From a virus (Duplodnaviria > Caudoviricetes), in IMG/VR virus record IMGVR_UViG_3300033074_001348, positions 13,313 through 77,312 of that record: a DNA stretch of 64,000 bases. One strand, written 5' to 3'. Below the pieces are notes generated by a model. The model saw only the letters and a program-made list of their open reading frames with translations, made no database searches and was not told the DNA's origin. Shown here one piece after another: positions 1 through 64,000 of this stretch. How positions within the stretch are numbered: position 1 is the first letter of the stretch; the number at the start of each line of letters is the position of its first letter. A program made the position numbers and the translations under genes.

Positions 1-113
1 TATTGGCAGGGCGTTAGTCAAAAAAAATACACCTACAATAATAAGGCACGATTTGCGGCCATCGCCAACGCTATTGTAACGAACCCAATACTCACTCTCG
101 CACCTAACCCCTG

Positions 114-3100
114 ATGGCAAAGCAAAACTCACCTATAGTTGCAGTAAGGTGGAATGCCGGCAAGGGAGGGTTGATATCAGATATCGACCCTAAAGACATG
201 CCCAATGGCGGACTTTTTACCACTATACCGGAAAGCGGGGGCTTAAACGTTCGATCTATCGGGGCAGGTACAGGCATTAGTCCGGACTACGAGCAAATAT
301 TAGGTAACTCGCTGATTGCCACACTTGACCCTATTGCTGCTCAAACCAAACAGTTTCGCATCAGCATCGACACCAGTACCAAGACGGTAAATAGCGTCAT
401 TTCTTTCGACCTGCAAACACCTGACGGGACAACCGGATCGGCAACTACCATCACCTTATTGGCCGGAGACAATTTAGCTACGTGCCTTACTAAAATAAAA
501 ACCGCCATTGACCTTGCTGCGGCGTTTCTTCCTGTCAGCACCACTACCACCACCGGCACCACTACCGGGTACGTTACATTTGAGTACGGATCACCCGCAT
601 ACATCGATTTCCGTCTCTTTGACTTTACCGTTACAGGCGACCTGACTGCATCGTACAGCATTGTAAGAGAAGCAATTGATGAAGGTATGGTGGGTGAGTG
701 GAACCTAATTGGTAGCAGTGCCGATACAGGCGATTGCTTCATGGCGTTCACCACTAAAAAAGGTGATACACAAATCGTTGCAGTGAACGATTGCTTTGAT
801 GACGGGTCAGGAGGCATACAAGTAGAAACTACCGTAGATCATAACTTGGTCAGCAATGAAGTAGTGACCATATCGGGTGTCGAAGGAACGATAGAGGCGA
901 ATGGCATTTGGTCAGTTACTGTTATTGACGCCACTAACTTTACCCTTCAGCAGTCGGCGTTTGTAAATGCTTATACGACAGGCGGTACCGTATTCTCAAA
1001 AGTTACGGGTTACGGTCAAATAGGGGTCGTGTATCGAACCAATCCTACTCAGATCAGATACGACAGGCTTTTGGCATCCCGTGAATTTAACTTCTCGACA
1101 TACTATCAAATTGATGCGAGGAGCAGCAAGAAAAATGACGGCAAAAAGGGATTTTACTTTACCGACAACAACAATCCTTACCGGGTATTCTACTATAAAG
1201 GAGCGTACACACCTGACGGCTCGATTACTTCAGGTCAATACATATATGGCGCTATTGACGCTGCCTTACAACTCAACCCTTTTAGCGAGGGCATAAAGAT
1301 TGACTTTGTAACACAATTGCAGTCAGGTGGTGCGGTCAGATCAGGAAATAAAAGGTATGCAGTCCGTTTTTTAACCGAGTCTTTTGCTCCCACTTCATGG
1401 ACGGATTTGACTAACCCTGTTCCGGTGTATTCCTATAACAATCAGTCAGGGCCGTTCGTGGAAGGTGATGAAGAAAACATTGTCACTCCAAAAATAAACG
1501 TACTGAAAGTCACCAACCCTGTACCGGGCGTGTTCACTTACTGCGAAGTAGCGGCGGTGGAATATGTGGGTATCGCTATTCAAGGAAGCATCATAGGTAG
1601 ATACACACTGAACGGGGAATCAGTTCAATACATCAATCACACAGGCAACGAAATTGATGCAACCGACCTTGATGTAGGGCAACTGGTAGAAGTGCAAAAC
1701 ATCATCGAGAAGGGTCGAAATATAGAGATGTTGGATAGTAGGCTCATTTTAAGCAACCTAACGCCTGCTACATTCCCCGACTTTACGCCATTTGCCAAGA
1801 CTTTTCGTTACTCTCTTGAGGTGGAGGATTTGGATACGGTAGGTATTCGCACCACCAATCCCAGTGCAGATATGCAGATTGGTGAGTATCAAAATGTTAA
1901 CAATTTCTACGCTAAGTTATCCCATCTGAGGTACGAGACCTATCGCTATTTCATACGGCTTCGTATGAGAAAGACCGGTTTAATTACTCCTGCCTTCTAT
2001 TTGGGTTACGATATTAAGATTGATTTGCCGGTACCCGCTACACCTCCGTACCCGGCTCAACGTGATCCCGGCACATTCACATCTTTCGACCTCACCGATA
2101 CTTACGGCGGTGCACCACCACAACCGCTACCTCCTTTCGCTACCAAAACGAAGTCGATATACATTGATTTCCATGACTTTGACCTCGACTTCGAGATTGA
2201 TGGAGTGCCTGTAAGAGAACTGGCCGACACCATCTACTTTGAGCGAGCGAGAGTTATACCTACCGTTCTTTACAACGCTATGGCTGTCATGGGCGTGGGT
2301 GGAGCCGTTGGACCTGGAGGTGGAGTGGCAGCCGGGTATTATCTCAGCTATGACTTTGCATCTACCGCCTGTATTGGTCCGTTCCCATTCATATCAGGTA
2401 CCAACTGGTTTACGGCAGGTATATTACCTGCTATTGGTGGCGACAATCCGGATTACCCAAGTTACCCGGGCGGATTTGTTAGGCGCTCTCAATTCCATAT
2501 TGCGCCCGACTTATTCTTAAACGGAACGAGTGTAACATTCCAATCCGGCGATCAGATCATTAATTTTGGCAATCCAAAGGCGCAGGCGGTTGGTAACTAC
2601 AACATGCTCAAAACTTTCCAAGAGTTTTACGAGGAGTACAATGGGGCTACCGGTCACGCAGATAATACCACTATCGAAATACTGGAAGTGGAGGCAGGGC
2701 AAAATATGGCTCACGGTACTCCGCTGAGTAATGTAGGTGGGCAAAACTATAGCACCAATTTAGGTTGGGGCGCAGGAATAATTGCAATCTTCACCCCTAC
2801 TAAGCGTTATCCATTCTGGGACACCTTTGCTGTACTCACCACCGCAGACGCTACCGACGTCAATCAGGACACCAATACCGACTACGGCTTTTACGATATC
2901 TTATATTACCGGCCATTAACCGATCAGTACGGTGATCCAGAGGATAATGTATGCGAGTGGACGGGTGTTTCATTTGATATTGGAACCAAGTCGGGAGTTA
3001 TTGCATCTGGTAATGTCAAGGTATTTGGCGATGTGTGCACTCAGAAATGTTACATCAAGCACCGATACCCTAACAGCAGTTCAACCGGATTTGGTGGCGG

Positions 3101-4556
3101 CGTTGGATTTTATACTCAGAACAGGGTGAACGGGCAAATGTTCCGCAAACCTACACCCACATCTCCAGACATTTTCCCTGAGCAGAACCCGGGTGACTGG
3201 TTGACTGCTTCTGAGCCGATTGACCCGAGACTTAACTACAATCAAGGTTATACGTACCAAAATAACGTTACATCCAGCCGCCCATTTGACAGTAACGCCA
3301 CTTATCAAACCGACTGGGGTAATGCGATTGCATGGTCAAACCCTCAAGGTCCGGGCAGCAACACCGACTCACTGCGTATTTTCCTTCCCAATAACATCAA
3401 ATTCCTTGATTTCTCTGACGGCTCGATCAACGCAGCCTTTAATATTAACAACGAGTTAGTTACCATACAGGATCGCAACACCCTCAGGCAATATTTCAAT
3501 TCCACATCTATCCTCACAACGGTAGAAGGTAGCGAAGCAGTGCTTGGGGATGGTGCTGTATTGAACAGAAAAGGAACAACACTCACCAAATTTGGTACGC
3601 AGCATAAATGGTCTGCATTTACCGGTAAGTCAGAACGAGGTTTTGATGTACTGTATTTTATTGACTGGCAAAATAAGGCAGTATGCAGGTTAGGTTACAA
3701 CGGTAACGATACCTTAGAGGAGATTAATGGCATGAAGTCCTTCTTTTCCAATAACTTAACATACGCTTGGGCAAAAGATAAACCCGCAAATGGACAAGGT
3801 ATTGCAGGGTTCTTCAATCAAAGATACAGGGAGGCAGGCTGGACGATCCGATCTTACAGAGAGGATATAGCGGAGTGGGCAGGTGACTCTGTGTACGTAA
3901 CAGGCGATCCGACTATGTACGGCATGAGCTCAGGATTTGAGAACGTCCCCTCATTTTACATTGCATTGACTGATAACACTGGCGCTCAGCCTGACATCAG
4001 CCCTGATGACTGGGTGCAAGTTTCCTTTACTGACAGTAATTTCTATAATCTATACACGCTGATATTCAGTGAGTTTAAGAATCAGTTCCAGTCTTTTCAC
4101 ACACCTAAACCTTTAATATATGCTACTTTTGAGAACGGGTATATTACTCCCCGCCCAATAAGCAATACCAGTGAATTGTATCTGGCTAACACCGGCTCGA
4201 GGTGCGTATGGTATGACGACGACAGTACGGTACTGACTGCTGATGCCCATATTGATGCGGTCATTAATAATCCTCAAGGCAGAAAGAATTTCTACAATCT
4301 TTCCATCGAGTCCGATCAGGCAATTACCGAAATTACCTGTACCACACCATCGTCCGTAAGCTATACACCTAACAGTGATGCTGAGCAAAGGGAAGGTAAC
4401 GAATGGGTAACTCCAATACGGGCCGATGCAAACGACAGTTACATGTGGGGTGATTTTGCAATATTCCGCTTCCGGATGGCATACTCGCTATACAATAAAA
4501 TTAACAGTTTTGCTTGCAGGCTCAGAGCCTTTGTGGGCAGACAAACCGACTCATAA
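114..4556 (+). CDS. Large tail stabilization/muzzle-like virion protein (1480 aa)
   Basis: Long beta-rich ORF at the head of the structural block, directly upstream of the ejection-protein genes. Contains a DHNLVSNEVVTISGVEGTIEANGIWSVTVIDATNFTL repeat typical of phage tail proteins. Confidence 0.7.
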   Translation: MAKQNSPIVAVRWNAGKGGLISDIDPKDMPNGGLFTTIPESGGLNVRSIGAGTGISPDYEQILGNSLIATLDPIAAQTKQFRISIDTSTKTVNSVISFDLQTPDGTTGSATTITLLAGDNLATCLTKIKTAIDLAAAFLPVSTTTTTGTTTGYVTFEYGSPAYIDFRLFDFTVTGDLTASYSIVREAIDEGMVGEWNLIGSSADTGDCFMAFTTKKGDTQIVAVNDCFDDGSGGIQVETTVDHNLVSNEVVTISGVEGTIEANGIWSVTVIDATNFTLQQSAFVNAYTTGGTVFSKVTGYGQIGVVYRTNPTQIRYDRLLASREFNFSTYYQIDARSSKKNDGKKGFYFTDNNNPYRVFYYKGAYTPDGSITSGQYIYGAIDAALQLNPFSEGIKIDFVTQLQSGGAVRSGNKRYAVRFLTESFAPTSWTDLTNPVPVYSYNNQSGPFVEGDEENIVTPKINVLKVTNPVPGVFTYCEVAAVEYVGIAIQGSIIGRYTLNGESVQYINHTGNEIDATDLDVGQLVEVQNIIEKGRNIEMLDSRLILSNLTPATFPDFTPFAKTFRYSLEVEDLDTVGIRTTNPSADMQIGEYQNVNNFYAKLSHLRYETYRYFIRLRMRKTGLITPAFYLGYDIKIDLPVPATPPYPAQRDPGTFTSFDLTDTYGGAPPQPLPPFATKTKSIYIDFHDFDLDFEIDGVPVRELADTIYFERARVIPTVLYNAMAVMGVGGAVGPGGGVAAGYYLSYDFASTACIGPFPFISGTNWFTAGILPAIGGDNPDYPSYPGGFVRRSQFHIAPDLFLNGTSVTFQSGDQIINFGNPKAQAVGNYNMLKTFQEFYEEYNGATGHADNTTIEILEVEAGQNMAHGTPLSNVGGQNYSTNLGWGAGIIAIFTPTKRYPFWDTFAVLTTADATDVNQDTNTDYGFYDILYYRPLTDQYGDPEDNVCEWTGVSFDIGTKSGVIASGNVKVFGDVCTQKCYIKHRYPNSSSTGFGGGVGFYTQNRVNGQMFRKPTPTSPDIFPEQNPGDWLTASEPIDPRLNYNQGYTYQNNVTSSRPFDSNATYQTDWGNAIAWSNPQGPGSNTDSLRIFLPNNIKFLDFSDGSINAAFNINNELVTIQDRNTLRQYFNSTSILTTVEGSEAVLGDGAVLNRKGTTLTKFGTQHKWSAFTGKSERGFDVLYFIDWQNKAVCRLGYNGNDTLEEINGMKSFFSNNLTYAWAKDKPANGQGIAGFFNQRYREAGWTIRSYREDIAEWAGDSVYVTGDPTMYGMSSGFENVPSFYIALTDNTGAQPDISPDDWVQVSFTDSNFYNLYTLIFSEFKNQFQSFHTPKPLIYATFENGYITPRPISNTSELYLANTGSRCVWYDDDSTVLTADAHIDAVINNPQGRKNFYNLSIESDQAITEITCTTPSSVSYTPNSDAEQREGNEWVTPIRADANDSYMWGDFAIFRFRMAYSLYNKINSFACRLRAFVGRQTDS

Positions 4557-4559
4557 TAG

Positions 4560-5633
4560 ATGCCCGAGCAACCGGCTAATTCTTATCAACTGAGAAGTTG
4601 GAGGCTTTACAAACTACCTCCTGAGACGCCTATTGCAGCAAGGGAAGCAAAACTACTTATTGACGACATCATCGCTACCATTGATGGTTACAAAACCTCA
4701 GTAGGGGGCATTCTCGTTCCCGATACAAAGGGTCAGATTATTACGCATGACGGCACCACCGTTACTTTGCAGAATGTAGGCGCTAACGGAAGGATACCGG
4801 TGGCGGACTCGACTGCAACTAACGGATGGGACTGGAAAGACCCTTCGGTGCTTGGTTTTATGACTGCGCTACTGGTTCGTGAAAACGATACCAATGTAGG
4901 CAGCAGAACCGCTATCAACTTTATTGATGGCGGCGGCATTACATGGACAATCGTAGATGATGCGCCTAATGGGGAGGTAGAAATATCCGCTACCGTTTCC
5001 ATTACGGGAGCCAATCTCACCAAAACAGATGATACTAATGTAACGCTCACTTTGGGCGGCACACCAACAGGCGCACTTCTTAATGCAGTGAGTTTGACAT
5101 TAGGGTGGACTGGTCAATTGGCAGTAGGTCGTGGAGGTACAGGACTATCGGCAATAGGTTCTTCATTGCAATTTTTACGGGTAAATTCGGCAGGCACGGC
5201 GCTTGAGTACGCTACATTATCCCGGATGTTTTGCCAATGTTTTTATGGAGATACTGCAACCAACCTTCAGTTAACCAATCAGGCAAACGCAGAGAACTTT
5301 TTGGCTGCCGTCTCAAGAGATATTACAGTGCTTGACCTGACTACTTATACGCAGTGCAGGTTAGTGACAAGGGTGCAAACTGGCTCCGCTTCTGCAAATA
5401 ACCCACGACTAAGACTTCGGTATCATACCGCATTCTCCACCACCGTAACGGACTATGTTGACATAGGGACAAGCGAGGTAGCGACATCGTTAGCATCCAC
5501 AGGTCTTGCGGACTCGGGATGGATCAGTTTAGCGACCGGCGCAAAAGCGGATGTTTACGTAACGGTAACACAATTAGGAGGGGATGGCGCTGCTGACCCT
5601 GTTATTGGATTTATTAATGCTTATTTCAGATAA
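4560..5633 (+). CDS. Tail fibre/minor tail protein (357 aa)
   Basis: Thr/Gly-rich fibre-like segments (GQLAVGRGGTGLS); follows the tail gene after a 3-nt gap. Confidence 0.55.
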   Translation: MPEQPANSYQLRSWRLYKLPPETPIAAREAKLLIDDIIATIDGYKTSVGGILVPDTKGQIITHDGTTVTLQNVGANGRIPVADSTATNGWDWKDPSVLGFMTALLVRENDTNVGSRTAINFIDGGGITWTIVDDAPNGEVEISATVSITGANLTKTDDTNVTLTLGGTPTGALLNAVSLTLGWTGQLAVGRGGTGLSAIGSSLQFLRVNSAGTALEYATLSRMFCQCFYGDTATNLQLTNQANAENFLAAVSRDITVLDLTTYTQCRLVTRVQTGSASANNPRLRLRYHTAFSTTVTDYVDIGTSEVATSLASTGLADSGWISLATGAKADVYVTVTQLGGDGAADPVIGFINAYFR

Positions 5634-5640
5634 ATTATTA

Positions 5641-5648
5641 TAACTTTG
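5641..5648 (+). promoter_or_regulatory. Bacteroidota sigma70-type -7 element TAACTTTG
   Basis: Matches TAnnTTTG, 14 nt upstream of the ATG at 5663. Confidence 0.55.
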
Positions 5649-5662
5649 TAAAAACTAAACCA

Positions 5663-6448
5663 ATGGCATTTGAAGTGGTAAAAGTAATTTATGGCTTAAC
5701 TCAAATGAGCAAGGCTAAAAAGGCACTCAATCGACTTGCTAATTGGAAGCCTGAGTTTCGTAGCGGTGAATCTATCTTGCAGGAAGCAACCGCCAAAACA
5801 CCTTACGGGTATACAGCGCAAGAAGATGCCGCTTTTAAAAATAATCTTGCACGACTTAATACGCAACGCTACCGATTGGCTTCACAGACAAATCCCAACA
5901 TGGCGTCCAATATTAATGCCGGAATACAATACGGCAGCATTGGTGCGCTGAACGAGTTTGCTAAAAATGATGCGATTTTAAAGCAGCAAAAAATTGGGCA
6001 ACTGGCATCAAGTATCCGCTCTCAGGATAACATGAACGTTCAGAATAAGATCAATCAAAAATCTCAAATGGAGCAGGCATACGGGGAAGCCTATAAGGCA
6101 GGGCTCTCTAATGTAGTGGGCGCACTTGATAGTAAGGTAAATGAATTTAAGTCGGTTGTCGGGTTTATAATCCCGGGAGCGGGCGGAGCAACTACAGCTA
6201 CACCATCCACCACTACACAAATGCTTGGAGACATGGTAGGAGGTAAAACGCTTAGCGGTATCAATCAAAACACTTCCGCAGGAATGTCTATTGGAGCATC
6301 CGGGGCAGGCGAGGTCGGTGGTACGCCTTACAATACAAACTGGAAGCCATTTTCATCGATCAACCCGCCTGCATCACCACCACCCGCAAACCCATATCCA
6401 ATGTCAGGTTGGATTGCTAACCCTAACCAATATAACCCTTATCAATAA
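5663..6448 (+). CDS. Putative ejection/internal virion protein 1 (261 aa)
   Basis: Gln/Asn/Ala-rich helical ORF with a Gly-rich tail; first of a small-medium-giant trio after the tail genes; TAATG overlap with the next gene. Confidence 0.55.
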   Translation: MAFEVVKVIYGLTQMSKAKKALNRLANWKPEFRSGESILQEATAKTPYGYTAQEDAAFKNNLARLNTQRYRLASQTNPNMASNINAGIQYGSIGALNEFAKNDAILKQQKIGQLASSIRSQDNMNVQNKINQKSQMEQAYGEAYKAGLSNVVGALDSKVNEFKSVVGFIIPGAGGATTATPSTTTQMLGDMVGGKTLSGINQNTSAGMSIGASGAGEVGGTPYNTNWKPFSSINPPASPPPANPYPMSGWIANPNQYNPYQ

Positions 6449-7851
6449 TGGCAGACTCGGTAGGTAAAGGGATAGCACTTGGGGAGCGGTTTAAATATGA
6501 CACCACCTCAGGAACGGCAGCGTTTAACAATGCGCTTAACAAGCGATACAACGAGAAAGCTGCTGCCGAAAAAAATGTCGTGGATGCGCTTGATTTTAAA
6601 ATTGACTATAAGGAGTGGTTGCCCGTGTATGGGAAAGCTGCTGCCGAAAAACAGGCAGAGCTATACAATAAGTACCTCACTTACAAAAGCGAAAATAAAG
6701 CTACTGCACTGAATCGCATTCAAACCGATTTGTATAATGCTAAGCAGGAATTGGGGAGATTAAAAGGAGATAATGACAGAGCAAAAACCTATGTCACTCA
6801 AAAAGAAGGATTATTTCGCAATGCAGCTTTAGTCAATGACCTGACCAGCACAGAAACAAACCTTTCTGACATCTCAAAATATAACGATGGATATTTTACT
6901 AATGTAGGAGCAAATGGGGAATTTGCTTTTCGTCCAGTTCAAGAGATGCAACCCGCCACATTGGTGAAGTATGACGATGGCGATTATGATAAGGTACGTG
7001 GCAAAACTAAGCAATCCGCAGTTCCCGGTAAAATGGATGTAGAGTACGTTGAAGTACTGAAGCCGGAGGCGGTGAAAAGAAATGCAGAAGCATTGGCTTT
7101 AAATCCTCAATTCAGAGACAATGTATTAATTGCCAATCCTAATTTACTTAAATTATCTCCTCAAGAACAGGTAAAGGCAACATACGACGCAGCATTTGAG
7201 ATCGCTACGAAAATGCAGCGCCCTAATCGAAGCGAATGGAAAATGGCTGATCTACCAAACGCCTCTGGAAGTGGTAGTGATAAGGATAAGCGTGAGAAGC
7301 CGCAAATTAATGGAGAGTTTACCGAATCGTTATTACTAACTAAAGATGACGGCACACGAGAGAGAAGAGATGTTAAATATCCTTGGTCTGTTGATGTGCC
7401 TAATGCAAAGGAAACATCTGTTCCGCTTGACTCACGGGTGATTGACTATGAAACCAATTCATTTTTGAAAGGCGATGATGTAGGCAAGGTGGTGACATTT
7501 AAGCCGAAGAAAATATACCCACAACTGATTAAGTCTACAGGCAATACAGAGCTGTATGTAATCGGAACCGCTCAAGTTGATGTAGAGGACAGAAGGAAAG
7601 GAAGAATAGTTAAAGAATTTAGTTATAAAGTTCCTTACGATAAGGTAGACGGATCGATAAAAGCATCTAAATACGATCTATCAGAGGTTGAGGAGAGATT
7701 CAAAGAAACAAAGCTCGTTCCCGAGTCTGGAGGTAAAGCCGTTAAACAAATAAAATCATCTGATATTTCAGCACGAGCAAAAGCAGCAGGCTATACGGAT
7801 AAGGAGTACAGAAAATTATTAACTGAAAAGGGAGTAAAAATAATTGACTAA
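6448..7851 (+). CDS. Putative ejection/internal virion protein 2 (467 aa)
   Basis: Charged helical ORF, translationally coupled (TAATG) on both sides. Confidence 0.55.
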   Translation: MADSVGKGIALGERFKYDTTSGTAAFNNALNKRYNEKAAAEKNVVDALDFKIDYKEWLPVYGKAAAEKQAELYNKYLTYKSENKATALNRIQTDLYNAKQELGRLKGDNDRAKTYVTQKEGLFRNAALVNDLTSTETNLSDISKYNDGYFTNVGANGEFAFRPVQEMQPATLVKYDDGDYDKVRGKTKQSAVPGKMDVEYVEVLKPEAVKRNAEALALNPQFRDNVLIANPNLLKLSPQEQVKATYDAAFEIATKMQRPNRSEWKMADLPNASGSGSDKDKREKPQINGEFTESLLLTKDDGTRERRDVKYPWSVDVPNAKETSVPLDSRVIDYETNSFLKGDDVGKVVTFKPKKIYPQLIKSTGNTELYVIGTAQVDVEDRRKGRIVKEFSYKVPYDKVDGSIKASKYDLSEVEERFKETKLVPESGGKAVKQIKSSDISARAKAAGYTDKEYRKLLTEKGVKIID

Positions 7852-10800
7852 TGGAAGAAGTAGACGAATTTGGAATACCTATTAAAAAGCAAACATCTGC
7901 TCCTGCAAAAGAGGAAGTAGATGAGTTTGGTATTCCTATTAAAAAAAAAGTACCTACTATCCCCGCCTCGTCAAATGGCTCAAGTCTAACCCAACCTACA
8001 AGTGGCTCAGGCGTTTCCCAATCCCCCGCATATAGCGTAAAGGTTGATGAAGGCCCGATGCGTAAGGGTCAACCTTCCACCGTGAAAGTTGGTGGAAAAG
8101 AATTTGAAGTAGCACCAACTCCTGAATTAACTTCTACGGAGGTAAAATCTACTGCCAATAAACTTTTTAAAACTGCATCACCAATTACGCAGACTCCAAA
8201 GATTCCACCAAGCCCTGCAATGGAAGGGGTGGTAAAACAAACCGATGAAGTTGCTATCTCGAACTTATCCCCCAAAGCAGCAAGTGGCAATGAAGATGTT
8301 TTAACGGAATACATTTCTACGCTCAATGAAGCCGAACAAAACAGACTACGTGGGAGCAAACTAAATGATGAGCAGTCATTTGAAATTTTAACAAAAGCGT
8401 ACGCACCAAGACTTGAACAAGCAGTTATTGATTTATCTATACTGAGAGATCGTGGTGTAGAAAATGATTTAAAAGCTATTGATGAAAGTCAAAAGCAAAT
8501 GCAATCGCTCACGCAGTCAATTAGTGCAGATAAAACAGCACTTGTAGATTTGCAAGCTACATTTTTAAAGCAAAAAGGTTATGATAAGATTTCTGCGGAG
8601 TATAAAAATATTAATAAGCAATTACAGGTAAGTCAAAAACAGATCGCTCCTATTTTACAGGAGCAGCAGCAAATTGAGGCTGCATTAAAGCAATTTGAGC
8701 CACTTATACAGAATGGTAGCTTTGTTGGAAGCGAGCAGGAATACGCAGCCTATCAGGAGGCTTACAATGCTTACGAGCAAATAAGTAATAATCCAAAACT
8801 TGCCGCTTATAACAACCTTGTTCAAAAACAAAACGATATTGCATCGAATATAAATAGCATGGTAACTCCTGAGTATAAAGCGCAGGAGGAAAAGCTATTA
8901 AATAAAATTAATTCATCTGTTGCTTCGGCAAATACACTGGTTCAAAATTCTCAAGGATTATTAACGCCAGAGAAAGCACAAAATATCGAACTGTATAAAA
9001 AGACCATTGATGAGTATAATGCTATAACCAATAAATTACAAACGGCAAAATCAAAGATGCCTGATGTAATTGAGAAGGAGGCTTATATCAATGCTATGAA
9101 TGCTGCGGTAAAAGAAAATCCTTATTTAAAAGCGTTCGATTTATCAGCAAAAGCTATTGGCGGATTCACCGAGGCGGTTGGTAGTATGTTAAGTGCTGTT
9201 CCAAAGTTTGCAGGCGGACTATCTAATGAATATACTTTTTCTGATAAAGTAGCGGAGTCTATTACAAACTTTTTTGCTCCGGCAATAACTAATACGCAAA
9301 CTACAACGGCAGGTAGACCATCGGCTGCATATCAACCTTTTTACGATAGCGAAACAGATCATATTAATTGGTCGTCACTTCCTGATGAAATAGCTAATCA
9401 GGCAGGTGCATTCGCAGTGCTTGCGGGTAGTGGAGTTCTTGGCGGTATGGCAAAGTTTTCAGAGGTGTCGTCAGTTGTTGTACCGGGCGCATTAATATCA
9501 TACAACGATGCCTATCAAACAGGGCGTGAGATTTATGGGGACGATGCATACAGTGCCACCGCTTACGCAACAGCAAGTTCACTTATTACAGGTATTACCG
9601 AATTGATTATGCCTGATCGTGATATATTAACTGGCGGCTCTGTTGATAAAATGGCAAGAAATTATGTTGCCAATTATGTTAAAAAGGGAAAACGATTTGC
9701 AATAGAACGCTCTCTTGTTGATCTTACCGAAATGATGGGTAAGGAGGTAACGGAGGAGTTTGCAGATAGGTGGAAGGATGTTTTACTAAAAGGTGTTGTC
9801 AATATAACAGGAGGTGACATCGAAAATGATATACCTACCTTAAATGAGCAGTTATCTATCGTAGCATCAACGGCAGCCCTAACAGGTGGAGTTGGTGCAT
9901 TTAGTCAGCGTGGTAAAAATTCTAAGGCAAGACAATTAGCGGTATATCAATCGGCAAAAAGCTATCCCGAAACCTTAACCATGCTTAATACAATGGAAGC
10001 GGAGGGGTATGATGCAGATCGAATTGATACCATAAAATCAGAGGTTACTAATATGTTTGTAACGCTGAAAGAAGTCCCCGCAGATTTATCAGCACCAAAA
10101 AGAATTGCAATAGCAGAGAAATTAAATACGATCAAAAGGATTGAAGATGCGATGGCAAGTGGCATTTCGCCATTTATTGCAGACAAGATGAATGATAGTA
10201 TTAAGAAAATATCTGATGATATTCAGAATATAATTCTCGATTCCAAGTACGATGAAGCATTTGGCAAAGAAGTGAACGAGGAGATTGTAAAATCTGAGAG
10301 CGCACCCGCCCAAGTGGAGATGCCTGTTATTGAAATTACACCAACCACCGAGGAAATAATAGTGGAGGGGGAAGGTCAGGTCGGGGGTGAGGCAAAAGAA
10401 AATACTATCACTGACTTGAACGCAAAAGGAAAAGAATTGTTTTTTGAAAAACCCATTAGAAAGGAATATCAAGATGGGGTTGAAGGAGATAATAAGTACG
10501 CTCAAGACAATATTGCCCACAACAAAAAAGTCGATGATTTAATATTGTCAATTAATCAGAACGGGACTCTTGCAGATAGTAACGGAATAGAGTATGACGT
10601 AGAAGTCACTTCGCAAGGTGTAAGAGTTAGCCCAAAATCGCAGAATGATATTAAGATTTACTCAAAAGGCAAGCGAGTTAGCGGAGAGACCCCATTCACT
10701 TATGGTTTTAAATTTACCCCTACCCAAGAAAAAGTTGCAACGGAGACTGCTGTCGAACCACCCGCCCAGTCCGACGCGGTCAAAGAGGACACCACCACAA

Positions 10801-13800
10801 CACCAACACCTACTACCGATGAAAAAAGGAACGAAGAAGGGCGGCAAAAAAAATTGCTGACTAAGGAAGCGGAGGTGGCTACTAACATTCCCGAAGCACC
10901 TCCGCTCACTAAAGTATTCGTAGCTACATCAGGTAATACCATCGAAGAAAATGAGATGGGTAATTTGGTAGTAAAAGGTAAACGTGGAGGTATTCTCACA
11001 GGTAAGGAGCGTGGCAAGGCGATCCGTGAGTACCGAAAAGAAAAGATGACAGGCGGTAAGCGTGTCACATCTGCCGACTTAGAGCGTGATAACATTACAG
11101 AGCCCGAAGCAGTGCGCTACATTGCAGAGAATAGCACTTCTCCTGAGCAGTTATTGGAGATGATGGCGGTTGTAGAGCCAAAGGATGCTAAATTGAGTGG
11201 CAAAGACTCATTTATTGCCGACAACATGGACGCCATTAGTGCTGAGTCGTGGGCAAAGTTTGGCGACACCAACAGAATTACTCCTGACATTAAAAAGAAT
11301 TTTATCGGAAAGAATGGTACGGGGATAGATCAAATTGCTCAGGCAGCCTCTTACGCCATGAACCCAGAGGGTGACGGAACAGAGATTACGCCAAAGGACG
11401 TTATTGATTTTGTTGAGGCTAATCAGAAAGGAATTAAAGAGGCACTTAAAGCCGGTAATGAAGATATGAAAGTTCTGTACGATGCTTTCGTATCACTTAC
11501 GGGTCGTGCGCCTACACGGAGTATGATTGCTGATGTGAAAAAAGAAGGTGCTGACAAAAAGATAGAGGAAGATTTTGGTATGGAGCCAGAGCCTCAGGTC
11601 TTTTCAGTCAGTGATTCTCCTCAGATGAAAAAGAGGCGTTTCACTAAGCAGGTGATGGCCGATAAAGCCACTAAAGGAACCACCAAAGCCAAAATCACTG
11701 AAGATGCTATCTATTACTTGGAGCAGAAGAACGAAATGTCAGTTGGTGAGGCTAATAAAATATTGCAGGATGTAGGGATGGATGATGCTATTGCTATACT
11801 AAAAGATGTTGGCAATGGAATTAATGGCGGTGTGCGATCTGTTCTTGGTCAGGTAATTATCAAAGAATTAGAGGCAACAGGTAGGGTTGACATTGCTATT
11901 GACACTCTTAATTGGCTTACTGAAAAAGCAACTGACTCAGGACAATTCATACAGGCGTTTGCACTATGGGGTTATTTAACTCCGGCAGGGCAAATCAGAT
12001 CAGCAAAAAGATTAATTGATGAGCAGCGAAAAGATCAGTTTAAGAAAGATAATGAGAAAATTAAGAAAGCGAAACGCATCATTAGAACTGTACAAAAAGA
12101 AGCTATTGATGAAACGCTTGCAAATGTAGGAGTTGAAAAGAAAGCGGGTATTCGTGTAAATGCAAACACCAAAAGGTCAAGTCCGAGTTACGGGTCGAAG
12201 AATAAACTGATTACAAAAGAGAAGTATGAGAAGTGGAAAGCGAGTCGAAAAGGGAAGTTATTCTCCAATCCACTCGATCCTGAATTACTCCCTGCTGCCC
12301 TTTACCACCTTGAAGCCTCTGGTCGTAAATTTGCCGACTTCGCTGCCAACTTACTTGATGAATTTGGTTCTGCGGTACGTCCTTACATTAAGGATATGTA
12401 TGCTGCTGCCAAAGAAGAATTGGGCGGTACGGGTTATGATACGGTTGAGGATATGGATCGTGTTATTGCTGAAAGTCAAAATGAAGTATGGGCAGAAAGA
12501 GCGAAAAAAATTACTGCAAAATTTGATCGTGCTTTAAAGACTAAGAGTGAGAAGTTATTTAATGAAGCAGTAAGTGAATTGCAATCCCTACCTAACAAAG
12601 AGGAGTTATGGGAAAAGTATAAAAACTTTGCTGCGTCAAGACTTAAAAACCTACCTGCTGCACTTTTTGAAAAAGAGGCAAGAGAAAAACCTGCGCTGCA
12701 AAACTTCACTGATGAACTTGTAAGAGTGTTCCGTGAGAAAATGCAGGAGGCTATGCCGGAAAGCGAAAGTAAATCTACGCCTAAAAAGACTCGCAGTAGT
12801 ACGGAGATAATTGGCGATGCTTTTAAAAATAAAGAGAAGTACGCAGAGGTTTGGGAAGAAGCTCAAAAACAAATGCGGGAAAAGTTTACCGAGGATGAGT
12901 TGATTGAAATTGATAATTACTTCGGTGCAATACTCGATACTCCGTTCAGTCAAAAGCAAATCGAACGGGTTGTAAAAGACGGACTCAAGTCTATTGATAA
13001 AAAAGTAGCTGACATTGCTCGTGCGCACTTTACGCAGTATGATGCAACCAAGCAAACACTGATTGATAAATTAGTCAATGAGGCTGATCTTGATTTTATG
13101 CAGGCAAAAGAACTTGGTGATGCAATTAGTAAAGAGTTTGACAGGATCATGGCTTCCAAAAAGTCAGAGATACTGGAGCGAATGTTTCAGGAGAAGGTTA
13201 CGACCAAGAAAGGAAAAGTTAAGCACAACCTTGAAACAGAACTTGAGAAGCTACTGAACTTAGGCGCATTTAGCGACGAAGCTATTATGAATATGTGGGC
13301 AGATGCTAATGGCTACCCAAAACTTACTGAGGAGAATTACAAAGAACTCGAGCGTCTTGCTGCTATTGTTGTTGCTACTCCTGATGGGATGAAGAAATTC
13401 AAAGCAATACAGGACTTACTTAAATACCAAGCCACTATAAAAGGTGTGAATTGGAAAGAAGTTGGTATGGCGGTTTGGTACGCAAATATTCTCTCAGGTT
13501 ACAATACGCAGCTTGTTAATGCGGTGTCTACTGCTATTAATGTTATGAGTAATTTGATGGTAACTTCTGTTCGTACAAAACTCGGCAAAGGCGATAGGCG
13601 CATGGCGGTTAAAGGGCTTTATGATGGGTTTGCATCAGGGCTTCTTGTAGCAAAAGATGTATTGCAAACTGGGTATAGCCCAATATTTACAGGTAAGGTC
13701 GAGATGCCTTCCGCTCTTGAGATAAAACGTTTTATGGGCGGCAAATATAATCCTGCAAACTACTTGAAATTTGTTCGTAGAGTTATGGTTGCTACCGATG

Positions 13801-15329
13801 TAATATTTTTTGAGGCAGCCAAAGAGATGCGTGCTTACCAACTGGCAGCAAAAATGGCTCGTGATGAAGGTAAAGTTGATCCTGATTTAGATACTAAAAA
13901 CAGAGCACTTGCTATTTTAAATAAAACCGATTTCGATCAGAAAAAGATTATACAGGAAGAGACCATCGAGTATGAGCACGAACTTGATCGTATTAACGAA
14001 ATGGATGTGCCTGCTGCTATGAAAGAGAAGTTGCGTAAGCAAGCACTAAAGGGCAGGTCAAGGCGTATTTTTGAAATTACGCAGCAAAACCGTGATTTGA
14101 GTATCATAGAGCAGTCTGCTGATTTTGCAGCAAGGTCAACTTATAATTATCCTCCAGAGGGTGCTCTTGGTGCACTTGTGAAGGGAATTAATAATTGGCT
14201 CAATAAACTGCCGTTCCTTCGTTTCTTTATACCGTTCACCAACATCATTGCCAACGTTGCGAATGAGCAAATAAACTATACGCCACTTGGGGCGGTGCGT
14301 GCATATAAAGGAGGTAGTATAACAGGCAACCGGGCAACCGAGATGTCAGATATGGATAAAGCTGATATGTACACTAAGGCTGCTATTGGCACAACGTTAA
14401 TGACGCTCACTTATATCTTAGCAAAAGGTTTTGGAGATGATGATGAGCCGATTTTAGAGATTACCGCGAATGGAACGGGTGACTATGGTAAAAATTACAA
14501 CTTAATTAAAGAGGGTTGGCAGCAATACTCCTTTAGATTTAAAAAGCCTGATGGAACATATACTGATTGGATTTCCTACCAGTATTCTCCACTTCAGGTC
14601 GGCTTATCAATGATCGGCAATTTAATGGACTTTGAAAAATACAGAGGCGAAAAAGCAGATGACGAAACAGCACTTAAAAAATTGTCATTAGCATTTTCCG
14701 CATCAACAAGAACTTTTTTAGATGCAACATTCCTATCAAGTTTAAATGACTTACTCCTTATTGCTACCAATCCTTTTTCAGAGGATGCGGTGAGTAACTT
14801 TACTAAAAGTTTGCAGAACTCAGCTAAAAGTTTTGTGATACCTAACTTATATACGCAAGGTTTTAAGCAAGTTCAGGCATCATTTGATATACCCAATAAA
14901 GAGGTTAAGGAAACGAATTTAGGCTGGCTACTCCGTGATATTCCAATTGCAAGGGAAATGTACAACGATCAACTTGACATATTTGGCAACCCTGTAATCC
15001 CTGATACGGATAAATTCTTTAGCGGGAAAGATGAAGACGCTCCGGTTTATTATGAGGTAGCGGCAGGCCCGTTATTTAACATTAAAAAGCCAAGCATCAG
15101 AACCGTTAAAGTGGAAGACCCGAGTACAGGGGAAATGACTTTCTTAACACCTGACGAATATTACCTGTTTAGTAAGTACAGGGGTGAGTATTTGAGGGAT
15201 GAAATAATGAAAACAGTAAAGGCTAAAAAATGGGATGATTTCGATAAAGCGTATGGTACGGCACTGCAAAGAGATGCTACTTATTATGCGAAAGATAAAA
15301 TTTACGACTTGCGAGAAACCTATAAATAA
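7851..15329 (+). CDS. Giant internal virion/ejection protein, large polyvalent-protein-like (2492 aa)
   Basis: Very long helical ORF. N-terminal motif EEVDEFGIPIKK occurs twice. The C-terminal region (FLRFFIPFTNIIAN...) resembles LPD-type C-termini of phage giant proteins. Confidence 0.6.
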   Translation: MEEVDEFGIPIKKQTSAPAKEEVDEFGIPIKKKVPTIPASSNGSSLTQPTSGSGVSQSPAYSVKVDEGPMRKGQPSTVKVGGKEFEVAPTPELTSTEVKSTANKLFKTASPITQTPKIPPSPAMEGVVKQTDEVAISNLSPKAASGNEDVLTEYISTLNEAEQNRLRGSKLNDEQSFEILTKAYAPRLEQAVIDLSILRDRGVENDLKAIDESQKQMQSLTQSISADKTALVDLQATFLKQKGYDKISAEYKNINKQLQVSQKQIAPILQEQQQIEAALKQFEPLIQNGSFVGSEQEYAAYQEAYNAYEQISNNPKLAAYNNLVQKQNDIASNINSMVTPEYKAQEEKLLNKINSSVASANTLVQNSQGLLTPEKAQNIELYKKTIDEYNAITNKLQTAKSKMPDVIEKEAYINAMNAAVKENPYLKAFDLSAKAIGGFTEAVGSMLSAVPKFAGGLSNEYTFSDKVAESITNFFAPAITNTQTTTAGRPSAAYQPFYDSETDHINWSSLPDEIANQAGAFAVLAGSGVLGGMAKFSEVSSVVVPGALISYNDAYQTGREIYGDDAYSATAYATASSLITGITELIMPDRDILTGGSVDKMARNYVANYVKKGKRFAIERSLVDLTEMMGKEVTEEFADRWKDVLLKGVVNITGGDIENDIPTLNEQLSIVASTAALTGGVGAFSQRGKNSKARQLAVYQSAKSYPETLTMLNTMEAEGYDADRIDTIKSEVTNMFVTLKEVPADLSAPKRIAIAEKLNTIKRIEDAMASGISPFIADKMNDSIKKISDDIQNIILDSKYDEAFGKEVNEEIVKSESAPAQVEMPVIEITPTTEEIIVEGEGQVGGEAKENTITDLNAKGKELFFEKPIRKEYQDGVEGDNKYAQDNIAHNKKVDDLILSINQNGTLADSNGIEYDVEVTSQGVRVSPKSQNDIKIYSKGKRVSGETPFTYGFKFTPTQEKVATETAVEPPAQSDAVKEDTTTTPTPTTDEKRNEEGRQKKLLTKEAEVATNIPEAPPLTKVFVATSGNTIEENEMGNLVVKGKRGGILTGKERGKAIREYRKEKMTGGKRVTSADLERDNITEPEAVRYIAENSTSPEQLLEMMAVVEPKDAKLSGKDSFIADNMDAISAESWAKFGDTNRITPDIKKNFIGKNGTGIDQIAQAASYAMNPEGDGTEITPKDVIDFVEANQKGIKEALKAGNEDMKVLYDAFVSLTGRAPTRSMIADVKKEGADKKIEEDFGMEPEPQVFSVSDSPQMKKRRFTKQVMADKATKGTTKAKITEDAIYYLEQKNEMSVGEANKILQDVGMDDAIAILKDVGNGINGGVRSVLGQVIIKELEATGRVDIAIDTLNWLTEKATDSGQFIQAFALWGYLTPAGQIRSAKRLIDEQRKDQFKKDNEKIKKAKRIIRTVQKEAIDETLANVGVEKKAGIRVNANTKRSSPSYGSKNKLITKEKYEKWKASRKGKLFSNPLDPELLPAALYHLEASGRKFADFAANLLDEFGSAVRPYIKDMYAAAKEELGGTGYDTVEDMDRVIAESQNEVWAERAKKITAKFDRALKTKSEKLFNEAVSELQSLPNKEELWEKYKNFAASRLKNLPAALFEKEAREKPALQNFTDELVRVFREKMQEAMPESESKSTPKKTRSSTEIIGDAFKNKEKYAEVWEEAQKQMREKFTEDELIEIDNYFGAILDTPFSQKQIERVVKDGLKSIDKKVADIARAHFTQYDATKQTLIDKLVNEADLDFMQAKELGDAISKEFDRIMASKKSEILERMFQEKVTTKKGKVKHNLETELEKLLNLGAFSDEAIMNMWADANGYPKLTEENYKELERLAAIVVATPDGMKKFKAIQDLLKYQATIKGVNWKEVGMAVWYANILSGYNTQLVNAVSTAINVMSNLMVTSVRTKLGKGDRRMAVKGLYDGFASGLLVAKDVLQTGYSPIFTGKVEMPSALEIKRFMGGKYNPANYLKFVRRVMVATDVIFFEAAKEMRAYQLAAKMARDEGKVDPDLDTKNRALAILNKTDFDQKKIIQEETIEYEHELDRINEMDVPAAMKEKLRKQALKGRSRRIFEITQQNRDLSIIEQSADFAARSTYNYPPEGALGALVKGINNWLNKLPFLRFFIPFTNIIANVANEQINYTPLGAVRAYKGGSITGNRATEMSDMDKADMYTKAAIGTTLMTLTYILAKGFGDDDEPILEITANGTGDYGKNYNLIKEGWQQYSFRFKKPDGTYTDWISYQYSPLQVGLSMIGNLMDFEKYRGEKADDETALKKLSLAFSASTRTFLDATFLSSLNDLLLIATNPFSEDAVSNFTKSLQNSAKSFVIPNLYTQGFKQVQASFDIPNKEVKETNLGWLLRDIPIAREMYNDQLDIFGNPVIPDTDKFFSGKDEDAPVYYEVAAGPLFNIKKPSIRTVKVEDPSTGEMTFLTPDEYYLFSKYRGEYLRDEIMKTVKAKKWDDFDKAYGTALQRDATYYAKDKIYDLRETYK

Positions 15330-15335
15330 TTTTAA

Positions 15336-15343
15336 TACATTTG
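15336..15343 (+). promoter_or_regulatory. -7 promoter element TACATTTG
   Basis: TAnnTTTG match 4 nt upstream of the ATG at 15348. Confidence 0.5.
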
Positions 15344-15347
15344 CTAC

Positions 15348-15995
15348 ATGGCATTTCAACAATCATTTAAGATGAATCGTGCCTCGGATGGGCTGAGTAT
15401 CATCATTACCGACATTACCGGAGCCTATGATGCCACAACGAACCCAACCGGATACGGCGGCCCGAACCCGGCAGTAGGTGATTTTACTGCGCTTTCGTTA
15501 TCGGTTTACCTGCCTGACCCCGTTACATTGCAACCCCAAACTACTCCGGTAGTCATTACGGCAATATACCCTACACTTCCTTCTGAAACTAACGGCACCT
15601 ATACCATTACTTCTACCGCACTGGCAGGAAGCGAGTCTGTGTTAATTGACGGGCTGTATCAGGGCGTAGTCAATGGAACCTATGACATCGGGGCTGGCGA
15701 TGTGGCTATTACGCCCATCACCATTTACAAGCTATTTTATTACATAGCCGAGTGTTGCTGGCAACAAAACAGGCTCGAAACATCGACCTGCGGTGATAAA
15801 GACAAGAACTATAAGCTCAATTTAGGAGGCGGACTGCTACTGCAATTGCAGCCCTACATTAATTCTGAGGCTGTCGTTACGGATAGCTATATCGAGCAGT
15901 GCGGTGCATGGAACACCGGCGTCAATTTTGTCTTATATCTACAAGAAATTTGCAACGAATTTAACTGCGGAGGGGGCTGCGAGACATGTCACTAA
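15348..15995 (+). CDS. Virion structural protein with Cys-rich C-terminus (215 aa)
   Basis: Beta-rich N-terminus; ends in ECCWQQ...CNEFNCGGGCETCH; lies in the structural operon. Confidence 0.5.
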   Translation: MAFQQSFKMNRASDGLSIIITDITGAYDATTNPTGYGGPNPAVGDFTALSLSVYLPDPVTLQPQTTPVVITAIYPTLPSETNGTYTITSTALAGSESVLIDGLYQGVVNGTYDIGAGDVAITPITIYKLFYYIAECCWQQNRLETSTCGDKDKNYKLNLGGGLLLQLQPYINSEAVVTDSYIEQCGAWNTGVNFVLYLQEICNEFNCGGGCETCH

Positions 15996-17839
15996 TGGAT
16001 CAAACTCGTCTTGGAGAAATTGGGTGTTGTGTAACATCTAAACTTGGCGGCGATTTGATTAATGTGTGGAAAGGGAAATCCGTTACGTCCTGCGCCACCT
16101 CAATGGCATATAAACTGTCTGTACTGAGGAGTTACGTAGAGAATGGGACGGTATTGACCCCGGGCTTTGTGTCTTCCGCAACCCTTGACATGAGTGGATT
16201 TACCTCTTTTGGGAATCTACTTGGTAATGTGGTTATTAACGGTGTGGTAGTTGGTATTTTACCTGACGATGCTTATGCCGATCTGGATGCTGTAATTGAT
16301 GGGTTTGTAACTGTAATTAATTCTAATCCAATAGGTTACTTTGCTGTAAACAACGGAGATGGGACAATTACTGTTAATGCGCCCAACGCAGGGTCTCAGG
16401 CAAACGGTTTTGAGATCACCATTCAAATCAACCCCACTTTTGTCAGGGTGTCGCAAATTGACTACGACAACAGAGAGTGGAGGCAACCTATCCATGTAAA
16501 TGACTCAACGAGCGCACTTTATGGTCATACCATTGTAGCGTCACGTGCAAGTGGAGGTGTCAACCCATTTTACTTAGAAGATATTTATAACCATGCCATC
16601 AATCAAACGGTGGGCGTGGATTTTTCAACCGGAGCAACCGGGCTCACTCATCGACCCACCGATGACGCTGTATTTACCGGTGCATTTCAGGGGGCGGGAA
16701 CGATAGAGCAATTTGACAATACACTCACTCCACTACAGTCGATAGCTTTATCAGGCGTCAACGGTATTGTGTGGGCAGTATATAACTCCTTTAACAGTTG
16801 TTTGTACTTTGCTACCTCCTCCAATAATAAAGTTATTAAGGTAGACCCTACTGGCGTACAAACCGCCATCACTTCCATTACAGGGGTGAGCCGATTAGCG
16901 GTAGATACTTCTACCGGTACAGTATGGGCGGCCGGAACGAACAGTTTGTGGCGAATCAATCCAACTACCAACGTGGCTACTGCCATCCCGACCGTTGGTG
17001 AGGTGCCGGTATATTTAAGTTATTGTCCTGCCGGCAGTGGCAGTATGTTTGTGGCATTCTCAACACCGGGAATTGTTAGGCGGTATAACCTTGATGGAAC
17101 GGTACTTACAAGTACGTTTTATTCTTTAGCCTCGATTGGCTCTGTGATTTACTCTACTGTTTACAACGTGGTATTTGCCGGAACTTCGGCTATTACGCAC
17201 GTAATTAAGATGGATGGTACGCTTAAAAATACCATTGCGGACGGATCAGAGAATTATGTAGAAGATATTGATAGGGGTGAAATTATAGGTTTCAGAGATT
17301 CAGGTCTTGGGAATATTGGCTATGTCAATTTCTTTGGACTTGGTACAGACGGAACGGATGTGTTTGATGGAGCACTTGAGGATGGTGTTGATCCCGTATA
17401 TCAAACACAAGACGATCAGTGTGTTACACAGACGCAGGTAAGTGGCGCCTATCAGGAGCTCAGCAACGAGTGTCTGACTTGTGGATCAAATACTTATACG
17501 CAAGGAGGCTATATACCACCGGTAACTGGAACCGATGTAATTTATTATGGAATCAGTACCAATTCTGCCCTAAACGCTTCAGGCATTGCCGCTTTGACCA
17601 CTATAACCAAGAGTGGCATTGCAGGAACTTACACCTATCCGCTTGGGGGTGCTACAAATTACATCTACTTTGCATACCCAACTATCTTAGGTATACCAAC
17701 GAGAATGTATGACCCGGCAACGAATTTTGACATTGCCATGAGTACGTCTTATCAAGTGATTATTAATTATATAACCTACACGGTATATCGTTCCTACTAC
17801 CAACTTGGAGGAGGATTTGATATGACTGTAACAATATAA
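15986..17839 (+). CDS. Tail-associated protein with probable beta-propeller region (617 aa)
   Basis: Repeated blade-like segments (GVSRLAVDTSTGTVWAAG, NKVIKVDPTG); C-terminal YIYFAYP-type domain. Confidence 0.55.
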   Translation: MSLMDQTRLGEIGCCVTSKLGGDLINVWKGKSVTSCATSMAYKLSVLRSYVENGTVLTPGFVSSATLDMSGFTSFGNLLGNVVINGVVVGILPDDAYADLDAVIDGFVTVINSNPIGYFAVNNGDGTITVNAPNAGSQANGFEITIQINPTFVRVSQIDYDNREWRQPIHVNDSTSALYGHTIVASRASGGVNPFYLEDIYNHAINQTVGVDFSTGATGLTHRPTDDAVFTGAFQGAGTIEQFDNTLTPLQSIALSGVNGIVWAVYNSFNSCLYFATSSNNKVIKVDPTGVQTAITSITGVSRLAVDTSTGTVWAAGTNSLWRINPTTNVATAIPTVGEVPVYLSYCPAGSGSMFVAFSTPGIVRRYNLDGTVLTSTFYSLASIGSVIYSTVYNVVFAGTSAITHVIKMDGTLKNTIADGSENYVEDIDRGEIIGFRDSGLGNIGYVNFFGLGTDGTDVFDGALEDGVDPVYQTQDDQCVTQTQVSGAYQELSNECLTCGSNTYTQGGYIPPVTGTDVIYYGISTNSALNASGIAALTTITKSGIAGTYTYPLGGATNYIYFAYPTILGIPTRMYDPATNFDIAMSTSYQVIINYITYTVYRSYYQLGGGFDMTVTI

Positions 17840-17843
17840 AGAC

Positions 17844-19997
17844 ATGGCACAACCAGGCACAGTCCCAGTATCTGCACCGATAGACACCTACGCCTCCGGT
17901 AATACCTATCCGACTCATAAAGCGAATCGTGGGCTTGGCGGGTACATGACTACTGCTAATTTGACGACTCTTGCTGCAATTTCAGCAGATCGCAGGGAGC
18001 ACGGTATGTGCGTGTATGTCATTTCAGAAGGTAAAGAATATCGCTTAGAAGCAGACTTAACTACTTGGGTAGTTGCTGATCCTGCGGGGATTGATCCTAA
18101 TGATCTGATGCTAAAGTCAGTTTATGATCCGAATGATGATGGCTCGGTAGTGAACTCTGACGCCGTGCAAGGCTTTACCGCAGCGCAACTTCGGGATCGG
18201 TCGACACATACGGGCGTTCAGGCTATTTCAACGGTAACGGGGTTGCAGGCTGCTTTAGATTTGAAGGAAAATCTTGCAAATAAAGGCATTGCGAATGGAT
18301 ATGTACCACTGAATGGTGCAATTAAAATTGATAACGCTTTCCTTGATTTCACCATTCCGCTTGATCCAGTTATTGCATGGAATCCGGTAACCAATACGCC
18401 GACTATATCAGACGCAGGTGGGTCGGCAGGAGAAATATACATTGTATATGACTCAGCTAACCCAACTGCAAGGGATTTGGGCTCAGGCAGTATAAACTGG
18501 AACGATGGAGATGCTGCGGTTTTTGACTCAGGAACAAGTACATTTAAGAAAATTGCACAGGTAGGTGTTGGTGTTTCTCAGATCACTACTGCATCAGGCG
18601 TTCAGACTGGCGCAGTTACTCTAAATAGCACCTCCTATCTAAATGACTCCACCGGCAAGCGCTTTGTAACGGATAACGTACAGGCAGGTCTCAACGCTTC
18701 GCCTAATGCAGTTACCGCAGCCAATCCTGTAGCGACACAAGCTGATCTCGCCTCAATCATCGTGGTGGGTAACGGAGTATTTTTGCCTGAGTTATACTCT
18801 AATGGAGAAACGCTTGGTGACGGAACACTTCGCACATTAACCTCTTTAGGTTATAATAATGGAACGGCAGCAGCAGCATGGCCGAAAGTAAATTCTGCCT
18901 ACACGATCAATGTCAATACTATGAGCATTGATTGGATTGCTTGGCAGGAGGCAATGCTCAATATGAGAGATTTAGGCTTCTCTAAAATTACTACACCGGG
19001 CGGACGTGGGTATTGTCCGAATCAGTCCATCGTCCCTCCGTTCGATCAACTTGCTATCTCCCTGTACCGAAGGAGTAAGAAATTTATTTTTGACCTTGCT
19101 GGAAGCGCCTTTGCAAACCGCACAGGTGCGCCACTCAGAATATTTGATAAGTACCCGGCTAATCAGGCCGAGGCAAACGGATTACAACTTGACTATTCCT
19201 ATACTTTTGAGAACGCTACTTTTTATGGCAACAATAGTGCACTTGAGACCGACTGCGCTATTCGTCTTGGTGGAACTTCAGGCTCCCGGTTCAAAAATTT
19301 GAACTTTGAGCAGTGTGGTATTGGTGCCGATCTTCAGTTTTGCTTGCAGGTAAAAATGGAGGATTGTGAAAGCACAGATCATGGCAAGTATGGAGTTGCG
19401 TTGAGGGATGGTTTATGGAATGGAGCGGGAGCAAATATTGCCCAGTCTAATAATAATATGATACTCGGCTTCCGATCTTATGCCGGAACGGGTAAAGCCG
19501 CTGAGGCTGCTATTTATCTGAATGGAAACCGAAACACTTATATCAATAATGCAGGGTTTGAAGGCGACTCCGGTTCTGTGCATCAGATATTCTATGATTA
19601 CAATGGCGCCACGACAGTTAAGAACTTACTAATTCTTGAGAATATTGACTTTGAGAATGCAGGTGCATCACGGGCAGGAGTTCGTGTGCGCTCTAATTCA
19701 GGTCAGATGTTGTGGAGGGCGTTTAATAATCAGGTATCCTCGGCATCTATGCCAGTGTTACTTGAGGCAGAGGAAGCAGGACAACCCGATACCAACCCAA
19801 TCAATATACTTCTTGAGTGGGCAGCCTTCAACCTGAACACTGGATGGAAGCTGCGTAGTGTAGGCTCTCCTGCGTGGACAATAGCAAATGTAGAGATGGC
19901 AAATAACGGCACTATACTCGATGCTACAAACTGGGCAACCGATAACGGAGGCTCCATACCTGCTGCCGGAAAAGTGAGATACACTTCTAAACTTTAA
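17844..19997 (+). CDS. Tail fibre/tailspike with C-terminal pectin-lyase-like beta-helix (717 aa)
   Basis: N-terminal fibre-attachment motif (AAISADRREHGMCVYV), fibre repeat LRDRSTHTGVQAISTVTGLQAALD, and beta-helix-like C-terminal repeats. Confidence 0.7.
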   Translation: MAQPGTVPVSAPIDTYASGNTYPTHKANRGLGGYMTTANLTTLAAISADRREHGMCVYVISEGKEYRLEADLTTWVVADPAGIDPNDLMLKSVYDPNDDGSVVNSDAVQGFTAAQLRDRSTHTGVQAISTVTGLQAALDLKENLANKGIANGYVPLNGAIKIDNAFLDFTIPLDPVIAWNPVTNTPTISDAGGSAGEIYIVYDSANPTARDLGSGSINWNDGDAAVFDSGTSTFKKIAQVGVGVSQITTASGVQTGAVTLNSTSYLNDSTGKRFVTDNVQAGLNASPNAVTAANPVATQADLASIIVVGNGVFLPELYSNGETLGDGTLRTLTSLGYNNGTAAAAWPKVNSAYTINVNTMSIDWIAWQEAMLNMRDLGFSKITTPGGRGYCPNQSIVPPFDQLAISLYRRSKKFIFDLAGSAFANRTGAPLRIFDKYPANQAEANGLQLDYSYTFENATFYGNNSALETDCAIRLGGTSGSRFKNLNFEQCGIGADLQFCLQVKMEDCESTDHGKYGVALRDGLWNGAGANIAQSNNNMILGFRSYAGTGKAAEAAIYLNGNRNTYINNAGFEGDSGSVHQIFYDYNGATTVKNLLILENIDFENAGASRAGVRVRSNSGQMLWRAFNNQVSSASMPVLLEAEEAGQPDTNPINILLEWAAFNLNTGWKLRSVGSPAWTIANVEMANNGTILDATNWATDNGGSIPAAGKVRYTSKL

Positions 19998-20000
19998 CCA

Positions 20001-21419
20001 ATGGGCTGCAACTGTACTGCTAATTTAAGGGCTGATATCATCAAGAGATTTTTTGCAAACGACGCAAGGCGCCATGAGTTTGCATTGGAATTGATACGGA
20101 TTGTAGAGTGTCAGCAAACAGTCATGTCGCTCGATTTGCAAGAGTGGTTTCGCATCTATTTTGGCTTCTCAGATATTTTGTTTGAGGAGTTTTTAGCTTG
20201 TGTAATGAAGCGCCAAACTACTATGTCTGCTGAATTGCAAAAAGTAATCCGGTCACGATATTTCCCGACATCTCAGCAAATGGCACTTGACTTTATAAGG
20301 GTGGTGCTTTGTGCGTGCTGCCCGGGGCTTTGCGGAACAGATTTATTTATCATCAATACAAGCAACAATTATACGGTTGATGGGTGGTATTTAGACCAGA
20401 ACGCATCTAATATAGTTTACATGGAATCTGGTGAGATTACCGAAACAGTTCCTTGTGAAAGTGGCATTGCCGAGTACGGGCACTCCGATGGGAGGTCGTA
20501 TGAGTATCCGCATTATTTTAACGGAGGTGTTTGGACTTACTTAATTAAGGTGACGCAAGAACTTGTTTCAGGAACAGAATATAACTTAACTGTTGAGCTT
20601 GACACTACCTATAATTGGGGCGTTGCTTCGGGGGTATTACAGTATTCTGTTGATAATGGGGCTACATATATTGACATTCGCACGTTTGAGTATTCGCCAT
20701 CGTCTTTACCTCCTTATCCATTTACATTTGATGAAGGAACTAATGACTTCATTTTAAGGACTATCGTGACGCTTGAAAATGGCTGTCAGTTCTTTAATCC
20801 TTCTCAATCTCAGGATCAGCCGTTCGCCTGTTACAACTATGTCGAGTTCGAGGACACTACCGGTAATGCGTTCTTAAATTGGACGATCAACGGAGTGGCT
20901 ATGGATAACTTTAACGACATGGTGACTTTTTTCAGGGCTCTTGGGGATAATAATGATGGTGGCGTGGGGTATGATTTCACTACTGGAAATAAATTATTTT
21001 GTTGGTATGTAGGCAATACCACACCACCGGCACTAACGGTACTGGATTTCTTTGGAGACCCCGTTGCTTATACATGGGTTTCCCTTGGTTGCGGGGCTCC
21101 TGTATTGTCGAGCTACGAGACTACATTTACTGTGAGTGACGCTTCTGACTGCGCCATATACACGCTTACATTTTTATCTGGCGCATACTTGATATTAACG
21201 CAAACTACATCTGGAACTTACTTTACAAGTCCGGGTTACGATGTGGCTATTACTGCTGCTTATGACGATTTGTTAGGTCAAAATATTACCGTAGATTTGA
21301 CGGTGGTTGGGAATGACGTAACTATAAGAGTGAATAACTGCTACATACCTATTGAATCTATGCAATGGGGTAATTCTGATTTGTCGCAGAGTGGAACCGG
21401 AACATTTAGCCCTGTATAA
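20001..21419 (+). CDS. Putative structural/tail protein (472 aa)
   Basis: Cys-rich helical N-terminus with an internal repeat, followed by beta-sandwich-like segments. Confidence 0.5.
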   Translation: MGCNCTANLRADIIKRFFANDARRHEFALELIRIVECQQTVMSLDLQEWFRIYFGFSDILFEEFLACVMKRQTTMSAELQKVIRSRYFPTSQQMALDFIRVVLCACCPGLCGTDLFIINTSNNYTVDGWYLDQNASNIVYMESGEITETVPCESGIAEYGHSDGRSYEYPHYFNGGVWTYLIKVTQELVSGTEYNLTVELDTTYNWGVASGVLQYSVDNGATYIDIRTFEYSPSSLPPYPFTFDEGTNDFILRTIVTLENGCQFFNPSQSQDQPFACYNYVEFEDTTGNAFLNWTINGVAMDNFNDMVTFFRALGDNNDGGVGYDFTTGNKLFCWYVGNTTPPALTVLDFFGDPVAYTWVSLGCGAPVLSSYETTFTVSDASDCAIYTLTFLSGAYLILTQTTSGTYFTSPGYDVAITAAYDDLLGQNITVDLTVVGNDVTIRVNNCYIPIESMQWGNSDLSQSGTGTFSPV

Positions 21420-21420
21420 C

Positions 21421-21546
21421 ATGAAAAAGATTTTAATAGCCATTTTTGCCATACCATTTATGCTCCTGTATAGCATTTTTCTATTTGCTTGCGGGGTTAG
21501 TGCGTCTACTCAAAACAAAACCGATCAATACGACATCTATCTATGA
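21421..21546 (+). CDS. Small hydrophobic/signal-like peptide (41 aa)
   Basis: ATG 1 nt after the previous stop; MKKILIAIFAIPFMLLYSIFLFAC...; ATGA overlap with the next gene. Confidence 0.45.
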   Translation: MKKILIAIFAIPFMLLYSIFLFACGVSASTQNKTDQYDIYL

Positions 21547-22877
21547 AAAAAACCATCACCATCTTTATTCTGCTCTTTGTTGCATACTTCGCAGCACAGA
21601 GTCAATCTGTCAGGGACGAATATTTTAAAATCGTTGGAAAGCCGACTATTGTTGCGCCCACATTAGGCTCTTACTCGGTTGACTTTACCAACAAACAAGT
21701 TTGGCGATCCACCTCTAAAACTACCGCACAATGGACGCTTGAAACAGATACCAATATTATTAAAATGTACCTCGGTGGACGGGATGGAAAAGATGGCGCA
21801 GTTGGGCCACAAGGTCCTGCCGGTCGGGACGGAGTTTGTCCAAGTTGCCCTCCAACGAGCGGTGGTGGTATGTCATTCCCTTATAATATAGTCGTTGGCA
21901 CTGGTGATGATGCAGCTACCATGAATGCTGCTATCGCTGCTAACGTGAGTAACAACAAACCAATTTACTTAGTTGGCAATATAAATACAGGCATTTTAAC
22001 AGTTCCTAAAAATGCTTTTCGGCTCACCATAATTGGTTACGGGTCAAAATGGTACGGTGGATTAAAGCGCACTACACCCGCAAATAATGGAGAGGCAAAC
22101 GAATACATTGTCGCTCGCTTCATCATTGAAGGAATCGAATTTGTGGGAAGTCAAAATCAGGTCGCTTTGGATTTAGGGGCATCTTACATGAGCGCATACC
22201 GTGATTTAAAGTTTGACGGATTTTTGGAAGCGATACATCTGAGATTTGCTCTGAGAACATTAATTGAAAACTGCGAGGCGGTTAATTGCGTCAACGGATT
22301 TATTGCAGACATGGGAAATTGGACGGGTGCGGATAATGCAAACAGTCAATCCAATCACACCACATTTACTGATTGCCGTGCTTATATGCCATCCAATGGT
22401 CAAGTGGCATACGGAATTTATGCAGCTTCCGGTTGCGTGGTTCGGGATTGTATCATTGAAGGATTTGTCGTATCAAAGGGAATTGATTTTAACGGTAGAA
22501 ACTCCAATGTGGTTAAAGATTTTACCATTGAAAACGTGCATTTTGAATGTGTGAATGGTGCGACAACCGCATTTATCAACATAGAATCATTTGCCGGTGG
22601 TACAGTAACTATTAATAAGGCATTTGGGCAACACGCTTCGATGTTTCTAAAAGCAAATAGCACATCAGGACTTGGATTTGTTGACATTTCCAACGTTCCG
22701 TGGTGGGTTGCAAAAGGCGGTAAATATTTCAATACTTCAAATATTACTTTAAACTTTAAATACAACGAAGCATTCAGAGGAATAAACGCCTCTATGTGGG
22801 AAGGTACAGCCCCACAATTATGCGGTGGAAGTGGATGCGGTTACAACCGTTACACCTACACCGATATACCCCGTTAA
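21543..22877 (+). CDS. Secreted pectin-lyase-like beta-helix protein, paralog of the tailspike C-terminal domain (444 aa)
   Basis: Signal peptide MKKTITIFILLFVAYFAAQS, short collagen GXY run, and beta-helix repeats that align by eye with the 17844 ORF. Confidence 0.65.
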   Translation: MKKTITIFILLFVAYFAAQSQSVRDEYFKIVGKPTIVAPTLGSYSVDFTNKQVWRSTSKTTAQWTLETDTNIIKMYLGGRDGKDGAVGPQGPAGRDGVCPSCPPTSGGGMSFPYNIVVGTGDDAATMNAAIAANVSNNKPIYLVGNINTGILTVPKNAFRLTIIGYGSKWYGGLKRTTPANNGEANEYIVARFIIEGIEFVGSQNQVALDLGASYMSAYRDLKFDGFLEAIHLRFALRTLIENCEAVNCVNGFIADMGNWTGADNANSQSNHTTFTDCRAYMPSNGQVAYGIYAASGCVVRDCIIEGFVVSKGIDFNGRNSNVVKDFTIENVHFECVNGATTAFINIESFAGGTVTINKAFGQHASMFLKANSTSGLGFVDISNVPWWVAKGGKYFNTSNITLNFKYNEAFRGINASMWEGTAPQLCGGSGCGYNRYTYTDIPR

Positions 22878-22912
22878 TTATCATACACTAACCCCTCAAC
22901 ACCCCCTGTTAG

Positions 22913-23227
22913 ATGGCGTGGCGTATGTCAAAAGAAGCAACTGAGAAAGGAGGCGAATGGCTCTACCGTGCTGTCATGGCTGCGTTCGTCGTTTCTATGT
23001 GGACAAAAATCGACTCTATCGCTGTGATCGAGTCAAGGGTATCTACTCTTGAGCGAAGAACAGATAAGATTGAGGACGCTTTATTTGCTCCTGCCTTTGA
23101 TCGTAAAAAACGCATGGAGTCGCATCTTCGTGAGACGGACTCTGTGTATAATGTTTACGTGGAGAATCTTAACGACTCTCAGCATCAACTTATTTTGATA
23201 GACAGCCTGCTTACTGCATCTAACTAA
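22913..23227 (+). CDS. Holin/antiholin-like single-TM protein (104 aa)
   Basis: One N-terminal hydrophobic helix plus a coiled coil; start of the lysis cassette. Confidence 0.45.
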   Translation: MAWRMSKEATEKGGEWLYRAVMAAFVVSMWTKIDSIAVIESRVSTLERRTDKIEDALFAPAFDRKKRMESHLRETDSVYNVYVENLNDSQHQLILIDSLLTASN

Positions 23228-23247
23228 CCATTAAAACTATAAAAACT

Positions 23248-23667
23248 ATGAAAACAATTATTGCAATTATTAAGGCTGCGCTCACAAAGTTCAGCATGAT
23301 TAACATGACGCAATTTATCGGTATTGCTACCCTGATTGTGTCTTCGTGGCAAGGGGCAAATCTGATTAGCGCATCGGCTGTGCTGCTCATTACTTCTGCA
23401 CTGACGCTCATTCTGAAATTATGGCAAAGCACCAAAGAGCTCGTATCAACCGGCTATCAAATGGACTGGGCGGTATGGCTATCAGGTATTGGTGGCTTGG
23501 TGATAGGCTTCGTTGATAGCTTCATTACTGACGGCAGCATTATGTCGTGGCTATTTGGGGATAAAGCGAATATTGCTTTAATGATTTATATGGCCATTAC
23601 GATCATACTCCGAACCGGCTTCTCTAACCAGTCCGTCAATTCAGTAAGTGCCCGTAAAGCACGATGA
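23248..23667 (+). CDS. Putative holin (139 aa, multi-TM)
   Basis: About four hydrophobic helices and a basic C-terminus; upstream of the endolysin. Confidence 0.6.
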   Translation: MKTIIAIIKAALTKFSMINMTQFIGIATLIVSSWQGANLISASAVLLITSALTLILKLWQSTKELVSTGYQMDWAVWLSGIGGLVIGFVDSFITDGSIMSWLFGDKANIALMIYMAITIILRTGFSNQSVNSVSARKAR

Positions 23668-24215
23668 AGGGTTGGATTCCTCTGACCATAACAGGAGTGG
23701 TAGCAATATTGTTCCTGTTATGGTACTTTGATCCAAAGGGTAGGTTTACCGAGAAGGTGGACTCAAGAGATACTACTGTCATCAATCTGCCTCCGGTATC
23801 CATATCCATTCCACCCTCTTCGGCTCCATCCATCATCTATCAACCCATTCCGGCAAACGTAGACTCTCTTGCTATTGTAAGGGATTACTTTGCCATGCGA
23901 TCCTATGCCGATAGCAGCGAGAACGATACGGTGAAGATTATGGTGTATGAAAAGGTAGGGCAGAACAAAATTATTGACAGGAGGCTTGACTGGAAGTTAA
24001 AAATACCGATTACGACTGTAATAGAGCAGCACACAGCGTCAAGAAGGATGCTGCTGATTGGCGGGTCGGTTTACAGGGATAGTCTTACCACAGGGCTTTA
24101 TTTTAACGCTGCGTACAAAAACAAAAGGGATTGGATGTTTATTGGAGGATACGATCCTTTTACAAAAACTGGCATGGGCGGAGTGCTGATGCCGATAAAA
24201 TTAAGAACAGATTAA
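23664..24215 (+). CDS. Putative spanin-like lysis protein (183 aa)
   Basis: N-terminal TM anchor, Pro-rich linker, and amphipathic beta-strand C-terminus; lies between holin and endolysin. Confidence 0.45.
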   Translation: MKGWIPLTITGVVAILFLLWYFDPKGRFTEKVDSRDTTVINLPPVSISIPPSSAPSIIYQPIPANVDSLAIVRDYFAMRSYADSSENDTVKIMVYEKVGQNKIIDRRLDWKLKIPITTVIEQHTASRRMLLIGGSVYRDSLTTGLYFNAAYKNKRDWMFIGGYDPFTKTGMGGVLMPIKLRTD

Positions 24216-24228
24216 AACTGGGAGGGGT

Positions 24229-24711
24229 ATGGCAACAGACAGAAAGAAAATTATCGCTGAGTTTGGCGATCCGAGGGCAGACGAAAAGGCCTTTGTAAAA
24301 AAATGGATGGTGGTTTTTAATATCGGTAATCATTTTCCGTCACTACCGTTCAAAAAAGTTTATGTCAATTCGGTGTTGATACCACCAATTATTGAGACAT
24401 TCAAATTACTTTCCACAAGAGGTCTGCTTGGCGAGATCAAAAAATATGACGGCTGTTTTTTGGTTCGGTGCATCAGGGGTTATGAAAATCCGTGTGTCCC
24501 ATCTATTCATTCATGGGGCTTGGCGATTGATTTTAACGCATCAGACAACCCGCTTGGATTAAGCCGTGAGCAATGTATCAAAAAGGGATTAAAGCCGTTC
24601 TCAGAGGCATTTTTTCAGGTATGGAGAGAAACAGGTTGGGTGGTAGGTTATGACTTTAGCCGTAAAGACGGGATGCACTTTCAATGGACTAAGAAGTGGG
24701 ACACCGCTTAA
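24229..24711 (+). CDS. Endolysin, M15-family peptidase (160 aa)
   Basis: Zn-binding motifs SIHSWGLAIDFN and DGMHFQ. Confidence 0.85.
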   Translation: MATDRKKIIAEFGDPRADEKAFVKKWMVVFNIGNHFPSLPFKKVYVNSVLIPPIIETFKLLSTRGLLGEIKKYDGCFLVRCIRGYENPCVPSIHSWGLAIDFNASDNPLGLSREQCIKKGLKPFSEAFFQVWRETGWVVGYDFSRKDGMHFQWTKKWDTA

Positions 24712-24745
24712 AACCGAGAAGGTGTTTCTGAATGTGGTGAAGGGG

Positions 24746-24814
24746 TAATATCACGAACCTTTAACTGGTTGCAAATAAGCCTGTTGAAGATAAAGCTTCG
24801 TATATCTGATGTTA
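24746..24814 (+). repeat. 69-bp direct repeat copy 1 (attI-like site heading array A)
   Basis: Identical to 31155-31223; ends in GTTA exactly at the first cassette boundary (G24811). Confidence 0.85.
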
Positions 24815-24823
24815 TACACAACC

Positions 24824-25567
24824 TTAAAAAGACAGCGTTCCAATTGAAAGTTTTTGACTAATTCTATGGATTGCTTTGTCGTAATAAAATGTGTCTTTTT
24901 CAATTCCTGTAAGGTGCAAATTCATTTTATCCAATTTGTTTACCTTATCAACCGCCAACGCTATTGAACCACTACCAAAATGCGTATCAATGATTTTATC
25001 ACCATTGTTAGCATAGTTTTTCAAAAGCCATTCATAAAGCTGTATTGGTTTTTCGTTGGGGTGTATGCGTTCTTGCTTTTCTTTCATATTTTGCTGAAGC
25101 ATTCCGTGCCATTTCCATTTAAACTTTCTTACCGCTGTTTTAAATGAAGTCCAAGCAAGCTCACAATCGGCAAAATCATTGTTCCCGTTTTCTTTATCCC
25201 AAACTATCCAGCAACTACTATCAATAGGTAATTTTGAAATAAAATGATTTGCACCCCAAACAATTTGATTTTTAGAAATTCTGCGTAATTCATTCCAATA
25301 TTCAGATTCAGGAGCTGTTAAATCATTTCCTGAATAAGCCTTATAATCTTTGCTTTTTGCCATTACGCTACGAGTGTGATTTTTTGAGCCATCTTCGCCA
25401 ATTCCATACGGAACATCTACTATTGCTAAATCAAATTGTTTATCCTCAAAATCTCGCATTTTATCCAAGCAATCCGAAAGATATACGTCCAAAAAAGGCT
25501 GTGTATAACATCGGTTTGCCGTAATGGCGGTTGAAGTGCTACTATTGAGCTTTTGTGCTGTATTCAT
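24824..25567 (-). CDS. DNA methyltransferase, N6-A/N4-C beta class (cassette A1)
   Basis: DLAIVDVPYG catalytic motif variant, HPNEKP, and DTHFGSGS SAM motif. Confidence 0.85.
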   Translation of the reverse strand: MNTAQKLNSSTSTAITANRCYTQPFLDVYLSDCLDKMRDFEDKQFDLAIVDVPYGIGEDGSKNHTRSVMAKSKDYKAYSGNDLTAPESEYWNELRRISKNQIVWGANHFISKLPIDSSCWIVWDKENGNNDFADCELAWTSFKTAVRKFKWKWHGMLQQNMKEKQERIHPNEKPIQLYEWLLKNYANNGDKIIDTHFGSGSIALAVDKVNKLDKMNLHLTGIEKDTFYYDKAIHRISQKLSIGTLSF

Positions 25568-25636
25568 CTTTTCTACTTTTATTTAACTTTTGTACTAAAT
25601 TGTCCGCCACTAACGGCAAGCCGTGAACCGTTAGGC
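25503..25636 (+). repeat. attC-like site A1 (134 bp)
   Basis: GTATAAC-arm ggtttgccgtaatggcgg ... ccgccactaacggcaagcc-GTTAGGC. Confidence 0.8.
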
Positions 25637-25645
25637 GTAATGCCA

Positions 25646-26269
25646 TTAGCGTATCCATTCAATAGTTGGTTTGCCGACATAATCCTTGTCCCAAACATAC
25701 CAAGCATAAGCAATCATACCGCTATTCTTCATTTTTACCCCACCTTTGTATAAAGTAACTCGTTTGCTAAATTGGTAAACAGTTTTTAGAGGAAATTCCT
25801 TGTCCTGAAACATCTCATATCTGCTCTCACTTTCCAACCAAACAGTTTTTAAAAACATAGCAATCTTCTTTCTACCTTGCTTTTTTGCTTTCAATACAAA
25901 GTCAAGTGCTAATTTGTAAGGTGGGTTTGTAACTATGTTATCAGCAACTAAATCACTTTGCAAAAAATCAAGTTGTTCACCATATCCTCTATTTATCAAG
26001 TCGGTGCTAATAACTTCAAATCCTTTGTTTTTAAAAACTTCGCTTATATCTCCTTCGCCACAAGCACATTCCCAAATATTTCCGCTAAAAACTTCTCGTT
26101 TCAAAAGTTCTTCTACTGCATAAGGTGGTGTGGGGTAAAAATCCTCCGCTTCACGTTCTCCATTATTTCTGCTCGAACCAACTATTGATAGAGCTTTCGT
26201 GGAAGGCACTACGCCTAACACGGGTTTGGCAAAATTGCCGTTTTCGTTTTCAAATAAACTTTCTGTCAT
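25646..26269 (-). CDS. Putative adenine DNA methyltransferase (cassette A2)
   Basis: WECACGEG SAM motif and TNPPY catalytic motif. Confidence 0.8.
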   Translation of the reverse strand: MTESLFENENGNFAKPVLGVVPSTKALSIVGSSRNNGEREAEDFYPTPPYAVEELLKREVFSGNIWECACGEGDISEVFKNKGFEVISTDLINRGYGEQLDFLQSDLVADNIVTNPPYKLALDFVLKAKKQGRKKIAMFLKTVWLESESRYEMFQDKEFPLKTVYQFSKRVTLYKGGVKMKNSGMIAYAWYVWDKDYVGKPTIEWIR

Positions 26270-26338
26270 AATATCATCTTTTGTTTTTCAATTTAACTTT
26301 TGTGTTCGGCAACTTCGCCAAGCCCGATACCGTTAGCG
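26213..26338 (+). repeat. attC-like site A2 (126 bp)
   Basis: GCCTAAC-cgggtttggcaaaattgccg ... cggcaacttcgccaagcccg-GTTAGCG. Confidence 0.8.
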
Positions 26339-26356
26339 GTAATGCCAACAGACACC

Positions 26357-26857
26357 CTAAAATGGCAATCCATCGGACGGACTTTTATTGTCATCATAAT
26401 TTATTTTAGGCAACCTATCAGGGTTATCAAAAATATTTCCATCTACCTGCATATCACTACCGAAATAATCAATCATTGGAACTAAACTGCTATGGTTTTT
26501 GTAGTAAGAATTATCAATGCACCAACATCCAGTATCTTTATTGTAAACAACAGGATAATAACCAACAATTTTATTTCCTTCTTCGTCCGTTTCTTCATCT
26601 CTTAAAAAATCGCCTTCATAAATTAAGTTGCCAGCCCTATCTGAAACCATTGTGCAAATTGATATTCCAGTAGTATAGCTATCTACTAAAATATGGTCGC
26701 CAGTTCCAAGTTCTTCATTATCTCTTACTATGAAGTTTTGGTTTACGCCTCTATCGCAATTATTGTATAAGTCGCCAAAAACCCATAATCCGTTTGACTT
26801 TGCTCTGTAATGTGTATTTATCATTTGTTTAAATTTAATCATTTTAACAAGGCACAT
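26357..26857 (-). CDS. YopX-like protein (cassette A3)
   Basis: RAKSNGLWVFGDL...IYEGDFL...GNIFDNPD pattern of the YopX family. Confidence 0.7.
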   Translation of the reverse strand: MCLVKMIKFKQMINTHYRAKSNGLWVFGDLYNNCDRGVNQNFIVRDNEELGTGDHILVDSYTTGISICTMVSDRAGNLIYEGDFLRDEETDEEGNKIVGYYPVVYNKDTGCWCIDNSYYKNHSSLVPMIDYFGSDMQVDGNIFDNPDRLPKINYDDNKSPSDGLPF

Positions 26858-26859
26858 AC

Positions 26860-26990
26860 CGCTAACATAGTGTTGCCAAAATGGGGGCAGAAGTGCATTT
26901 AATGAACATTTGTACTGTGTTCAGCAGTAGTGCTTTTAATGGGTTTTTGTGCTATAAATCCCCCACTTCGGCAACACTCGACCGTTATGA
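26860..26990 (+). repeat. attC-like site A3 (131 bp)
   Basis: CGCTAAC-agtgttgccaaaatgggg ... ccccacttcggcaacact-GTTATGA. Confidence 0.8.
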
Positions 26991-27203
26991 GAAATGCTCA
27001 GACTGAACTTCCTCAATCAAGTAAAACTTCTCCCACATACTTTTTGCCCACTCTTCGGCTTGGTGTCTATGTTGAAACACCGCTATAATTTTATTACTCC
27101 CAATATCCAAACGTTCTGCATCTGGAATGACTGCAAAAGCACTTCTCATAACAGCCGTTTGCTGCAATGGCGGGTTCTGTGGTAAATTTGATGTTTCTTG
27201 CAT
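26985..27203 (-). CDS. Hypothetical protein (cassette A4)
   Basis: Starts in the loop of site A4; the stop TAA is the complement of the GTTA core at 26984. Confidence 0.6.
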   Translation of the reverse strand: MQETSNLPQNPPLQQTAVMRSAFAVIPDAERLDIGSNKIIAVFQHRHQAEEWAKSMWEKFYLIEEVQSEHFS

Positions 27204-27277
27204 TTTATTAAATTTTGTGGTTAAACGAAAGTCAGTGCTTGTAATCCGCCACTGGCAGCAATGCTTTTACGTTATGA
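27146..27277 (+). repeat. attC-like site A4 (132 bp)
   Basis: TCATAAC-ttgctgcaatggcgg ... ccgccactggcagcaa-GTTATGA. Confidence 0.8.
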
Positions 27278-27308
27278 GAAATTTTAAAAACCTTTCCCCC
27301 GCACCGTT

Positions 27309-27692
27309 CTAATCATCATCTTGCGTTGACAAAGAAAATGTTTCACCATCTTCAATATTCATAATTTTGACACCGCAAGAACCGTATTCAGCAATCCACA
27401 TTGGGGTATTTTCATCCATATAAAAATCACCGCCTTTGTATCCCGTAAAAGTTTGTCCTAAACATTCATTTTTTAGTTGTTCAACCAAACTTGCAACGGT
27501 TCTTGTTCCGCTTCCTTTTTCAAGTGCTAAATCTGAATAATATCCACGATATGAATGTGGTTCACATACGTTTTCAATTTCTTTGTCTTGTGGTAGTTTT
27601 TCAAGTTCTGAAATAAATCTACCAAGTGTCATTTGTGATAAAGAACGTTCTGCTCTCCATCCTTTGCTTAATTCATTAAATAATTCTTGCAT
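27309..27692 (-). CDS. Hypothetical protein (cassette A5)
   Basis: ORF track begins at GTG 27749; the ATG at 27692 (MQELF) has an A-rich leader and is the likelier start. Confidence 0.6.
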   Translation of the reverse strand: MQELFNELSKGWRAERSLSQMTLGRFISELEKLPQDKEIENVCEPHSYRGYYSDLALEKGSGTRTVASLVEQLKNECLGQTFTGYKGGDFYMDENTPMWIAEYGSCGVKIMNIEDGETFSLSTQDDD

Positions 27693-27740
27693 AATATTTT
27701 GTTTTTTAAATGCCCACCCTAAAAGGTTTTTAAAACTATC

Positions 27741-27834
27741 CCATAACACGGGTTTGGCAAAATGCCGCAGGACAGTTAGTGCTAAATTTCAAGTTTCAAG
27801 TAGCGGCACTTCGCAAAGCCCGAAACCGTTATGT
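27741..27834 (+). repeat. attC-like site A5 (94 bp)
   Basis: CCATAAC-cgggtttggcaaaatgccgc ... gcggcacttcgcaaagcccg-GTTATGT. Confidence 0.8.
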
Positions 27835-27846
27835 GAGATTGCTAAA

Positions 27847-28065
27847 TTATCGTTTATAATAATGTTTTCTAACACCTAAACCTTCTGATTTTAAATGCTT
27901 AAAATTTAATCTTTCTTTTAAGTTATCAAATTGTCTTGAGGTAATGCTGTGTTTTTTAATATCATTTGAATTTCTTAATTCATAAATAGTTCTTTTATTA
28001 TATTGTATCTGTACTAAAACATCATTATCTTCTAATAATTTTTCTAATTCTTTTATTGTCATCAC
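27847..28065 (-). CDS. Hypothetical protein (cassette A6)
   Basis: ORF fills the cassette body. Confidence 0.55.
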   Translation of the reverse strand: MMTIKELEKLLEDNDVLVQIQYNKRTIYELRNSNDIKKHSITSRQFDNLKERLNFKHLKSEGLGVRKHYYKR

Positions 28066-28091
28066 ATTTTGTTTTAAAAACCCACAACCTC

Positions 28092-28224
28092 ACATAACAA
28101 GTGTTTGGCAAAAAAGCGGGTTCGGTTATTAATTTAATGTTTGTTTTATATTTGAATGTTTAGTAATTAATCGGAAATTCCGTTTTTTCTTTCCGCTTCT
28201 TCGCCAAGCACTCGGACGTTACCT
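28092..28224 (+). repeat. attC-like site A6 (133 bp)
   Basis: ACATAAC-agtgtttggcaaaaaagcgg ... ccgcttcttcgccaagcact-GTTACCT. Confidence 0.8.
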
Positions 28225-28596
28225 GCTACCTTTCAGACGCTCAATTTCGGAAAGCAGACTATCAACGATTAACAGGCTTTTTTCAACCCACTCAACAGGC
28301 ACATCGTCCTCTAAAAATTTCTTATGGGTTTCAGTATAGTGGTCGTGGCTAATTAAACCAAGTGAACAAACCAGCCCTTTGCTATCAGGTGCAGTTAATG
28401 CCCAATGCTTCAAACTAAATTCCCTGCCAGTTCTTGAATTGACATAGGGCAATTCATAGCATTTATGCCACTTCCAACTATCAGGTAATTGATTTCTGAG
28501 TTTCATAATTTCCTCTACCGATAAGGCAGCAGGTAACACGGGTTTGGCAAAATCGGGGCTTCCGGCTTCATTTGAAATTATTTCTTTCTCTTTCAT
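28219..28596 (-). CDS. Hypothetical protein (cassette A7)
   Basis: The stop overlaps the GTTA core; the N-terminus reads through the half site (FAKPVL). Confidence 0.6.
   Translation of the reverse strand: MKEKEIISNEAGSPDFAKPVLPAALSVEEIMKLRNQLPDSWKWHKCYELPYVNSRTGREFSLKHWALTAPDSKGLVCSLGLISHDHYTETHKKFLEDDVPVEWVEKSLLIVDSLLSEIERLKGSR
28531..28558 (+). repeat. Half attC-like site A7 (left arm only)
   Basis: AGGTAAC-cgggtttggcaaaatcgggg, with no matching right arm or GTT core seen downstream. Confidence 0.65.
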
Positions 28597-28607
28597 TGGT
28601 GAGGTTA

Positions 28608-28868
28608 TTATCTTGAATGATACGGCGACATATAAGGATATTTGTAAGTTATATAAGTATTAAAATCACAAGGCATGACACCAATAAACTGCGTAGGTTG
28701 AGAATCTTCATACTTACGCCTTTTATCAATAATTGATGCTATTTTTGAATTAACACCCATTAAATCGCCATCGTAAAATCGAACTAAAATATAGGGATTA
28801 GCAGCACACGCTTTCCTTAATTGACCTACTGTTAAAGTTTTCATCTCATTTATTTTAAACAACCCCAA
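28608..28868 (-). CDS. Hypothetical protein
   Basis: ORF; the real start is probably the internal MKTL. Confidence 0.5.
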   Translation of the reverse strand: MGLFKINEMKTLTVGQLRKACAANPYILVRFYDGDLMGVNSKIASIIDKRRKYEDSQPTQFIGVMPCDFNTYITYKYPYMSPYHSR

Positions 28869-28893
28869 AGCCAGAACGATGGGGGTGGGTTAG

Positions 28894-29169
28894 TTAGTAA
28901 TTTATTACAATTTCAGTTTCGGTAACTTCTTTTATTTTAGGTCGGGCGTTCCTTGCTTCAATTACACAAGGAACTAAAACCATCTCTTCATACCAAACAT
29001 CATCGTTTTTATTCATATTAAATCCCTTGTATCTATTGTCAGCACCAAACAAAGTAATATATTTTCCGTCATATTCTAAACGGTAATCACCTGCGTAATG
29101 CGGTAATATTGGTAGTCTTACTTCTTTCATAATTTTAGTATAAATAACAAACCCCCAAGCCAAAGACAA
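28894..29169 (-). CDS. Hypothetical protein
   Basis: ORF; the real start is probably MKEVRLP at 29130. Confidence 0.5.
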   Translation of the reverse strand: MSLAWGFVIYTKIMKEVRLPILPHYAGDYRLEYDGKYITLFGADNRYKGFNMNKNDDVWYEEMVLVPCVIEARNARPKIKEVTETEIVINY

Positions 29170-29183
29170 GAGGGCTTGTCGGG

Positions 29184-29603
29184 TTAGTCTTCGTTAAAAA
29201 AATCTTCTATATTAGGATTGTTATTCCAGTTTTCGATCTTACCGTTTTCATCAATTTTAACAACGATATAATCCCCGTAAGACTCTCGATATAAATCCAA
29301 TATATTGGGAACATAACCGTCTTTTGTAAGAACGGTATTACCTTCTGAATCCAATAAGTGGTAAATCCCATCATCGCAAACTTTGTAATGAACATCAGCA
29401 GTGACACCTTTCTTCCAATTTGTAATAATTCCAGAATCAATATCAATATTTAATTTCCATCGATCCATTTCTTTGCATGGGATTAAATCGCCATGTAAAT
29501 CATCGACTCCATTAATTGAGCCGTCTTCCCAGTAGCGTACACCTGCATCCACTAACAAGGTTTTAATTTCGACTTCCTTTTCGATTTTGATTTTTGCTTT
29601 CAT
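29184..29603 (-). CDS. Conserved phage hypothetical protein (139 aa)
   Basis: Globular acidic ORF (GVRYWEDG, HYKVCDDG) downstream of a promoter. Confidence 0.6.
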   Translation of the reverse strand: MKAKIKIEKEVEIKTLLVDAGVRYWEDGSINGVDDLHGDLIPCKEMDRWKLNIDIDSGIITNWKKGVTADVHYKVCDDGIYHLLDSEGNTVLTKDGYVPNILDLYRESYGDYIVVKIDENGKIENWNNNPNIEDFFNED

Positions 29604-29621
29604 AGTAAATGTATAAACAAC

Positions 29622-29656
29622 GAACCCCTCTAAGCCGGGAAGACAGAGAGGGGTTC
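29622..29656 (-). terminator. Hairpin/terminator-like element, one of three related copies (also about 28858-28893 and 29146-29186)
   Basis: Perfect 10-bp stem GAACCCCTCT/AGAGGGGTTC followed by GTTGTTT on the minus strand. Confidence 0.5.
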
Positions 29657-29719
29657 AGTATGTGAATTAGGCTGATCGCCTGAGATTCCAATTTGGTGCA
29701 TCTTCCCGGATTGCAGGGG

Positions 29720-29757
29720 CAAATATACAAACAATTGTATAAGAAACAATACATTTG
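29720..29757. promoter_or_regulatory. Divergent promoter pair (TATATTTG minus at 29720-29727; TACATTTG plus at 29750-29757)
   Basis: Two TAnnTTTG boxes between divergently transcribed genes. Confidence 0.6.
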
Positions 29758-29771
29758 TAAAAAAAAATAAC

Positions 29772-31157
29772 ATGAAACTTAAAATCCTCGCAGCATCCTT
29801 TATTATCGGCTTGTCGGTTGTAACTTATAATGCAGTAAACTACGACCCCGTTCCATCCATTATAGAAGCACTCAGGGAAGGCAAGTCCGTAACGCTCGAC
29901 TCTGGGGTGGTTTACAATTTTACGGGCTATAAGAACCTCCCAGTAACATCGGAATTTAACTTGAATGGGGCAACTATTAAAGCCGATTCGATGCTCCAAG
30001 CCGAATTTAATGACAACCAATACTTATTTTTATTGGATGGCGGCTACATTCATTCTGGAGCAATTATCGGCGCATCAGGCAAGGTGTACAATGCTAAGGC
30101 GGGGTATTTTGGGGCTATTCAGGTAATGACGGGTGGTAAAATAAGGTCGGTAAACTTTAAGAATTGCGACAAATGGGCTATTCGGGTCTTTGGTGATCGA
30201 TGGTCACATAATGACACAACCTTTATTACATCATGCGTTTTCGATTCAATACCTCGTGACGGATCGGGATATGGTACATGGAATCAGCATGGTGTGGTTA
30301 TAGTCGATTCCTGTAAATTCAATTTCCTGCGTCATGCTTTTGATTGTGGTAGTGAAGGTAACTTAACGGTAATTCAAAACTGCGAGTTTCGTAATTGCTT
30401 TTACATTCCAATTCATCAGCATCGGTATGTAGGTGATTCGGTCGGGGTTGGATTGACGGTGCGTAATTGTAAGTTTTACGATACCTACATGCCCCTTGAT
30501 ATTGGATTGCCGTTTAAAGGCATGAACAGAATTGATAGCAACTATTTTGCCGGCAACTATATTGGTCGCATGGGTCGTGATACGATACCCATTGGCACAA
30601 ACTATATGAACGGTAAAGGCATGATATCTGCTCCTGAAATTATTGGAAGAAATAGCTATAAGGTGGGCGAGAAAATGTCACTAAAGATTGACAAGACTGG
30701 TTTTTGGAATAACGGTGTAACGAACAGGCAGACGACAACTACATTCAATTATCCAATGGTAAAAGTCTATAGCGTTCACACGGGTGGCATTGCTGACACC
30801 ATGACCGTTATTTGCTCTGATACGGGAATCTATACGTCCATGCGGGTTTTAGCAACCTGCGATATTGAATTTTGGAGTGGCGATAAAGCGGTTGGAGTGG
30901 TGAAAAAAGGAAAGGCGTATGACTATAAATTTTACTACTTCAAGGCGGATGTCAAGATCAAAATTAAAGGCAATCTTATAGGTGTAGATCGGGCGACATT
31001 CAACGTGGCAGACGGTTATAGGGCGTTACGGGTTCGTACGAATGTCGGGGTGCTGCATCTTGATAATCTATGCTACAACGGATGGTATGACACCTATGAG
31101 TTTGGACTTAAGACGAAGGTCAAGCAAGTGGGTGAGTGGGTGGAGGTCGGGAAATAA
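29772..31157 (+). CDS. Secreted parallel beta-helix (pectin-lyase-like) protein (461 aa)
   Basis: Signal peptide MKLKILAASFIIGLSVVTYNA; repeats such as VNFKNC, ITSCVF, VDSCKF, IQNCEF and VRNCKF. Confidence 0.7.
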   Translation: MKLKILAASFIIGLSVVTYNAVNYDPVPSIIEALREGKSVTLDSGVVYNFTGYKNLPVTSEFNLNGATIKADSMLQAEFNDNQYLFLLDGGYIHSGAIIGASGKVYNAKAGYFGAIQVMTGGKIRSVNFKNCDKWAIRVFGDRWSHNDTTFITSCVFDSIPRDGSGYGTWNQHGVVIVDSCKFNFLRHAFDCGSEGNLTVIQNCEFRNCFYIPIHQHRYVGDSVGVGLTVRNCKFYDTYMPLDIGLPFKGMNRIDSNYFAGNYIGRMGRDTIPIGTNYMNGKGMISAPEIIGRNSYKVGEKMSLKIDKTGFWNNGVTNRQTTTTFNYPMVKVYSVHTGGIADTMTVICSDTGIYTSMRVLATCDIEFWSGDKAVGVVKKGKAYDYKFYYFKADVKIKIKGNLIGVDRATFNVADGYRALRVRTNVGVLHLDNLCYNGWYDTYEFGLKTKVKQVGEWVEVGK

Positions 31158-31223
31158 TATCACGAACCTTTAACTGGTTGCAAATAAGCCTGTTGAAGAT
31201 AAAGCTTCGTATATCTGATGTTA
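31155..31223 (+). repeat. 69-bp direct repeat copy 2 (attI-like site heading array B)
   Basis: Identical to 24746-24814; ends at the GTTA core (G31220). Confidence 0.85.
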
Positions 31224-31232
31224 GCCGCAAGC

Positions 31233-31481
31233 CTAAGCGACATCGTAACTAATAGTTAGGTTTGACATTGCCTCAATTGTAAAAAGCAACTGACCTGCCA
31301 CATCATAACCATTGTAAACTGTTATCGTAAGGTCGTTATGATACCCTTTGCCGATAGTCTTTTCTTCTTCTTTAATTTCGTGTATCTTATCGCCAAATGC
31401 AGCATATTGGTACTTGTCGTTTACGGCAAAGTAAGTTGAGCCTTCGCCAGTTCCTTTTTCAATTGATTTTATTCGTTTCAT
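31233..31481 (-). CDS. Hypothetical protein (cassette B1)
   Basis: ORF fills the cassette body. Confidence 0.6.
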   Translation of the reverse strand: MKRIKSIEKGTGEGSTYFAVNDKYQYAAFGDKIHEIKEEEKTIGKGYHNDLTITVYNGYDVAGQLLFTIEAMSNLTISYDVA

Positions 31482-31509
31482 TTTTATTTGTGTTGTGAGA
31501 AAGGCCAGC

Positions 31510-31603
31510 GGCTAACAGCGGTTTTGCGTCAGGCGGCAGACAGTTGGTGCAAACTTGAAACATCCTATAAGCCGCCCGAACGCAAAGCCGCAAAACGTTA
31601 TCG
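31510..31603 (+). repeat. attC-like site B1 (94 bp)
   Basis: GGCTAAC-gcggttttgcgtcaggcggc ... gccgcccgaacgcaaagccgc-GTTATCG. Confidence 0.8.
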
Positions 31604-31933
31604 GCTATTTAGAAAATCCCAAAGTTCACCAGCATTTGACATTGGAATATTTTTACCATTATCTGTAACTTTTAAACGATAGTTTTCTTGTCCAAAATCT
31701 AATTCCCAACAGAAATACTCAATCCAACTTTGACCCATTGGACAAAGTGCAGTATCATTCATTGCGACTTGCAAAACTTCTAATAAAGCATTTTGCAAGT
31801 AATGATTTTTAGGTAATAGATTAGCTGTAAAACTTTCGGGAAACGCTTTGCCTAAATTTTCAGAAACAGAAATATCATATTTAATTTGTTCCTGTATTGC
31901 TTCAATTGATTTTATAAAAAGTTGTTTATCCAT
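31598..31933 (-). CDS. Hypothetical protein (cassette B2, gene 2)
   Basis: The stop overlaps the GTTA core at 31597; contains WIEYFCWELDFG. Confidence 0.6.
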   Translation of the reverse strand: MDKQLFIKSIEAIQEQIKYDISVSENLGKAFPESFTANLLPKNHYLQNALLEVLQVAMNDTALCPMGQSWIEYFCWELDFGQENYRLKVTDNGKNIPMSNAGELWDFLNSR

Positions 31934-32177
31934 TTTTATCTTCTTTTAAGTGGTTATATTGACCAGTAGCGTATTGGTGCAAGTTAGTTTCGTTGTATAG
32001 GCTACAAATACTTGACAATGCTTCTAACTCATCATTATTATTTTCAATCCATTCATCAATACTTTCTTCCTCATCAAAAGCATCTTTAACAGCAGCCTTT
32101 ACACCTTTTCTGACAAAGTTTTTTATTGCTCTTAAATCCGATTTTGTTAATGTTACATTTACATATTCTAATTCCAT
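31926..32177 (-). CDS. Hypothetical acidic protein (cassette B2, gene 1)
   Basis: Overlaps the next gene by 8 nt inside the same cassette. Confidence 0.55.
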   Translation of the reverse strand: MELEYVNVTLTKSDLRAIKNFVRKGVKAAVKDAFDEEESIDEWIENNNDELEALSSICSLYNETNLHQYATGQYNHLKEDKNG

Positions 32178-32219
32178 ATTTTGACATTTTAATTTTAAAG
32201 TTTACGACTTAAAAACAGC

Positions 32220-32350
32220 CGATAACAAGGGTTTGAACGCAAGTGGGGCAGATGTGATACTATCAACATCAGTGGTTCATTCATCATTTGTACTACTATC
32301 AACATTAGTGCTACAAATCCCCACCTGCGTCAAGCCCAAAAACGTTAAGT
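32220..32350 (+). repeat. attC-like site B2 (131 bp)
   Basis: CGATAAC-gggtttgaacgcaagtgggg ... ccccacctgcgtcaagccc-GTTAAGT. Confidence 0.8.
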
Positions 32351-32389
32351 GCAATAAAATTTTTAATAATTATTTTTCCCACCGCACAG

Positions 32390-32662
32390 TTAAAAGTTAG
32401 GAGTGTTAATTTTAAATGGAATATCTACTCCTAATTCCATCAGTCTCGACCTTGCGTCCCTTATTGTTATCTCCGCATCCGTAATTTGATTTTTAAGGTT
32501 TTCGATTTCTTCTTCGGTTTGTATTTCGTCGGTTTCCATGTCTCCGCATCTTCTACATATCACAGTATCGGGAAACCACTTAACTGATTCAGTACCTTCA
32601 TACAGCTCAAATATTTCACCGCATTTCTGGCACGGTGTAGGCATTTCAAATTCTTTTTTCAT
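32390..32662 (-). CDS. Small Zn-finger plus coiled-coil protein
   Basis: CQKC...CRRC followed by a heptad-like helix. Confidence 0.5.
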   Translation of the reverse strand: MKKEFEMPTPCQKCGEIFELYEGTESVKWFPDTVICRRCGDMETDEIQTEEEIENLKNQITDAEITIRDARSRLMELGVDIPFKINTPNF

Positions 32663-32685
32663 CTTCTCAATTTTTAGCTATTAGG

Positions 32686-32934
32686 TTATGGTTTAAACCC
32701 ATCCTGTCTTTCGCCTGTAACCTGAAAGTATTTACTTGGCTCAGACTTCAGCCACAAACAAAGCTTTACGAAGGTTTCCATGTCAAAGGATTTTCGGTTT
32801 TCTATTCTTGAAATGGTCGAGGCTGAAACTCCTGCAATTTTAGCAGCTTCACGGATTGTTGTTTCAAGTTCAATTACCCTTTGAGTTATCAGGTCTTTTC
32901 GGAATAGGTCGTAGTTAAATTTCAGGTCTTTCAT
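32686..32934 (-). CDS. XRE-family HTH regulator
   Basis: TIREAAKIAGVSASTISRIEN helix-turn-helix. Confidence 0.75.
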   Translation of the reverse strand: MKDLKFNYDLFRKDLITQRVIELETTIREAAKIAGVSASTISRIENRKSFDMETFVKLCLWLKSEPSKYFQVTGERQDGFKP

Positions 32935-32937
32935 AGG

Positions 32938-33549
32938 TTATGGTTTGGGTTGTAGGGAATCTAACAATTTTTGAACCTTATCAATCCAATCTTTACACAT
33001 TTTAACAGCCCATCCCGGTAAATGCGTTCCTCTTTGAATTTTTAAGTGCTGTTCATGCTGATAAATTAATCCTTTTACAAACACACCTGATTGCTCTAAA
33101 TATGATGCACTCGATCTAAAATTATCTACTTTTAAAACAGTGATAAATTCCTCAATTTCAAGTACTGCTTTTTTATAGTTATCAAGCACTTCAAATTCCG
33201 TTGTACGCTTAATTAATTTTACGGATTCCTCCAAAGCAGATAGTAATGGATTTTCCTGCGAATACAGTTCTAATGGCACATATTCAGGCTCATCTATTTT
33301 TGCGTTCTCCTCCCCGACCATTTTCTTTAAAATCGCAATGCCTTCGGATAGGGGGAGGATGCGGGTGAATAGAGTTAAAGCTAATTTCTCATCACTCAAC
33401 CACCAATATCTATTGTAAATGTCGAAGCCCCAAAAACAGTCAGTAATGATGTCGTGATGTCCACTTGCTTTTTTAAACAGAGGAATAAAAGCTACTAATT
33501 CATCTGTTGTACCGCTGCGCATGTCGCAGCAGAATGGTTGTGTTTTCAT
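32938..33549 (-). CDS. Hypothetical protein (203 aa)
   Basis: ORF in a tightly packed minus-strand operon. Confidence 0.5.
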   Translation of the reverse strand: MKTQPFCCDMRSGTTDELVAFIPLFKKASGHHDIITDCFWGFDIYNRYWWLSDEKLALTLFTRILPLSEGIAILKKMVGEENAKIDEPEYVPLELYSQENPLLSALEESVKLIKRTTEFEVLDNYKKAVLEIEEFITVLKVDNFRSSASYLEQSGVFVKGLIYQHEQHLKIQRGTHLPGWAVKMCKDWIDKVQKLLDSLQPKP

Positions 33550-33749
33550 GATTTATAAATTATAAATGTGAATAGGATTAATATTGCAACTATACCCATC
33601 ATCATCAAATTAACTGCGAGGTATCTACTGTATGAACCAAATTTCTGACCAAGCCACTTCCCAAAAGAGAATAGCGGACATGATAATATTAAAATGATAT
33701 ATAAAATAAGCAGTAAAGCAAACTCAGCTATCAATAATGGTTGTGTCAT
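33546..33749 (-). CDS. Small two-TM membrane protein
   Basis: Two hydrophobic segments; ATGA overlap with the next gene. Confidence 0.5.
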   Translation of the reverse strand: MTQPLLIAEFALLLILYIILILSCPLFSFGKWLGQKFGSYSRYLAVNLMMMGIVAILILFTFIIYKS

Positions 33750-33859
33750 AACTTCATTTTTTTATCGTGTGCATAACACCATCCATCCAACAGTTTCGTC
33801 ACGCCAAACTCCTGTAAATCCGTATGCCTTTCTACCTTTTGGAACTTTAATTTTCTTGC

Positions 33860-34066
33860 TCATACCCTCCCTTTCCTCCTCCCTTTATTTATCATTCTCA
33901 CAATACGGCACTCGCTCAACCCTGTGAGTTCTGATATTTTCCATACGTCCTCCATTCGGATTCTTCCGGGGTCTTCAAAAAGTCGGTAAACTTGCCTCCT
34001 TGAAACTTTAAGTTCTTTGGCAAACTGGTTTATGGTGAGCTGCTTTGTTATGAATTTTTTGAGCAT
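33860..34066 (-). CDS. HTH DNA-binding protein
   Basis: LTINQFAKELKVSRRQVYRLF. Confidence 0.65.
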   Translation of the reverse strand: MLKKFITKQLTINQFAKELKVSRRQVYRLFEDPGRIRMEDVWKISELTGLSECRIVRMINKGRRKGRV

Positions 34067-34070
34067 AGGG

Positions 34071-34844
34071 TTAATAATTTTTAGCCAGTTGATTTATTAC
34101 TTCTGATCCGTAAGCGTTTTTGGTAAGATTAATAAATTTGTGTACAGTCATTTTATCGCTCAGGTCGATGTCATGCTCTTTTATGAAATTATCTTTCCCA
34201 ATAGAACAACTTCCCGTCAAAGTGGTGTGCCACTTATAAAACTCAGATGCTAAATATTCGTCCGTTCCATTAAATTGCGCAATAAAATCAGCAATTCGAT
34301 CTTCAAGTGGGCGATTCTCATTATACTTCTGTTGAGCCTCCGAAATTGCTTTTTCTATTGTTTCCCCATGCGCAAAGAAATTACCTACTTTGGCGATATA
34401 GCAGTCTTGTAAGGTCAAATCACTTTTAATGATTGCACCTTTAGCAACTTGCCCCTTTACAGAATAAATAATAGTTGGAACGCCATCAATGTAATGAACG
34501 GGATAGTTGGTGTATTTTTTTAAGTCGTAACCGTCACCGGAACCGTAACCGGAACCGGAACCGTCACCGGAACCGTAACCGTAACCGGAACCGGAACCGT
34601 AACCGTCACCGTAACCGTCACCGGAACCGTCACCGGAACCGTAACCGTAACCGTCACCGGAACCGTCACCGGAACCGTCACCGGAACCGTAACCGGAACC
34701 GGAACCGTAACCGTCACCGTAACCGTCACCGGAACCGTAACCGGAACCGTAACCGGAACCGTCACCGTCACTTACTTTCAAAAACTCTGTTATTGCTTCC
34801 ATTCTTTTTGTTTTAAAAGATTTGCGGTTGCATTTGCGGTGCAT
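34071..34844 (-). CDS. Gly/Ser/Asp/Tyr-repeat phage protein
   Basis: (GDG/GSG/GYG)n block followed by a globular domain (VGNFFAHGET, WHTTLTGSC); the real start is probably MEAITEF. Confidence 0.65.
   Translation of the reverse strand: MHRKCNRKSFKTKRMEAITEFLKVSDGDGSGYGSGYGSGDGYGDGYGSGSGYGSGDGSGDGSGDGYGYGSGDGSGDGYGDGYGSGSGYGYGSGDGSGSGYGSGDGYDLKKYTNYPVHYIDGVPTIIYSVKGQVAKGAIIKSDLTLQDCYIAKVGNFFAHGETIEKAISEAQQKYNENRPLEDRIADFIAQFNGTDEYLASEFYKWHTTLTGSCSIGKDNFIKEHDIDLSDKMTVHKFINLTKNAYGSEVINQLAKNY
34520..34771. repeat. Hexamer tandem array (GGTTCC/GGTTAC/GGTGAC on the minus strand)
   Basis: About 250 bp of interspersed 6-bp units. Confidence 0.9.
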
Positions 34845-35113
34845 TCAATTATTTGAATCGGGTGTGCAATTTCCATTTTTGGAACAGTTACAGTTAATCT
34901 ACTGCCACTACCAACTCCTGATTGGCTAATTTGCTCTACAGCAGCAGCACCTTCCCAGTAATGAATTTTACGCACATTTTTCATAATAACAGACTTTTCT
35001 GTCTTAGATTCAATTTGACCAAAGAACACTCCGGCTCTATCGGCTCTTACAATGTAGTAGTTTTCGTTTTCCATATTAGTAGTATTATTTAGTTTGTGCA
35101 AACATATACACAT
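34790..35113 (-). CDS. Conserved phage protein (DUF6948-like)
   Basis: YYIVRADRAGVFFG...RKIHYWEGAA motif; the real start is probably MENENY. Confidence 0.55.
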   Translation of the reverse strand: MCICLHKLNNTTNMENENYYIVRADRAGVFFGQIESKTEKSVIMKNVRKIHYWEGAAAVEQISQSGVGSGSRLTVTVPKMEIAHPIQIIECTANATANLLKQKEWKQ

Positions 35114-35227
35114 TTAGCCCCTAAAACAAGTAAAAAGTAAAAATAAAAATAATCTGACTGATAATCAAAGAGATAATTTTATTTTTGGCAAAGTGTGTAC
35201 CATTAGGCACAAATTAGTGTATATTTG
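35099..35227. promoter_or_regulatory. Divergent promoter pair (TATGTTTG minus at 35099-35106; TATATTTG plus at 35220-35227)
   Basis: TAnnTTTG boxes in an AT-rich gap at a strand switch. Confidence 0.65.
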
Positions 35228-35251
35228 CGGGAAACGAAAAAATAAAAGATT

Positions 35252-35443
35252 ATGAAAACAAAGGAAGAGTTATCGCTTATTACAAACACTTATGACGGAG
35301 CCTTAATTGATTACTCAATAACGGAATCGATTAATTTCTCTTCACCAATCTTTACTCCCAGAAAGCACACCAAGCAGTCTTACGCTGCTCAAAATCGTGC
35401 TGCAAAGAAAAGAAGGAAGTTTAACGCCAAAAGACCTAAATAA
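35252..35443 (+). CDS. Small basic hypothetical protein
   Basis: First ORF after the promoter. Confidence 0.45.
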   Translation: MKTKEELSLITNTYDGALIDYSITESINFSSPIFTPRKHTKQSYAAQNRAAKKRRKFNAKRPK

Positions 35444-35596
35444 AGCCATGCGCACCAACAGAACGATCTTACAAGAGATCAAAACGACCTCCAAACTACT
35501 GGATGAAGCCACCTTATTAGGACGGCAAAAAGAAGCAATCCAATATTCGGACAAATACGAACAGTTGATGGTTGAATTGAGGGGGAGGATGAGGGG

Positions 35597-36250
35597 ATGA
35601 CACAAAGTCAATTTTGCTTGCAATTTTCTGAAGTGATAGACATTCCAGAAGCGCACATGAAAGCCTTTGTAGTATGCAACAGCTCGCCTACGCAAATATT
35701 TTATAAACTAAAAGACAAGATATTAACAAAGTTTGGTCACGAGAATGACTATGACTTACAGATCATTAAGCAAACCTGCTGGTCGTGCGAAGGCACAGGC
35801 AAATTTAAGAGCGACTGGAAGCCAACAGAGGCTTGTTGGAATTGCCTTGGCGATGGAATTTATAAAACCAAAAAAATCGTATTAGAGCGGTGGTTATTGA
35901 ATGACAATCTATTTCATAAACCACTTGGTGAGTTAAGTGGAAATTTGGTGGTTAAATATGACCCTTTTGAGCACCCTCGGTCTATTTCATTTTCCGGTGT
36001 TATCAGAAATGAAATTCAAGGTTACATCAGGCACGATAAAATGGAAGGAAATCCCCAATATTGCCTATACTATCTCATGTGGCATTATGACAGAGATATG
36101 TTTTGGAGGTACTTGACTTGCGATGTTAATGGATATTATAAAAAAGAAAGGATTAAGTTTCAGCGGCTACTCAGGAAGTATAATCCACTTGCCGCTATTT
36201 CACAGTTTCTACAAGTCAAAAAACAGGAAGTTGATGATTTACCATTTTAG
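35597..36250 (+). CDS. Hypothetical protein with DnaJ-like CxxCxGxG Zn motifs
   Basis: CWSCEGTG and CWNCLGDG. Confidence 0.55.
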   Translation: MTQSQFCLQFSEVIDIPEAHMKAFVVCNSSPTQIFYKLKDKILTKFGHENDYDLQIIKQTCWSCEGTGKFKSDWKPTEACWNCLGDGIYKTKKIVLERWLLNDNLFHKPLGELSGNLVVKYDPFEHPRSISFSGVIRNEIQGYIRHDKMEGNPQYCLYYLMWHYDRDMFWRYLTCDVNGYYKKERIKFQRLLRKYNPLAAISQFLQVKKQEVDDLPF

Positions 36251-36449
36251 CCCTTAATATCATGATCGAACACTACAACAAGCAACTAACTGCCCGTAAC
36301 GAAGTAATTCCGCACCAAACTAATGACACTATCATTGGAGGCGTTAACGAGGTCATGGTGCAGGCTATACGGGACTATGTGAAAGTGCATGGCTTTCCGA
36401 CTGAAAGCGACTATCAAAGACAACTGTCAAAAGTAAAAATCAGAAGATC

Positions 36450-36710
36450 ATGAGCGAAATCACCGAAACCCTTGACCTATTTGATACCACCGGAGACGGA
36501 AAGAAAATTCCTATTAAAGTGTACCTTAACGTAGACACCGACCAGATTCAAAATGTTCACATAAGGGAGTTTGTCACTAAGTTAGAATATGGCAATATCA
36601 TTATGACATTTCAGGAATTTGAAAAGGCAGACTTGGGAGGCTCTCAGGAGATAGCGGGTGACATCTATATTTATTTGTATGATAATTATGTAAGGAAGGA
36701 TCATAAATAA
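36450..36710 (+). CDS. Hypothetical protein
   Basis: Translationally coupled ORF (ATGA overlap). Confidence 0.45.
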   Translation: MSEITETLDLFDTTGDGKKIPIKVYLNVDTDQIQNVHIREFVTKLEYGNIIMTFQEFEKADLGGSQEIAGDIYIYLYDNYVRKDHK

Positions 36711-36714
36711 CATC

Positions 36715-37002
36715 ATGAGCCACTCAAGAGAACCAATAAAAGCAACTTGCCCTGATATTGATAAATACATCAAGTGGATAAAAATGGAAATAGTAAAAGA
36801 CCGTGATTTAAAGAACATGGATCAGGATGAACTCTTTAACGCTGCATCGTCAATGTCCTCACAACTAAGTAGCTGCATTGACTATCTTGAAGAGTTGCGA
36901 GAATCAAATAGTACACTAAGGGAATGGGTCGTAGAAGAGGCTGAAAAAGCCGATGAGTTTGAACGCAAAATTTATGAATTAGAACTAAAATTAGGAATAT
37001 GA
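36715..37002 (+). CDS. Coiled-coil phage protein
   Basis: TCPDID motif followed by heptad-like helices. Confidence 0.5.
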   Translation: MSHSREPIKATCPDIDKYIKWIKMEIVKDRDLKNMDQDELFNAASSMSSQLSSCIDYLEELRESNSTLREWVVEEAEKADEFERKIYELELKLGI

Positions 37003-37107
37003 ACTGGTACATCGGACAAGATATCGTGGCACCCCTCGACCCAATAAAAGAAGCCATATCGAACCTTATTGAAGAAACATTAACAGTTAAAACTAATCTA
37101 TAAACTC

Positions 37108-37887
37108 ATGACAAATCAAACAGGGCGCATCAGTCAGCGCAAAACAAGTCAGACTGGCTCCACATTGCCGGAGATCGGCAAGATTAAGGTAGGGGAAAAG
37201 CGTGAAAATTCAAAGGGTGTAGAATACCCTACCTCGCTTGATTACTTTAAGGCAACAGGCAACTTTGCTGCTGCGTTCAATGCGCAGTACGGGCAGAACC
37301 CTAAATCACTTACGGTAGCATTTATCAGTGATGATCTCAATGAGGTCTGTAACGAGCGATACGAGTGTTGGGATAAAGGGAAGCGATGGGGATGGGGTGA
37401 TGGAGAAACGTTTACCGTATGGGATGGAAAGGCCTATAAAGAGGGCATTGAAAAGACAGACCCGATGGTGACCAGTAAGAAGTGGGATACCATGCTTACG
37501 CTGCGTTTTGTGCTGCTTGATATGCGTGGCATCTTGGGATACTGGACGTTCCAATCGAAGGGAAAGTCAACCTCAATTCCATCTATTGTGAAGGCATTTG
37601 ACTATGTGAAAGAACGTGCGAGTACCATTATTGGGTTCCCCTTTCAGTTGGTGGTTGAAAAGAAGGTGGGTTACAATCCCGGAGACCCTAAAAGCTATCC
37701 AATGGTTACGCTTGTGCCTTGCTTTACCGAAGAGGCTATCGAAAAGGTGCATAATTACTTGGAGCAAGGAGGCGCAGCCAATCGCCTGAGCGCTAAATTT
37801 GTGAAGGCTCAGGAGGCGTTGGTGGAGCATCAATCTAAAATAATGCTACCAGAGAACACGGTAAATCCTGAGCAGCATGAAGGTTGA
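37108..37887 (+). CDS. Gp3-like (recombination directionality factor-like) protein, possible annealing protein
   Basis: LPEIGKIKVGEK...YPTSLDYF N-terminal motif; adjacent to an exonuclease. Confidence 0.5.
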   Translation: MTNQTGRISQRKTSQTGSTLPEIGKIKVGEKRENSKGVEYPTSLDYFKATGNFAAAFNAQYGQNPKSLTVAFISDDLNEVCNERYECWDKGKRWGWGDGETFTVWDGKAYKEGIEKTDPMVTSKKWDTMLTLRFVLLDMRGILGYWTFQSKGKSTSIPSIVKAFDYVKERASTIIGFPFQLVVEKKVGYNPGDPKSYPMVTLVPCFTEEAIEKVHNYLEQGGAANRLSAKFVKAQEALVEHQSKIMLPENTVNPEQHEG

Positions 37888-38866
37888 ACTGGTTAATACG
37901 GACTTTTTTGATCGGGATGCGATACGGCTTCCCGACTATAAGGTAGGTAGGGTATCGTATGGTAATGGGCGTAGCTACATCCGGATTATTGACGGAGATA
38001 TTGAGCGTCCGTTCCGGTTATACACCTCCTTAACGACTGCCATCAACACCTGCGCTCCCATGAATCAAGGATTGCTTGAATGGAATGTGAAGCATGGACT
38101 GAAAGAGGCGGGAAGGCTGCTGAAGATTGCACAATTTTATGGTACTTATTTGCACGTGAAGATTGGTGAGTTTTTAATGGTCGGCAGTCTTAATTTAGAT
38201 GAATTAGAGGAAGGAGTGCAAAACTACCTCTCCACACAAGACTTTTGGCAGCCTGAATGCGCTGAGTGGGCAGAAAACTTAAAGTATGACCTGATTGCGT
38301 TTGCCCAGTTTTGTGCCGATTACAAGGTAAAGGTGATGGGAATTGAGTATGTGCTACTTTCTGATCGGTTCGGGTTTGGAACACCGATCGATCTTGTTTG
38401 TAAAATGGATGTACCAACTACCGGATTTTATGGTGAGGTGTATAAAAGTGGGGATAGAAAAGGTGAACCTAAGCAAACTACGCAGCCTATTGCCAAAACC
38501 GTTATCATCAATTTTAAGTCAGGCAGACACGGGTTTTATCCCAACAATGGCATACAGGCTATTGCTGAGAAGATGTTGTGGGAAGAGAATTTCCCCGAGA
38601 TTGCACTCGAAGGGGCTTACAACTGGTCGCCAAAAGAGTGGAAAATTACACCTTCCTACAACCTGAAGGATTGGGTTGGAGAGGTGAGTGAGACTGAGGT
38701 TGAGCACATCATGGGGTTGGCTAAAATCAGATTTGGTGAGCAGGCTATGGAGAAAGAGTACCTATCTGTATCGGGTATGATTTACAGGGGCAAAGAGCCT
38801 GCCTGCGTGTCAAAAATCGGGATTGAGGAGTATTGTAGAAAGAACTTTAGCGTGTTATTGTCATGA
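37877..38866 (+). CDS. PD-(D/E)XK exonuclease
   Basis: EYVLLSDRFGFGTPIDLV...IINFKSG pattern. Confidence 0.65.
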   Translation: MKVELVNTDFFDRDAIRLPDYKVGRVSYGNGRSYIRIIDGDIERPFRLYTSLTTAINTCAPMNQGLLEWNVKHGLKEAGRLLKIAQFYGTYLHVKIGEFLMVGSLNLDELEEGVQNYLSTQDFWQPECAEWAENLKYDLIAFAQFCADYKVKVMGIEYVLLSDRFGFGTPIDLVCKMDVPTTGFYGEVYKSGDRKGEPKQTTQPIAKTVIINFKSGRHGFYPNNGIQAIAEKMLWEENFPEIALEGAYNWSPKEWKITPSYNLKDWVGEVSETEVEHIMGLAKIRFGEQAMEKEYLSVSGMIYRGKEPACVSKIGIEEYCRKNFSVLLS

Positions 38867-39204
38867 GAAAAATACAACTATCCTCCAATTCAGAGGACTT
38901 CATACGGAGTAACTGGTACAAGATGCCTATGTCGCAAATAGCGGCTCATTTAGGCATTGCGGTCAGTACGGTGAGGTGTTTTATCAACAGGCACGCAAAA
39001 GAGGCGCACGGGGCTCCTAATAGCGTCTGCGAGACGTGCGTTTATCCGATCAGCTATGCAAGGCATCGTGTGGAGGATATGCTGGCAAGATTACAGGCGT
39101 TAAAAACCCGGGACGTGCGCATTTATAACGAAATTGAGTACATGAGAAAATGGTTGCAACATGTGTCTGAGCTGACGGTAATAGAGCAGGGGGATGGGTG
39201 TTGA
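38863..39204 (+). CDS. HTH-containing hypothetical protein
   Basis: MPMSQIAAHLGIAVSTVRCFI. Confidence 0.5.
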   Translation: MRKIQLSSNSEDFIRSNWYKMPMSQIAAHLGIAVSTVRCFINRHAKEAHGAPNSVCETCVYPISYARHRVEDMLARLQALKTRDVRIYNEIEYMRKWLQHVSELTVIEQGDGC

Positions 39205-39258
39205 CCCTCTCCCACCAACAAAAAGCCCGGATACAACTTAGTTCCGGGCTTTCTCTTT

Positions 39259-39666
39259 TTAGAATGGGAGGTCATTGTCGGGTGGTTCCTGAGATGATGG
39301 AGGCGCAGCGGTGGTGGCGGGTGTAGCATCTCCTCCGCTGCTCTTAACCCTTTTGGCGATCATCGGCCAGTCCATATCAGCCTTAATCTCCGTTACATTT
39401 TTCTCTACTCCGTCTTTATTATTGAACTTGCGGTAATTGATCTCACCGGAAACGGTAACGACATCCCCTTTACTGGCGGTCTTGGCGACATACTCCGCTG
39501 TCTTGCCCCAGAAAATAACGTTGTGCCATTCTGTTTTATCTACCCATTCCTCACCCTTTTTGATGCGAGAGGTGGTTGCTACTGAGAGGCTCACCATGTT
39601 GGTTGATCCTGCTACTCTTAGTTCGGGGTCTTTACCCACGTGTCCACATAGAAATACTTTGTTCAT
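39259..39666 (-). CDS. ssb: Single-stranded DNA-binding protein
   Basis: NKVFLCGHVGKDPE...KTEWHNVIFWGK, with acidic tail DNDLPF. Confidence 0.92.
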   Translation of the reverse strand: MNKVFLCGHVGKDPELRVAGSTNMVSLSVATTSRIKKGEEWVDKTEWHNVIFWGKTAEYVAKTASKGDVVTVSGEINYRKFNNKDGVEKNVTEIKADMDWPMIAKRVKSSGGDATPATTAAPPSSQEPPDNDLPF

Positions 39667-39729
39667 AGGTTTTATATAGTTTAAGTTAATTAGTTAGCCT
39701 TACGCTTCTAACGAGCGGGATAATTAGTT

Positions 39730-40404
39730 TTAAGGTGTCGTGCATGGTGCCTCTATTCTCTGTATAAGCCTCCAAACAGTTGATGCGCTCCATTTGCCAC
39801 CTTTTGAGGTATGGAACCCTTTGTTATTGAGCTCCTCTGCAACTTTATCATAGGCAAGACCCTGCTTTTTGAGCAGTGTGGCGTGTGCTGCTGCTCGTTC
39901 GTTGTCGGGAGAGAGTCGGGCTTTCTCTGCCTGTACTCTTGCGCCAATGACACGACCGGATTGACTAAATTTTTCAGGATTACCCAATGCGACGCCTTGC
40001 TTTTTGAGCGCCATTAGTGCTGCTTTGGTTCTGATGGAGATGAGCTCCCGCTCCCTCTCGGCAAAAGCAAAGTAAAGGGTTAGCATGAACCGGTCAGGTT
40101 TGCCGGGTAGGTCGCAAAACTCAATTTGACCGGGTAGCCAATCAAGTACCGTCAGTCCATCTTTTACATCACGGCTCAATCTGTCTACTTTAGCGACTAC
40201 AAGCGTATAGCCGTTTGTTTTGCAGCACTCAATCGCCTGTTTTAGTATGGGTCGGTCGGTAATGGTTTTAGCCGATTCCACTTCGATAAATTCCTGTTCT
40301 AATTCAGGGTAGAAACGGGCAACAATTTGCTGCTGCGCTTCCAGTCCCAGTCCTGAGTCCCCCTGCTTCTTGGTGGATACTCGGTAGTATGCTACGTATT
40401 TCAT
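39730..40404 (-). CDS. Serine recombinase (resolvase/invertase family)
   Basis: YVAYYRVSTKKQ catalytic motif, VAKVDRLSRD, and a short C-terminal DNA-binding domain. Confidence 0.88.
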   Translation of the reverse strand: MKYVAYYRVSTKKQGDSGLGLEAQQQIVARFYPELEQEFIEVESAKTITDRPILKQAIECCKTNGYTLVVAKVDRLSRDVKDGLTVLDWLPGQIEFCDLPGKPDRFMLTLYFAFAERERELISIRTKAALMALKKQGVALGNPEKFSQSGRVIGARVQAEKARLSPDNERAAAHATLLKKQGLAYDKVAEELNNKGFHTSKGGKWSASTVWRLIQRIEAPCTTP

Positions 40405-40595
40405 GACTCAGGAACGTATTTAAAGTATGGGTATTTTTCAGATAATGATTTTTGACACTCACACTTAGGGCATTGGTGGATGTATTTAGGTGGTGAGGTG
40501 AGTTGGGTTCTGCCTGTAAACTCCATATTTACCACGTTGCAATTTGGGCACCCGTAGTGCACCTCGATTGTTTTTACTTCTGTTTCTTTTTCCAT
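40401..40595 (-). CDS. Small Zn-ribbon protein
   Basis: CPNC and CPKC motifs. Confidence 0.5.
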   Translation of the reverse strand: MEKETEVKTIEVHYGCPNCNVVNMEFTGRTQLTSPPKYIHQCPKCECQKSLSEKYPYFKYVPES

Positions 40596-40605
40596 GTCAG
40601 TTGTG

Positions 40606-40887
40606 TTATGTTACTTCAAAATATTTTAGATAATACTCTTGCTCATCATCCGACTTGCCCTTGATGCAGATAATATCGTTAGGGGAAAGCAGTAGGTTTA
40701 AGGTGTGTATGTCAATGTACAGGTAGGCTCGTGGCGTTACTTTAACTGCGTAACAGGGTGTTCCGTGTAATTCGAGCACCTCTACCGTCTCAAGCACACA
40801 CCATCCAAACCTACCCTCATCGTCACGGGTAGCAACGATACTAATCGTGTCGCCTGATTGGATGAAATTGCCCCGCCAGTCGGTCAT
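40606..40887 (-). CDS. Hypothetical protein
   Basis: ORF in the minus-strand operon. Confidence 0.45.
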   Translation of the reverse strand: MTDWRGNFIQSGDTISIVATRDDEGRFGWCVLETVEVLELHGTPCYAVKVTPRAYLYIDIHTLNLLLSPNDIICIKGKSDDEQEYYLKYFEVT

Positions 40888-40888
40888 G

Positions 40889-41026
40889 CTACTTAAGTGC
40901 TGCTAATGCTTTTTGCAACAAAATGTCAACCATTTGACTGAAAGACCTTTTTTCCTTTTCTGCTATTTTCTTTACTGAGCGAACAGTATCGCTATCAATC
41001 GTTGCCGATATTACTTCTTTAGGCAT
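40889..41026 (-). CDS. Ribbon-helix-helix (Arc/CopG-like) protein, 45 aa (not in the ORF track)
   Basis: Translates as MPKEVISATIDSDTVRSVKKIAEKEKRSFSQMVDILLQKAL. Confidence 0.6.
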   Translation of the reverse strand: MPKEVISATIDSDTVRSVKKIAEKEKRSFSQMVDILLQKALAALK

Positions 41027-41047
41027 TTGTTGTATTTTAAGATTAAG

Positions 41048-41121
41048 TTTCGATTAATGGATTTGAACCAATGACCCCCGCATTATCAGTACGGTGCTCT
41101 ACCAGACTGAGCTAAATCGAA
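41048..41121 (-). tRNA. tRNA-Ile (GAT)
   Basis: Cloverleaf: acceptor TTCGATT/AATCGAA, D arm GCTC..GAGC, anticodon loop CT-GAT-AA, GGTTCAAAT; no CCA encoded. Confidence 0.88.
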
Positions 41122-41123
41122 AG

Positions 41124-41196
41124 TTGTCCTGTTAGGGGTCGAACCTAAACTCTCCTGAACCAAAATCAGACGTGTTGCCAATTACACCACAGGACA
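41124..41196 (-). tRNA. tRNA-Gln (TTG)
   Basis: Acceptor TGTCCTG/CAGGACA, anticodon loop TT-TTG-GT, GGTTCGAC; no CCA encoded. Confidence 0.88.
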
Positions 41197-41204
41197 AAGC
41201 CTTA

Positions 41205-41576
41205 CTATCTAAGCATATTCTCAAGTTGCTTAATAGACTTGCCTTTCAAGGACTCGTCTTGCTTTTCAGCAATAAGCGAAATGATTTTTTTGTTGTGCTC
41301 TTTGATTTCCTGAGCCTCTGCCATCGCTTCTTGCTCTGCAACCAATGTGTTGAGAATGTCAATCACTAAATCGAAGCGCAATTTAGCGGTTTTATCTTTC
41401 GTAGATGTTTTCACTAAGAAAGATTTTTTGGCAGACTGCTTGTGCTCAATCTCGAGAGATACGGCTAAAGCGTCGAGTTCATCAAGGGATAAATCCCATA
41501 ATTGTTCTACTGATAAGAGTCCTTTAGTGGTTTGGAATCTTAGTTTTTGCTGACTTGCTAATTTGAAGTTGTCCAT
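41205..41576 (-). CDS. Conserved phage protein (123 aa), partner of the 699-aa gene
   Basis: KLRFQTTKGLLSVEQLWDL motif. Confidence 0.6.
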   Translation of the reverse strand: MDNFKLASQQKLRFQTTKGLLSVEQLWDLSLDELDALAVSLEIEHKQSAKKSFLVKTSTKDKTAKLRFDLVIDILNTLVAEQEAMAEAQEIKEHNKKIISLIAEKQDESLKGKSIKQLENMLR

Positions 41577-41580
41577 GTTC

Positions 41581-43680
41581 TTAGAATTTAATTTTTATTA
41601 CTCGTTTATGTGATCCTTGAAGTTTTACTATCAACTCATCTCTAACTGTTGCGTTAAAGCCAAGTCCTGAAAGTTGTTTATCTGATGGCGGTATCATATT
41701 AGTTGCTCCTAATACCTCTAAAACTTTACGATGTTGCGCTAATTCGGGTAGTAAATTTTCATTATGAAAACCCCTGATAGGTACAGGCGACTTACAACCG
41801 TCAAGCATAAAGAAATAATGTTTATTGCCGACATTGTTTTCACCCCAATGATTAGGCGAAAGGCACACTAAATTTACTTTATGGAACTGGTTTGTTTCAA
41901 GCCCGTAAAGTTCTTTAGATGCGGAGCTTTCAGGTAAGTGGTGCTTTATATCCATTTTACCATCCTTAACTATAACGGTAGCTACCATTACAACCTGACC
42001 ACCTGCAAGGGGATTGGCATAATGGTAGTTGAATACATTACCATCAAACTCTATTTCAACCTTAAATCCCCTGTTGGCACTTCCGCAGTAATTTCTTACA
42101 TAGAAGTGATACTCCATATCCTTTAACTTGTCCTGCCAAGTAATATTTTCAATTCCTACTTTTGCAGGGCGAATCATATCTACATCAAGCCATCCTCCGG
42201 TGAACTGTGATTTTTTATTCCCGAAAAAGATTTCAGAGGCTCTTGATTCTCTGCAATGCAGGTCAAGATCAACAATACCTAATGTTTCCGCATCATTCCA
42301 TTGGAGTGAGCATCTTAAAACACCTTCGATTTTACCTCCGGCATTTTTCACATTCTCTTTTATCTGCGACTTGCCTGCTAAGTTGCCGTTAAAAGTCCAC
42401 GAGTAGTTATTGTTCCACTTGAATATAGGCTTTGAGTCCTCGTTTGCCGTTGTTAATGAAACTAAGTTGCCAGACTGCGAGTTAGATAAAAAGGCTTCTA
42501 CTGCGGTGCAGGTAGGTAGAATGTCTTTCATGAATTTATCAATAGAGACTTCCTCTACTCCATCAAATTCGCTTCTTTTATGGTGAGTTGAGGTTGATTT
42601 CACTCCGTCAAAAATAGAGACGGACTTCATTTTACCATCTCCTACATTGGCGTGCAATATCTCCGATACTTTAATGTCGTCAATAGTGGCAAATCTCCTG
42701 TTAAATGATGCTTCAAAACCATTCTCCTCTACAAATTGTTTTGCTTCTTCAATTTGTTTTTTAGTGATAGGCGCAGTAGCTTTCATGTAGTTTGCAGGAT
42801 CGACCCGCTTATTCCATGACTGGCAGGCTTTATTAAGTTCTTCACCCTCTGAGAGTTCGCTGCATAGCGTTCCGATTAATTCATTTTTAAACTTGGCGAA
42901 TGGTAGCTTGTAAGATTTTACCCAACACCACGAGTCTCTTTGAGTTGCGGGCAGTAAGTTATACTCTTGTTTTAAAGGAATAATTTGCTCAATCTTAAAC
43001 AGGTGGGTCGCTCCATCAAGTAGTGACCCTTGATTAATTAAGTCCTTTACTAAATAAAGCGTGTCAAGCGAAATAGTTTCCATTGTTTTTTGGAAAACGT
43101 TTTTAGCGTCACGATACTGCCCCATAATAGACTCAACAGATACTCCGGTTGTATCAACAAATTGCCTGTCAACGAATAGGTGCATATGGTTGAATGTGCG
43201 AACTTCGTTTGGCTTTACTACTCCATATTTCTCTGCTTCTTCTTTGGTGTACCTCTTAACATTACTTGCTACACCCAACTGAAACCCCTTACTTGATTTG
43301 CTGCAAGATTCGTATGGTAATGAGTTTAACTCAGTAAGTGTTTCAAAGAAAACTTCTGTAATTGTCGACGCTTTGATTTTGCTTGAAAGAATGCGTGATG
43401 TGGCAGCAAATTCTTCATCACAGTCGACGTCAAACATGGTTTCGATTTGGTAGTCGCCATTTACAGAAACGATATTACCATACCTGCGAATAAAATTTTT
43501 GCAGTGGTTGCAATTTTTTGTTGTGCTATTTGGGTCTCTAAAAACTGGGTTGTTTTCTTTTAGGAAAGAACTTATGTATAAGTCCCAAACTTCCTGTCCT
43601 GTTAATGCGACTCGAAATAATTTGCCGCTTGTTTGCATAGAGGCAAATTTAGCTTGTAATTTTTTGTTAAAGTCAATCAT
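41581..43680 (-). CDS. Conserved 699-aa phage protein with a TerD/YfaP-like C-terminal segment
   Basis: NCNHCKNF Zn-like motif; LRCSLQWN...DLDLHC. Confidence 0.55.
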   Translation of the reverse strand: MIDFNKKLQAKFASMQTSGKLFRVALTGQEVWDLYISSFLKENNPVFRDPNSTTKNCNHCKNFIRRYGNIVSVNGDYQIETMFDVDCDEEFAATSRILSSKIKASTITEVFFETLTELNSLPYESCSKSSKGFQLGVASNVKRYTKEEAEKYGVVKPNEVRTFNHMHLFVDRQFVDTTGVSVESIMGQYRDAKNVFQKTMETISLDTLYLVKDLINQGSLLDGATHLFKIEQIIPLKQEYNLLPATQRDSWCWVKSYKLPFAKFKNELIGTLCSELSEGEELNKACQSWNKRVDPANYMKATAPITKKQIEEAKQFVEENGFEASFNRRFATIDDIKVSEILHANVGDGKMKSVSIFDGVKSTSTHHKRSEFDGVEEVSIDKFMKDILPTCTAVEAFLSNSQSGNLVSLTTANEDSKPIFKWNNNYSWTFNGNLAGKSQIKENVKNAGGKIEGVLRCSLQWNDAETLGIVDLDLHCRESRASEIFFGNKKSQFTGGWLDVDMIRPAKVGIENITWQDKLKDMEYHFYVRNYCGSANRGFKVEIEFDGNVFNYHYANPLAGGQVVMVATVIVKDGKMDIKHHLPESSASKELYGLETNQFHKVNLVCLSPNHWGENNVGNKHYFFMLDGCKSPVPIRGFHNENLLPELAQHRKVLEVLGATNMIPPSDKQLSGLGFNATVRDELIVKLQGSHKRVIKIKF

Positions 43681-43705
43681 GGTCGTAGTGGTTTAATTAA
43701 TTATG

Positions 43706-43713
43706 CAAATATA
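43706..43713 (-). promoter_or_regulatory. -7 element TATATTTG
   Basis: 25 nt upstream of the 43680 start. Confidence 0.55.
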
Positions 43714-44136
43714 TGTATATCTATTTGAAATAAACAAGAGCTATGCGAAATAAATTTATTAACATTTCAATCCGGCTCTTCTTACTTCCGCCTCCTCCTT
43801 TGTATCGAACGGTATAATCTTCCCGCCAAATCTTACAGGAGTCCATCTGCCGTTACGTTTGACCTCGATGCGATACTTGGTAAGGGTGCGAGCTTCGGAT
43901 GCGTTGTAGGGTACGGTGCGGGTGGTCATTTTGTTTGCTCTTTCTTCTCTATGGTTTTCCAAATGTCTGGAAATTCGGCGGTATTTGCCTCGGGTATGTA
44001 CCACTCTCCATCATCAAAGTAAATGAATCCTTCGTTGCGGTAGGGAGTTTCGGAGCCGATGTCAAAATCATCGAAGGTGACTGCATCGCCGTGTTTTATA
44101 GGTGTTCCGTCCGGGTATTTAGGGTGGAGTGGCATG

Positions 44137-44442
44137 TTATTGGATAGGTAATTTGTGATAGTTGAGTGTGCCGTTGGTTCTAAGTCGGAATTGAACGTAA
44201 ATGTTGGCTTTGTCGTCGGTGTGGAAGCCGGTAACGATGACGTGGTTGACGCCAATGTACTTTAAGTCGAAAACCGCTTTGCCTTCTTGCTGCATCTTTA
44301 ATAGCTGCGTGTGCGTGTTATGGGCAGCAGCAATGGCGATGTCATGGTGCCGTAATGTAATGGCTTCGGATCGGAGTAACGACTGGATGCGGTGTATACG
44401 TTTAGTCAGCCAGATGTCCGGTGTGGTTTCGTGGGTCATCAT
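44137..44442 (-). CDS. Hypothetical protein
   Basis: ORF in the packed early cluster. Confidence 0.45.
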   Translation of the reverse strand: MMTHETTPDIWLTKRIHRIQSLLRSEAITLRHHDIAIAAAHNTHTQLLKMQQEGKAVFDLKYIGVNHVIVTGFHTDDKANIYVQFRLRTNGTLNYHKLPIQ

Positions 44443-44696
44443 AATTGTCCGTTGATATGCTCATCAATATCCTGTTCCTTCACTTTGTTCCCATCCTTGT
44501 TCAGGAGGGCTGCTTTGCCCCAAAGGATGATCGCTATTAATGCGGTTGCCAATATGCAAATCAGGGCTGCTAATGTCTGCTTGGTTGGTGGGTCTTGCGT
44601 TATTTCTAATATCATAGATATGTTGATTTAATTCGAGTAGTAAATTGTCGGGCATGGATGCTACCTGACTGATTTGTATGAGTAGTTCGAGGGTGG

Positions 44697-45062
44697 TCAT
44701 TTCAGCCCCCCTTCCATGACTAATTGTACCTGCAATTCTTTGCTGATCGTGATTGACCCGTCCCCGTTTTCCGGTATTTCAGTAAGTTGTTCGAGTGCGG
44801 ACTTGGGGAGTGGTGGTAAGGTCATTCCAATTTGCCAGTTGCTGGCGGATGGGTCGTCAGATAAAAATGCCCACGCAACAAGATCGCCTTTTAATTGTAT
44901 TAAAAATGGAAATGAGATGAGTCCTATAGCTCCTGTTGAAAGAACCCATTCAGTAGGTTTGTGTCCGCTTTTATACCTCGCTTTAGGTCTTTCCCGTTCA
45001 ATGGTTTGTAGTAGGTCGAGTTCTTCCTCTTTGTTGGTTACGATAAATGATTGTGTTTTCAT
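44697..45062 (-). CDS. Hypothetical protein
   Basis: ORF in the packed early cluster. Confidence 0.45.
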   Translation of the reverse strand: MKTQSFIVTNKEEELDLLQTIERERPKARYKSGHKPTEWVLSTGAIGLISFPFLIQLKGDLVAWAFLSDDPSASNWQIGMTLPPLPKSALEQLTEIPENGDGSITISKELQVQLVMEGGLK

Positions 45063-45082
45063 GGCTCGTTTATTTTTGGGTG

Positions 45083-45727
45083 TTATTTACTCTCCTCTTT
45101 TAATTCCAATTCAGCGCACCTTTTCATGTCCTCCATTGCGATTTCGTTTGAGTCAAAAAACCTTGTCGGAGGCACTTTAATGGGGCTTGACGCTTTATAA
45201 ATCTGCATTGCAGCAAATAAAGTTGAGGTTTCTTCTTCTAATTTTTTACCTTCTTCTCCTGCCAGTACCACAACCCAACCCGCCCGGCAATGTGTAGTGT
45301 CGCAGGTGTGCCAATTGCCCATATTAAGCGCATCAGGTTTTGAAACGGCTTCTAAAATCTGTGTGTGGATATTTGGAATTACCGGAATCATAGGTATTTT
45401 ACTATCGGATTCTTTAACGTTTTTTAATCCGTAACAGTCGGAACAGCCGTAACAGCGGTAACAGCGGTAACAGTCGGAACAGTCGGAACAGTCGGAACAG
45501 CGGGAACAGTAGGAACAGCCGTAACAGTCGGAACAGCCGTAACAGTCGGAACAGCGGGAACAGCGGAAACAGTCGGAACAGTCGGAACAGTTCCAGCACC
45601 CTTTATTGGTTTCATTTTCAGTTAAATAATTCGGATTTTGATCTGCAAACTCTTGCGATACTCCGTTAATTTCCAAGTCCTCTCTATTCAGAAAAGCTGA
45701 ATAGTCTTTAAAGATTTGTGTTTTCAT
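45083..45727 (-). CDS. CxxCxxC-repeat phage protein (214 aa)
   Basis: About 18 Cys-x-x units followed by the WHTCDTTHCRAGW domain. Confidence 0.65.
   Translation of the reverse strand: MKTQIFKDYSAFLNREDLEINGVSQEFADQNPNYLTENETNKGCWNCSDCSDCFRCSRCSDCYGCSDCYGCSYCSRCSDCSDCSDCYRCYRCYGCSDCYGLKNVKESDSKIPMIPVIPNIHTQILEAVSKPDALNMGNWHTCDTTHCRAGWVVVLAGEEGKKLEEETSTLFAAMQIYKASSPIKVPPTRFFDSNEIAMEDMKRCAELELKEESK
45430..45597. repeat. 9-bp tandem repeat encoding CxxCxx
   Basis: Units such as GGAACAGTC, GTAACAGCC and GGAACAGCG. Confidence 0.85.
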
Positions 45728-46053
45728 TGGGTCGTTATGGTTTTTTTAAAATTGTAGTGGTGTCATCACATTAGTTTTAATTCATAAATACTTCGATTGT
45801 CGTTTAAATTACTGGACTGGGCTGCAAGTTTCTTTGTGGAAATTACGTACAGGCAACCTTCTACTTCAAACACTTCGCCTAATTTTATTTTAGGTACTCC
45901 GAATTTATCATCGCCTTGTTTGTCCTTGTCTTTCATGGTGTAAATGTAAACCACTTTTTAAGTGTGGTCAATGGATTATTTTAAGGATTTGTTGGATTAT
46001 ACTACTGATCTCAGGACGAGTCGGTCTCAATGGGTGGCTATCCGCATTTACGT

Positions 46054-46209
46054 TTACCCTGCGAAACTATCCAGTAGTTTTTTAATCGCTGCATCTGCCT
46101 CCTTAAATTTATGTGTAGGCAGGCAATATGTTTTCTTGGTTGTGCCTTCGGGGTATTTTTTGGGTTTACCGCAAGTTGGGTGAACAAATTGGGTGTGTGC
46201 GGGTTTCAT
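46054..46209 (-). CDS. Small basic protein, 51 aa (not in the ORF track)
   Basis: MKPAHTQFVHPTCGKPKKYPEGTTKKTYCLP..., preceded by the CCCACCACTAAAA leader. Confidence 0.45.
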   Translation of the reverse strand: MKPAHTQFVHPTCGKPKKYPEGTTKKTYCLPTHKFKEADAAIKKLLDSFAG

Positions 46210-46230
46210 TTTATAGGTTTTAGTGGTGGG

Positions 46231-47790
46231 TTAAATACTAAATAATATCTCTGCGGTCTGGTGGTTTGCCGTCTGTCCTTTCCTTTCCTGCTTTTGCTTG
46301 GTCTTCTCAGGTAGCGGATAACCTTTTAATTTTGATACTCGTTGGTTAAACTTTGCCCAGATTTCTTCATCGGTGAACTCAAAGTGCATTGTTCCTTTTT
46401 TGTAGGCCCTTACCTTAAAGAATGCCCAATTAAAAGGCTCTCCGTAAATTGGCCGTCCTGTCTCGGTTGTGTGTGGGATTCCTTTTTTTTGAAGTTCTGC
46501 CGATCTGCTAAACATTCCATTATAATGAATATCACTACTAAAATACTCTACACCATTTGCAGTATATAAACGGTGTTCATAGCGGCAATGATTAGCTAAA
46601 CTGCCATACTTTTCCCAACTATCACCAGTTAAGTAACAGATAGCTTTTACCATGTCTTCCATAAAATTCCAGTTATTACCGTATGTATTACAAAGGTGCG
46701 CACCTGAATGGTAGCGGTCAATCTCGCACATTCTTGGTATTATAAATTTACGATTTAACAGGTACATACTATTGGTTTTCCATCCTTCTAAATTCATACG
46801 GTTTTCGTCTGCGTGGCTGGTAACTTTATCAAACACTGAAACGATTGCTTTATCCATTCGCTGCTCGGTTGTTCCCACAATAATTTGTAGCATGTTGTAG
46901 ATATTATGCATGGTAAACGGTATTTTTACCTGCGTTTCAATAAACTTGTTGAGGTCTTCTCTCAGGCTTTGCGTAGCTGTTCGCTCTAAGTCCATCTTTT
47001 TAAATATAAACTCCCATCCTGCTTTCTGCATCTCTTTTTTAAACTCGTTACGGGTCAATTCCTTTTTATCGGATTTTATAGTCATTCCGGCTTTGCAATG
47101 AAAGAAACCTGAAGTAATATTTTCCAGTTCGATTGCCGTATCGAGCTGCTTGTCGTAAATCTTTACGGCTGCTACATATCTGTTTACCAAGTCACGCACA
47201 GCATTGTAGCTCATTATTCCGTAGCTTCCTGCCTCTTGCGGCTCTTCATCCATCAGGAAACCGGAAAACTCTTCTTCTCTGCTTTCGCCCTGCTTTTTTA
47301 TACGAATTAGAGCTACTTCAACAAAGGTGTGCCGTTCACTCTCGGCAAAGCATTTTCCAAGCTCCTCAAAACTTCCATACATATCAACTATTGAGCGTAG
47401 CTCCTCACGCTGTTTAGTATAGGTATTTTTTACGGTGCTAAGGTTACAAAGTGCTATAATGTCACATCCTGCTGGCGCAATGTTGTAGGCGTGTAAAATA
47501 TGCTTTTCGTCTGCGTTAAATGGCGGATTCATAACAATAAATTGCACATGGCTGATTTGATCGGACGTAACTGTGAAAAAATCGTCTGCAATTATTTTGC
47601 AGGGTATTAATTTCTGCAACTGCGTGTCAATTTCGCAGGCGTTCACGTTTGCCCCTGCCGATTGCAAGGCTCGGACTATATCACCCTTGCCTGCTGATGG
47701 TTCTAAAACATTGCAACCCTCTAAATGTATGCCCGCTAACATTTGACTGATTACGTCGGCTGGCGTTGGGTAAAATTGACTGTTAAACAT
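46231..47790 (-). CDS. SAM-dependent DNA methyltransferase with DUF4942-like C-terminus
   Basis: LEPSAGKG and MNPPF motifs; C-terminal AYKKGTMHFEF. Confidence 0.8.
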   Translation of the reverse strand: MFNSQFYPTPADVISQMLAGIHLEGCNVLEPSAGKGDIVRALQSAGANVNACEIDTQLQKLIPCKIIADDFFTVTSDQISHVQFIVMNPPFNADEKHILHAYNIAPAGCDIIALCNLSTVKNTYTKQREELRSIVDMYGSFEELGKCFAESERHTFVEVALIRIKKQGESREEEFSGFLMDEEPQEAGSYGIMSYNAVRDLVNRYVAAVKIYDKQLDTAIELENITSGFFHCKAGMTIKSDKKELTRNEFKKEMQKAGWEFIFKKMDLERTATQSLREDLNKFIETQVKIPFTMHNIYNMLQIIVGTTEQRMDKAIVSVFDKVTSHADENRMNLEGWKTNSMYLLNRKFIIPRMCEIDRYHSGAHLCNTYGNNWNFMEDMVKAICYLTGDSWEKYGSLANHCRYEHRLYTANGVEYFSSDIHYNGMFSRSAELQKKGIPHTTETGRPIYGEPFNWAFFKVRAYKKGTMHFEFTDEEIWAKFNQRVSKLKGYPLPEKTKQKQERKGQTANHQTAEILFSI

Positions 47791-48910
47791 TGGCGGCTTC
47801 TCCTTTCTGTATTTTTACTATTTGCATGGTACAGGGTTGTAACTGTCCGTAAATTTGTAAATCTGTTTCTTCAAAGAAGTTCATACACTGTTTTACTTCT
47901 TCCCTTAACCTATCCTTTATAGTCTCCTGTGCTTGTTTAATTTCTTTCAATAGATCAATAACTTGCTGCTGATTTGTTATTGGAAATATCCAACCTGCAC
48001 CGCATGACAATCGAAAATTAAATTTCCCTCCAAGTGCTTTCAACTGTTCTTTTATTTCTCTGGTGCCCTCGCCTATTACCGCTATTGATTTATCGCTGTA
48101 TTTTATCACGGCAATAGTTTGACCTTCTTTGAGTGTGGGCGCTGCTGGTCGTTCTATGGTTTCGATTGGGCTTTCCTTCGGTTCAAATGTCAATACCTCA
48201 TCCCCGTCTATTATCTCAACTGCTTTAAGTGTTGCTCCTGCTGGTATGGTTGCGGCTGCAAATATTTGGTAGGCTCTGCGCTCAATTTCGTATTGTTGTA
48301 ACTGATCACCCCACCTTGCTGTTAATTGGTTAGTAATAAATTCCCGTGTTTTGTCGCTCATTGTTCTTCGCTCCTGCACATATTTAACCTGTGGTATGTC
48401 GTCCCGGCTGTTTGAGTAGTCATAAGAATCTGTCATGCCGTCAAAGTGTCCGTATTGGTACGCTCCGGAAATGTTTTCAACCATTGAAGTGGTCGGGCCG
48501 TCTGTCCATTCTACATGAACACTATTTCCCCCTGAATATGAATTTGAAGTAACCGAAAATTTAACATCTGGAAACGCTGCTTTTAATTTCTCCCTGATTT
48601 GCTGCGCTGCGTGTGCGTGTGAACTTTTATGTCCTTTGTTGCGTTCTTTCTGTTCGGCTTTCCATACTTCGAAGCGGTCTGTATTTGCTTTGTGCGTGTC
48701 CATGTCTTCCATCAGCCTTTCAATTGTCCTGTATCTAACAAAGTGGTAATGATTGGCGGCATTGCCTTTGAATGCCTTTAAAATTAGCTCATTGGGGTGG
48801 TGAAAAAATACCCGATCTTTGTAATCGGTTCGGATATATCCTGAATTTACAAGGGCTGTGAACTGATAGTCACGTGACTGGTTGCGCTGTTCTTTAGTTA
48901 ATAGTCTCAT
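47783..48910 (-). CDS. LPD29-like domain protein
   Basis: IREKLKAAFPDVKFSVTS...WTDGPT...GHFDGMTDSY, and YSDKSIAVIG...LKALGGKFN. Confidence 0.65.
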   Translation of the reverse strand: MRLLTKEQRNQSRDYQFTALVNSGYIRTDYKDRVFFHHPNELILKAFKGNAANHYHFVRYRTIERLMEDMDTHKANTDRFEVWKAEQKERNKGHKSSHAHAAQQIREKLKAAFPDVKFSVTSNSYSGGNSVHVEWTDGPTTSMVENISGAYQYGHFDGMTDSYDYSNSRDDIPQVKYVQERRTMSDKTREFITNQLTARWGDQLQQYEIERRAYQIFAAATIPAGATLKAVEIIDGDEVLTFEPKESPIETIERPAAPTLKEGQTIAVIKYSDKSIAVIGEGTREIKEQLKALGGKFNFRLSCGAGWIFPITNQQQVIDLLKEIKQAQETIKDRLREEVKQCMNFFEETDLQIYGQLQPCTMQIVKIQKGEAANV

Positions 48911-48980
48911 TTGGTCGTTACGTTTAAGTTAATACCGTATCACATGATACGGTTTCGGGCTATTTGCCTTCATCAGTTAA

Positions 48981-49631
48981 CTATTGGTTATCTCCCCACA
49001 ATTTAACAGCGTTTTTCAGTAGCTTTTCAAGTTCATTAACTTCCTTTTTAGCGTAGGTAAGTGAGAAGGAGTGCGAACGCTCAACTTTTCCGGTCTTTAA
49101 GTCTTCGTGCTTTTGCTTTGCCTGTTGTAATTTGTATTCGTAGTATTCAATACATTCAGGCATTGACAAGTTTATAATGGTTGTGCGGTCTTCCCAGTAA
49201 TCGGCCTTACTCTTTATTTGTTCCGCCTTGCGCTGAAATTGCATCGCTTTATCCATGCGGTTGTGATTGCGTTCTATTAATGCTCTATGTCTTTTCTCGC
49301 TGTGATGTCCTATTTTAATAGGTTCACCCAGTACTAAAAAGTCACGGCCTTCATGTGATGCTTTCCAATAATTATCGCTTTTCTTCTCTGCGTTTTGTGC
49401 TGCGTTTTCAATTCGCTCTAACTTTCTTTTAGCGTGTTCCTGTGCATTGAAACCGTCTGCCCTAACAATGGAATAAAAATAATGTCCGTCTTTTGTGCCG
49501 ATATAATTAAACACTATGCAGTCGTTTTCTTTTCCGTATTTTGTTGTTACCGGAATAATTGCGCCTTTTTCGTGCTTTTCTGTACATTTTGCCAAAAATA
49601 CATTTGGCAGGTATTTGTGATAAGTGTTCAT
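48981..49631 (-). CDS. DUF3560-like protein
   Basis: GEPIKIGHHSEKRHRA motif. Confidence 0.7.
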   Translation of the reverse strand: MNTYHKYLPNVFLAKCTEKHEKGAIIPVTTKYGKENDCIVFNYIGTKDGHYFYSIVRADGFNAQEHAKRKLERIENAAQNAEKKSDNYWKASHEGRDFLVLGEPIKIGHHSEKRHRALIERNHNRMDKAMQFQRKAEQIKSKADYWEDRTTIINLSMPECIEYYEYKLQQAKQKHEDLKTGKVERSHSFSLTYAKKEVNELEKLLKNAVKLWGDNQ

Positions 49632-49664
49632 AGTTGTATTTTTTTAGTGGTTTAAATATTGTTT

Positions 49665-49964
49665 TTAAAATTCGGTTTCGTTGTCAAAAAATTCAAGTTC
49701 TGATAAGTCGCTTAATAATTCCATGCCATCAGTATGGTATGGACTATATTCACACTGGTAATATTTTACTCCTCCATACTCGATATAATTGGCATCTTTT
49801 CCGGTTGCCTCTTTATAAAATTCTTTGGAGTAATTTTCTTTAATGTGCTTTTTAGTAAAATACTGCGTACAATCTACTGTATGAAATTGTCCAGAGAAGT
49901 GCGGCCTTAATATTTCATCACCATTGAAATAAAGTGCGCCTTTGATAATTGTTTTGGTTTCCAT
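49665..49964 (-). CDS. Hypothetical early protein
   Basis: ORF preceded by the repeated leader motif. Confidence 0.5.
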   Translation of the reverse strand: METKTIIKGALYFNGDEILRPHFSGQFHTVDCTQYFTKKHIKENYSKEFYKEATGKDANYIEYGGVKYYQCEYSPYHTDGMELLSDLSELEFFDNETEF

Positions 49965-50226
49965 GTTTTTAGTGGATTAAATATTGTTTGTTGTTTGTTT
50001 ATTTTTATAATGGTTTAACTTGTTTGTTATGAATACAATTCTAATGATAATCCCCCGGCAATAATTAAATGAATCGTGCCGCCGCCATTTCTTGGGCTGC
50101 GATAAATGCTCGCATTGTACGCACGTTTTCCATACAATTCCTTAAATGCATCTCTAAGCATTTTGTCAGTTATTTTGTCTGTTTTCATGTCGTTGTTTTT
50201 TAGTTGTTATATTGTTTTTTGGGTGT

Positions 50227-50706
50227 TTAGGATAATTTATTGACTAATAATTTAGCCGATCTTAATGACTTGTGATTGCTATATAGTTCATTGTCTTTCA
50301 TTACACTGTGGGTATATTCCGGTGTTAAGTGGGTACATTGAACGATGCTAAAATGTGCGTTATGATAATTTGGCAGCTGAAACAAAACATATCCTGTTGC
50401 AATATCTTTTATCTTTACTATGCAGTTGTCTAAAAGTGCCGGCCCGCCTAAACTTCCTTTACTGCGAATAAGTATAGGGATTTTAAAGGTTCCGCCGTAG
50501 CTTCTCCCAATTCTTCCGATTGTGTCGTGTTCTTCGTTCCAATCCTTTCCGGTTTTGGTATCTCCTAAATATATTTTTAGTCTTCTTTGGCTTTTAATTG
50601 CCTCGTCCAATATTCTGCATACTTCATCATTTGTATCAATGTGAAACGCCGTTCCGTTATCTGATACCTTGTATTGTTTTCCGTTTAATTGCGTTATTGT
50701 TTGCAT
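50227..50706 (-). CDS. Conserved phage hypothetical protein (159 aa)
   Basis: GDTKTGKDWNEE...GRIGRS...LLDNCIV. Confidence 0.55.
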   Translation of the reverse strand: MQTITQLNGKQYKVSDNGTAFHIDTNDEVCRILDEAIKSQRRLKIYLGDTKTGKDWNEEHDTIGRIGRSYGGTFKIPILIRSKGSLGGPALLDNCIVKIKDIATGYVLFQLPNYHNAHFSIVQCTHLTPEYTHSVMKDNELYSNHKSLRSAKLLVNKLS

Positions 50707-50748
50707 GGTCTGTTTTGTTTTTATATTATTTTTTTGGGTGGGTGGTGG

Positions 50749-51162
50749 CTACTGCGGAAATACTGGTAAGTTAATGCGTGGTGTGTCGGTAGTTATAATT
50801 CTATAGCCATAAAAGGAGTGTTTCGATTCAATTATATTAACATCTAATTTTTGGCTTTTAAAATAGTTGATAAGAGATTCCAATTCCTTTTGTTGTTTGA
50901 TTGGTAGTGAATAGGGATGCGGTGCTGTTTCTTGGTGGTTTAAACAGTCGATACATTCTTGAATATATAAAAGGATATTTTCTTTTATAATGATGCCGGA
51001 AGATGCGAATTGGTATAATGCACTCCATTGTCCGCCGTGCCAATTGGATGCTATTTGCTGCGCTCTTGTTTGTGTGATTATTTTCATGTGTCTGTTATGT
51101 ATTTGTTTGTGCGTGGTTAGTGGTGGGTGGTTAATATCTGATAAATCGCTCGTATGTTCCAA
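50749..51162 (-). CDS. Hypothetical early protein
   Basis: Contains WHGGQWSALYQFASSG; the real start is probably MKIITQ. Confidence 0.5.
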   Translation of the reverse strand: MEHTSDLSDINHPPLTTHKQIHNRHMKIITQTRAQQIASNWHGGQWSALYQFASSGIIIKENILLYIQECIDCLNHQETAPHPYSLPIKQQKELESLINYFKSQKLDVNIIESKHSFYGYRIITTDTPRINLPVFPQ

Positions 51163-51343
51163 TTGAATGCTCAGAGTATTGGCAATCGTTTTCTTTACAG
51201 AATCTTATTGCCTCTTTTAACGAGGTTGTTACCTTACGGGTTTCAAGTTCAAAATCATAGCAAACAAATACGGGTTTTGTCTTGTTGATTTCGTTGTATG
51301 GGCATGGGTAGATGTCCGCTTTCTGTTCTATTGTGTTTGTCAT
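51131..51343 (-). CDS. Hypothetical early protein
   Basis: Preceded by the leader motif. Confidence 0.45.
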   Translation of the reverse strand: MTNTIEQKADIYPCPYNEINKTKPVFVCYDFELETRKVTTSLKEAIRFCKENDCQYSEHSIGTYERFIRY

Positions 51344-51370
51344 TGGTCTGTTGTTTTAGTGGTGGGTGTG

Positions 51371-51601
51371 CTAAATCTTTACAGTTTGTTTGAAGTCTGG
51401 CGGTGTGAATAAGTCAATAACAGTTATTCTCACTCTGTCATACCCGTTTTTAGCTGCCCAGTCTTCGCCTTTGGTTTTTAATTCCTCTAAGTTAGTGTAA
51501 CCTTTGCAGGCATATAGCACCTCTTCCATGTGGTTAGGTTGCCCGATCTTACAGGCATAAAGAAGGGTTTCGGTGGTGGTGGTTTGTGGCATGGTTTTCA
51601 T
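51371..51601 (-). CDS. Hypothetical early protein
   Basis: Preceded by the leader motif. Confidence 0.45.
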   Translation of the reverse strand: MKTMPQTTTTETLLYACKIGQPNHMEEVLYACKGYTNLEELKTKGEDWAAKNGYDRVRITVIDLFTPPDFKQTVKI

Positions 51602-51628
51602 TTGGTCTGTTGTTTTTTAGTTGTTAAT

Positions 51629-51856
51629 TTATTGCCATATAAAGTCTTCGCAAATTTCGTATGTCTCACCGAATTGATCTTTAACAATCAGGTCGGTTTT
51701 GATTTGCCTAAACTCCTCGTGCGTTCCGGCAATCGATACGATGGTTAATGTACTCATAACTTGCTGCCCTTTATCATTCAGGTGCATAACAAGGTTTGAA
51801 CGTGCTGGAATTTCTGTGTTCCATTTACTGCCGGTGGTGGTTGTTAAGATTGCCAT
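51629..51856 (-). CDS. Hypothetical early protein
   Basis: Preceded by the leader motif. Confidence 0.45.
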   Translation of the reverse strand: MAILTTTTGSKWNTEIPARSNLVMHLNDKGQQVMSTLTIVSIAGTHEEFRQIKTDLIVKDQFGETYEICEDFIWQ

Positions 51857-52045
51857 GTCGTTATATGTTTAATTGTTCCCTGCAATATTACGCACGTTGT
51901 CGCACATATTGTACACAATATTGATAATTTTTTGTGCCTGTGCGACAATGGTTTATGCCGTAAACTAAAAATAAATGGGGATTTTGGTGGGTTTTGGCGG
52001 CGTAAAAATGGCCTACAACGGCTTTTGGCTGCTGTGTTCCGGCTC

Positions 52046-52444
52046 TTACTTCTTCGGTGTATAATGCAGTATTTTAGGCACAACGATTCCCTTATCTAAT
52101 AACTTAGGCAAATTAGGGTCTAATAGCCGGTAAACTGGAACACCTGTCAGTCTACTATATGTACCTAACCATAAATAGGAAGGGAAGCGAAGCACCTGAT
52201 CTCTGAAAAAACCCTGACGGCTTACTATTACTCCTTCGCTTTTTGCTATACTCCAAAACTTAGTACATGATATGCCGACATGATCTAATACGGCTCTTAC
52301 ATTCTTTTTAAACAGGTGTAAGTCCGGCTTTGAGTACTCACAGTTAGCCAACCACTTGTCAGAATATTCGGAAACTATAACTTTTTTTTTAGGCTTGTCT
52401 AACTTATGAACGGTGTTGTTGGGTAGTTCTTTGTTCTCTCTCAT
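52046..52444 (-). CDS. Hypothetical protein (132 aa)
   Basis: A TAACTTTG box (52449-52456, minus) lies immediately upstream. Confidence 0.5.
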   Translation of the reverse strand: MRENKELPNNTVHKLDKPKKKVIVSEYSDKWLANCEYSKPDLHLFKKNVRAVLDHVGISCTKFWSIAKSEGVIVSRQGFFRDQVLRFPSYLWLGTYSRLTGVPVYRLLDPNLPKLLDKGIVVPKILHYTPKK

Positions 52445-52879
52445 ACCACAAAGTTAAAACAAAAGTGGTAACAAATTAGTTACCAGTCATCCAATCCCCA
52501 CCTTTTTCCTGCCTCTTCCCTCTTATCCCACCTCTACAACGGTCGTTCCTGTGTTGGGATAAACCTGAATACCGGATTGATCTTCAAGGTTTTAGAATAG
52601 TTTGCGGAACGGAACGCACAAAGATAGTAAAGATTAGCAGCATAATGCAAGACCGGAGGGGGGTAGTTTTTTTCTTGGGCGCAAATTTAAAACTTAGGTA
52701 TAGCTCTCCACCCGTACACAATTTAAACGAGATGGGGAGGGGTATTTTAGGTAAGGGATGGGGTATTTTAGGTTACTTACTACACCTTAGCCAGTACTCA
52801 TGCACCACTTGCTCATAGTTATCGGTACTTGATGCTTTAAGGAGTCTCAGAGCTTCTTTTATTGAGAATCTGACGGAAT

Positions 52880-53130
52880 ATCGAGGTTTACACTATTTAC
52901 ACTTCATTTACACTCTATTTACATCTATTATATTATATATTAATATATTATATAAATGTAAATAATGTAAATAGAGTTTTAATAATTCCCAGAAAGTTTA
53001 TTAATTTTTTAAAATTTTTTCCCCAGAAGTTTCTATGAATTTCCGTTTACACCATTTACACCATTTACATTGCTCATATTCAATTACTTATCTGTTTTTC
53101 GACCATTTACACCATTTACACTACTACTAA
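52880..53130. other. Putative replication origin (TTTACA iterons around an AT-rich palindromic core)
   Basis: About 9 TTTACA copies, an inverted CTCTATTTACAT/ATGTAAATAGAG pair, and a pure-AT tract; next to the primase-helicase gene. Confidence 0.55.
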
Positions 53131-53182
53131 CTGATTATCAATAGGTTAATTTTCTGTGTGTCTTATAATACAATAAAATGGC

Positions 53183-54772
53183 TTAAAATGGGGGTTCATC
53201 CACAAAAAGTTCATCATCTTTTAAAAATAGATCACGAGGGATAACAAAGTACTTACCGACCACTGTTCCGGGCATATCGGCATTGAACGGACGGTAGCGG
53301 GAATTGGGGCTTGGAGTAAGTTTGAACTCATCTCGGAGTACCTTATGGATGTAACTGGCAGATATATTATGCTCCGAGGCAAAGAATTTCTTTTTGATGT
53401 CGGTAGGTGTACAGTGGAACTCGGTGTAAGAAGTCCATTCATTGAACAGGTTGGTGAAAGCAATGGATAGTTCTTTGTAAAGCGTACTGCGGGACTCTTC
53501 TTTGACCTGATCGAGGTATTGGTTGGCTATTTGATCGACTGTGAATACCATGCGGGAGCGGCTTCTATCGGGCATAGCAACTGAATCAAGTAAGTAGCGT
53601 AGGAAGTAGGGTATCTCTCGACTGAGTTTATCTTCGATTTGGGCATCTTTTTTCTTTATGGACTCTATTTTGCGCACCCAAAATCTGATTTCTTCGTCGT
53701 CAATTCTCATGAAGTCCCGCTCTTTGTTGGTGCAGACAATGATTTTGGCGAAAAAAGGTAGCATATAATTAGCGACGTACTTTTGGTTAACGGAGATGGT
53801 TTTGGCAGTGGCTAAGGACTTGAGTTTTTCTACCGTAGAGGTCTTGTCGATAACGGTCTCGTCGATGGAGATGATATTCTTGTTAGCGTACTGTGAGTTG
53901 AAATCTTTGGAGATGTCTTCGGGGTGGATAAGTATGTAGTTGTCACCGAAAATCATGTTGATCCAGTTGATGAAGGTAGTCTTGCCTGTCTCCCTCTCGT
54001 TACTGACAAGGGCGAGAACGGGCAAGGCTTGCCGAGGCAGTTCGTAGAGTATCTTCATGTACTGAAGACCAATATCTATTTGATCGCCAAAAATATGCTG
54101 CATTAAATCAAGGGATGCGGGGATGTCCTCGGGGGATACAGGTTCGGGGTGAGGTTTGTGTGAGAACTGGGAATAGAGGTTGTAATACCCATCTACCACA
54201 GGCTCGTAGTTGCGGTTATTGGGGGAGATGCAAAAATCATCAAAGATGGGTATGGATGTGAGGATCGAATGCCCATGATCTTGGGTAATGGTCTCCTTTT
54301 TCCACGATTTTAGGTTTTTGCGGACAATGTGGTAGCGGTCGGGTTTTAAAACTACCTTAAAGTAGTCCGTACCGACTCTGATATATGGGATTTCCCCTTT
54401 TAGGTACTTAAATTCAATATCGCTAATGCACGCCCTTGTGTTGCCTTTGTATTTTAGCTGACAAAGAACAGTGAATTTGGAGAGAGGCCGTACTGCGGGG
54501 AGTTTAGATAATGCTCCATCGGGCAAAGTTATGTGTGTATCTGTGATCTCGATTGGTGGTGAGGTTGTGCCGCCTTTGAGTGAAAAAATGGGAGTGGATT
54601 GATCTATGCCGGAGTCAAAAGTAACGGTTTTATCACCCGAGAGTACGTGCTCCCAACTCATGTGGTAGAGCGCATATTCCACCGCATTCATGTATTTGTC
54701 TTTGGCGGGATCAAAGAAGGCGGAGGTTGGTAGAATAGATTCAGTGCTGACAGTAGCTGACTTTTTACTCAT
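53183..54772 (-). CDS. Primase-associated SF3-like helicase (D5/DUF5906-like)
   Basis: Walker A ERETGKTT, Walker B ISIDE, and DDEEIRFWV. Confidence 0.75.
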   Translation of the reverse strand: MSKKSATVSTESILPTSAFFDPAKDKYMNAVEYALYHMSWEHVLSGDKTVTFDSGIDQSTPIFSLKGGTTSPPIEITDTHITLPDGALSKLPAVRPLSKFTVLCQLKYKGNTRACISDIEFKYLKGEIPYIRVGTDYFKVVLKPDRYHIVRKNLKSWKKETITQDHGHSILTSIPIFDDFCISPNNRNYEPVVDGYYNLYSQFSHKPHPEPVSPEDIPASLDLMQHIFGDQIDIGLQYMKILYELPRQALPVLALVSNERETGKTTFINWINMIFGDNYILIHPEDISKDFNSQYANKNIISIDETVIDKTSTVEKLKSLATAKTISVNQKYVANYMLPFFAKIIVCTNKERDFMRIDDEEIRFWVRKIESIKKKDAQIEDKLSREIPYFLRYLLDSVAMPDRSRSRMVFTVDQIANQYLDQVKEESRSTLYKELSIAFTNLFNEWTSYTEFHCTPTDIKKKFFASEHNISASYIHKVLRDEFKLTPSPNSRYRPFNADMPGTVVGKYFVIPRDLFLKDDELFVDEPPF

Positions 54773-54816
54773 AAGTTTAAGAGTTGGTTAAAGGTTGGTA
54801 AAAGCTGAGGCGTAAG

Positions 54817-55749
54817 CTATCTGGGTTCTTCTGTAAATGGTGGCTGAAAGGAATTAAGGTACAATGGCGAACCCATCCCTTTAGAAATCATCTCTTTAGC
54901 AGTTTTAATATAAACATCTGGCTTTTGTGATAAGTAGGCATTGGAATGGATAAGCGAAATGATAAATTCTTCTGCTTGAGAAGCCATCAAATAGTTTGCT
55001 GCCACAAATCCGCCAAGTGTATAAGCGGCTGCACGAAGCTGTGGGTGTCCGTTATCAACAATAGCGTCAATACACTTACGGACAATATTAAATGATTTGG
55101 TAGTTAAAACTGGTGTTTGATCGTATTTGTATTGCGGTATATTGGGAGCTATTAGCGGCATATATTTCTCTTGCCACCACCAAGCATTTTCTCTATACCT
55201 CAAAAGTGGATCATAGCTAAGAAAAAGAGGGAGCACCGGGTTTTGCGGAGCAAGATCAAACCCAATATATTGCCGCATTTCGTTTGTGCTAAGTGCATGG
55301 TAATAAGCCTTATACTCATTAACAGTCTTGCATTGCGGAATACGAACTAAAGCCCTAACTCCTCGAGCCGACGGGGAAAGCCAAGCTGCTATAATAAAAT
55401 CATAGGTTTCAAAAAGGTAGTTTTTTAGGTCTTTGGCAGTACCGACTGAAGGTAGGTGGTCAAAATCAAGTGGCATAAGTCCGGTAAATTCGGTTATATC
55501 CATATACCGTCTACGTCCAGTAATACGAACTGCGGGGGTGAAAGAAAAAAGGGAAGTCTTTAGTTGCGCCTTCAGCCCCATGTCGCCATCCATCTCAGCC
55601 TGAGCAATTTGAGCAAAAATTGACTTGATGTAGGGCTTGGGCTTGGAGATAGCACGAAGAAATTGGGAAAGTGTTACCTCGCCAAGTGGCTTAGAGCGTT
55701 TGATGTCCGCATCATAATACGGGAAGGAGATACTGTCGAAAGTGTTCAT
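54817..55749 (-). CDS. BT4734/VirE-N-like primase-polymerase domain protein
   Basis: TGLMPLDFDHL and WLSPSARGVRALV. Confidence 0.7.
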   Translation of the reverse strand: MNTFDSISFPYYDADIKRSKPLGEVTLSQFLRAISKPKPYIKSIFAQIAQAEMDGDMGLKAQLKTSLFSFTPAVRITGRRRYMDITEFTGLMPLDFDHLPSVGTAKDLKNYLFETYDFIIAAWLSPSARGVRALVRIPQCKTVNEYKAYYHALSTNEMRQYIGFDLAPQNPVLPLFLSYDPLLRYRENAWWWQEKYMPLIAPNIPQYKYDQTPVLTTKSFNIVRKCIDAIVDNGHPQLRAAAYTLGGFVAANYLMASQAEEFIISLIHSNAYLSQKPDVYIKTAKEMISKGMGSPLYLNSFQPPFTEEPR

Positions 55750-55956
55750 GCTGAGTAAAATAAGAAACCCTCACCCATATACAGTTGCCGTCCAATCTCA
55801 AAGCAAGCCTCGGTATTAGAACTGTATAGGGTAAGGGTGGGTAAATTTCTTTGCTGCGTAGGCATGAACGTAAAAGATTGGTAACGGCAGGGCAAATATA
55901 AAAGGCGAAAAGGGGATTTCCTAATCCCGGCTAAAATAAAGTTTTGGAAGGAGGGA

Positions 55957-56244
55957 CTAAAACTCCACCCTCCCAAATATCCGTATCCACCTGCCAAAAG
56001 TATTGTCAATATACTTCCCGGTGTCGTCAATATTTACAAAGTGAATGATGGGTCGCATTTCTTCTAAGTAAAAGCACATGGCAATTTTCTGATGGCCGTC
56101 ATTAAGCGCATCATGCACGGTGTTCATCTGACACATATAATTCCAACGACAAACACCTGCTGTTACGGTGATTTTTGGCATCGTTGCTAAGATGTGGTTG
56201 GTGATGATGGAGTAGGCGAGTTTACAAATTATTATACTTTTCAA
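55957..56244 (-). CDS. Hypothetical protein
   Basis: ORF downstream of the methyltransferase. Confidence 0.4.
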   Translation of the reverse strand: MKSIIICKLAYSIITNHILATMPKITVTAGVCRWNYMCQMNTVHDALNDGHQKIAMCFYLEEMRPIIHFVNIDDTGKYIDNTFGRWIRIFGRVEF

Positions 56245-57700
56245 TTGCCTTAAATATTTGCAGAACCAGTTGGGGGACTACGGCATTTCCGTAGGCTTTG
56301 ATGGATTCTTGTCTGTGCCACGTTTCAAATTTTGAAGTTGCGGCTTCAAATCGCCTTGCTGCCAGTGCAATTTCATGTGGCAGGAATGACACAATGTTTC
56401 CAAGTTTTTCAGGTCGTTGTTTTTCCAGTTTCCGTCCTTGTGGTGAACGTCTAAATTCTCGGTGCTTTTGCAGGTAGCGCATTGTTTCTTTTGAGAATTT
56501 CTCGCTAAACGGTGAAAGCTGGATTTGTGGATCATTTCCGGTCTGATATAACTGCATTGTTTGGAACAGTATATCCTTTGATTCCAGCGCGTAAAATCTT
56601 CTAACCTTTTGCCAAACCTCCTCCTGTTGAATATGCTTCCACATTTCTGGCAGGTTTTCGATTCTGTTTTCCTTGCTTGTGTTGCTAATTTCATTGTATA
56701 ATTCTTTAGTTATATATCGAGCCAACCTATTGGAAATCCCATCATTTCGTTGACAAACAGGGGATTGAGTTGGGAAGTTTGCCCAGTAATTTCTCTGGCT
56801 CTCTTGACTAAAGAATCCTGATTTTCCAATCCCGTCACTTTCTCCCCGTAATCTGATGCCATCGGTGTCGGCAACATTCCTTGTGTAACCCATTTCGCTA
56901 CAGTTTCTTCCAAATTTCCTTTGTTCCTGTTCGCTATATTCACATTGTTCAGATCGCACCCATTTACTTGATTCCCTCTTGGTGTCGGTAACAATCCCAG
57001 ATCCATGAATTTCGTTTTCCCGTTCTGGTCGCATTCCTTCAATCCTTGTGTTTGTGGTGTCGGAAGTAACTGAACCAACCTTCCCAGTCCCACACTGCCG
57101 TCTGTTCCATTCTGATTGATCTTCCTTGGTAAACCGGATGTTTCCTTGTAGATGTCGTTCTTTCCAATTATTGCACCCGCCCCGGCATCTGATGATACTG
57201 GAGTAGGCAACAAACCAAATTCTGTCCCTTCTATGGGGAGCATTGACGGCACAAGCTGGAAGTAAAAACGGTGTGACTTCGTAGCCTTCATTTTCCAGAT
57301 CAGCCTGCACTTGGTCGAATACCAACCCTCCATTCCAATTAGTAAGGCCGCGAACGTTTTCGAAAAGGCACCATTCCGGGCGAACCTCCCGAATTGCTCT
57401 AAGACAGTCTGGCCACCCATAGCGGTCGTCTTCGGTACCGAGTCTTTTTCCTGCTGCGGAAAACGGTTGGCAGGGAAATCCTGCCACAAGGATTGTTGGC
57501 TCATTTTTATTTAACAGTTTGTTAATTATATTGTAATCAATTGTTTTAACATTGTCATGGTGAAATGCATCCGGCCAGTAATACTTTAAAACCGACCTTC
57601 CAAATGGATTAATTTCGCATGAGGAAACAACCTTCCACCCCATTAATTCAGCAGCATATTCGAAACCACCGACCCCGGAGAATAGACTAATTAGTTGCAT
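56222..57700 (-). CDS. DNA cytosine-5 methyltransferase with a long insertion (492 aa)
   Basis: LFSGVGG, AGFPCQPFS, ENV, RRDRIWF and AYGNAVVPQ motifs. Confidence 0.88.
   Translation of the reverse strand: MQLISLFSGVGGFEYAAELMGWKVVSSCEINPFGRSVLKYYWPDAFHHDNVKTIDYNIINKLLNKNEPTILVAGFPCQPFSAAGKRLGTEDDRYGWPDCLRAIREVRPEWCLFENVRGLTNWNGGLVFDQVQADLENEGYEVTPFLLPACAVNAPHRRDRIWFVAYSSIIRCRGGCNNWKERHLQGNIRFTKEDQSEWNRRQCGTGKVGSVTSDTTNTRIEGMRPERENEIHGSGIVTDTKRESSKWVRSEQCEYSEQEQRKFGRNCSEMGYTRNVADTDGIRLRGESDGIGKSGFFSQESQRNYWANFPTQSPVCQRNDGISNRLARYITKELYNEISNTSKENRIENLPEMWKHIQQEEVWQKVRRFYALESKDILFQTMQLYQTGNDPQIQLSPFSEKFSKETMRYLQKHREFRRSPQGRKLEKQRPEKLGNIVSFLPHEIALAARRFEAATSKFETWHRQESIKAYGNAVVPQLVLQIFKAIEKYNNL
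56278..56694 (-). CDS. HNH endonuclease nested in the alternative frame of the C5 methyltransferase
   Basis: CQKC...CSKQC Zn motifs and CATC...DVHHKDGNWKNNDLKNLETLCHSCH. Confidence 0.8.
   Translation of the reverse strand: MKLATQARKTESKTCQKCGSIFNRRRFGKRLEDFTRWNQRIYCSKQCSYIRPEMIHKSSFHRLARNSQKKQCATCKSTENLDVHHKDGNWKNNDLKNLETLCHSCHMKLHWQQGDLKPQLQNLKRGTDKNPSKPTEMP
56710..57504 (-). CDS. Alternative-frame partner of the C5 methyltransferase (LLPTP-repeat protein)
   Basis: 264-aa open frame with four LPTP repeats and C-terminal QLNPLFVNEMMGFPIGW, which resembles MTase motif IX. Confidence 0.7.
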   Translation of the reverse strand: MSQQSLWQDFPANRFPQQEKDSVPKTTAMGGQTVLEQFGRFARNGAFSKTFAALLIGMEGWYSTKCRLIWKMKATKSHRFYFQLVPSMLPIEGTEFGLLPTPVSSDAGAGAIIGKNDIYKETSGLPRKINQNGTDGSVGLGRLVQLLPTPQTQGLKECDQNGKTKFMDLGLLPTPRGNQVNGCDLNNVNIANRNKGNLEETVAKWVTQGMLPTPMASDYGEKVTGLENQDSLVKRAREITGQTSQLNPLFVNEMMGFPIGWLDI

Positions 57701-58209
57701 ATAAATAGCGATTCAGTATTTTGTTTACTATGCACCCAAATGTGGCACGGATCGCACAAGGAAATCCCATTATCCAATTCAAATCTTAATTCAGGGAAAT
57801 TGGACCATGAATAAATATGGTGCGCCCTTAGCGTTTTACCTTTGTCGTAACCACACATTTGACATACATATCCATCTCTTGCATAAATTCTCCTTCTCCA
57901 CCTATTTACTAACTTGATATCCCTTATCTCTCGATTTAAACTTTGTCCGTGCTTATAATTAATATTATTTTCTCCTGTCATCCATTGTCCGCCTCCGGAA
58001 TTAGGACCATTTTCACCTTTCATGTTTTTAACCCTACATTCCCATGAGCAATACTTCCACCCTTTTCTAACCTGAGACTTCACAATAGAGCAACTTTTAC
58101 CGCAGCCAGAACAATTTTTAGTTAATCTGGATTTGTTTACTCTCGAAGCGATTGCTTTTTGCAGGTTAAGAATGCTCGACTCTCTCCTACTTAATTTATT
58201 TACTTGCAT
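57691..58209 (-). CDS. HNH endonuclease (172 aa)
   Basis: RDGYVCQMCG...AHHIYSW...NGISLCDPCH. Confidence 0.8.
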   Translation of the reverse strand: MQVNKLSRRESSILNLQKAIASRVNKSRLTKNCSGCGKSCSIVKSQVRKGWKYCSWECRVKNMKGENGPNSGGGQWMTGENNINYKHGQSLNREIRDIKLVNRWRRRIYARDGYVCQMCGYDKGKTLRAHHIYSWSNFPELRFELDNGISLCDPCHIWVHSKQNTESLFICN

Positions 58210-58352
58210 AAAACTAAAAGCCCGGTCAAGGCTTCATCACAGGGCCGAAACTCATACTTAACAATGAGAATTTCCTGAGAATCCGCCCCGACCGGGCTGT
58301 ATATTGGAGAATAAATAACCTGAGTAATCATTGTTTTAAAGTTTCGGCACCG

Positions 58353-58360
58353 CAAACATA
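58353..58360 (-). promoter_or_regulatory. -7 element TATGTTTG
   Basis: TAnnTTTG upstream of the HNH/methyltransferase operon. Confidence 0.4.
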
Positions 58361-58618
58361 ATTGTTTTTTTTACAATGCCGTTTCATGTGAAATAATAAG
58401 TTATCAACAACCTATTTCCCTGATCTCCATTTAGTGATCTCGGTATAAATTGCGTTTTTCTCCTCAATGGAATAGCCGTCATCCCGTCATTGCATCGTTA
58501 AACTTATCCATGTGCACATCATAGAATTGTTTTAATAGTTCATCAATTTCTGACTGGATAAAACCTTCCTTGTGTTTAGTTGGGAAGGAGTAGACTTTTT
58601 CCTCTAATGATTGGGTGC

Positions 58619-58816
58619 TCATTTCTTATATTCCTCCAATATCATATAAAATCTGCCCATCACTTCTTCCCGTAACTTTTCATCGAACGGTATTCTGATC
58701 GAGGCTTTGTAAGTACCGCTCGGGAATTTGGAGTAGGGGGAGACAGGGGGAGTGGGTTTGGGTGGGGTGGGCTTCTTGGTTCTTAGTTTAACGGGCTTCT
58801 TAGTCTTTGACTTCAT
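58619..58816 (-). CDS. Small basic, possibly RHH-like, protein
   Basis: TYKASIRIPFDEKLREEV. Confidence 0.4.
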   Translation of the reverse strand: MKSKTKKPVKLRTKKPTPPKPTPPVSPYSKFPSGTYKASIRIPFDEKLREEVMGRFYMILEEYKK

Positions 58817-58865
58817 CTTCTTTTTTTGATTTATATATTTTAGTTATTCGGAATTTCTTAATAAC

Positions 58866-59906
58866 TCAATTAGACGAACCATACGCTATTTCTGCTCTTG
58901 GTCGTCTTTTGTATCCGTGTTTTTCAAATGCGTCAATCCACATTAACTTCCTGTCTGCATGACCAACACCGCAAGGTTGCAATCTGAAATGACCTTTAAC
59001 TGCAAATCCTTCTGTGCGAATTATTAGTTTATTCCAAGAAGAGTCAACAACATAAACTGTGTAATTAGATGTATTAGTGATCTTACCGTCTTTTTTATCT
59101 TTACCGTTATTGCGACCTTTTTCTAATATCGTTACTTCAATATCTCCAAGTTCAACGAATGTCATTATTTTTAGAATGCGATTAAATTCTGCCGCATATT
59201 TTGTGTTAAAGAAATATCCATTTTCGTTAAGATCAAAACCAAATTCAAAATAAATATTTTTTTCATTATTATAGTAACACCCTTTTATAAACCCAACCTG
59301 ACAAATAAATTTACAAGTCTCGTGTTTTCCCAAAAGATACAGATGATGTCCGAATGAAACATTTTTTAATGCCCTACTACTAAATGTATCTCCAATGCGA
59401 ATCATTTTTGAGCACTCTTCAACACCGTTACAGATAAGGTATTTTTTAGGCTCAATATCTTCAGGGCGCTTAAATATGGTTCTATCAATATGTTTCTCAA
59501 CTATTTTTTGCACCTCCCAAGCTCTGCCCCACTCCTTAACATCTGACGTATTTGTTATATCAGTATCAAAGGCATCATTCCACATCGTCGCAATTTCAGG
59601 ATTTATTCCATCGTCCCCTATAAGCGACTTTATTTTATCTTGTAACTTTCGATTTGACTCCAACGAACTTAAAAGAAATTCCCTGTGGGTGCTACACAGT
59701 TTAGTGAACGCAGAATAATCCTCTAATAGTAAGCCGAGTTGTGAGTTTTTGCTAATTATCATGCCCCCAAAGATAATGCATTCCGTCCCACGTGCGACAG
59801 TTGCATGAAAATTATTTCTCTCTGATAAGCAATACATTAGAGAACCCAAACTTGCGAAGTTCCTCTGCCCGGTACTTTTGAAGTGGCGTTTGTAGCGTCT
59901 TCTCAC
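58866..59906 (-). CDS. Hypothetical protein
   Basis: C-terminal VKGHFRLQPCG motif; the real start is probably near 59762. Confidence 0.55.
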   Translation of the reverse strand: MRRRYKRHFKSTGQRNFASLGSLMYCLSERNNFHATVARGTECIIFGGMIISKNSQLGLLLEDYSAFTKLCSTHREFLLSSLESNRKLQDKIKSLIGDDGINPEIATMWNDAFDTDITNTSDVKEWGRAWEVQKIVEKHIDRTIFKRPEDIEPKKYLICNGVEECSKMIRIGDTFSSRALKNVSFGHHLYLLGKHETCKFICQVGFIKGCYYNNEKNIYFEFGFDLNENGYFFNTKYAAEFNRILKIMTFVELGDIEVTILEKGRNNGKDKKDGKITNTSNYTVYVVDSSWNKLIIRTEGFAVKGHFRLQPCGVGHADRKLMWIDAFEKHGYKRRPRAEIAYGSSN

Positions 59907-60069
59907 CCTTCACCTCAATAAAAATAGGCTCTTCTTTGGGTTTAAGTGCCAGTAAGTCCATAATACCGTTCTTATTAGTGCGGACAAGTTTTATAACGTA
60001 ATACCCTTTTGCCTCGTACTCTTTTATTACCTGTTTTTGGAATTTACTCTCAGACATAATCCCGCTCAA
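59812..60069 (-). CDS. VRR-NUC domain nuclease
   Basis: SESKFQ...GIMDLL...FIEVK...LQKYR. Confidence 0.8.
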   Translation of the reverse strand: MSGIMSESKFQKQVIKEYEAKGYYVIKLVRTNKNGIMDLLALKPKEEPIFIEVKGEKTLQTPLQKYRAEELRKFGFSNVLLIREK

Positions 60070-61273
60070 ATTTATTTAATGTATAATCCTTTTTATTAAG
60101 TACGGTCTTGTAAACCTTTTCCTCAATACCGCCTTCACTAAAAATCCAAAACACATCATTGCTTGCTCTTTGCATGGTGGTGAGCCTGTCCCGACTTTGC
60201 CAGTAGCTGAGTGCCGAGAAGTCAATGTTATAGTATACTAAATATTTAGCAGCAGATAAGCTAATTCCTTCTCTTCCCGATACAATTTGCAGGGCAATAC
60301 ATTTATTAGGATCGCTATTAAACTCATCAATATCATCGGTCAACTTCTCCCCATACACACTTTTAAGACACTCAAGTTCTTGCTTAAATTTATAAAAAAT
60401 AGCAATCTTTACTCCGGTAAATCTGTTCGCAATAAAATACGCTTTACTTTTATCCACCGTCATCGCATTTCCGCTCTCAAATTTAATAGTGCCTGAGCAG
60501 AGTTGATGGACTTTACTCATGAGTTTCACGGGCGTATCAGCCAACACCACCTCATCCTTTCCCTGCAACACCCGATCACGCTTTAATTTTATAATCATAT
60601 CATCCACCATTTTTGACATCGGACAATATAACACAGTCTCATTTACCTCACTGACAAAACCGCTTTGTTTTTGGCTGTAATAAATAAAGTAAGGCGATAC
60701 AATAGGGTCGATCAGATATTTTCTCGCCCTTTCGTACCGGTTCGTCTTACCGTATCCGTAGTCAACTTGATAGATGTCGACAAAATCTTTTGCCCACTTA
60801 TAAAAGTTACTCCACTTACTAAATGGGGTAAAGCTACTCACCCAAAACTGGTGATAAATTTGGGAGTAACCCTCAGGTGTAGGCGTGCCGCTCAAAAAAA
60901 TCATGGGCACTCCGGCAAATCGCTCCTTCATATATTTGGCAACCTTATTTGGCTTAGGGAACGCACCGCCAACTCTGTGGTGCTCATCCGATATCACCAA
61001 ATCAAAATCCCCTTCGACTTTGTGCATCGACTCATTATTTACAACTACTAACTCATACTGGTATCCAAGCTCTTTATAGTCACTCTCAATACTGCTAATC
61101 GCTTTTTTCTTGGTAGTGAACAGTACTCTTTTAGCACCATACAATTTTGCCGTCTCAAGTGCAGTCAATGTTTTGCCGGTTCGCACCTCCATTGCTAAAT
61201 AAACAACACCCAACCTCACAAGCCGATCACAAGCCTCTGTTGCGATCTCAATTTGATAATCTCGTAATTTCAT
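60050..61273 (-). CDS. SF2 (SNF2/DEAD-like) helicase
   Basis: EVRTGKT, DEHH, LSGTP and QSRDR motifs. Confidence 0.82.
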   Translation of the reverse strand: MKLRDYQIEIATEACDRLVRLGVVYLAMEVRTGKTLTALETAKLYGAKRVLFTTKKKAISSIESDYKELGYQYELVVVNNESMHKVEGDFDLVISDEHHRVGGAFPKPNKVAKYMKERFAGVPMIFLSGTPTPEGYSQIYHQFWVSSFTPFSKWSNFYKWAKDFVDIYQVDYGYGKTNRYERARKYLIDPIVSPYFIYYSQKQSGFVSEVNETVLYCPMSKMVDDMIIKLKRDRVLQGKDEVVLADTPVKLMSKVHQLCSGTIKFESGNAMTVDKSKAYFIANRFTGVKIAIFYKFKQELECLKSVYGEKLTDDIDEFNSDPNKCIALQIVSGREGISLSAAKYLVYYNIDFSALSYWQSRDRLTTMQRASNDVFWIFSEGGIEEKVYKTVLNKKDYTLNKFERDYV

Positions 61274-61278
61274 GCCCG

Positions 61279-61330
61279 CAAATATAAAATTTTCTTCCTA
61301 ATAATCAATGATATATAAAAAATAATTTTG
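61279..61330. promoter_or_regulatory. Divergent promoter pair (TATATTTG minus at 61279-61286; TAATTTTG plus at 61323-61330)
   Basis: Each box lies within a few nt of a start codon at a strand switch. Confidence 0.55.
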
Positions 61331-61333
61331 TAA

Positions 61334-61732
61334 ATGCAAAAGAACGGCATATATTTACAGGACAAAAAAAAGAGAGCAAGGATGCAACAAGTCTTCCATC
61401 TACTAACGCCCGTCAAGGAAATTGAGCCGGGATGGTATAAGTTAAAATGGAGACCGATTAAAAACGGCACATACAATTTATTCATTACAGACACAAGACG
61501 CTCTTGGCACTCAAAATTCTTAGGGGTTATGTACCACAACAACTCAGCGCATAATGGATGGGGGAGAGATTACGACGCATTCACAATAACAATAGGCTTA
61601 ATATTCTTCACAATTACCTTTTGGCTTCATTACAATATATCGTGTATGGCAGAAGGTGCATCAGGTGGAGGTCAAAAAATACCATTAGATTTTAGTAAGT
61701 CAAAAATAAAACCACATGGAACGAAAATTTAA
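61334..61732 (+). CDS. Hypothetical protein with one TM segment
   Basis: Contains AFTITIGLIFFTITFWL. Confidence 0.45.
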   Translation: MQKNGIYLQDKKKRARMQQVFHLLTPVKEIEPGWYKLKWRPIKNGTYNLFITDTRRSWHSKFLGVMYHNNSAHNGWGRDYDAFTITIGLIFFTITFWLHYNISCMAEGASGGGQKIPLDFSKSKIKPHGTKI

Positions 61733-62645
61733 GATTGGCGACAAGGTTGAAGTTGCAGACGGACACAAAGGCGTAATAGTTGACGAAACTTACAACCAGA
61801 TAACAGGTCGTTTATTTTCTGTTGATTGCGGCGAAAATGGGTTTGGTCAATATAAGGCATCCGCCCTCACTTTGATTGAGGAAAAGCCTGAACGAAAATT
61901 TAAGGTGGGGGACATGGTAAGAACCCCAAATGAAATAGTCAGTAAGGTAGTTTTCATATCTTCACTAAGTGATGCGCTATACCCCTATCTTGTAGAATAT
62001 AGCGATTCAACTTATGAGATGTTTGGTGAGTTAGATTTAACTTTAGTGCCAAAGTGCCCTGAGCCGAAATATAATGTTGGCGATAAAGTAAAGGTAAGCG
62101 CAGAAGGAATTGAGCCTTTTGAGGTGCAGATTACTTCTTGGGCGATTGCGGGAAGCCGATATTTTTACACATTTGAACTTGAAGGCGGTAGGGCAGGTGC
62201 TTACAGCGTTGAGACTACAGAACCAAGATATAAGAAAGGTGACGAGGTGTTTGATAAAGTAACCTCCATGCGAGTCTATTTTTCAGAATATTGCTCAAAA
62301 GGAGTAATCGTAACACGAGGGGGCACAACAAAGTTTCGTGATTTCTCTGATATCGAACCCTACACAGGGCAGGATAAAGAGAAAGAAGAGACGCAAAAGG
62401 ATAGAAACTCAAGATTGGCAGCAGAGCTTGTTAATGAGGTAACTCGTTTGCATCCTGAACTTAAGCAATTGCACCCCTACACCGTCATCCTGAAATCGGG
62501 CGTGAAGGTGGGGATTTCAGCAACTATCTTTGATTACATTACCGAACAGGACTCATACACAAAATCGGTTCAAACAGTAGCGGACGGTACAATAGTTTTA
62601 TCCGAAATCGCAGCCATCGTACCAACTGAAAATCTGATACCATGA
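61716..62645 (+). CDS. KOW/SH3-like repeat protein (309 aa)
   Basis: FKIGDKV, FKVGDMV, YNVGDKV and YKKGDEV repeats. Confidence 0.65.
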   Translation: MERKFKIGDKVEVADGHKGVIVDETYNQITGRLFSVDCGENGFGQYKASALTLIEEKPERKFKVGDMVRTPNEIVSKVVFISSLSDALYPYLVEYSDSTYEMFGELDLTLVPKCPEPKYNVGDKVKVSAEGIEPFEVQITSWAIAGSRYFYTFELEGGRAGAYSVETTEPRYKKGDEVFDKVTSMRVYFSEYCSKGVIVTRGGTTKFRDFSDIEPYTGQDKEKEETQKDRNSRLAAELVNEVTRLHPELKQLHPYTVILKSGVKVGISATIFDYITEQDSYTKSVQTVADGTIVLSEIAAIVPTENLIP

Positions 62646-62844
62646 CACCAAAAAATCCGCATTCTGAAATTAGCGAAATCGATTTAATGATTGCAAGTTC
62701 CCGATCTTGCGGAAATTCAGAGTGTTCTACTATATCCATATTTAATTACTTTGCAATGAATTATCAGTTTTGGCAACTACCTAAATATGTAAAGCCGAAG
62801 AAAAAAAGAACGAGCCTGAAATCAATTAAAGAAAATTTGATGTC

Positions 62845-63078
62845 ATGACCGCCGACCAATTAGCAGAGCTAATCAATAATTATTTAAGTAGCAACTATAA
62901 AGACCCAACTACTTTAATAGTAGAAAAAAGTAAGTATGAAAAGTTTGTGAATGAAATTATTGGATTGGTTGCTTATAAAACACTTCCTTTAGCTGAAGGT
63001 AAAATGACCTTTATGGGCTATGCGCTTCGAGTAATCTTTGCAACTAACTTAAAAGAAGGGGAGGTGATTGTATTATGA
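62845..63078 (+). CDS. Hypothetical protein
   Basis: Translationally coupled ORF (ATGA overlap). Confidence 0.4.
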   Translation: MTADQLAELINNYLSSNYKDPTTLIVEKSKYEKFVNEIIGLVAYKTLPLAEGKMTFMGYALRVIFATNLKEGEVIVL

Positions 63079-63252
63079 CAGCCGACCCCCTCTCCATGCA
63101 CATCAAAAATATGCAGACCATCAAATGCAGTAAGTGTGGTGCAGCCTATACTGAACATAATATGAATGAGCGCACCTTTCTATCCATTTTAATTCGACAG
63201 GGGTGGGTGGTGAAGTGGAATAAACCAATATGTAGTAAATGCAACTGAAAAA

Positions 63253-63930
63253 ATGGCTAAACAAAAACCAATCAACTGGACAAAAGTAAAAAGCGGTGAC
63301 AGGTTCACGGCTGAGATATCCGGCATTAAATGTGAAGGCAAAATACATAAGAGCAAGGATGGAGGTATTTACCTATGTCAAAACAAATTGAATGGGGCTG
63401 ACACTGCCAATAAACACGGGTATAAGTATTCTTGGAGTATACTTAATGGACACCCAAAAGATCTAAAACTTTGGCATATTGATGTCACCAACCTAAAAAT
63501 AATCTCACAATCAAAAACCAAACCTATGGCAAAGAAAAAAGCAGAAACGACAATCGAAAAAATCAAAACCCTTACCGGAGCCAACTGGCATATCGCTAAA
63601 GAAAAAAGCGGACTATCCACCAAACTGGTTTCCCGCAATGGCAAAGTGAACCGGTACGACAAAGGCTTCAATAACCGCCAAAATGCACTATTGAACATCA
63701 CCTCTTCTATCCGCAACGGATTTATTGATGACGGCATCTTCATCGAAGCGATGATCGCAGCGAAAACCCGTCAGGACGTAGTAGACGCCATCAATGCTTA
63801 CGGATATTTGAAGCCGAAGAGGGTGGCAGCGAAGAAGAAGAAAACCGAACTGATCGCAGGAGTGACAGTAAGCGGCGGCAAAAGAGTTGATGCGGCGAAG
63901 GTCGTTAAAAAGAAGTCCGGTAAGGCATGA
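63253..63930 (+). CDS. Basic hypothetical protein (225 aa)
   Basis: Lys-rich ORF with an A-rich leader. Confidence 0.5.
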   Translation: MAKQKPINWTKVKSGDRFTAEISGIKCEGKIHKSKDGGIYLCQNKLNGADTANKHGYKYSWSILNGHPKDLKLWHIDVTNLKIISQSKTKPMAKKKAETTIEKIKTLTGANWHIAKEKSGLSTKLVSRNGKVNRYDKGFNNRQNALLNITSSIRNGFIDDGIFIEAMIAAKTRQDVVDAINAYGYLKPKRVAAKKKKTELIAGVTVSGGKRVDAAKVVKKKSGKA

Positions 63931-64000
63931 CCCACTACTTCTACCTCAAACGTAACGAAGACGGAACGCTACGCCCCATGACGGGCTTAGCCTCCGCTTC

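Follow-up and report, generated by a model that had tools for sequence, protein, structure and literature searches.

In this manuscript, we use the term window to refer to the whole 64-kb stretch of DNA that was analysed, and all positions are those of the window. It contains two arrays of hairpin sites and small genes, each array opened by the same 69-nt leader (Table 1). Eight complete sites are present, all on the + strand and all already listed in the initial annotation, which overlooked a truncated ninth site and the 69-nt direct repeat; the segment at ~28560-31154, which lay inside its range, is not cassette array. The cassettes hold about ten small accessory genes, two of which encode DNA methyltransferases, and this content (two methyltransferases, a YopX-like protein and small unknowns) is consistent with a shuffled accessory or anti-defence set. 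One unit has two genes (cassette 9), as annotated. Cargo is antisense to the site in every unit of the window and in 104 of 114 phage units overall; where bacteria carry arrays of this family, 60 of 74 units have sense cargo.

Table 1. Leaders, sites (TAAC to GTTA) and cassettes of the two arrays, in window coordinates.
Feature	Position	Strand	Gene or cargo	Site and landmarks
Leader copy A	24746-24814	+	downstream of M15 peptidase gene 24229-24711 (+)	ends ...GATG|TTA, G at 24811
Leader copy B	31155-31223	+	directly after stop of 461-aa gene 29772-31157 (+)	G at 31220
S1	25506-25633	+
S2	26216-26335	+
S3	26863-26987	+
S4	27149-27274	+
S5	27744-27831	+		short class
S6	28095-28221	+
S7	31513-31600	+		short class
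S8	32223-32347	+
Cassette 1	24812-25630	-	24824-25567 (-), N6/N4 DNA methyltransferase, Pfam PF01555	S1, TAAC 25506, G of GTT 25630
Cassette 2	25631-26332	-	25646-26269 (-), DNA methyltransferase, phrog_799 (PHROG match)	S2, TAAC 26216, G 26332
Cassette 3	26333-26984	-	26357-26857 (-), YopX-like, PF09643	S3, TAAC 26863, G 26984
Cassette 4	26985-27271	-	26985-27203 (-), 72 aa, no function assigned	S4, TAAC 27149, G 27271
Cassette 5	27272-27828	-	27309-27692 (-), 127 aa, phrog_12889	S5, TAAC 27744, G 27828
Cassette 6	27829-28218	-	27847-28065 (-), 72 aa	S6, TAAC 28095, G 28218
Cassette 7, truncated	28219-28600	-	28219-28596 (-), 125 aa	half site 28527-28558; end of array 1
Cassette 8	31221-31597	-	31233-31481 (-), 82 aa	S7, TAAC 31513, G 31597
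Cassette 9	31598-32344	-	31598-31933 (-), 111 aa, phrog_28377; 31926-32177 (-), 83 aa	S8, TAAC 32223, G 32344

Architecture of the hairpin sites

The eight complete sites adopt a common fold in single-strand folding (8/8): TAAC, a spacer of 1-2 nt, a stem of 10-12 bp, a small internal loop, a stem of 5-6 bp, a variable loop, a spacer of 5-6 nt, and GTTA. The asymmetry of ~4 nt between the spacers beside TAAC and GTTA, which had been read from the letters, is real in these folds. TAAC and GTTA are invariant in all eight, and the cores fit the patterns RYYYAAC for R'' and GTTRRRY for R' (e.g., GCCTAAC...GTTAGGC and CGCTAAC...GTTAGCG). Site lengths fall into two classes of 88 nt (n = 2) and 120-128 nt (n = 6), which equal the 94 and 126-134 bp given previously once 3 flanking nt per side are added, and lengths are likewise bimodal across 410 family members.

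The arms diverge in sequence yet keep their pairing, so that structure rather than sequence is conserved, as in classical attC sites. For the eight window sites, 86% of cells are paired and 10 pairs show double changes, a result equalled by none of 500 shuffles. For 150 family members, 96.8% of cells are paired, with 487 double changes (vs. 119 in shuffles) spread over 15 of 19 pairs, and slid controls reach at most 39%. In canonical attC sites, the bottom strand is marked by unpaired features, namely extrahelical bases and an unpaired central spacer (PMC5027507). The unpaired features of the sites described here are different: besides the unequal spacers of 1-2 and 5-6 nt, the internal loop is staggered, a T.G pair is conserved, and position 11 of the R box has an A/C mismatch that is fixed across the family. 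DNA folding energies gave no preference for either strand. An Rfam search returned no match.

Sites of the family were detected with HMMs of the arms (nhmmer) and with a covariance model, R1, built from the eight window sites. These eight score with E values of 1e-13 to 3e-28, and below E = 1 the 64 kb contains no further R1 matches except weak echoes of the same eight on the reverse strand.

In 101 of 114 long sites, the antisense gene that lies downstream has its start codon and leader in the loop. The ATG of cassette 2 sits within the S2 loop and that of cassette 4 within the S4 loop; the stop codon of cassette 4 is formed by the TTA of its own R' box. The earlier description of compact promoterless ORFs with attC sites needs correcting: the simple layout of a promoterless ORF with an attC after it does not apply, since most ORFs start in their own hairpin loop. 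Bacteroidota-type promoter boxes, checked by eye in the loops, gave only near-matches. Intergenic hairpins that carry start codons in this way might be regulatory repeats (terminator or leader hairpins), with the genes shuffled by mere homologous recombination, as proposed for PeSL elements, and the similarity of the arms is sufficient for homologous exchange. The cassette boundaries bear directly on this explanation.

Cassette boundaries and breakpoints

Each unit bears its own 15-nt inverted repeats, which extend the GTTA and TAAC cores. The R' box after one site is complementary to the R'' box before the next in 8 of the 9 window units, over 9-10 contiguous nt. In cassette 1 the two boxes are GTTATACACA and TGTGTATAAC and match at 14/15 positions, as do those of cassette 4; 13/15 match in cassette 8, and 10 contiguous positions match in cassette 3. 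The site of cassette 7 is only half present: R'', L'' and the first part of the loop, which includes the ATG, are retained, and L' and R' are absent (nhmmer finds a left arm and no right arm). The R' box GTTACCTGCT pairs with the R'' box AGCAGGTAAC. Array 2 ends at cassette 9, because the next R' box has no partner following it. Across the family, R' and R'' match at ≥10 of 12 positions in 58 of 117 viral units and 40 of 74 bacterial units, vs. 1/236 and 2/171, respectively, in same-site controls.

The initial annotation proposed that related genomes be compared for breakpoints at GTT, and these were found for cassettes 1, 2 and 3 and for the leader junction. Cassette 2 recurs in another phage contig (L024) with 97.6% identity and different neighbours, and the homology stops at GTT on both sides. 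The homologue of cassette 1 in L195 begins exactly at G 24811, and that of cassette 3 in L095 begins at 26331/2, which is the G. When homologous units in different contexts are compared, the right-hand hairpin is kept, at 84-95% identity in 9 of 11 pairs and at 70-72% in the two sets that have diverged; the left-hand hairpin (47-76%) and the flanks are not. S5 together with 45 nt of left flank recurs in many other loci at 91-97% identity. A megablast search of 20000-34000 against GenBank phages gave only a 114-nt methyltransferase match, and relatives identified via the M15 peptidase are ≤46% identical and have no sites, so that they do not permit a synteny comparison. These boundaries identify the window sites as recombination sites; each unit travels together with a single site, and the crossover is at G|TT.

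The two leader copies form an exact direct repeat, the identity ending after GTTA. The leader is non-hairpin and not a repeat of the site, it ends G|TTA at both arrays, and no recombinase adjoins either copy in the window. The 69-nt sequence is absent from IMG/VR. A metagenome contig (L272) carries the same 461-aa gene and leader, 96.7-100% identical up to GATG|TTA, and past this point at copy B it has a different antisense cassette. The end of the leader would be an attI-like junction. The regulatory explanation introduced above fits poorly with these boundaries: exchange by homology would break at varied places inside the repeat rather than at G|TT, complementarity of unit-specific R' and R'' boxes over several hundred nt serves no purely regulatory role, the leader junction does not repeat the site, and tyrosine recombinases are found at array heads elsewhere. 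We regard it as very unlikely.

Distribution, associated recombinases and proposed mechanism

A wider family in phages and Bacteroidota was recovered by scanning with R1, the kind of scan that the initial annotation had proposed: 304 sites in 100 IMG/VR loci, and chromosomal arrays in five Bacteroidota genomes, each with 9-53 sites. In G001, G004 and G005 an array has an IntI-like tyrosine recombinase within ~1-2 kb on its upstream side, and in G002 the distance upstream is 7.8 kb. A tyrosine recombinase is present in only 6 of 39 array-bearing viral records. These records contain four Xer-like recombinases, and for three of them a site was confirmed ~0.5-1.1 kb away on the array-upstream side; in these three the G|TTA of the first cassette is 40-60 nt from the recombinase start codon. 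Adjacency is what points to a link between recombinase and site in the family. The phage forms have 294-298 aa (294 aa for the enzyme at L254:1198-2082). The bacterial form, represented by a Flavobacterium enzyme (L247), has 580 aa, of which 300 make up an N-terminal extension, and among solved structures it matches VchIntIA (2a3v) best. The alignment of the array-associated recombinases to VchIntIA is split in two, and they have 29 residues where VchIntIA has 71. All fall below the TIGR02249 cut-off and all lack the ~40-aa IntI-specific insertion, and by these sequence properties the enzyme next to such arrays is not a classical integron integrase. The insertion has been tied to single-strand attC recombination (PMC8138268, PMC7790495). 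Because the associated recombinases lack it, the folded-ssDNA mechanism may not apply to them.

No tyrosine recombinase (PF00589) was found in the window's phage, and its arrays would therefore be orphan, CALIN-like substrates; with 8 sites and no integrase, the phage fits the operational definition of a CALIN (≥2 attC, no integron integrase nearby). The proposal that this phage captures and shuffles genes accordingly stands as regards the cassette system and fails as regards the phage acting by itself. HUH Y1 transposases (PF01797) are likewise absent from the window's phage, which speaks against REP/RAYT or IS200/IS605-type elements, and hairpins of these types were rejected on this basis and because arrays elsewhere adjoin tyrosine recombinases.

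The phage does encode a small serine recombinase (39730-40404, -), a 224-aa resolvase-type protein, which together with a Gp3-like recombination directionality factor (37108-37887) is located 5-8 kb from array 2. Enzymes of the serine class recombine double-stranded sites, crossing over at a central 2 bp. Such a mechanism leaves the covariation of the hairpins unexplained, and of 39 other viral records with arrays only one has a resolvase-family gene. That this enzyme, or some other unrecognised phage enzyme (a Y1 HUH transposase being absent), acts on the sites is in our opinion extremely unlikely.

We instead consider both arrays to be rows of mobile cassettes, belonging to an integron-type system common to Bacteroidota and phages, which in this phage would be passive (orphan or CALIN-like) and served by an enzyme in trans (probability roughly 0.8). 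In site orientation, a cassette would comprise TT, 12 more cassette-specific nt of R', the cargo, the 15-nt R'' ending in TAAC, the hairpin, and G, and crossover would occur at G|TT. Once a cassette has been excised as a circle, pairing between its own R' and R'' would complete the hairpin. Cassettes would be excised, inserted and swapped by a tyrosine recombinase provided in trans; this enzyme may come from the host chromosome or a co-infecting phage and be of the Xer/IntI-like type that heads arrays elsewhere. We infer that it probably acts on a folded single strand during phage replication, and the reaction may still be occurring in the window's phage.

A broader proposal, toward which we lean slightly, is that a separate and widespread analogue of the integron operates in Bacteroidota and their phages, based on an Xer-like recombinase without the I2 insertion. 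The phage cassettes would be mirror images, with antisense cargo, and the loop would provide a start codon and a leader of 12-20 residues in either of two frames of one conserved arm; phages without a recombinase would borrow the enzyme from hosts or co-infecting phages to exchange anti-defence genes. The prevailing view is that Bacteroidetes have almost no integrons and that integrons depend on the IntI-specific insertion. If a simpler Xer-like enzyme does run working cassettes, integron-type gene capture would extend to a major phylum and its viruses, and the system would provide a natural test for the evolution of single-strand hairpin recombination. It would also explain the swapping of methyltransferase and accessory genes by lytic phages of Flavobacteriia and relatives and, for the window's phage, mark which genes are recent, exchangeable additions.

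Comparison with known systems

CALINs of virulent phages, including Polaribacter phage P12002L, have already been published (Qi et al. 2023, PMC9892861). A description of the present Bacteroidota site variant was not found in the literature searched, the coverage of which is incomplete, so that novelty is unproven; Qi et al. do not report how widely the family occurs in Bacteroidota, nor the antisense rule or a non-IntI recombinase. P12002L resembles the window in having lysis genes on one strand followed by antisense methyltransferase cassettes between TAAC...GTTA hairpins. Its attC1, called by HattCI, is the R1 match at 29999-30068, and its attC2 is the array-leading junction ending G|TTAGGCAC, which pairs with the R'' of attC1. 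The P12002L sites differ from the window sites in being ~70 nt long with weak R1 scores, although the architecture of attC1 is the same.

Qi et al. (PMC9892861) read the P12002L sites as classical attC sites usable by IntI1. The window arrays might be a classical integron remnant, an ordinary CALIN captured from a host integron, its sites used by a canonical IntI with the I2 insertion. The fit of the R boxes to the classical patterns (GCCTAAC/GTTAGGC), the match of the bacterial recombinase to VchIntIA, and the ability of IntI1 to use several phage-borne attC sites (PMC9892861) agree with such an origin. We nonetheless find it unlikely, since none of the recombinases beside the arrays reaches the TIGR02249 cut-off or has the insertion, and IntegronFinder 2.0 listed just a single complete integron for Bacteroidetes, where these arrays are common. 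Furthermore, attC1 of P12002L is the one of six sites for which no verified IntI1 junction is reported (PMC9892861), which is consistent with a different enzyme and also with inactivity.

Repeated stem-loops that flank small accessory genes in plastic phage regions and are linked to gene shuffling are a feature shared with PeSL. The latter, mobile regulatory cassettes reportedly described by Arbiol et al. in 2010, are said to be promoter plus stem-loop repeats of T4-type phages, and are thought to act through homologous recombination. Unlike PeSL, the arrays described here have site-specific breakpoints at G|TT and cassette-specific boxes.

Classical integrons, especially sedentary chromosomal ones, are also close, and the integron-type reading of the initial annotation is upheld on several counts. 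The sites are imperfect palindromes with AAC/GTT cores, with structure conserved above sequence; crossover is at G|TT, each cassette is made up of its cargo and a single site, and only in the circle would R' and R'' pair; long arrays occur in host chromosomes as well as in phages, and at the head of some lie a non-hairpin leader junction and a tyrosine recombinase gene. The qualifier "non-canonical" is equally apt. The R boxes of this family are 15 nt long with an A/C mismatch, the spacers measure 1-2 and 5-6 nt, the recombinases beside the arrays are without the IntI-specific insertion, and the window's phage has no tyrosine recombinase; and whereas classical cassettes carry their cargo in the sense orientation with attC at the 3' end, the phage cargo here is antisense and starts in the loop.

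Fold and covariation of the sites

All eight complete sites on the plus strand lie where the initial annotation had placed them, and a single fold, obtained by treating the sites as single-stranded DNA, is common to them all. In this fold, 1-2 nt separate TAAC from a stem of 10-12 bp, which a small staggered internal loop divides from a second stem of 5-6 bp; a variable loop follows, and 5-6 nt lead on to GTTA. The earlier claims of unequal spacers and of two length classes both hold; the length from TAAC to GTTA is 88 nt in two sites and 120-128 nt in six. When the window sites are aligned by themselves, 86% of the pair cells are standard pairs and 10 pairs are changed on both sides, a level of pairing reached by 0 of 500 shuffles. 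A covariance model built from these sites (R1) scores the eight with E values of 1e-13 to 3e-28; over the 64 kb, its only further matches below E = 1 are weak reverse-strand echoes of the same sites, and Rfam holds no family matching them. The sites, as observed, are real.

The window covers bases 13313-77312 of a 77.3-kb IMG/VR virus record that is rated complete by CheckV, and its features are listed in the table. The 45-nt left flank of the short-class site S5 recurs with 91-97% identity in more than 10 other viral loci, and so appears to belong to that site subfamily. Between 28600 and 29700, genes are separated by G+C-rich hairpins unlike the array sites, and a 32-nt motif is repeated upstream. 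The third of the three small genes here has a homologue adjoining a short-class site in two compared contigs (L016 and L043), and so the three may be decayed cassettes.

Features of the window outside the eight complete sites, with positions in the window
Feature	Position	Strand	Remarks
ORF within structural module	7851-15329	+	2492 aa
M15 peptidase gene	24229-24711	+	closes run of long + strand structural genes; small - strand genes lie downstream
Exact 69-nt direct repeat	24746-24814 and 31155-31223		opens both arrays; ends GATG|TTA; overlooked in the initial annotation
Cassette 2	25631-26332		methyltransferase
TAA stops of three antisense cargo ORFs	26985-26987, 28219-28221, 31598-31600		each is the TTA of the own cassette's G|TTA box
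45-nt left flank of S5	27694-27743 region		leader of antisense gene
Truncated ninth site	28527-28558		left arm only; overlooked in the initial annotation
Three small genes after truncated site	28608-28868, 28894-29169, 29184-29603	-	
Repeated 32-nt motif	29124, 29597		
461-aa gene	29772-31157	+	interrupts the small - strand genes
Gp3-like recombination-directionality-factor protein	37108-37887	+	
SSB gene	39259-39666		adjoins serine recombinase region
Small serine recombinase	39730-40404	-	resolvase-type, 224 aa

Distribution of the site family

Among the matches listed, more than 120 IMG/VR contigs contain the 19-mer TAACACGGGTTTGGCAAAA, and the covariance-model scan proposed earlier gives, with R1, 304 sites in 100 of these loci, often in arrays. 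Covariation, also anticipated there, is strong in these loci, with 96.8% paired cells and 487 double changes (shuffles give 119, slid controls 65 or fewer). A 17-mer is found in more than 120 genome contigs, and the matches listed are mostly from Bacteroidota (e.g., Flavobacterium, Chryseobacterium, Algoriphagus, Chitinophaga and Saprospiraceae). Five whole genomes have 9-53 sites apiece; one of them, Flavobacterium silvisoli, has a 17-site array in 10 kb. Site arrays also occur in four contigs (L150, with at least seven sites, L128, L131 and L167) of MAGs assigned outside the Bacteroidota (Nitrosotalea, Comamonas, Gammaproteobacteria and Methylococcaceae); the most likely reason is misbinning of contigs from phages or Bacteroidota.

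Cassette boundaries, paired boxes and cargo

Homologous units were compared in differing contexts, with left and right taken in the orientation of the model. Nine closely related pairs agree at 84-95% in the right-hand hairpin, and two sets of greater divergence at 70-72%; identity in the left-hand hairpin is 47-76%, and the outer flanks are unrelated. Cassette 2 is 97.6% identical across the unit in contig L024, and the alignment begins with CGTTA of the left site and ends with GTTA of the right site; homologues of cassettes 1 (L195) and 3 (L095) start at the G, despite the 250 nt of flank supplied. In metagenome contig L272, the 461-aa gene is 96.7% identical and the 69-nt leader 100% identical, and divergence from the window begins exactly past GATG|TTA, leading into another antisense ORF. 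Breaks thus fall at G|TT, as the initial annotation had expected, in cassettes 1, 2 and 3 and in the leader. These break positions place the crossover at G|TT, and suggest that the leader junction behaves like a candidate attI-type entry point.

Each cassette is marked by a pair of boxes, R' (starting GTTA after one hairpin) and R'' (ending TAAC before the next). After each GTT come about 10 bases that are reverse-complementary to those preceding the next TAAC (e.g., GTTAGGCGTA...TACGCCTAAC and GTTAGCGGTA...TACCGCTAAC), and such complementarity, over 9-10 contiguous nt, is seen in 8 of the 9 window units. In the family as a whole it spans 15 nt except at position 11, a fixed mismatch (A in R', C in R'') at which the boxes are complementary in 0-4% of units. 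Of the 12 positions beyond GTT/AAC, 10 or more match in 58/117 viral and 40/74 bacterial units, versus 1/236 and 2/171, respectively, when the two boxes of one single site are compared. As in integron cassettes, the mutually pairing boxes lie several hundred bases apart and would be brought together only in the excised circle. Three cargo ORFs take their stop from the TTA in the box of the cassette that carries them (Table), and so the packing of cassettes extends right to the first base.

Among the units of bacterial arrays, 60 of 74 carry their cargo on the strand of the site, with the ATG immediately past the 10-nt core of R'. Phage arrays carry antisense cargo in 104 of 114 units, including all of those in the window. 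Long-class phage sites have the first in-frame ATG of this cargo inside the hairpin loop, 36-66 nt ahead of the crossover, in 101 of 114 cases. Two frames of the same conserved arm are in use, and the resulting leaders include ...NGNFAKPVL... and ...ITEQPFCQTRV.... An in-frame loop ATG is kept both in cassette 2 and in its L024 homologue despite differing loop sequence, and at short-class sites the ATG is just beyond the site. The antisense cargo is predicted to start at the loop ATG.

Recombinases and comparison with known integrons

Neither a tyrosine recombinase nor a Y1 transposase was found in this phage. Its serine recombinase and Gp3-like genes are set in an otherwise lytic-type-looking genome, and we do not link the former to the arrays because only 1 of 39 other array-bearing records has such a gene. 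In other phages, neither of the two goes with the cassette arrays.

In F. silvisoli, two genes lie directly upstream of the array, one for a tyrosine recombinase of 580 aa and one for a DRT-like reverse transcriptase. The latter (L247:4145-5674 (+), contig 13; 509 aa, Drt4/Drt3b) is placed after the IntI-like recombinase and before the first site of the 17-site chromosomal array; it may be a defence cassette or else belong to the system. Homologues of the recombinase (41-45% identity) are about 1-2 kb or less upstream of arrays in two Bacteroidota genomes (G004 and G005) and 7.8 kb upstream in a third (G002). For the 580-aa recombinase, the top NCBIfam model is integron integrase, with a score below the cut-off, and its closest solved relative is the integron integrase VchIntIA, the alignment being interrupted at the IntI-specific insertion (29 residues where VchIntIA has 71).

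A PF00589 gene is present in 6 of 39 array-bearing viral records, and four of the six proteins are Xer-like (with lengths of 294 and 298 aa for the two ORFs read) and likewise without the insertion region; the one compared is 38% identical to the catalytic domain of the bacterial enzyme. Three of the four have a site on the array-upstream side, at a distance of about 0.5-1.1 kb from the recombinase match, and in these the recombinase start codon is 40-60 nt from the G|TTA of the first cassette; the fourth is unconfirmed. Beyond the distal end of one chromosomal array (23 kb, in a Bacteroidota MAG), L248:13137-16480 (contig 57) encodes an HNH protein, an IS91-family Y2 transposase and a Xer-like recombinase of 295 aa, which probably form a separate mobile element.

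The integron-type reading of the initial annotation is well supported as to the nature of the sites and the location of the crossover; what we infer is which enzyme acts, that the mechanism is single-stranded and that the system is active today in this phage, which lacks a tyrosine recombinase. Our literature search found no paper describing this Bacteroidota/phage site family. IntegronFinder 2.0 reported one complete integron only in Bacteroidetes, and Smyshlyaev et al. describe the insertion as "not fully conserved" inside the integron-like recombinase subgroup. Qi et al. 2023 (PMC9892861) described CALINs, i.e., attC arrays without an integrase, in virulent phages, including Polaribacter phage P12002L with methyltransferase cassettes, the layout of which is the same as that of the window. 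The P12002L attC1 primer sequence in that paper is the R1 match at 29999-30068, and attC1 is, of six sites, the one without a reported verified IntI1 junction; attC2 is the junction at the head of the array (29175-29243), and its GTTAGGCAC pairs with GTGCCTAAC of attC1.

What the first reader, a model, noticed from the sequence alone, without database searches (positions are those of the whole stretch)
24811..32226. Each cassette's two ends are complementary, with a conserved A/C mismatch at position 11
Seen: the 13-15 nt starting at each GTT are the reverse complement of the ...TAAC at the far end of the same cassette; outside the GTTA core these sequences largely differ between cassettes. 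Pairs: A1 GTTATACACAACC/GGCTGTGTATAAC; A2 GTTAGGCGTAATGCC/GGCACTACGCCTAAC; A4 GTTATGAGAAATGCT/AGCACTTCTCATAAC; A6 GTTATGTGAGATTG/CAACCTCACATAAC; A7 GTTACCTGCTACC/GGCAGCAGGTAAC; B2 GTTATCGGCTATTT/AAACAGCCGATAAC. In all six the only mismatch is A11 opposite C. B1 also has it (plus a mismatch at 10), and A3 and A5 show it with a 1-nt bulge. On the minus strand this is a T-G wobble, as are the AAAA/CTTC arm mismatches. Inference: cassettes exist as circles whose full hairpin folds on the minus (bottom) strand, and the mismatch is a recombinase recognition determinant extending beyond the 7-bp canonical R box.
Basis: partly seen in the sequence, partly recalled or inferred. Interest (0 to 1): 0.85.

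Follow-up and report, generated by a model that had tools for sequence, protein, structure and literature searches.

The report
Cassette ends form wobble-marked recombination hairpin
The matching sequences at the two ends of each small phage gene are the two halves of a folded-DNA recombination site of an integron-like gene-swapping system of Bacteroidota and their phages, and one fixed imperfect base pair in that site is kept across more than a hundred unrelated cassettes, which makes it a clear target for experiments.

Summary
In all nine cassettes the bases after GTTA pair with the bases before the far TAAC of the same cassette: 9.1 of 11 Watson-Crick pairs at positions 5-15, against 3.8 for non-self pairs. 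Seven cassettes have an ungapped A/C at position 11. A3 and A5 have it with a 1-nt bulge.

The same hairpin family occurs in over 120 viral and over 120 Bacteroidota genome contigs. Among 140 distinct cassettes, positions 5-9 and 12-15 are 81-99% paired with all four pair types. Position 11 is A/C in 91%, with A invariant on the GTTA arm. Pairing stops at position 16.

Circularised sites fold 8 kcal/mol better than array sites. The minus (coding) strand is the more stable in 97% of cassettes.

The window's phage has no tyrosine recombinase. In relatives, arrays end beside a small Xer-like recombinase that lacks the integron-specific insert.

Circles and protein recognition of the wobble remain inferred. 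In a small control of about 7 class 1 cassettes, pairing mostly stops at 7-9 bp and no position has a fixed mismatch. I found no published description of this family. This scan noted the same system, and the position-11 G:T, before on other DNA.

The parts
24746..24814 (+). attI-like docking sequence, copy 1. It ends in the GTTA that starts cassette A1.
   Evidence: Direct repeat D2 with 31155-31223. Recombinase-proximal array heads in relatives share a GTATA-N6-GTTA-like ending.
24811..25633 (-). Cassette A1 (N6/N4 DNA methyltransferase, ORF 24824-25567 on the - strand). Start arm 24811-24825, end arm 25495-25509, hairpin interior 25506-25633.
   Evidence: Arms pair 10 of 11 with A/C at position 11. 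Pfam PF01555. The homologous block in L178 starts exactly at 24811.
25630..26335 (-). Cassette A2 (207-aa ORF). Start arm 25630-25644, end arm 26205-26219, hairpin interior 26216-26335.
   Evidence: Arms pair 10 of 11 with A/C at position 11. A 94% identical block in L018 has a different downstream neighbour.
26332..26987 (-). Cassette A3 (YopX-like ORF). Start arm 26332-26346, end arm 26851-26866 (1-nt bulge), hairpin interior 26863-26987.
   Evidence: The homologous block in L089 starts at the GTTA.
26984..27274 (-). Cassette A4 (72-aa ORF). Start arm 26984-26998, end arm 27138-27152, hairpin interior 27149-27274.
   Evidence: Arms pair 10 of 11 with A/C at position 11. Inverted repeat I1.
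27271..27831 (-). Cassette A5 (146-aa ORF). Start arm 27271-27285, end arm 27732-27747 (bulged), hairpin interior 27744-27831.
   Evidence: The same end arm and hairpin occur in at least 10 other contigs with different downstream cassettes.
27828..28221 (-). Cassette A6 (72-aa ORF). Start arm 27828-27842, end arm 28084-28098, hairpin interior 28095-28221.
   Evidence: Arms pair 9 of 11 with A/C at position 11.
28218..28600 (-). Cassette A7 (125-aa ORF). Start arm 28218-28232, end arm 28523-28537. Only the TAAC-side half of its hairpin is present (from 28534).
   Evidence: Arms pair 10 of 11 with A/C at position 11. Half site.
31155..31223 (+). attI-like docking sequence, copy 2, heading array B.
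   Evidence: Direct repeat D2.
31220..31600 (-). Cassette B1 (82-aa ORF). Start arm 31220-31234, end arm 31502-31516, hairpin interior 31513-31600.
   Evidence: Arms pair 9 of 11, with A/A at position 10 and A/C at position 11.
31597..32347 (-). Cassette B2 (two ORFs of 111 and 83 aa). Start arm 31597-31611, end arm 32212-32226, hairpin interior 32223-32347.
   Evidence: Arms pair 9 of 11 with A/C at position 11.
32344..32360 (+). Start arm of a further unit (B3) that fits the arm consensus but has no matching TAAC end.

Best explanation
Each gene in the two arrays is a mobile cassette of an integron-like system that is common in Bacteroidota chromosomes and their phages.

The site. The 15 nt after each GTTA and the 15 nt before the far TAAC are the two strands of the outer (R) arm of one attC-like recombination hairpin. 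They lie side by side only when the cassette is a circle. In the array, each hairpin carries the R-arm strand of its neighbour. On the minus strand, which is also the coding strand, the full site reads as follows:
- a 15-bp outer stem with a T.G wobble at position 11;
- the TAAC/GTTA core, where strands are exchanged;
- a G.T wobble next to the core;
- a 4-nt bulge;
- a 21-bp inner stem with two more G.T wobbles and one C.A mismatch;
- a 20-90-nt loop that usually holds the gene's start codon.

The enzyme. A tyrosine recombinase of the Xer type most likely binds the two stems as the two arms of a core site. It would exchange one strand at the core, as IntI does on attC and XerCD on the folded CTX-phage site. 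Relatives encode such a recombinase at the end of the array. This phage does not, so the enzyme would have to act in trans from the host or a co-infecting element.

The wobble. The position-11 wobble is kept by selection as a geometric or base-specific mark of the correct strand and register. It lies 11 bp from the core wobble, and an inner-stem wobble lies 11 bp on the other side with the dyad-related orientation. This fits two monomers each meeting the same feature.

Shown: the pairing, its covariation, the conservation of the mismatch, the strand bias in folding, the junction position, and the link with the recombinase in relatives.

Inferred: circles, single-strand recombination, and protein recognition of the wobble.
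For: Pairing in the window is far above chance.

Family-wide covariation over 140 cassettes with 72 distinct arm sequences:
- positions 5-9 are 97-99% paired and positions 12-15 are 81-97% paired, with all four pair types;
- position 11 is A/C in 127 of 140, and A is invariant on the GTTA arm;
- there is no pairing from position 16.
Single-arm profiles agree: A11 in 86% of 155 start arms and C11 in 77% of 142 end arms.

Folding with DNA parameters (window sites):
- circularised site, minus strand -27.8 against plus strand -23.5 kcal/mol;
- minus strand better in 97% of 143 cassettes (p about 1e-24);
- circle against array on the minus strand, -8.0 kcal/mol;
- correcting position 11 would stabilise both strands by 3-4 kcal/mol, yet it is not corrected in nature.

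The inner stem has further conserved A.C positions of the same sense, at i1, i12 and i15.

Mobility and junction:
- the same hairpin is followed by different cassettes, and divergence begins right at GTTA;
- homologues of A1, A2 and A3 in other contigs begin or end at the GTTA boundaries.

Enzyme:
- about 20 of 246 motif-anchored loci hold a Xer-like recombinase within a few kb, at the array end;
- recombinase-anchored look-ups find hairpin sites of the cassette orientation upstream of the gene in 3 of 4 contigs. L250, read in full, holds cassettes, and the last one again has G.T at position 11;
- the catalytic R-K-H-R-H-Y residues are invariant.

A related attC from Polaribacter phage P12002L was recombined by IntI1, with recombinants from the bottom strand only (PMC9892861).
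Against: - No tyrosine recombinase is encoded in this complete 77-kb phage, nor in 11 of 12 complete related viral records.
- In the array the outer stem is mostly unpaired beyond the 4-bp core (2-8 of 11), so how excision substrates are recognised is open.
- One conserved inner-stem position favours the opposite strand (T.G on +).
- Position 11 explains little of the computed strand asymmetry.
- DNA nearest-neighbour energies for mismatches are approximate.
- The minus strand is also the mRNA strand, so a wobble bias alone cannot separate DNA folding from RNA folding.
Confidence: 0.72

Rival explanations
1. The site is a recombination hairpin, but the position-11 wobble is not read by the protein. 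It is one of several G.T / A.C positions whose only role is to make the bottom strand fold and the top strand fail. This is thermodynamic strand choice, like the nucleotide skew described for attC sites.
For: Four of the five conserved non-Watson-Crick positions are G.T on the minus strand and A.C on the plus strand. The minus strand is more stable in 97% of cassettes. PMC6393395 reports that nucleotide skew stabilises attC bottom strands.
Against: - Correcting position 11 changes the computed asymmetry only from -4.4 to -3.6 kcal/mol and would stabilise the reactive strand by about 3 kcal/mol.
- The orientation is fixed: A/C 127, C/A 0, although the inverse wobble would give the same asymmetry.
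- The A on the GTTA arm is invariant in 140 of 140.
Confidence: 0.2
2. The pairing acts in RNA. Because the genes lie on the minus strand, the arms and hairpins are in the mRNA. G.U pairs there would form panhandles and 5' stem-loops that set processing, stability or translation of each gene.
For: The strand with G.T is the sense strand. Start codons lie in the hairpin loops. A wobble bias is typical of RNA structure.
Against: - It does not explain the invariant TAAC/GTTA core.
- It does not explain the exact swap of neighbours at GTTA.
- It does not explain the arrays ending at a tyrosine recombinase gene.
- It does not explain why a related site was recombined by IntI1 (PMC9892861).
- An RNA role could exist beside the DNA role.
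Confidence: 0.06
3. The mismatch is a frozen accident. All arms descend from one ancestral arm that happened to carry A and C, with no function of its own.
For: The arms share a loose consensus around the position (GCAAT on the GTTA arm), so some shared ancestry or shared constraint exists.
Against: The neighbouring positions have turned over through all four Watson-Crick pairs in 72 distinct arm types, while position 11 stayed A/C in 62 of them and A in all. It also persists across recombinase lineages only 37-52% identical.
Confidence: 0.03

Closest known systems
Integron gene cassettes and attC sites (IntI / attI / attC), including clusters of attC sites without an integrase (CALINs) reported in phages (PMC9892861)
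   Same: - Single-gene units are separated by imperfect hairpin sites with AAC...GTT cores.
- The crossover is at G|TT.
- The first bases of a cassette complement the bases before its own far core, so the full site exists only in the circle.
- The strand that is bottom by site geometry folds better.
- A shared docking sequence heads each array.
- In relatives a tyrosine recombinase gene sits at the array head.
   Different: - The paired outer arm is 15 bp with a fixed A/C (G.T) at position 11, not a 7-bp R box. In a small control of about 7 class 1 cassettes, pairing mostly stopped at 7-9 bp with no fixed mismatch.
- There are no single extrahelical bases. Instead there is a 4-nt bulge beside the core plus wobble positions.
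- The genes lie on the folding strand and start inside the hairpin loop, so each cassette is site-then-gene rather than gene-then-site.
- The recombinase in relatives lacks the IntI-specific insert and scores below the IntI model cut-off.
- Position 5 is T in 57% of arms, which does not fit GTTRRRY.
Xer recombinases acting on folded single-stranded sites (XerCD with the CTX-phage attP hairpin; archaeal XerA/dif)
   Same: The nearest solved structures of the associated recombinase are XerA proteins (4a8e, 5hxy). By established knowledge of CTX-phage integration, a Xer-type enzyme can use a folded single strand with mismatched central bases as a substrate.
   Different: No dif-like 28-bp site is involved. 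The sites bound arrays of exchangeable cassettes rather than a whole phage genome. The arms are cassette-specific and covary.
Promoter-early stem-loop cassettes of T4-type phages
   Same: Small phage genes are bracketed by repeated stem-loops, and modules are shuffled between phages (my recollection of the literature, not tested here).
   Different: Those are thought to shuffle by homologous recombination between repeats. They have no cassette-specific complementary ends, no TAAC/GTTA core and no linked tyrosine recombinase.

Membership tests
Integron (IntI/attI/attC) | An integron integrase: a tyrosine recombinase with the IntI-specific additional domain | tested here: not met
   PF00589 is absent from the 77-kb genome, and tblastn with the relatives' recombinases finds nothing in it. 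The relatives' recombinases score 133-155 bits on TIGR02249 against a cut-off of 265. The hit splits in two and skips about profile positions 180-238. The best model is the XerA-like NF040815, also below its cut-off.
Integron (IntI/attI/attC) | attC: an imperfect inverted repeat with conserved AAC and GTT triplets at its ends, folding as a hairpin | tested here: met
   TAAC...GTTA sites of 88-128 nt with a 21-bp inner stem in the window and in 273 family sites.
Integron (IntI/attI/attC) | Crossover at G|TT, so that each cassette's first bases complement the inverse core at its own far end | tested here: met
   Own-end pairing of 9.1 of 11 against 3.8. Divergence between shared and unshared neighbours begins at GTTA. 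Homology blocks end at GTTA.
Integron (IntI/attI/attC) | R' core consensus GTTRRRY, with a 7-bp R box | tested here: not met
   Position 5 is T in 57% of 155 arms. The arm consensus is GTTAKNNGCAAT, and pairing runs to position 15.
Integron (IntI/attI/attC) | Extrahelical bases in the L box that set strand choice | tested here: not met
   The inner stem aligns without single-base gaps. The only unpaired bases are a 4-nt bulge next to the core. The irregularities are fixed A.C / T.G positions.
Integron (IntI/attI/attC) | Bottom strand folds better than top strand | tested here: met
   Mean -4.4 kcal/mol in favour of the minus strand, in 97% of 143 circularised sites.
Integron (IntI/attI/attC) | Cassette is a promoterless ORF on the top strand followed by its attC | tested here: not met
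   All cassette ORFs lie on the minus (bottom) strand. Most start inside the hairpin loop.
CALIN (cluster of attC sites lacking an integrase) | Two or more attC sites close together and no integrase nearby, as called by IntegronFinder/HattCI models | not testable with these tools
   The arrangement fits: 6 and 2 full sites with no recombinase. The attC covariance models of those programs are not available here. A related Polaribacter phage array was called a CALIN in PMC9892861.
Xer/dif-type site-specific recombination | Xer-family recombinase with the full catalytic set, acting on a site with two about 11-bp arms and a short central region | tested here: inconclusive
   The relatives' recombinases keep R, K, H, R, H and Y and are nearest to XerA structures. 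The hairpin offers two stems of 15 and 21 bp around a core with a bulge. Binding and cleavage were not tested.

The most novel reading that the evidence does not exclude
In this Bacteroidota and phage cassette system a Xer-like recombinase without the IntI insert chooses strand and register by a wobble code. G.T pairs are placed one helical turn apart: at position 11 of the outer arm, next to the core, and 11 bp into the inner arm, with dyad-related orientation. Together with a 4-nt bulge they replace the extrahelical bases of classical attC sites. This would be an independent solution to single-strand site recognition.
Probability: 0.35. Interest if true: 0.85.

Novelty: new variant of a known kind. 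Interest (0 to 1): 0.7.

Why it matters
Integrons are thought to be nearly absent from Bacteroidota (PMC9024848). They are defined by an integrase with a special domain that reads flipped-out bases.

Here the same logic appears with a different enzyme type, a mirror-image gene arrangement and a differently built site. The shared logic is circular cassettes, a folded single-strand site and a docking site. The system is shared by bacteria and many of their phages, where it carries DNA methyltransferases and other small accessory genes.

The 15-bp covarying arm with one invariant wobble gives an exact, cheap experimental handle of one or two point mutations on how such an enzyme recognises folded DNA and picks the strand. 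It also gives a sharp signature for finding these cassettes in metagenomes, where standard integron finders would miss most of them.

Cultured Flavobacterium phages (Muminvirus and relatives) carry the same sites, so the tests are feasible.

Tried and rejected
- The attI-like 22-mer of this phage has no exact match in viral contigs. The docking sequence is lineage-specific.
- One window hairpin gave no blastn match in GenBank phages. A commoner family member did.
- My first script for class 1 cassette boundaries printed nothing. The second mis-set some boundaries, for example the first unit of L257. Only about 7 class 1 cassettes are usable, so the canonical control is small.
- I compared the inner-arm and outer-arm sequences by eye for shared sequence beyond a GCAA-like motif. 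The registers differ by one base, so I do not claim sequence symmetry, only positional symmetry of the wobbles.
- I considered coding constraint as the cause of A11/C11 and rejected it. The arms lie in unrelated genes, in different reading frames, and at opposite gene ends.
- I considered that the hairpin interior travels with the gene on its other side, with crossover at TAAC. I rejected this because start codons lie in the loop on the GTTA-distal side, and homology blocks run from GTTA into the following hairpin.
Full report
**What is in the window.**
Between 24746 and 32360 lie two arrays of small genes, all on the minus strand. On the + strand each unit begins with GTTA and ends with TAAC. 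After the TAAC comes an 88-128-nt hairpin-forming stretch that runs to the next GTTA. Both arrays are headed by the same 69-nt sequence, at 24746-24814 and 31155-31223. The record is a complete 77,312-bp virus genome, and the window is its bases 13313-77312. Cassette A1 is an N6/N4 DNA methyltransferase and A3 is YopX-like. The other cassettes have no Pfam family.

- For all nine cassettes the best partner of the 20 nt after GTTA is the stretch ending in the far TAAC of the same cassette.
- At positions 5-15, counted from the G of GTTA, own ends form 7-10 Watson-Crick pairs of 11 (mean 9.1). Non-self combinations form 3.8 on average, with a maximum of 8. No permutation of 100,000 reached the observed total.
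- Position 11 is A on the GTTA arm opposite C on the TAAC arm in seven cassettes without gaps. In A3 and A5 the same holds after a 1-nt bulge. B1 adds A/A at position 10.
- In the array, a hairpin's own two flanks (the end arm of one cassette and the start arm of the next) pair only 2-8 of 11.

**It is a large family.**
- The 19-mer that begins three of the window's hairpins is present in more than 120 IMG/VR contigs and more than 120 Bacteroidota genome contigs. These include Flavobacterium, Algoriphagus, Chitinophaga, Saprospiraceae and Cytophagales.
- It also occurs in cultured Flavobacterium phages of the Muminvirus, filifjonk and tooticki groups, at the start of annotated methyltransferase genes.
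- From these loci I collected 273 distinct hairpins and 140 distinct cassettes with both ends, from 116 loci. Of these, 98 arm pairs are seen in viral contigs and 45 in bacterial contigs.
- Positions 5-9 are 97-99% Watson-Crick and positions 12-15 are 81-97%, each with all four pair types. This is the covariation expected of a real helix.
- Position 10 is paired in 72% and is A/A in 24%.
- Position 11 is A/C in 127 of 140, and its GTTA-arm base is A in all 140.
- From position 16 on there is no pairing.
- Counting each distinct arm sequence once (72 types), 62 have A/C at position 11.
- Arms taken singly show the same: A11 in 86% of 155 start arms and C11 in 77% of 142 end arms. The loose consensus is GTTAKNNGCAAT and ACTGCNNMTAAC.

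**The rest of the site.**
Aligned across the 273 hairpins, the inner stem is 21 bp. It has a 4-nt bulge on the + strand's GTTA-side arm, directly beside the core. It has four further fixed irregular positions:
- A.C next to the core (90%);
- T.G at the sixth pair (82%);
- A.C at the twelfth pair (65%);
- A.C at the fifteenth pair (76%).

On the minus strand these become three G.T wobbles and one C.A mismatch. Position 11 of the outer arm, the wobble beside the core and the twelfth inner pair are each 11 base pairs apart. In the outer arm the T lies on the 5' arm of the minus strand, and in the inner arm it lies on the 3' arm. That is the orientation a two-fold symmetric protein dimer would meet. 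This symmetry is my reading of the table, not a tested property.

**Folding.**
With DNA parameters, the eight window sites rebuilt as circular junctions sum to -222 kcal/mol on the minus strand and -202 on the plus strand. As they stand in the array they sum to -163 and -151. The minus strand is the more stable in 7 of 8.

Over 143 family cassettes:
- the circular site averages -27.8 (minus) against -23.5 (plus) kcal/mol;
- the minus strand is the more stable in 97% (Wilcoxon p about 1e-24);
- circle against array on the minus strand differs by -8.0 kcal/mol;
- replacing A11 by G in silico stabilises both strands (by 4.0 and 3.2 kcal/mol) and shifts the asymmetry only from -4.4 to -3.6.

The wobble is therefore kept at a cost to the favoured strand and is not the main source of the strand bias. 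Together with its fixed orientation (A/C 127, C/A 0), this points to a specific role rather than a merely thermodynamic one.

**Cassettes move, and the junction is at GTTA.**
- The same end arm and hairpin, for example that of A5, is followed by many different cassettes in other contigs.
- Among 529 pairs of sites with the same upstream hairpin and unrelated downstream DNA, the first difference lies at -2 (a polymorphic base of the bulge) or at +5, just past GTTA.
- Homologues of A1, A2 and A3 in L178, L018 and L089 begin or end at the GTTA boundaries and run into the following hairpin.
- The hairpin interior therefore travels with the gene whose start codon it holds, and the crossover lies at the GTTA end. 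By integron convention this makes the + strand the top strand and the minus strand the bottom strand. The genes are on the bottom strand, the reverse of classical cassettes.

**The enzyme.**
- The window's phage has no tyrosine recombinase. Only 1 of 12 complete related viral records has one.
- About 20 of the 246 motif-anchored loci hold a 265-294-aa tyrosine recombinase within a few kb.
- In phage contigs the last cassette ends in TAAC about 45-60 nt before the recombinase start, in the same direction (L123; L250).
- In bacterial contigs the recombinase is followed after about 100 nt by a GTATA-N6-GTTA-like head and the first cassette.
- I also started from recombinase homologues found in the protein database. 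In three of four contigs a hairpin site of the cassette orientation lies upstream of the gene. L250, read in full, holds cassettes there. Its last cassette again has G opposite T at position 11 on the coding strand, although that enzyme is only about 50% identical to the L123 enzyme.
- The proteins keep the catalytic R, K, H, R, H and Y.
- Their best models are XerA-like, XerC and XerD. The integron-integrase model is hit below its cut-off and in two pieces that skip the IntI-specific region. The nearest solved structures are XerA proteins.

**Comparison with what is known.**
That a cassette's first bases complement the inverse core at its far end is the textbook mark of integron cassettes, with G|TTRRRY against RYYYAAC. 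Canonical strand choice rests on extrahelical bases, the unpaired central spacer and nucleotide skew (PMC6393395).

As a control I read about seven class 1 cassettes from plasmids: aadA1, aadA22, dfrA1, blaIMP-1, aac(6')-IIa, arr-3 and a small unnamed unit. Pairing stops after 7-9 bp in five of them. It runs on with scattered mismatches in the aadA cassettes (to 12) and in aac(6')-IIa (to 17). No position has a fixed mismatch. The sample is small, and some boundaries found by my script were wrong.

In the literature held here, CALINs were reported in phages, including Polaribacter phage P12002L. One of its attC sites was recombined by IntI1 when the bottom strand was delivered and gave no recombinants from the top strand (PMC9892861). 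Its methyltransferase cassettes have the same inverted layout, and the one cassette I could pair has A/A at positions 10-11. IntegronFinder 2.0 found almost no integrons in Bacteroidetes (PMC9024848). Four literature searches gave no description of this family, its recombinase or the position-11 pair. That is not proof that none exists.

This scan itself has noted the system in at least 42 other genomes, and the G:T at position 11 at least twice. I reached the same reading from my own tests before seeing those notes.

**Verdict.**
The complementary ends are the outer arm of an attC-like folded recombination site of an integron-like, Xer-associated cassette system. The arm is 15 bp long and carries an invariant wobble. 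That cassettes circularise, that the minus strand is the substrate, and that the wobble is read by the recombinase are well-motivated inferences that point mutations can now test directly.

Noticed in passing
window 28534-28600: The hairpin of the last cassette of array A (A7) has only its TAAC-side arm and loop, with the start codon. The GTTA-side arm is missing, so the array ends in a half site. Similar half sites end arrays in L019, L040, L059, L071 and L079.
   Followed up: partly
window 26984-27285: A4 and A5 share the first 12 nt of their start arms. A5's own ends pair poorly at positions 7-12 but then pair perfectly for another 14 nt (27282-27295 with 27722-27735). This suggests a past exchange inside the arm, or a longer arm in this cassette type.
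   Followed up: partly
window 25535-25605, 26240-26300 and other hairpin loops: The start codon and the first 15-20 codons of most cassette genes are encoded by the loop and one arm of the hairpin. Different cassettes use different reading frames over the same conserved arm, so many unrelated proteins begin with hairpin-encoded peptides.
   Followed up: partly
window 28608-29603: Three minus-strand ORFs lie between array A and the second docking repeat. They have no TAAC/GTTA hairpins between them. Each is followed by a short GC-rich inverted repeat that looks like a terminator.
   Followed up: no
L247 (Flavobacterium phage mumin6-1, MN812220, 1-8298 reverse complement): A cultured phage carries the same hairpin at the start of an annotated DNA methyltransferase gene, in a run of four methyltransferase genes and many small ORFs. 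It is a ready experimental system.
   Followed up: partly
L250:7480-7990: In a subfamily with a recombinase about 50% identical to the L123 enzyme, the hairpin lacks the 4-nt bulge. The spacer is nearly continuous, with two G.T pairs. The position-11 wobble and the third-pair C.A mismatch of the inner stem are kept.
   Followed up: no
L253:13360-14480 (plasmid R100, aadA1 cassette): In the classical aadA1 cassette the ends pair at 10 of the first 12 positions, beyond the 7-bp core. Some canonical cassettes therefore also have extended arms, but with no fixed mismatch position in the few I read.
   Followed up: partly

Follow-up and report, generated by a model that had tools for sequence, protein, structure and literature searches.

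A seven-cassette, integron-like array in a Bacteroidota phage with genes that probably start in the loop of their hairpin sites

Some sedentary chromosomal integrons, the "inverted integrase" type, have intI co-directional with the cassettes; the inverted cassettes of Vibrio superintegrons are mostly toxin-antitoxin cassettes with their own promoters; and IS200/IS605-type elements combine a Y1 HUH transposase (TnpA) with subterminal hairpins. Virulent phages are reported to carry CALINs, integron cassette arrays that have no integrase (Qi et al. 2023, PMC9892861). Among six phage sites, P12002L_attC1 of Polaribacter phage P12002L was the only one that class 1 IntI1 failed to recombine: no verified recombinants were obtained when it was cloned in the orientation predicted by HattCI (PMC9892861). 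Located here by its published primer sequence, it belonged to the site type described below. Synthetic attC sites embedded in coding sequence have also been described (Nivina et al. 2020, PMC7439510).

The window analysed here (a 64,000-nucleotide stretch of a Bacteroidota phage record) contained an array of seven cassettes, array 1 (24812-28596), whose genes were all on the minus strand and which were separated by hairpins of 85 or 122 nt with invariant TAACA...CGTTA cores (six full hairpins and one half site). The pattern extended well beyond the window: related sites, some 280 of them, occurred on over 100 viral contigs. We consider it probable that the stretch is a seven-cassette mobile array of an integron-like hairpin-site system which is widespread in Bacteroidota and their phages, and in which genes start in the loop of the site. 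The original prediction, that the cassette genes are antisense and that four of them take their start from their own hairpin, was borne out position by position: the seven open reading frames between 24824 and 28596 were all on the minus strand.

Array 1 was preceded by a 69-bp head site (24746..24814, plus strand) that ended in GTTA (24811-24814) and was presumed to be the attI-like end. In cassette A1 (24812..25630, minus strand, as all those that follow) the gene (24824-25567) encoded an N6/N4 DNA methyltransferase whose PF01555 and phrog_23224 matches began at residue 28, and its ATG (25565-25567) lay in the loop of hairpin S1 (25506-25633; TAAC from 25506, GTTA from 25630). Cassette A2 (25631..26332) carried a second DNA methyltransferase gene (25646-26269, phrog_799) with its ATG (26267-26269) in the loop of S2 (26216-26335; TAAC from 26216, GTTA from 26332) and a leader that read ...NGNFAKPVLGVVPS. 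The YopX-like gene of A3 (26333..26984; gene 26357-26857) started 9 nt to the left of the S3 core, inside the cassette body and not within the hairpin stem (S3, 26863-26987; TAAC from 26863, GTTA from 26984). A4 (26985..27271; gene 26985-27203) encoded a 72-aa protein which matched no known family, with its ATG (27201-27203) in the loop of S4 (27149-27274; TAAC from 27149, GTTA from 27271).

A5 (27272..27828; gene 27309-27692, phrog_12889 match) had a hairpin of the short class on its right, S5 (27744-27831; TAAC from 27744, GTTA from 27828), whose short loop held no ATG; its frame was open through the arm as HFAKPVL and a GTG (27749) overlapped the core, and this gene, too, most likely starts inside the body, at ATG 27692. 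The gene of A6 (27829..28218; gene 27847-28062/28065) had an internal start, to the left of S6 (28095-28221; TAAC from 28095, GTTA from 28218). In A7 (28219..28596; gene 28219-28596, ATG 28594-28596) only a half site, S7 (28534-28560), was retained, with the TAAC core (28534) and the left arm: the right arm and right core were absent, and the arm, leader frame and ATG were kept. A second array (31155..32347, minus strand) opened with another copy of the head (31155-31223), followed by two cassettes with hairpins S8 (31513-31600) and S9 (32223-32347); its genes were also on the minus strand and had internal starts.

Counted rightwards from TAAC, the loop ATGs of A1, A2 and A4 were at 56, 48 and 49 nt, respectively; the A7 ATG, 57 nt beyond the S7 core, lay outside the half site. 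As predicted, the arms read as AITANRCYT, FAKPVLG, PPLQQTAVMRS and FAKPVLP in A1, A2, A4 and A7, with the core G at codon positions 2, 3, 1 and 3, and the TAA stops of A4 (26985-26987) and A7 (28219-28221) were complementary to the GTTA core (in S3 and S6, respectively); the stop of B2 (28894-28896) likewise fell in a GTTA (28893-28896).

Hairpins bounded by TAAC and GTTA and folding at −16 kcal/mol or below numbered 308 in 1.23 Mb, vs. 12 with control cores. Across 74 sites the cores were invariant and compensatory changes were found at 17 of 17 stem pairs, and no Rfam family matched the sites. A 4-nt asymmetry defined the polarity of the site and was present in 239 of 281 sites, in the form of a one-sided bulge of 4-5 nt that separated the stem from the right (GTTA) core; the top strand often had a T·G pair, equivalent to an A·C mismatch on the bottom strand. 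Of 140 cassettes, 66% had the 6 nt adjoining the cores complementary across the gene at five or more of the six positions, vs. 3% within the site; the match was seen in all seven cassettes of array 1. The sites thus had the imperfect hairpin, the AAC/GTT cores and the structure-preserving variation of attC; the cassette ends were complementary, and exchange fell at G|TT in the right core.

Thirty or more such sites formed an array that began 92 nt after a 368-aa recombinase gene on a Bacteroidia chromosome, and the same layout was seen in four further arrays. Among close homologues of the recombinase across the phylum, sites were found downstream of 14 of the 17 sampled (30 of 33 sites sharing one polarity), and a related recombinase stood at the array head in four viral loci. 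The enzyme was Xer-like (NF040815, 227 bits); against the integron integrase model TIGR02249 it scored 206 bits, below the cut-off of 265, and aligned only at model positions 3-176 and 239-315. It carried an N-terminal extension of about 90 residues and lacked the IntI-specific extra domain, with some 20 residues where IntI4 (2a3v) has about 67. No tyrosine recombinase was found in the 77-kb record of the phage.

Six full sites and one half site in 3.8 kb, two more in array 2 and no recombinase correspond to a CALIN, defined as two or more attC-type sites lying within a few kb of each other with no integrase close by. The system was nevertheless classed as an integron-like variant and not as an integron sensu stricto, because the recombinase has no IntI-specific domain and the asymmetry of the sites is the mirror image of that in canonical attC. 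Three integron features were missing: the phage had no tyrosine recombinase and the array-linked enzyme fell below the TIGR02249 cut-off; where canonical attC has extrahelical bases on its R''-L'' arm and a central spacer unpaired on both sides, these sites had a bulge beside the right core, on the opposite side relative to the recombinase/attI end; and instead of sense, promoterless genes read from the attI side, 129 of 137 viral and nine of nine window genes were antisense. An IS200/IS605-type element was ruled out, as PF01797 (Y1 HUH TnpA) was absent from the phage and the arrays were tied to a tyrosine recombinase.

Polarity was calibrated on Bacteroidota chromosomal arrays lying just downstream of the Xer-type recombinase. 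By this measure the claim of antisense genes held: on chromosomes 41 cassette genes were sense and 14 antisense (n=55; among the latter a 110-aa reading frame of the G002 array that started in the hairpin loop), whereas in viruses 8 were sense and 129 antisense (n=137, 94% antisense), and the window genes were antisense in both arrays (9/9). Recombination breakpoints were found at GTTA, so the mobile unit is a gene together with the hairpin that precedes its start, as the original prediction had it. The A5 gene and its hairpin had differing right neighbours in L020, L022, L024, L051 and L078, the A2 gene had different neighbours in L032, and in the repeated 403-bp cassette of a chromosomal array the right hairpin was always retained and the left neighbour varied. 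When loci shared only the left-hand gene, the hairpin was retained up to GTTA in about 6 of 12 groups. The rule was not absolute: some hairpins had diverged with compensatory changes or had been replaced on their TAAC side, and close A2 homologues carried different leader types, so leader and gene co-segregated across loci as a rule only. Some genes were found with different hairpins, which implies that exchange or replacement on the TAAC side occurs too.

Had the polarity been mis-assigned, these would be classical cassettes, each a gene followed on the plus strand by its own hairpin on the left, and the start would be borrowed from the hairpin of a neighbour. The TAAC/GTTA cores and the complementarity across the gene are symmetric under reverse complementation, HattCI had oriented the P12002L site in that way, and canonical attC has its longer arm first, which here is the minus strand. 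This explanation is very unlikely, however, since the hairpin was unlinked to the gene on its GTTA side (in 9/9 groups of loci sharing only the right-hand gene, hairpins were unrelated and identity started at GTTA), both arrays began at the left with an identical head ending exactly at GTTA, the recombinase-linked chromosomal arrays were all short arm first when read from the recombinase, and a borrowed start would not remain in frame in 58% of cassettes. Even less credit can be given to the hairpins being regulatory or structural repeats (terminators, REP-like elements or promoter stem-loops of the T4 PeSL type) shuffled by homologous recombination and not by a site-specific enzyme. The arms were indeed highly conserved (one 18-mer arm was present on over 120 viral contigs and in over 120 genomes), some breakpoints fell within the conserved right arm (L032 vs. 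L061), and the hairpins would fold in mRNA too; but GTTA breakpoints also joined dissimilar hairpins (L111 vs. L053, L119 vs. L081, L015 vs. L026), the flanks adjoining the cores were complementary across each gene, the sites were strictly co-oriented and adjacent to a tyrosine recombinase gene, and covariation kept the structure while arm sequences changed.

With a site-specific array as the preferred reading, there remains an improbable but weightier alternative on translation: the true starts may be internal or at the core (TTG, GTG or ATG), the open frames being untranslated by-products of stop-poor arms. In-frame internal starts were available in A1 (TTG 25492, which would yield a typical methyltransferase N-terminus and counts against the loop start), A2 (GTG 26221 and 26209), A4 (ATG 27149, overlapping the core as GTTATG) and A7 (GTG 28539, ATG 28506); about 40% of phage cassettes, here A3, A5 and A6, clearly start outside the hairpin; and leaderless versions of the A2 protein were common. 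Yet the other two frames cross the same arms, and a loop ATG was open into the gene in the gene's own frame in 89 of 154 cases vs. 3 of 308 for the other two (dereplicated family set), which is more than chance. Loop ATGs were preceded by a conserved A-rich stretch (AAAATTAAAAAnAA-ATG, 50% A) and, open through the arm of long sites, were threefold commoner in phage than in chromosomal sites (75% vs. 24%). Degenerate half sites often retained the arm, the frame and the ATG. The conserved core of A2 began at residue 25, where leaderless homologues (184-185 aa) start, and A2 had no ATG at this position. The claim that each cassette carries its own translation start is therefore supported, at the level of sequence, by the frame statistics and the A-rich consensus. 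In the cultured Flavobacterium phage mumin6-1, the GenBank annotation starts a methyltransferase gene inside such a hairpin.

Because the genes are reversed relative to the version on bacterial chromosomes, the hairpin used for recombination also appears to supply the start codon and the first 15-25 amino acids. To judge from its variation, the sequence of the leader is incidental, set by the DNA site rather than by the needs of the protein: one identical 18-mer arm was read FCQTRV 15 times and FAKPVL 18 times, and A2 homologues had varied leaders or, in ordinary hairpin-free phage operons, none. The core G fell at codon position 1 in 45 cases, position 2 in 6 and position 3 in 37.

With the phage CALINs of PMC9892861, the present arrays shared tandem cassettes, imperfect hairpins with AAC/GTT cores, complementary cassette ends, exchange at G|TT, the lack of an integrase in the phage and DNA methyltransferases among the cargo. 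Unlike them, the viral genes described here lay on the opposite strand in 94% of cassettes, the site itself held the start codon and leader, the 4-5-nt bulge beside the right core mirrored the extrahelical bases of canonical attC, and the arms were strongly conserved in sequence, P12002L_attC1 not having been recombined by IntI1. The Bacteroidota chromosomal arrays resembled "inverted integrase" integrons in that the recombinase gene preceded the cassettes, up to 30 or more of them, and was read in the same direction (first exchange point about 90 nt after the recombinase gene), but their recombinase was Xer-like, without the IntI domain and with the N-terminal extension. Their antisense minority, as in Vibrio, must bring its own expression signals; in the phages, by contrast, inversion was the rule, the loop would supply the start codon, and no promoter motif was found inside the hairpin sites by motif scan. 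Synthetic embedded attC sites, as outlined in PMC7439510, similarly let a structure-specific recombination site overlap a reading frame; that overlap is a design, whereas the present one is natural, recurrent and restricted to the N-terminus.

Exchange would take place at G|TTA, and a cassette would thus run from TTA and a short flank through the gene to a second, complementary flank, and end with the TAAC hairpin as far as its G. An Xer-type tyrosine recombinase is the probable enzyme and, as the phage encodes none, the host or another phage would have to provide it. The absence of a recombinase from the phage and the IntI1 result for P12002L_attC1 count against this reading. In chromosomal arrays genes run away from the recombinase gene, each with a hairpin behind it; phage arrays code on the opposite strand, so that the hairpin precedes each gene. 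The A-rich loop may then act as the translation initiation region, with the ATG in the loop for A1, A2, A4 and A7, and the left arm, core and flank would be translated into an N-terminal leader of 15-25 residues. We put forward only tentatively, as a possibility more doubtful than not, that Bacteroidota phages and their hosts share one Xer-type system lacking the IntI domain, with opposite coding polarity, in which the phage site doubles as initiation region and N-terminus and the two cassette pools are kept functionally separate. If so, a host cassette in a phage array would be antisense to local transcription and silent, and so would a phage cassette that had entered a host array.

A promoter on the right (about 29727) is the most likely origin of transcription, which would run leftwards through B3-B1 and then A7-A1. 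Intergenic matches to the Bacteroidota-type motif TTG...TAnnTTTG on the minus strand were found only at 29727 and 35106 by motif scan, consistent with candidate promoters at the far end; the former, the nearest upstream of the B and A genes, had a candidate −7 box at 29720..29727 (minus strand, TATATTTG, TTG upstream). The two head copies (24746..24814 and 31155-31223) were identical up to GTTA and then differed; the head folded weakly (−5.8/−7.7 kcal/mol), and the 14 nt following its GTTA were complementary to the flank before the TAAC of S1. The newest cassette would be the farthest from the promoter, as had been proposed, only if this 69-bp head were the insertion point; the half site at the right end of array 1 is not predicted by a simple insertion model and counts against it. 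In the mRNA the hairpins were predicted to fold at −33 to −44 kcal/mol (z −2.9 to −4.5), and the centroid structure left the loops open, which makes a hairpin around the start codon in the mRNA physically plausible.

The prediction that the cassette genes are antisense, and that four of them start within or next to their own recombination hairpin, was confirmed as an observation and supported in the main points of its interpretation. The plus-strand block formed by structural genes and a peptidase-like gene ended at 24711 and was followed by seven minus-strand ORFs (A1 to A7, 24824-28596), separated by repeats which folded as hairpins with TAAC at one end and GTTA at the other: six complete sites (S1 to S6) and one half site (S7, 28534-28560). 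The bases just outside the cores were complementary across the gene, and not across the hairpin, in all seven cassettes (7/7). This pattern classically marks integron cassettes, which are exchanged inside one core. The cargo comprised an N6/N4 DNA methyltransferase (A1), a methyltransferase matching phrog_799 (A2), a YopX-like gene (A3), a gene matching phrog_12889 (A5) and three genes (A4, A6 and A7) for which no known family was matched. No tyrosine recombinase was detectable in the whole 77-kb IMG/VR virus record containing the window, which is rated complete.

The array was preceded by a 69-bp head (24746-24814), weakly folded and ending in GTTA, an identical copy of which (31155-31223) stood in front of a second array of two cassettes; the head had no match in the phage collection. 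The array heads of other phages often ended in (G)TA followed by GTTA, resembling the chromosomal TAAGTAA followed by GTTA; in hairpin sites GTTA was always preceded by C. Close relatives were searched for synteny: those of the flanking endolysin were just 37-46% identical, and the sole match in a megablast of 12 kb was a methyltransferase stretch of 114 nt. To the right of the array, stem-loops rich in G+C, with T-rich and then A-rich DNA behind them, were located just upstream of the starts of B1, B2 and B3 (28860-28896, 29145-29196 and 29612-29655). These were not classified as cassette sites, TAACA...CGTTA cores being present only in 29145-29196; the other two look like terminator-like or processing hairpins.

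The hairpins belonged to a large family: an 18-mer from the left arm was present in at least 120 viral contigs and at least 120 Bacteroidota genome records, and a simple energy scan of the fetched viral DNA gave 308 TAAC...GTTA hairpins vs. 12 with control cores. Alignment of 74 diverse sites left only TAACA, one A and CGTTA invariant, compensatory double changes affected all 17 stem pairs, and no Rfam family was matched at E values up to 1. Loops fell into two size classes (around 35 and 65 nt). In 239 of 281 sites the stem was separated from the right core by a one-sided 4-5-nt bulge, an asymmetry from which each site takes its direction. In the loops of most long sites, words resembling TTTGTGCTAAAT were directly repeated 2-4 times on the top strand (25532-25602, 26889-26959 and 27175-27243 in the window), in phage and chromosomal sites alike; the chromosomal recombinase may bind these repeats through its N-terminal extension. 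Wobble pairs gave mixed indications of strand choice (one position favoured top-strand T·G, the remaining wobbles the bottom strand, 26 vs. 8), as did DNA folding energies. An HUH/IS200-type mechanism was discarded, no Y1 transposase being present.

The polarity of the system was provided by chromosomal arrays. In a 4.43-Mb chromosome from an uncultured Bacteroidia genome, one array (loci L256 and L257, G002:C1:4366000-4405999) contained at least 30 sites, all in the same direction, and the first exchange point (GTTA) was located 92 nt past the stop of a gene for a 368-aa Xer-type tyrosine recombinase (L257:16435-17541, minus strand). The same layout, recombinase and then array, was repeated in several Bacteroidota genomes (loci L260, L261, L262, L264 and L295-L311). 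Examples were a second array of this genome and the arrays of a Sphingobacteriaceae MAG, of the isolate Flavobacterium silvisoli RD-2-33 and of one further genome. Sites were located downstream of 14 of the 17 close recombinase homologues from 301 genomes sampled across the phylum, with the short arm first, read from the recombinase gene, in 30 of 33 sites. The 368-aa protein scored above the threshold for NF040815 (“site-specific tyrosine recombinase/integron integrase”) and below that of the integron integrase model, because the IntI-specific inserted domain is absent. Standard IntI criteria would overlook the recombinase to which the hairpin family is linked, and the recurrent chromosomal layout looks like a phylum-wide integron-like platform. 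In four viral loci a shorter relative of the recombinase directly adjoined the array at its head end (L017:2872-3675, minus strand; L025:6297-7193, L132:4183-5016 and L043:1596-2480, plus strand); these proteins were Xer-type, 267-298 aa long, 35-42% identical to the chromosomal one, and encoded co-directionally with the antisense cassette genes.

When polarity was set by the recombinase-linked arrays (window plus strand as top strand, head as attI-like end) and orientation was scored on the longest ORF of each cassette, viral loci showed 129 antisense vs. 8 sense cassettes, whereas recombinase-linked chromosomal arrays showed 14 antisense vs. 41 sense; flank-based counts agreed. The antisense state is therefore no accident of naming: phages and chromosomes have versions of one system that truly differ in this respect. 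One cassette match was common to phage and recombinase-linked chromosomal arrays, in a small sample: L037:274-1398, on a short contig filed as viral, was 77% identical over 1.1 kb to the sense cassette L257:11788-12903. Either the two pools have exchanged cassettes, or the contig is a piece of chromosome wrongly classed as viral.

The start codons were located where they had been predicted. The ATGs of A1, A2 and A4 were in the hairpin loop (56, 48 and 49 nt inside) and that of A7 was past the half site (57 nt beyond the S7 core), the core G falling at codon position 2, 3, 1 and 3 in A1, A2, A4 and A7 respectively; the stops of A4 and A7 were the TAA within the GTTA core, and that of B2 was in the GTTA at 28893-28896. 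The starts of A3 and A6 fell outside the hairpin, and most likely also that of A5. Three CATAAC left cores (27149-27152, 27744-27747 and 28095-28098) gave the gene strand an ATG that overlaps the core (GTTATG); the one in frame with A4 would yield an alternative product of 54 aa, and those of S5 and S6 were out of frame.

Alternative in-frame starts were present in A1, A2, A4 and A7, and five lines of sequence evidence agree on a start in the loop. A loop ATG was open into the gene in 89 of 154 dereplicated cassettes in the gene's own frame vs. 3 of 308 in the two remaining frames, both of which run through this same stretch. The 40 nt upstream of loop ATGs were 50% A (consensus AAAATTAAAAAnAA-ATG), a composition of the unstructured, A-rich kind on which Bacteroidota rely instead of a Shine-Dalgarno sequence. 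Loop ATGs of this kind were found in 75% of viral long sites vs. 24% of chromosomal ones. The conserved core of A2 started at residue 25, exactly where many close homologues (184-185 aa) begin in ordinary, hairpin-free phage operons; A2 had no ATG at this point, and its cassette-borne homologues had varied leaders. In degenerate half sites, S7 among them, the arm, the frame and the ATG were often retained. The amino acid sequence of the leader itself looks incidental, judging from its translation: all three frames were used, the rarest being that in which GTTA plus A or G gives a stop, and one identical arm gave FCQTRV in 15 cassettes and FAKPVL in 18. N-terminal leaders should not be interpreted as functional domains in annotation.

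One phage site may act as recombination site, ribosome entry region and coding sequence; we infer the first two roles from sequence features, and the third depends on the use of the loop ATGs. Cultured Flavobacterium phages also carry these sites, so that the finding is open to direct test in phage-host pairs, and for one of them GenBank already annotates a methyltransferase gene as starting within the hairpin.

The mobile unit had been predicted to comprise the gene and the hairpin to its right, where the gene starts. Loci sharing only the right-hand gene of a hairpin had unrelated hairpins in 9 of 9 groups, identity starting at GTTA; plain homologous recombination would account poorly for these pairs, since they include arms without shared sequence. 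Among loci sharing only the left-hand gene, about half retained the hairpin up to GTTA, and in the others it was diverged, compensated or replaced. The repeated 403-bp cassette of the chromosomal array always kept its right hairpin, with a variable left neighbour, and the six bases beside the cores were complementary across the gene at five or more of the six positions in 66% of 140 viral cassettes (3% within the site). The unit is thus made of the gene and its start-side hairpin, as predicted, with the qualification that the hairpin can at times be exchanged or remodelled. Phages may exchange anti-restriction methyltransferases and other accessory genes through such cassettes, an idea that the cultured Flavobacterium phages make directly testable.

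With regard to expression, only 5 of 249 loops carried the Bacteroidota -7 word (TAnnTTTG) on the gene strand, and no site of this array did; a canonical promoter in each cassette was dropped as the leading idea; non-canonical phage promoters in the hairpins are possible. The nearest intergenic matches to the promoter word were upstream, at 29727 and 35106, the positions named in the original prediction, and the simplest model would therefore be read-through from the right. A transcript entering from that side would reach the head-proximal cassette last; in the four recombinase-bearing viral loci the recombinase gene lay beyond the head, in the same direction. The sites are predicted to fold strongly as RNA with their loops open, and display of the start codon in an RNA loop is plausible; promoter, entry point and RNA fold are all inferred.

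In the literature covered, integrons are considered rare in Bacteroidetes, where IntegronFinder 2.0 reported a single complete one (PMC9024848), and a handful of phage-borne attC clusters have been described (PMC9892861). Among known systems, integron cassette arrays come closest, together with the CALINs that Qi et al. described in phages (PMC9892861). Several features that define integrons are nevertheless absent, since an IntI-type integrase is lacking, the asymmetry of the sites is mirrored and the cargo is inverted; the system is therefore described as an integron-like variant and not as a member. The literature searched, whose incomplete coverage makes this weak evidence, described neither phage attC sites with start codons inside them nor the present pairing of recombinase and array. 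The finding is of considerable interest for integron and phage biology. Sites of this type will be given the wrong orientation by gene callers and attC finders, as happened to P12002L_attC1 with HattCI. One of the sites of Qi et al., P12002L_attC1 (Polaribacter phage P12002L, 30008-30056), belongs to the present family as a short member located between two minus-strand methyltransferase genes: HattCI predicted it in the orientation contrary to the present polarity, and of the six phage sites tested it alone was not recombined by IntI1 (PMC9892861).
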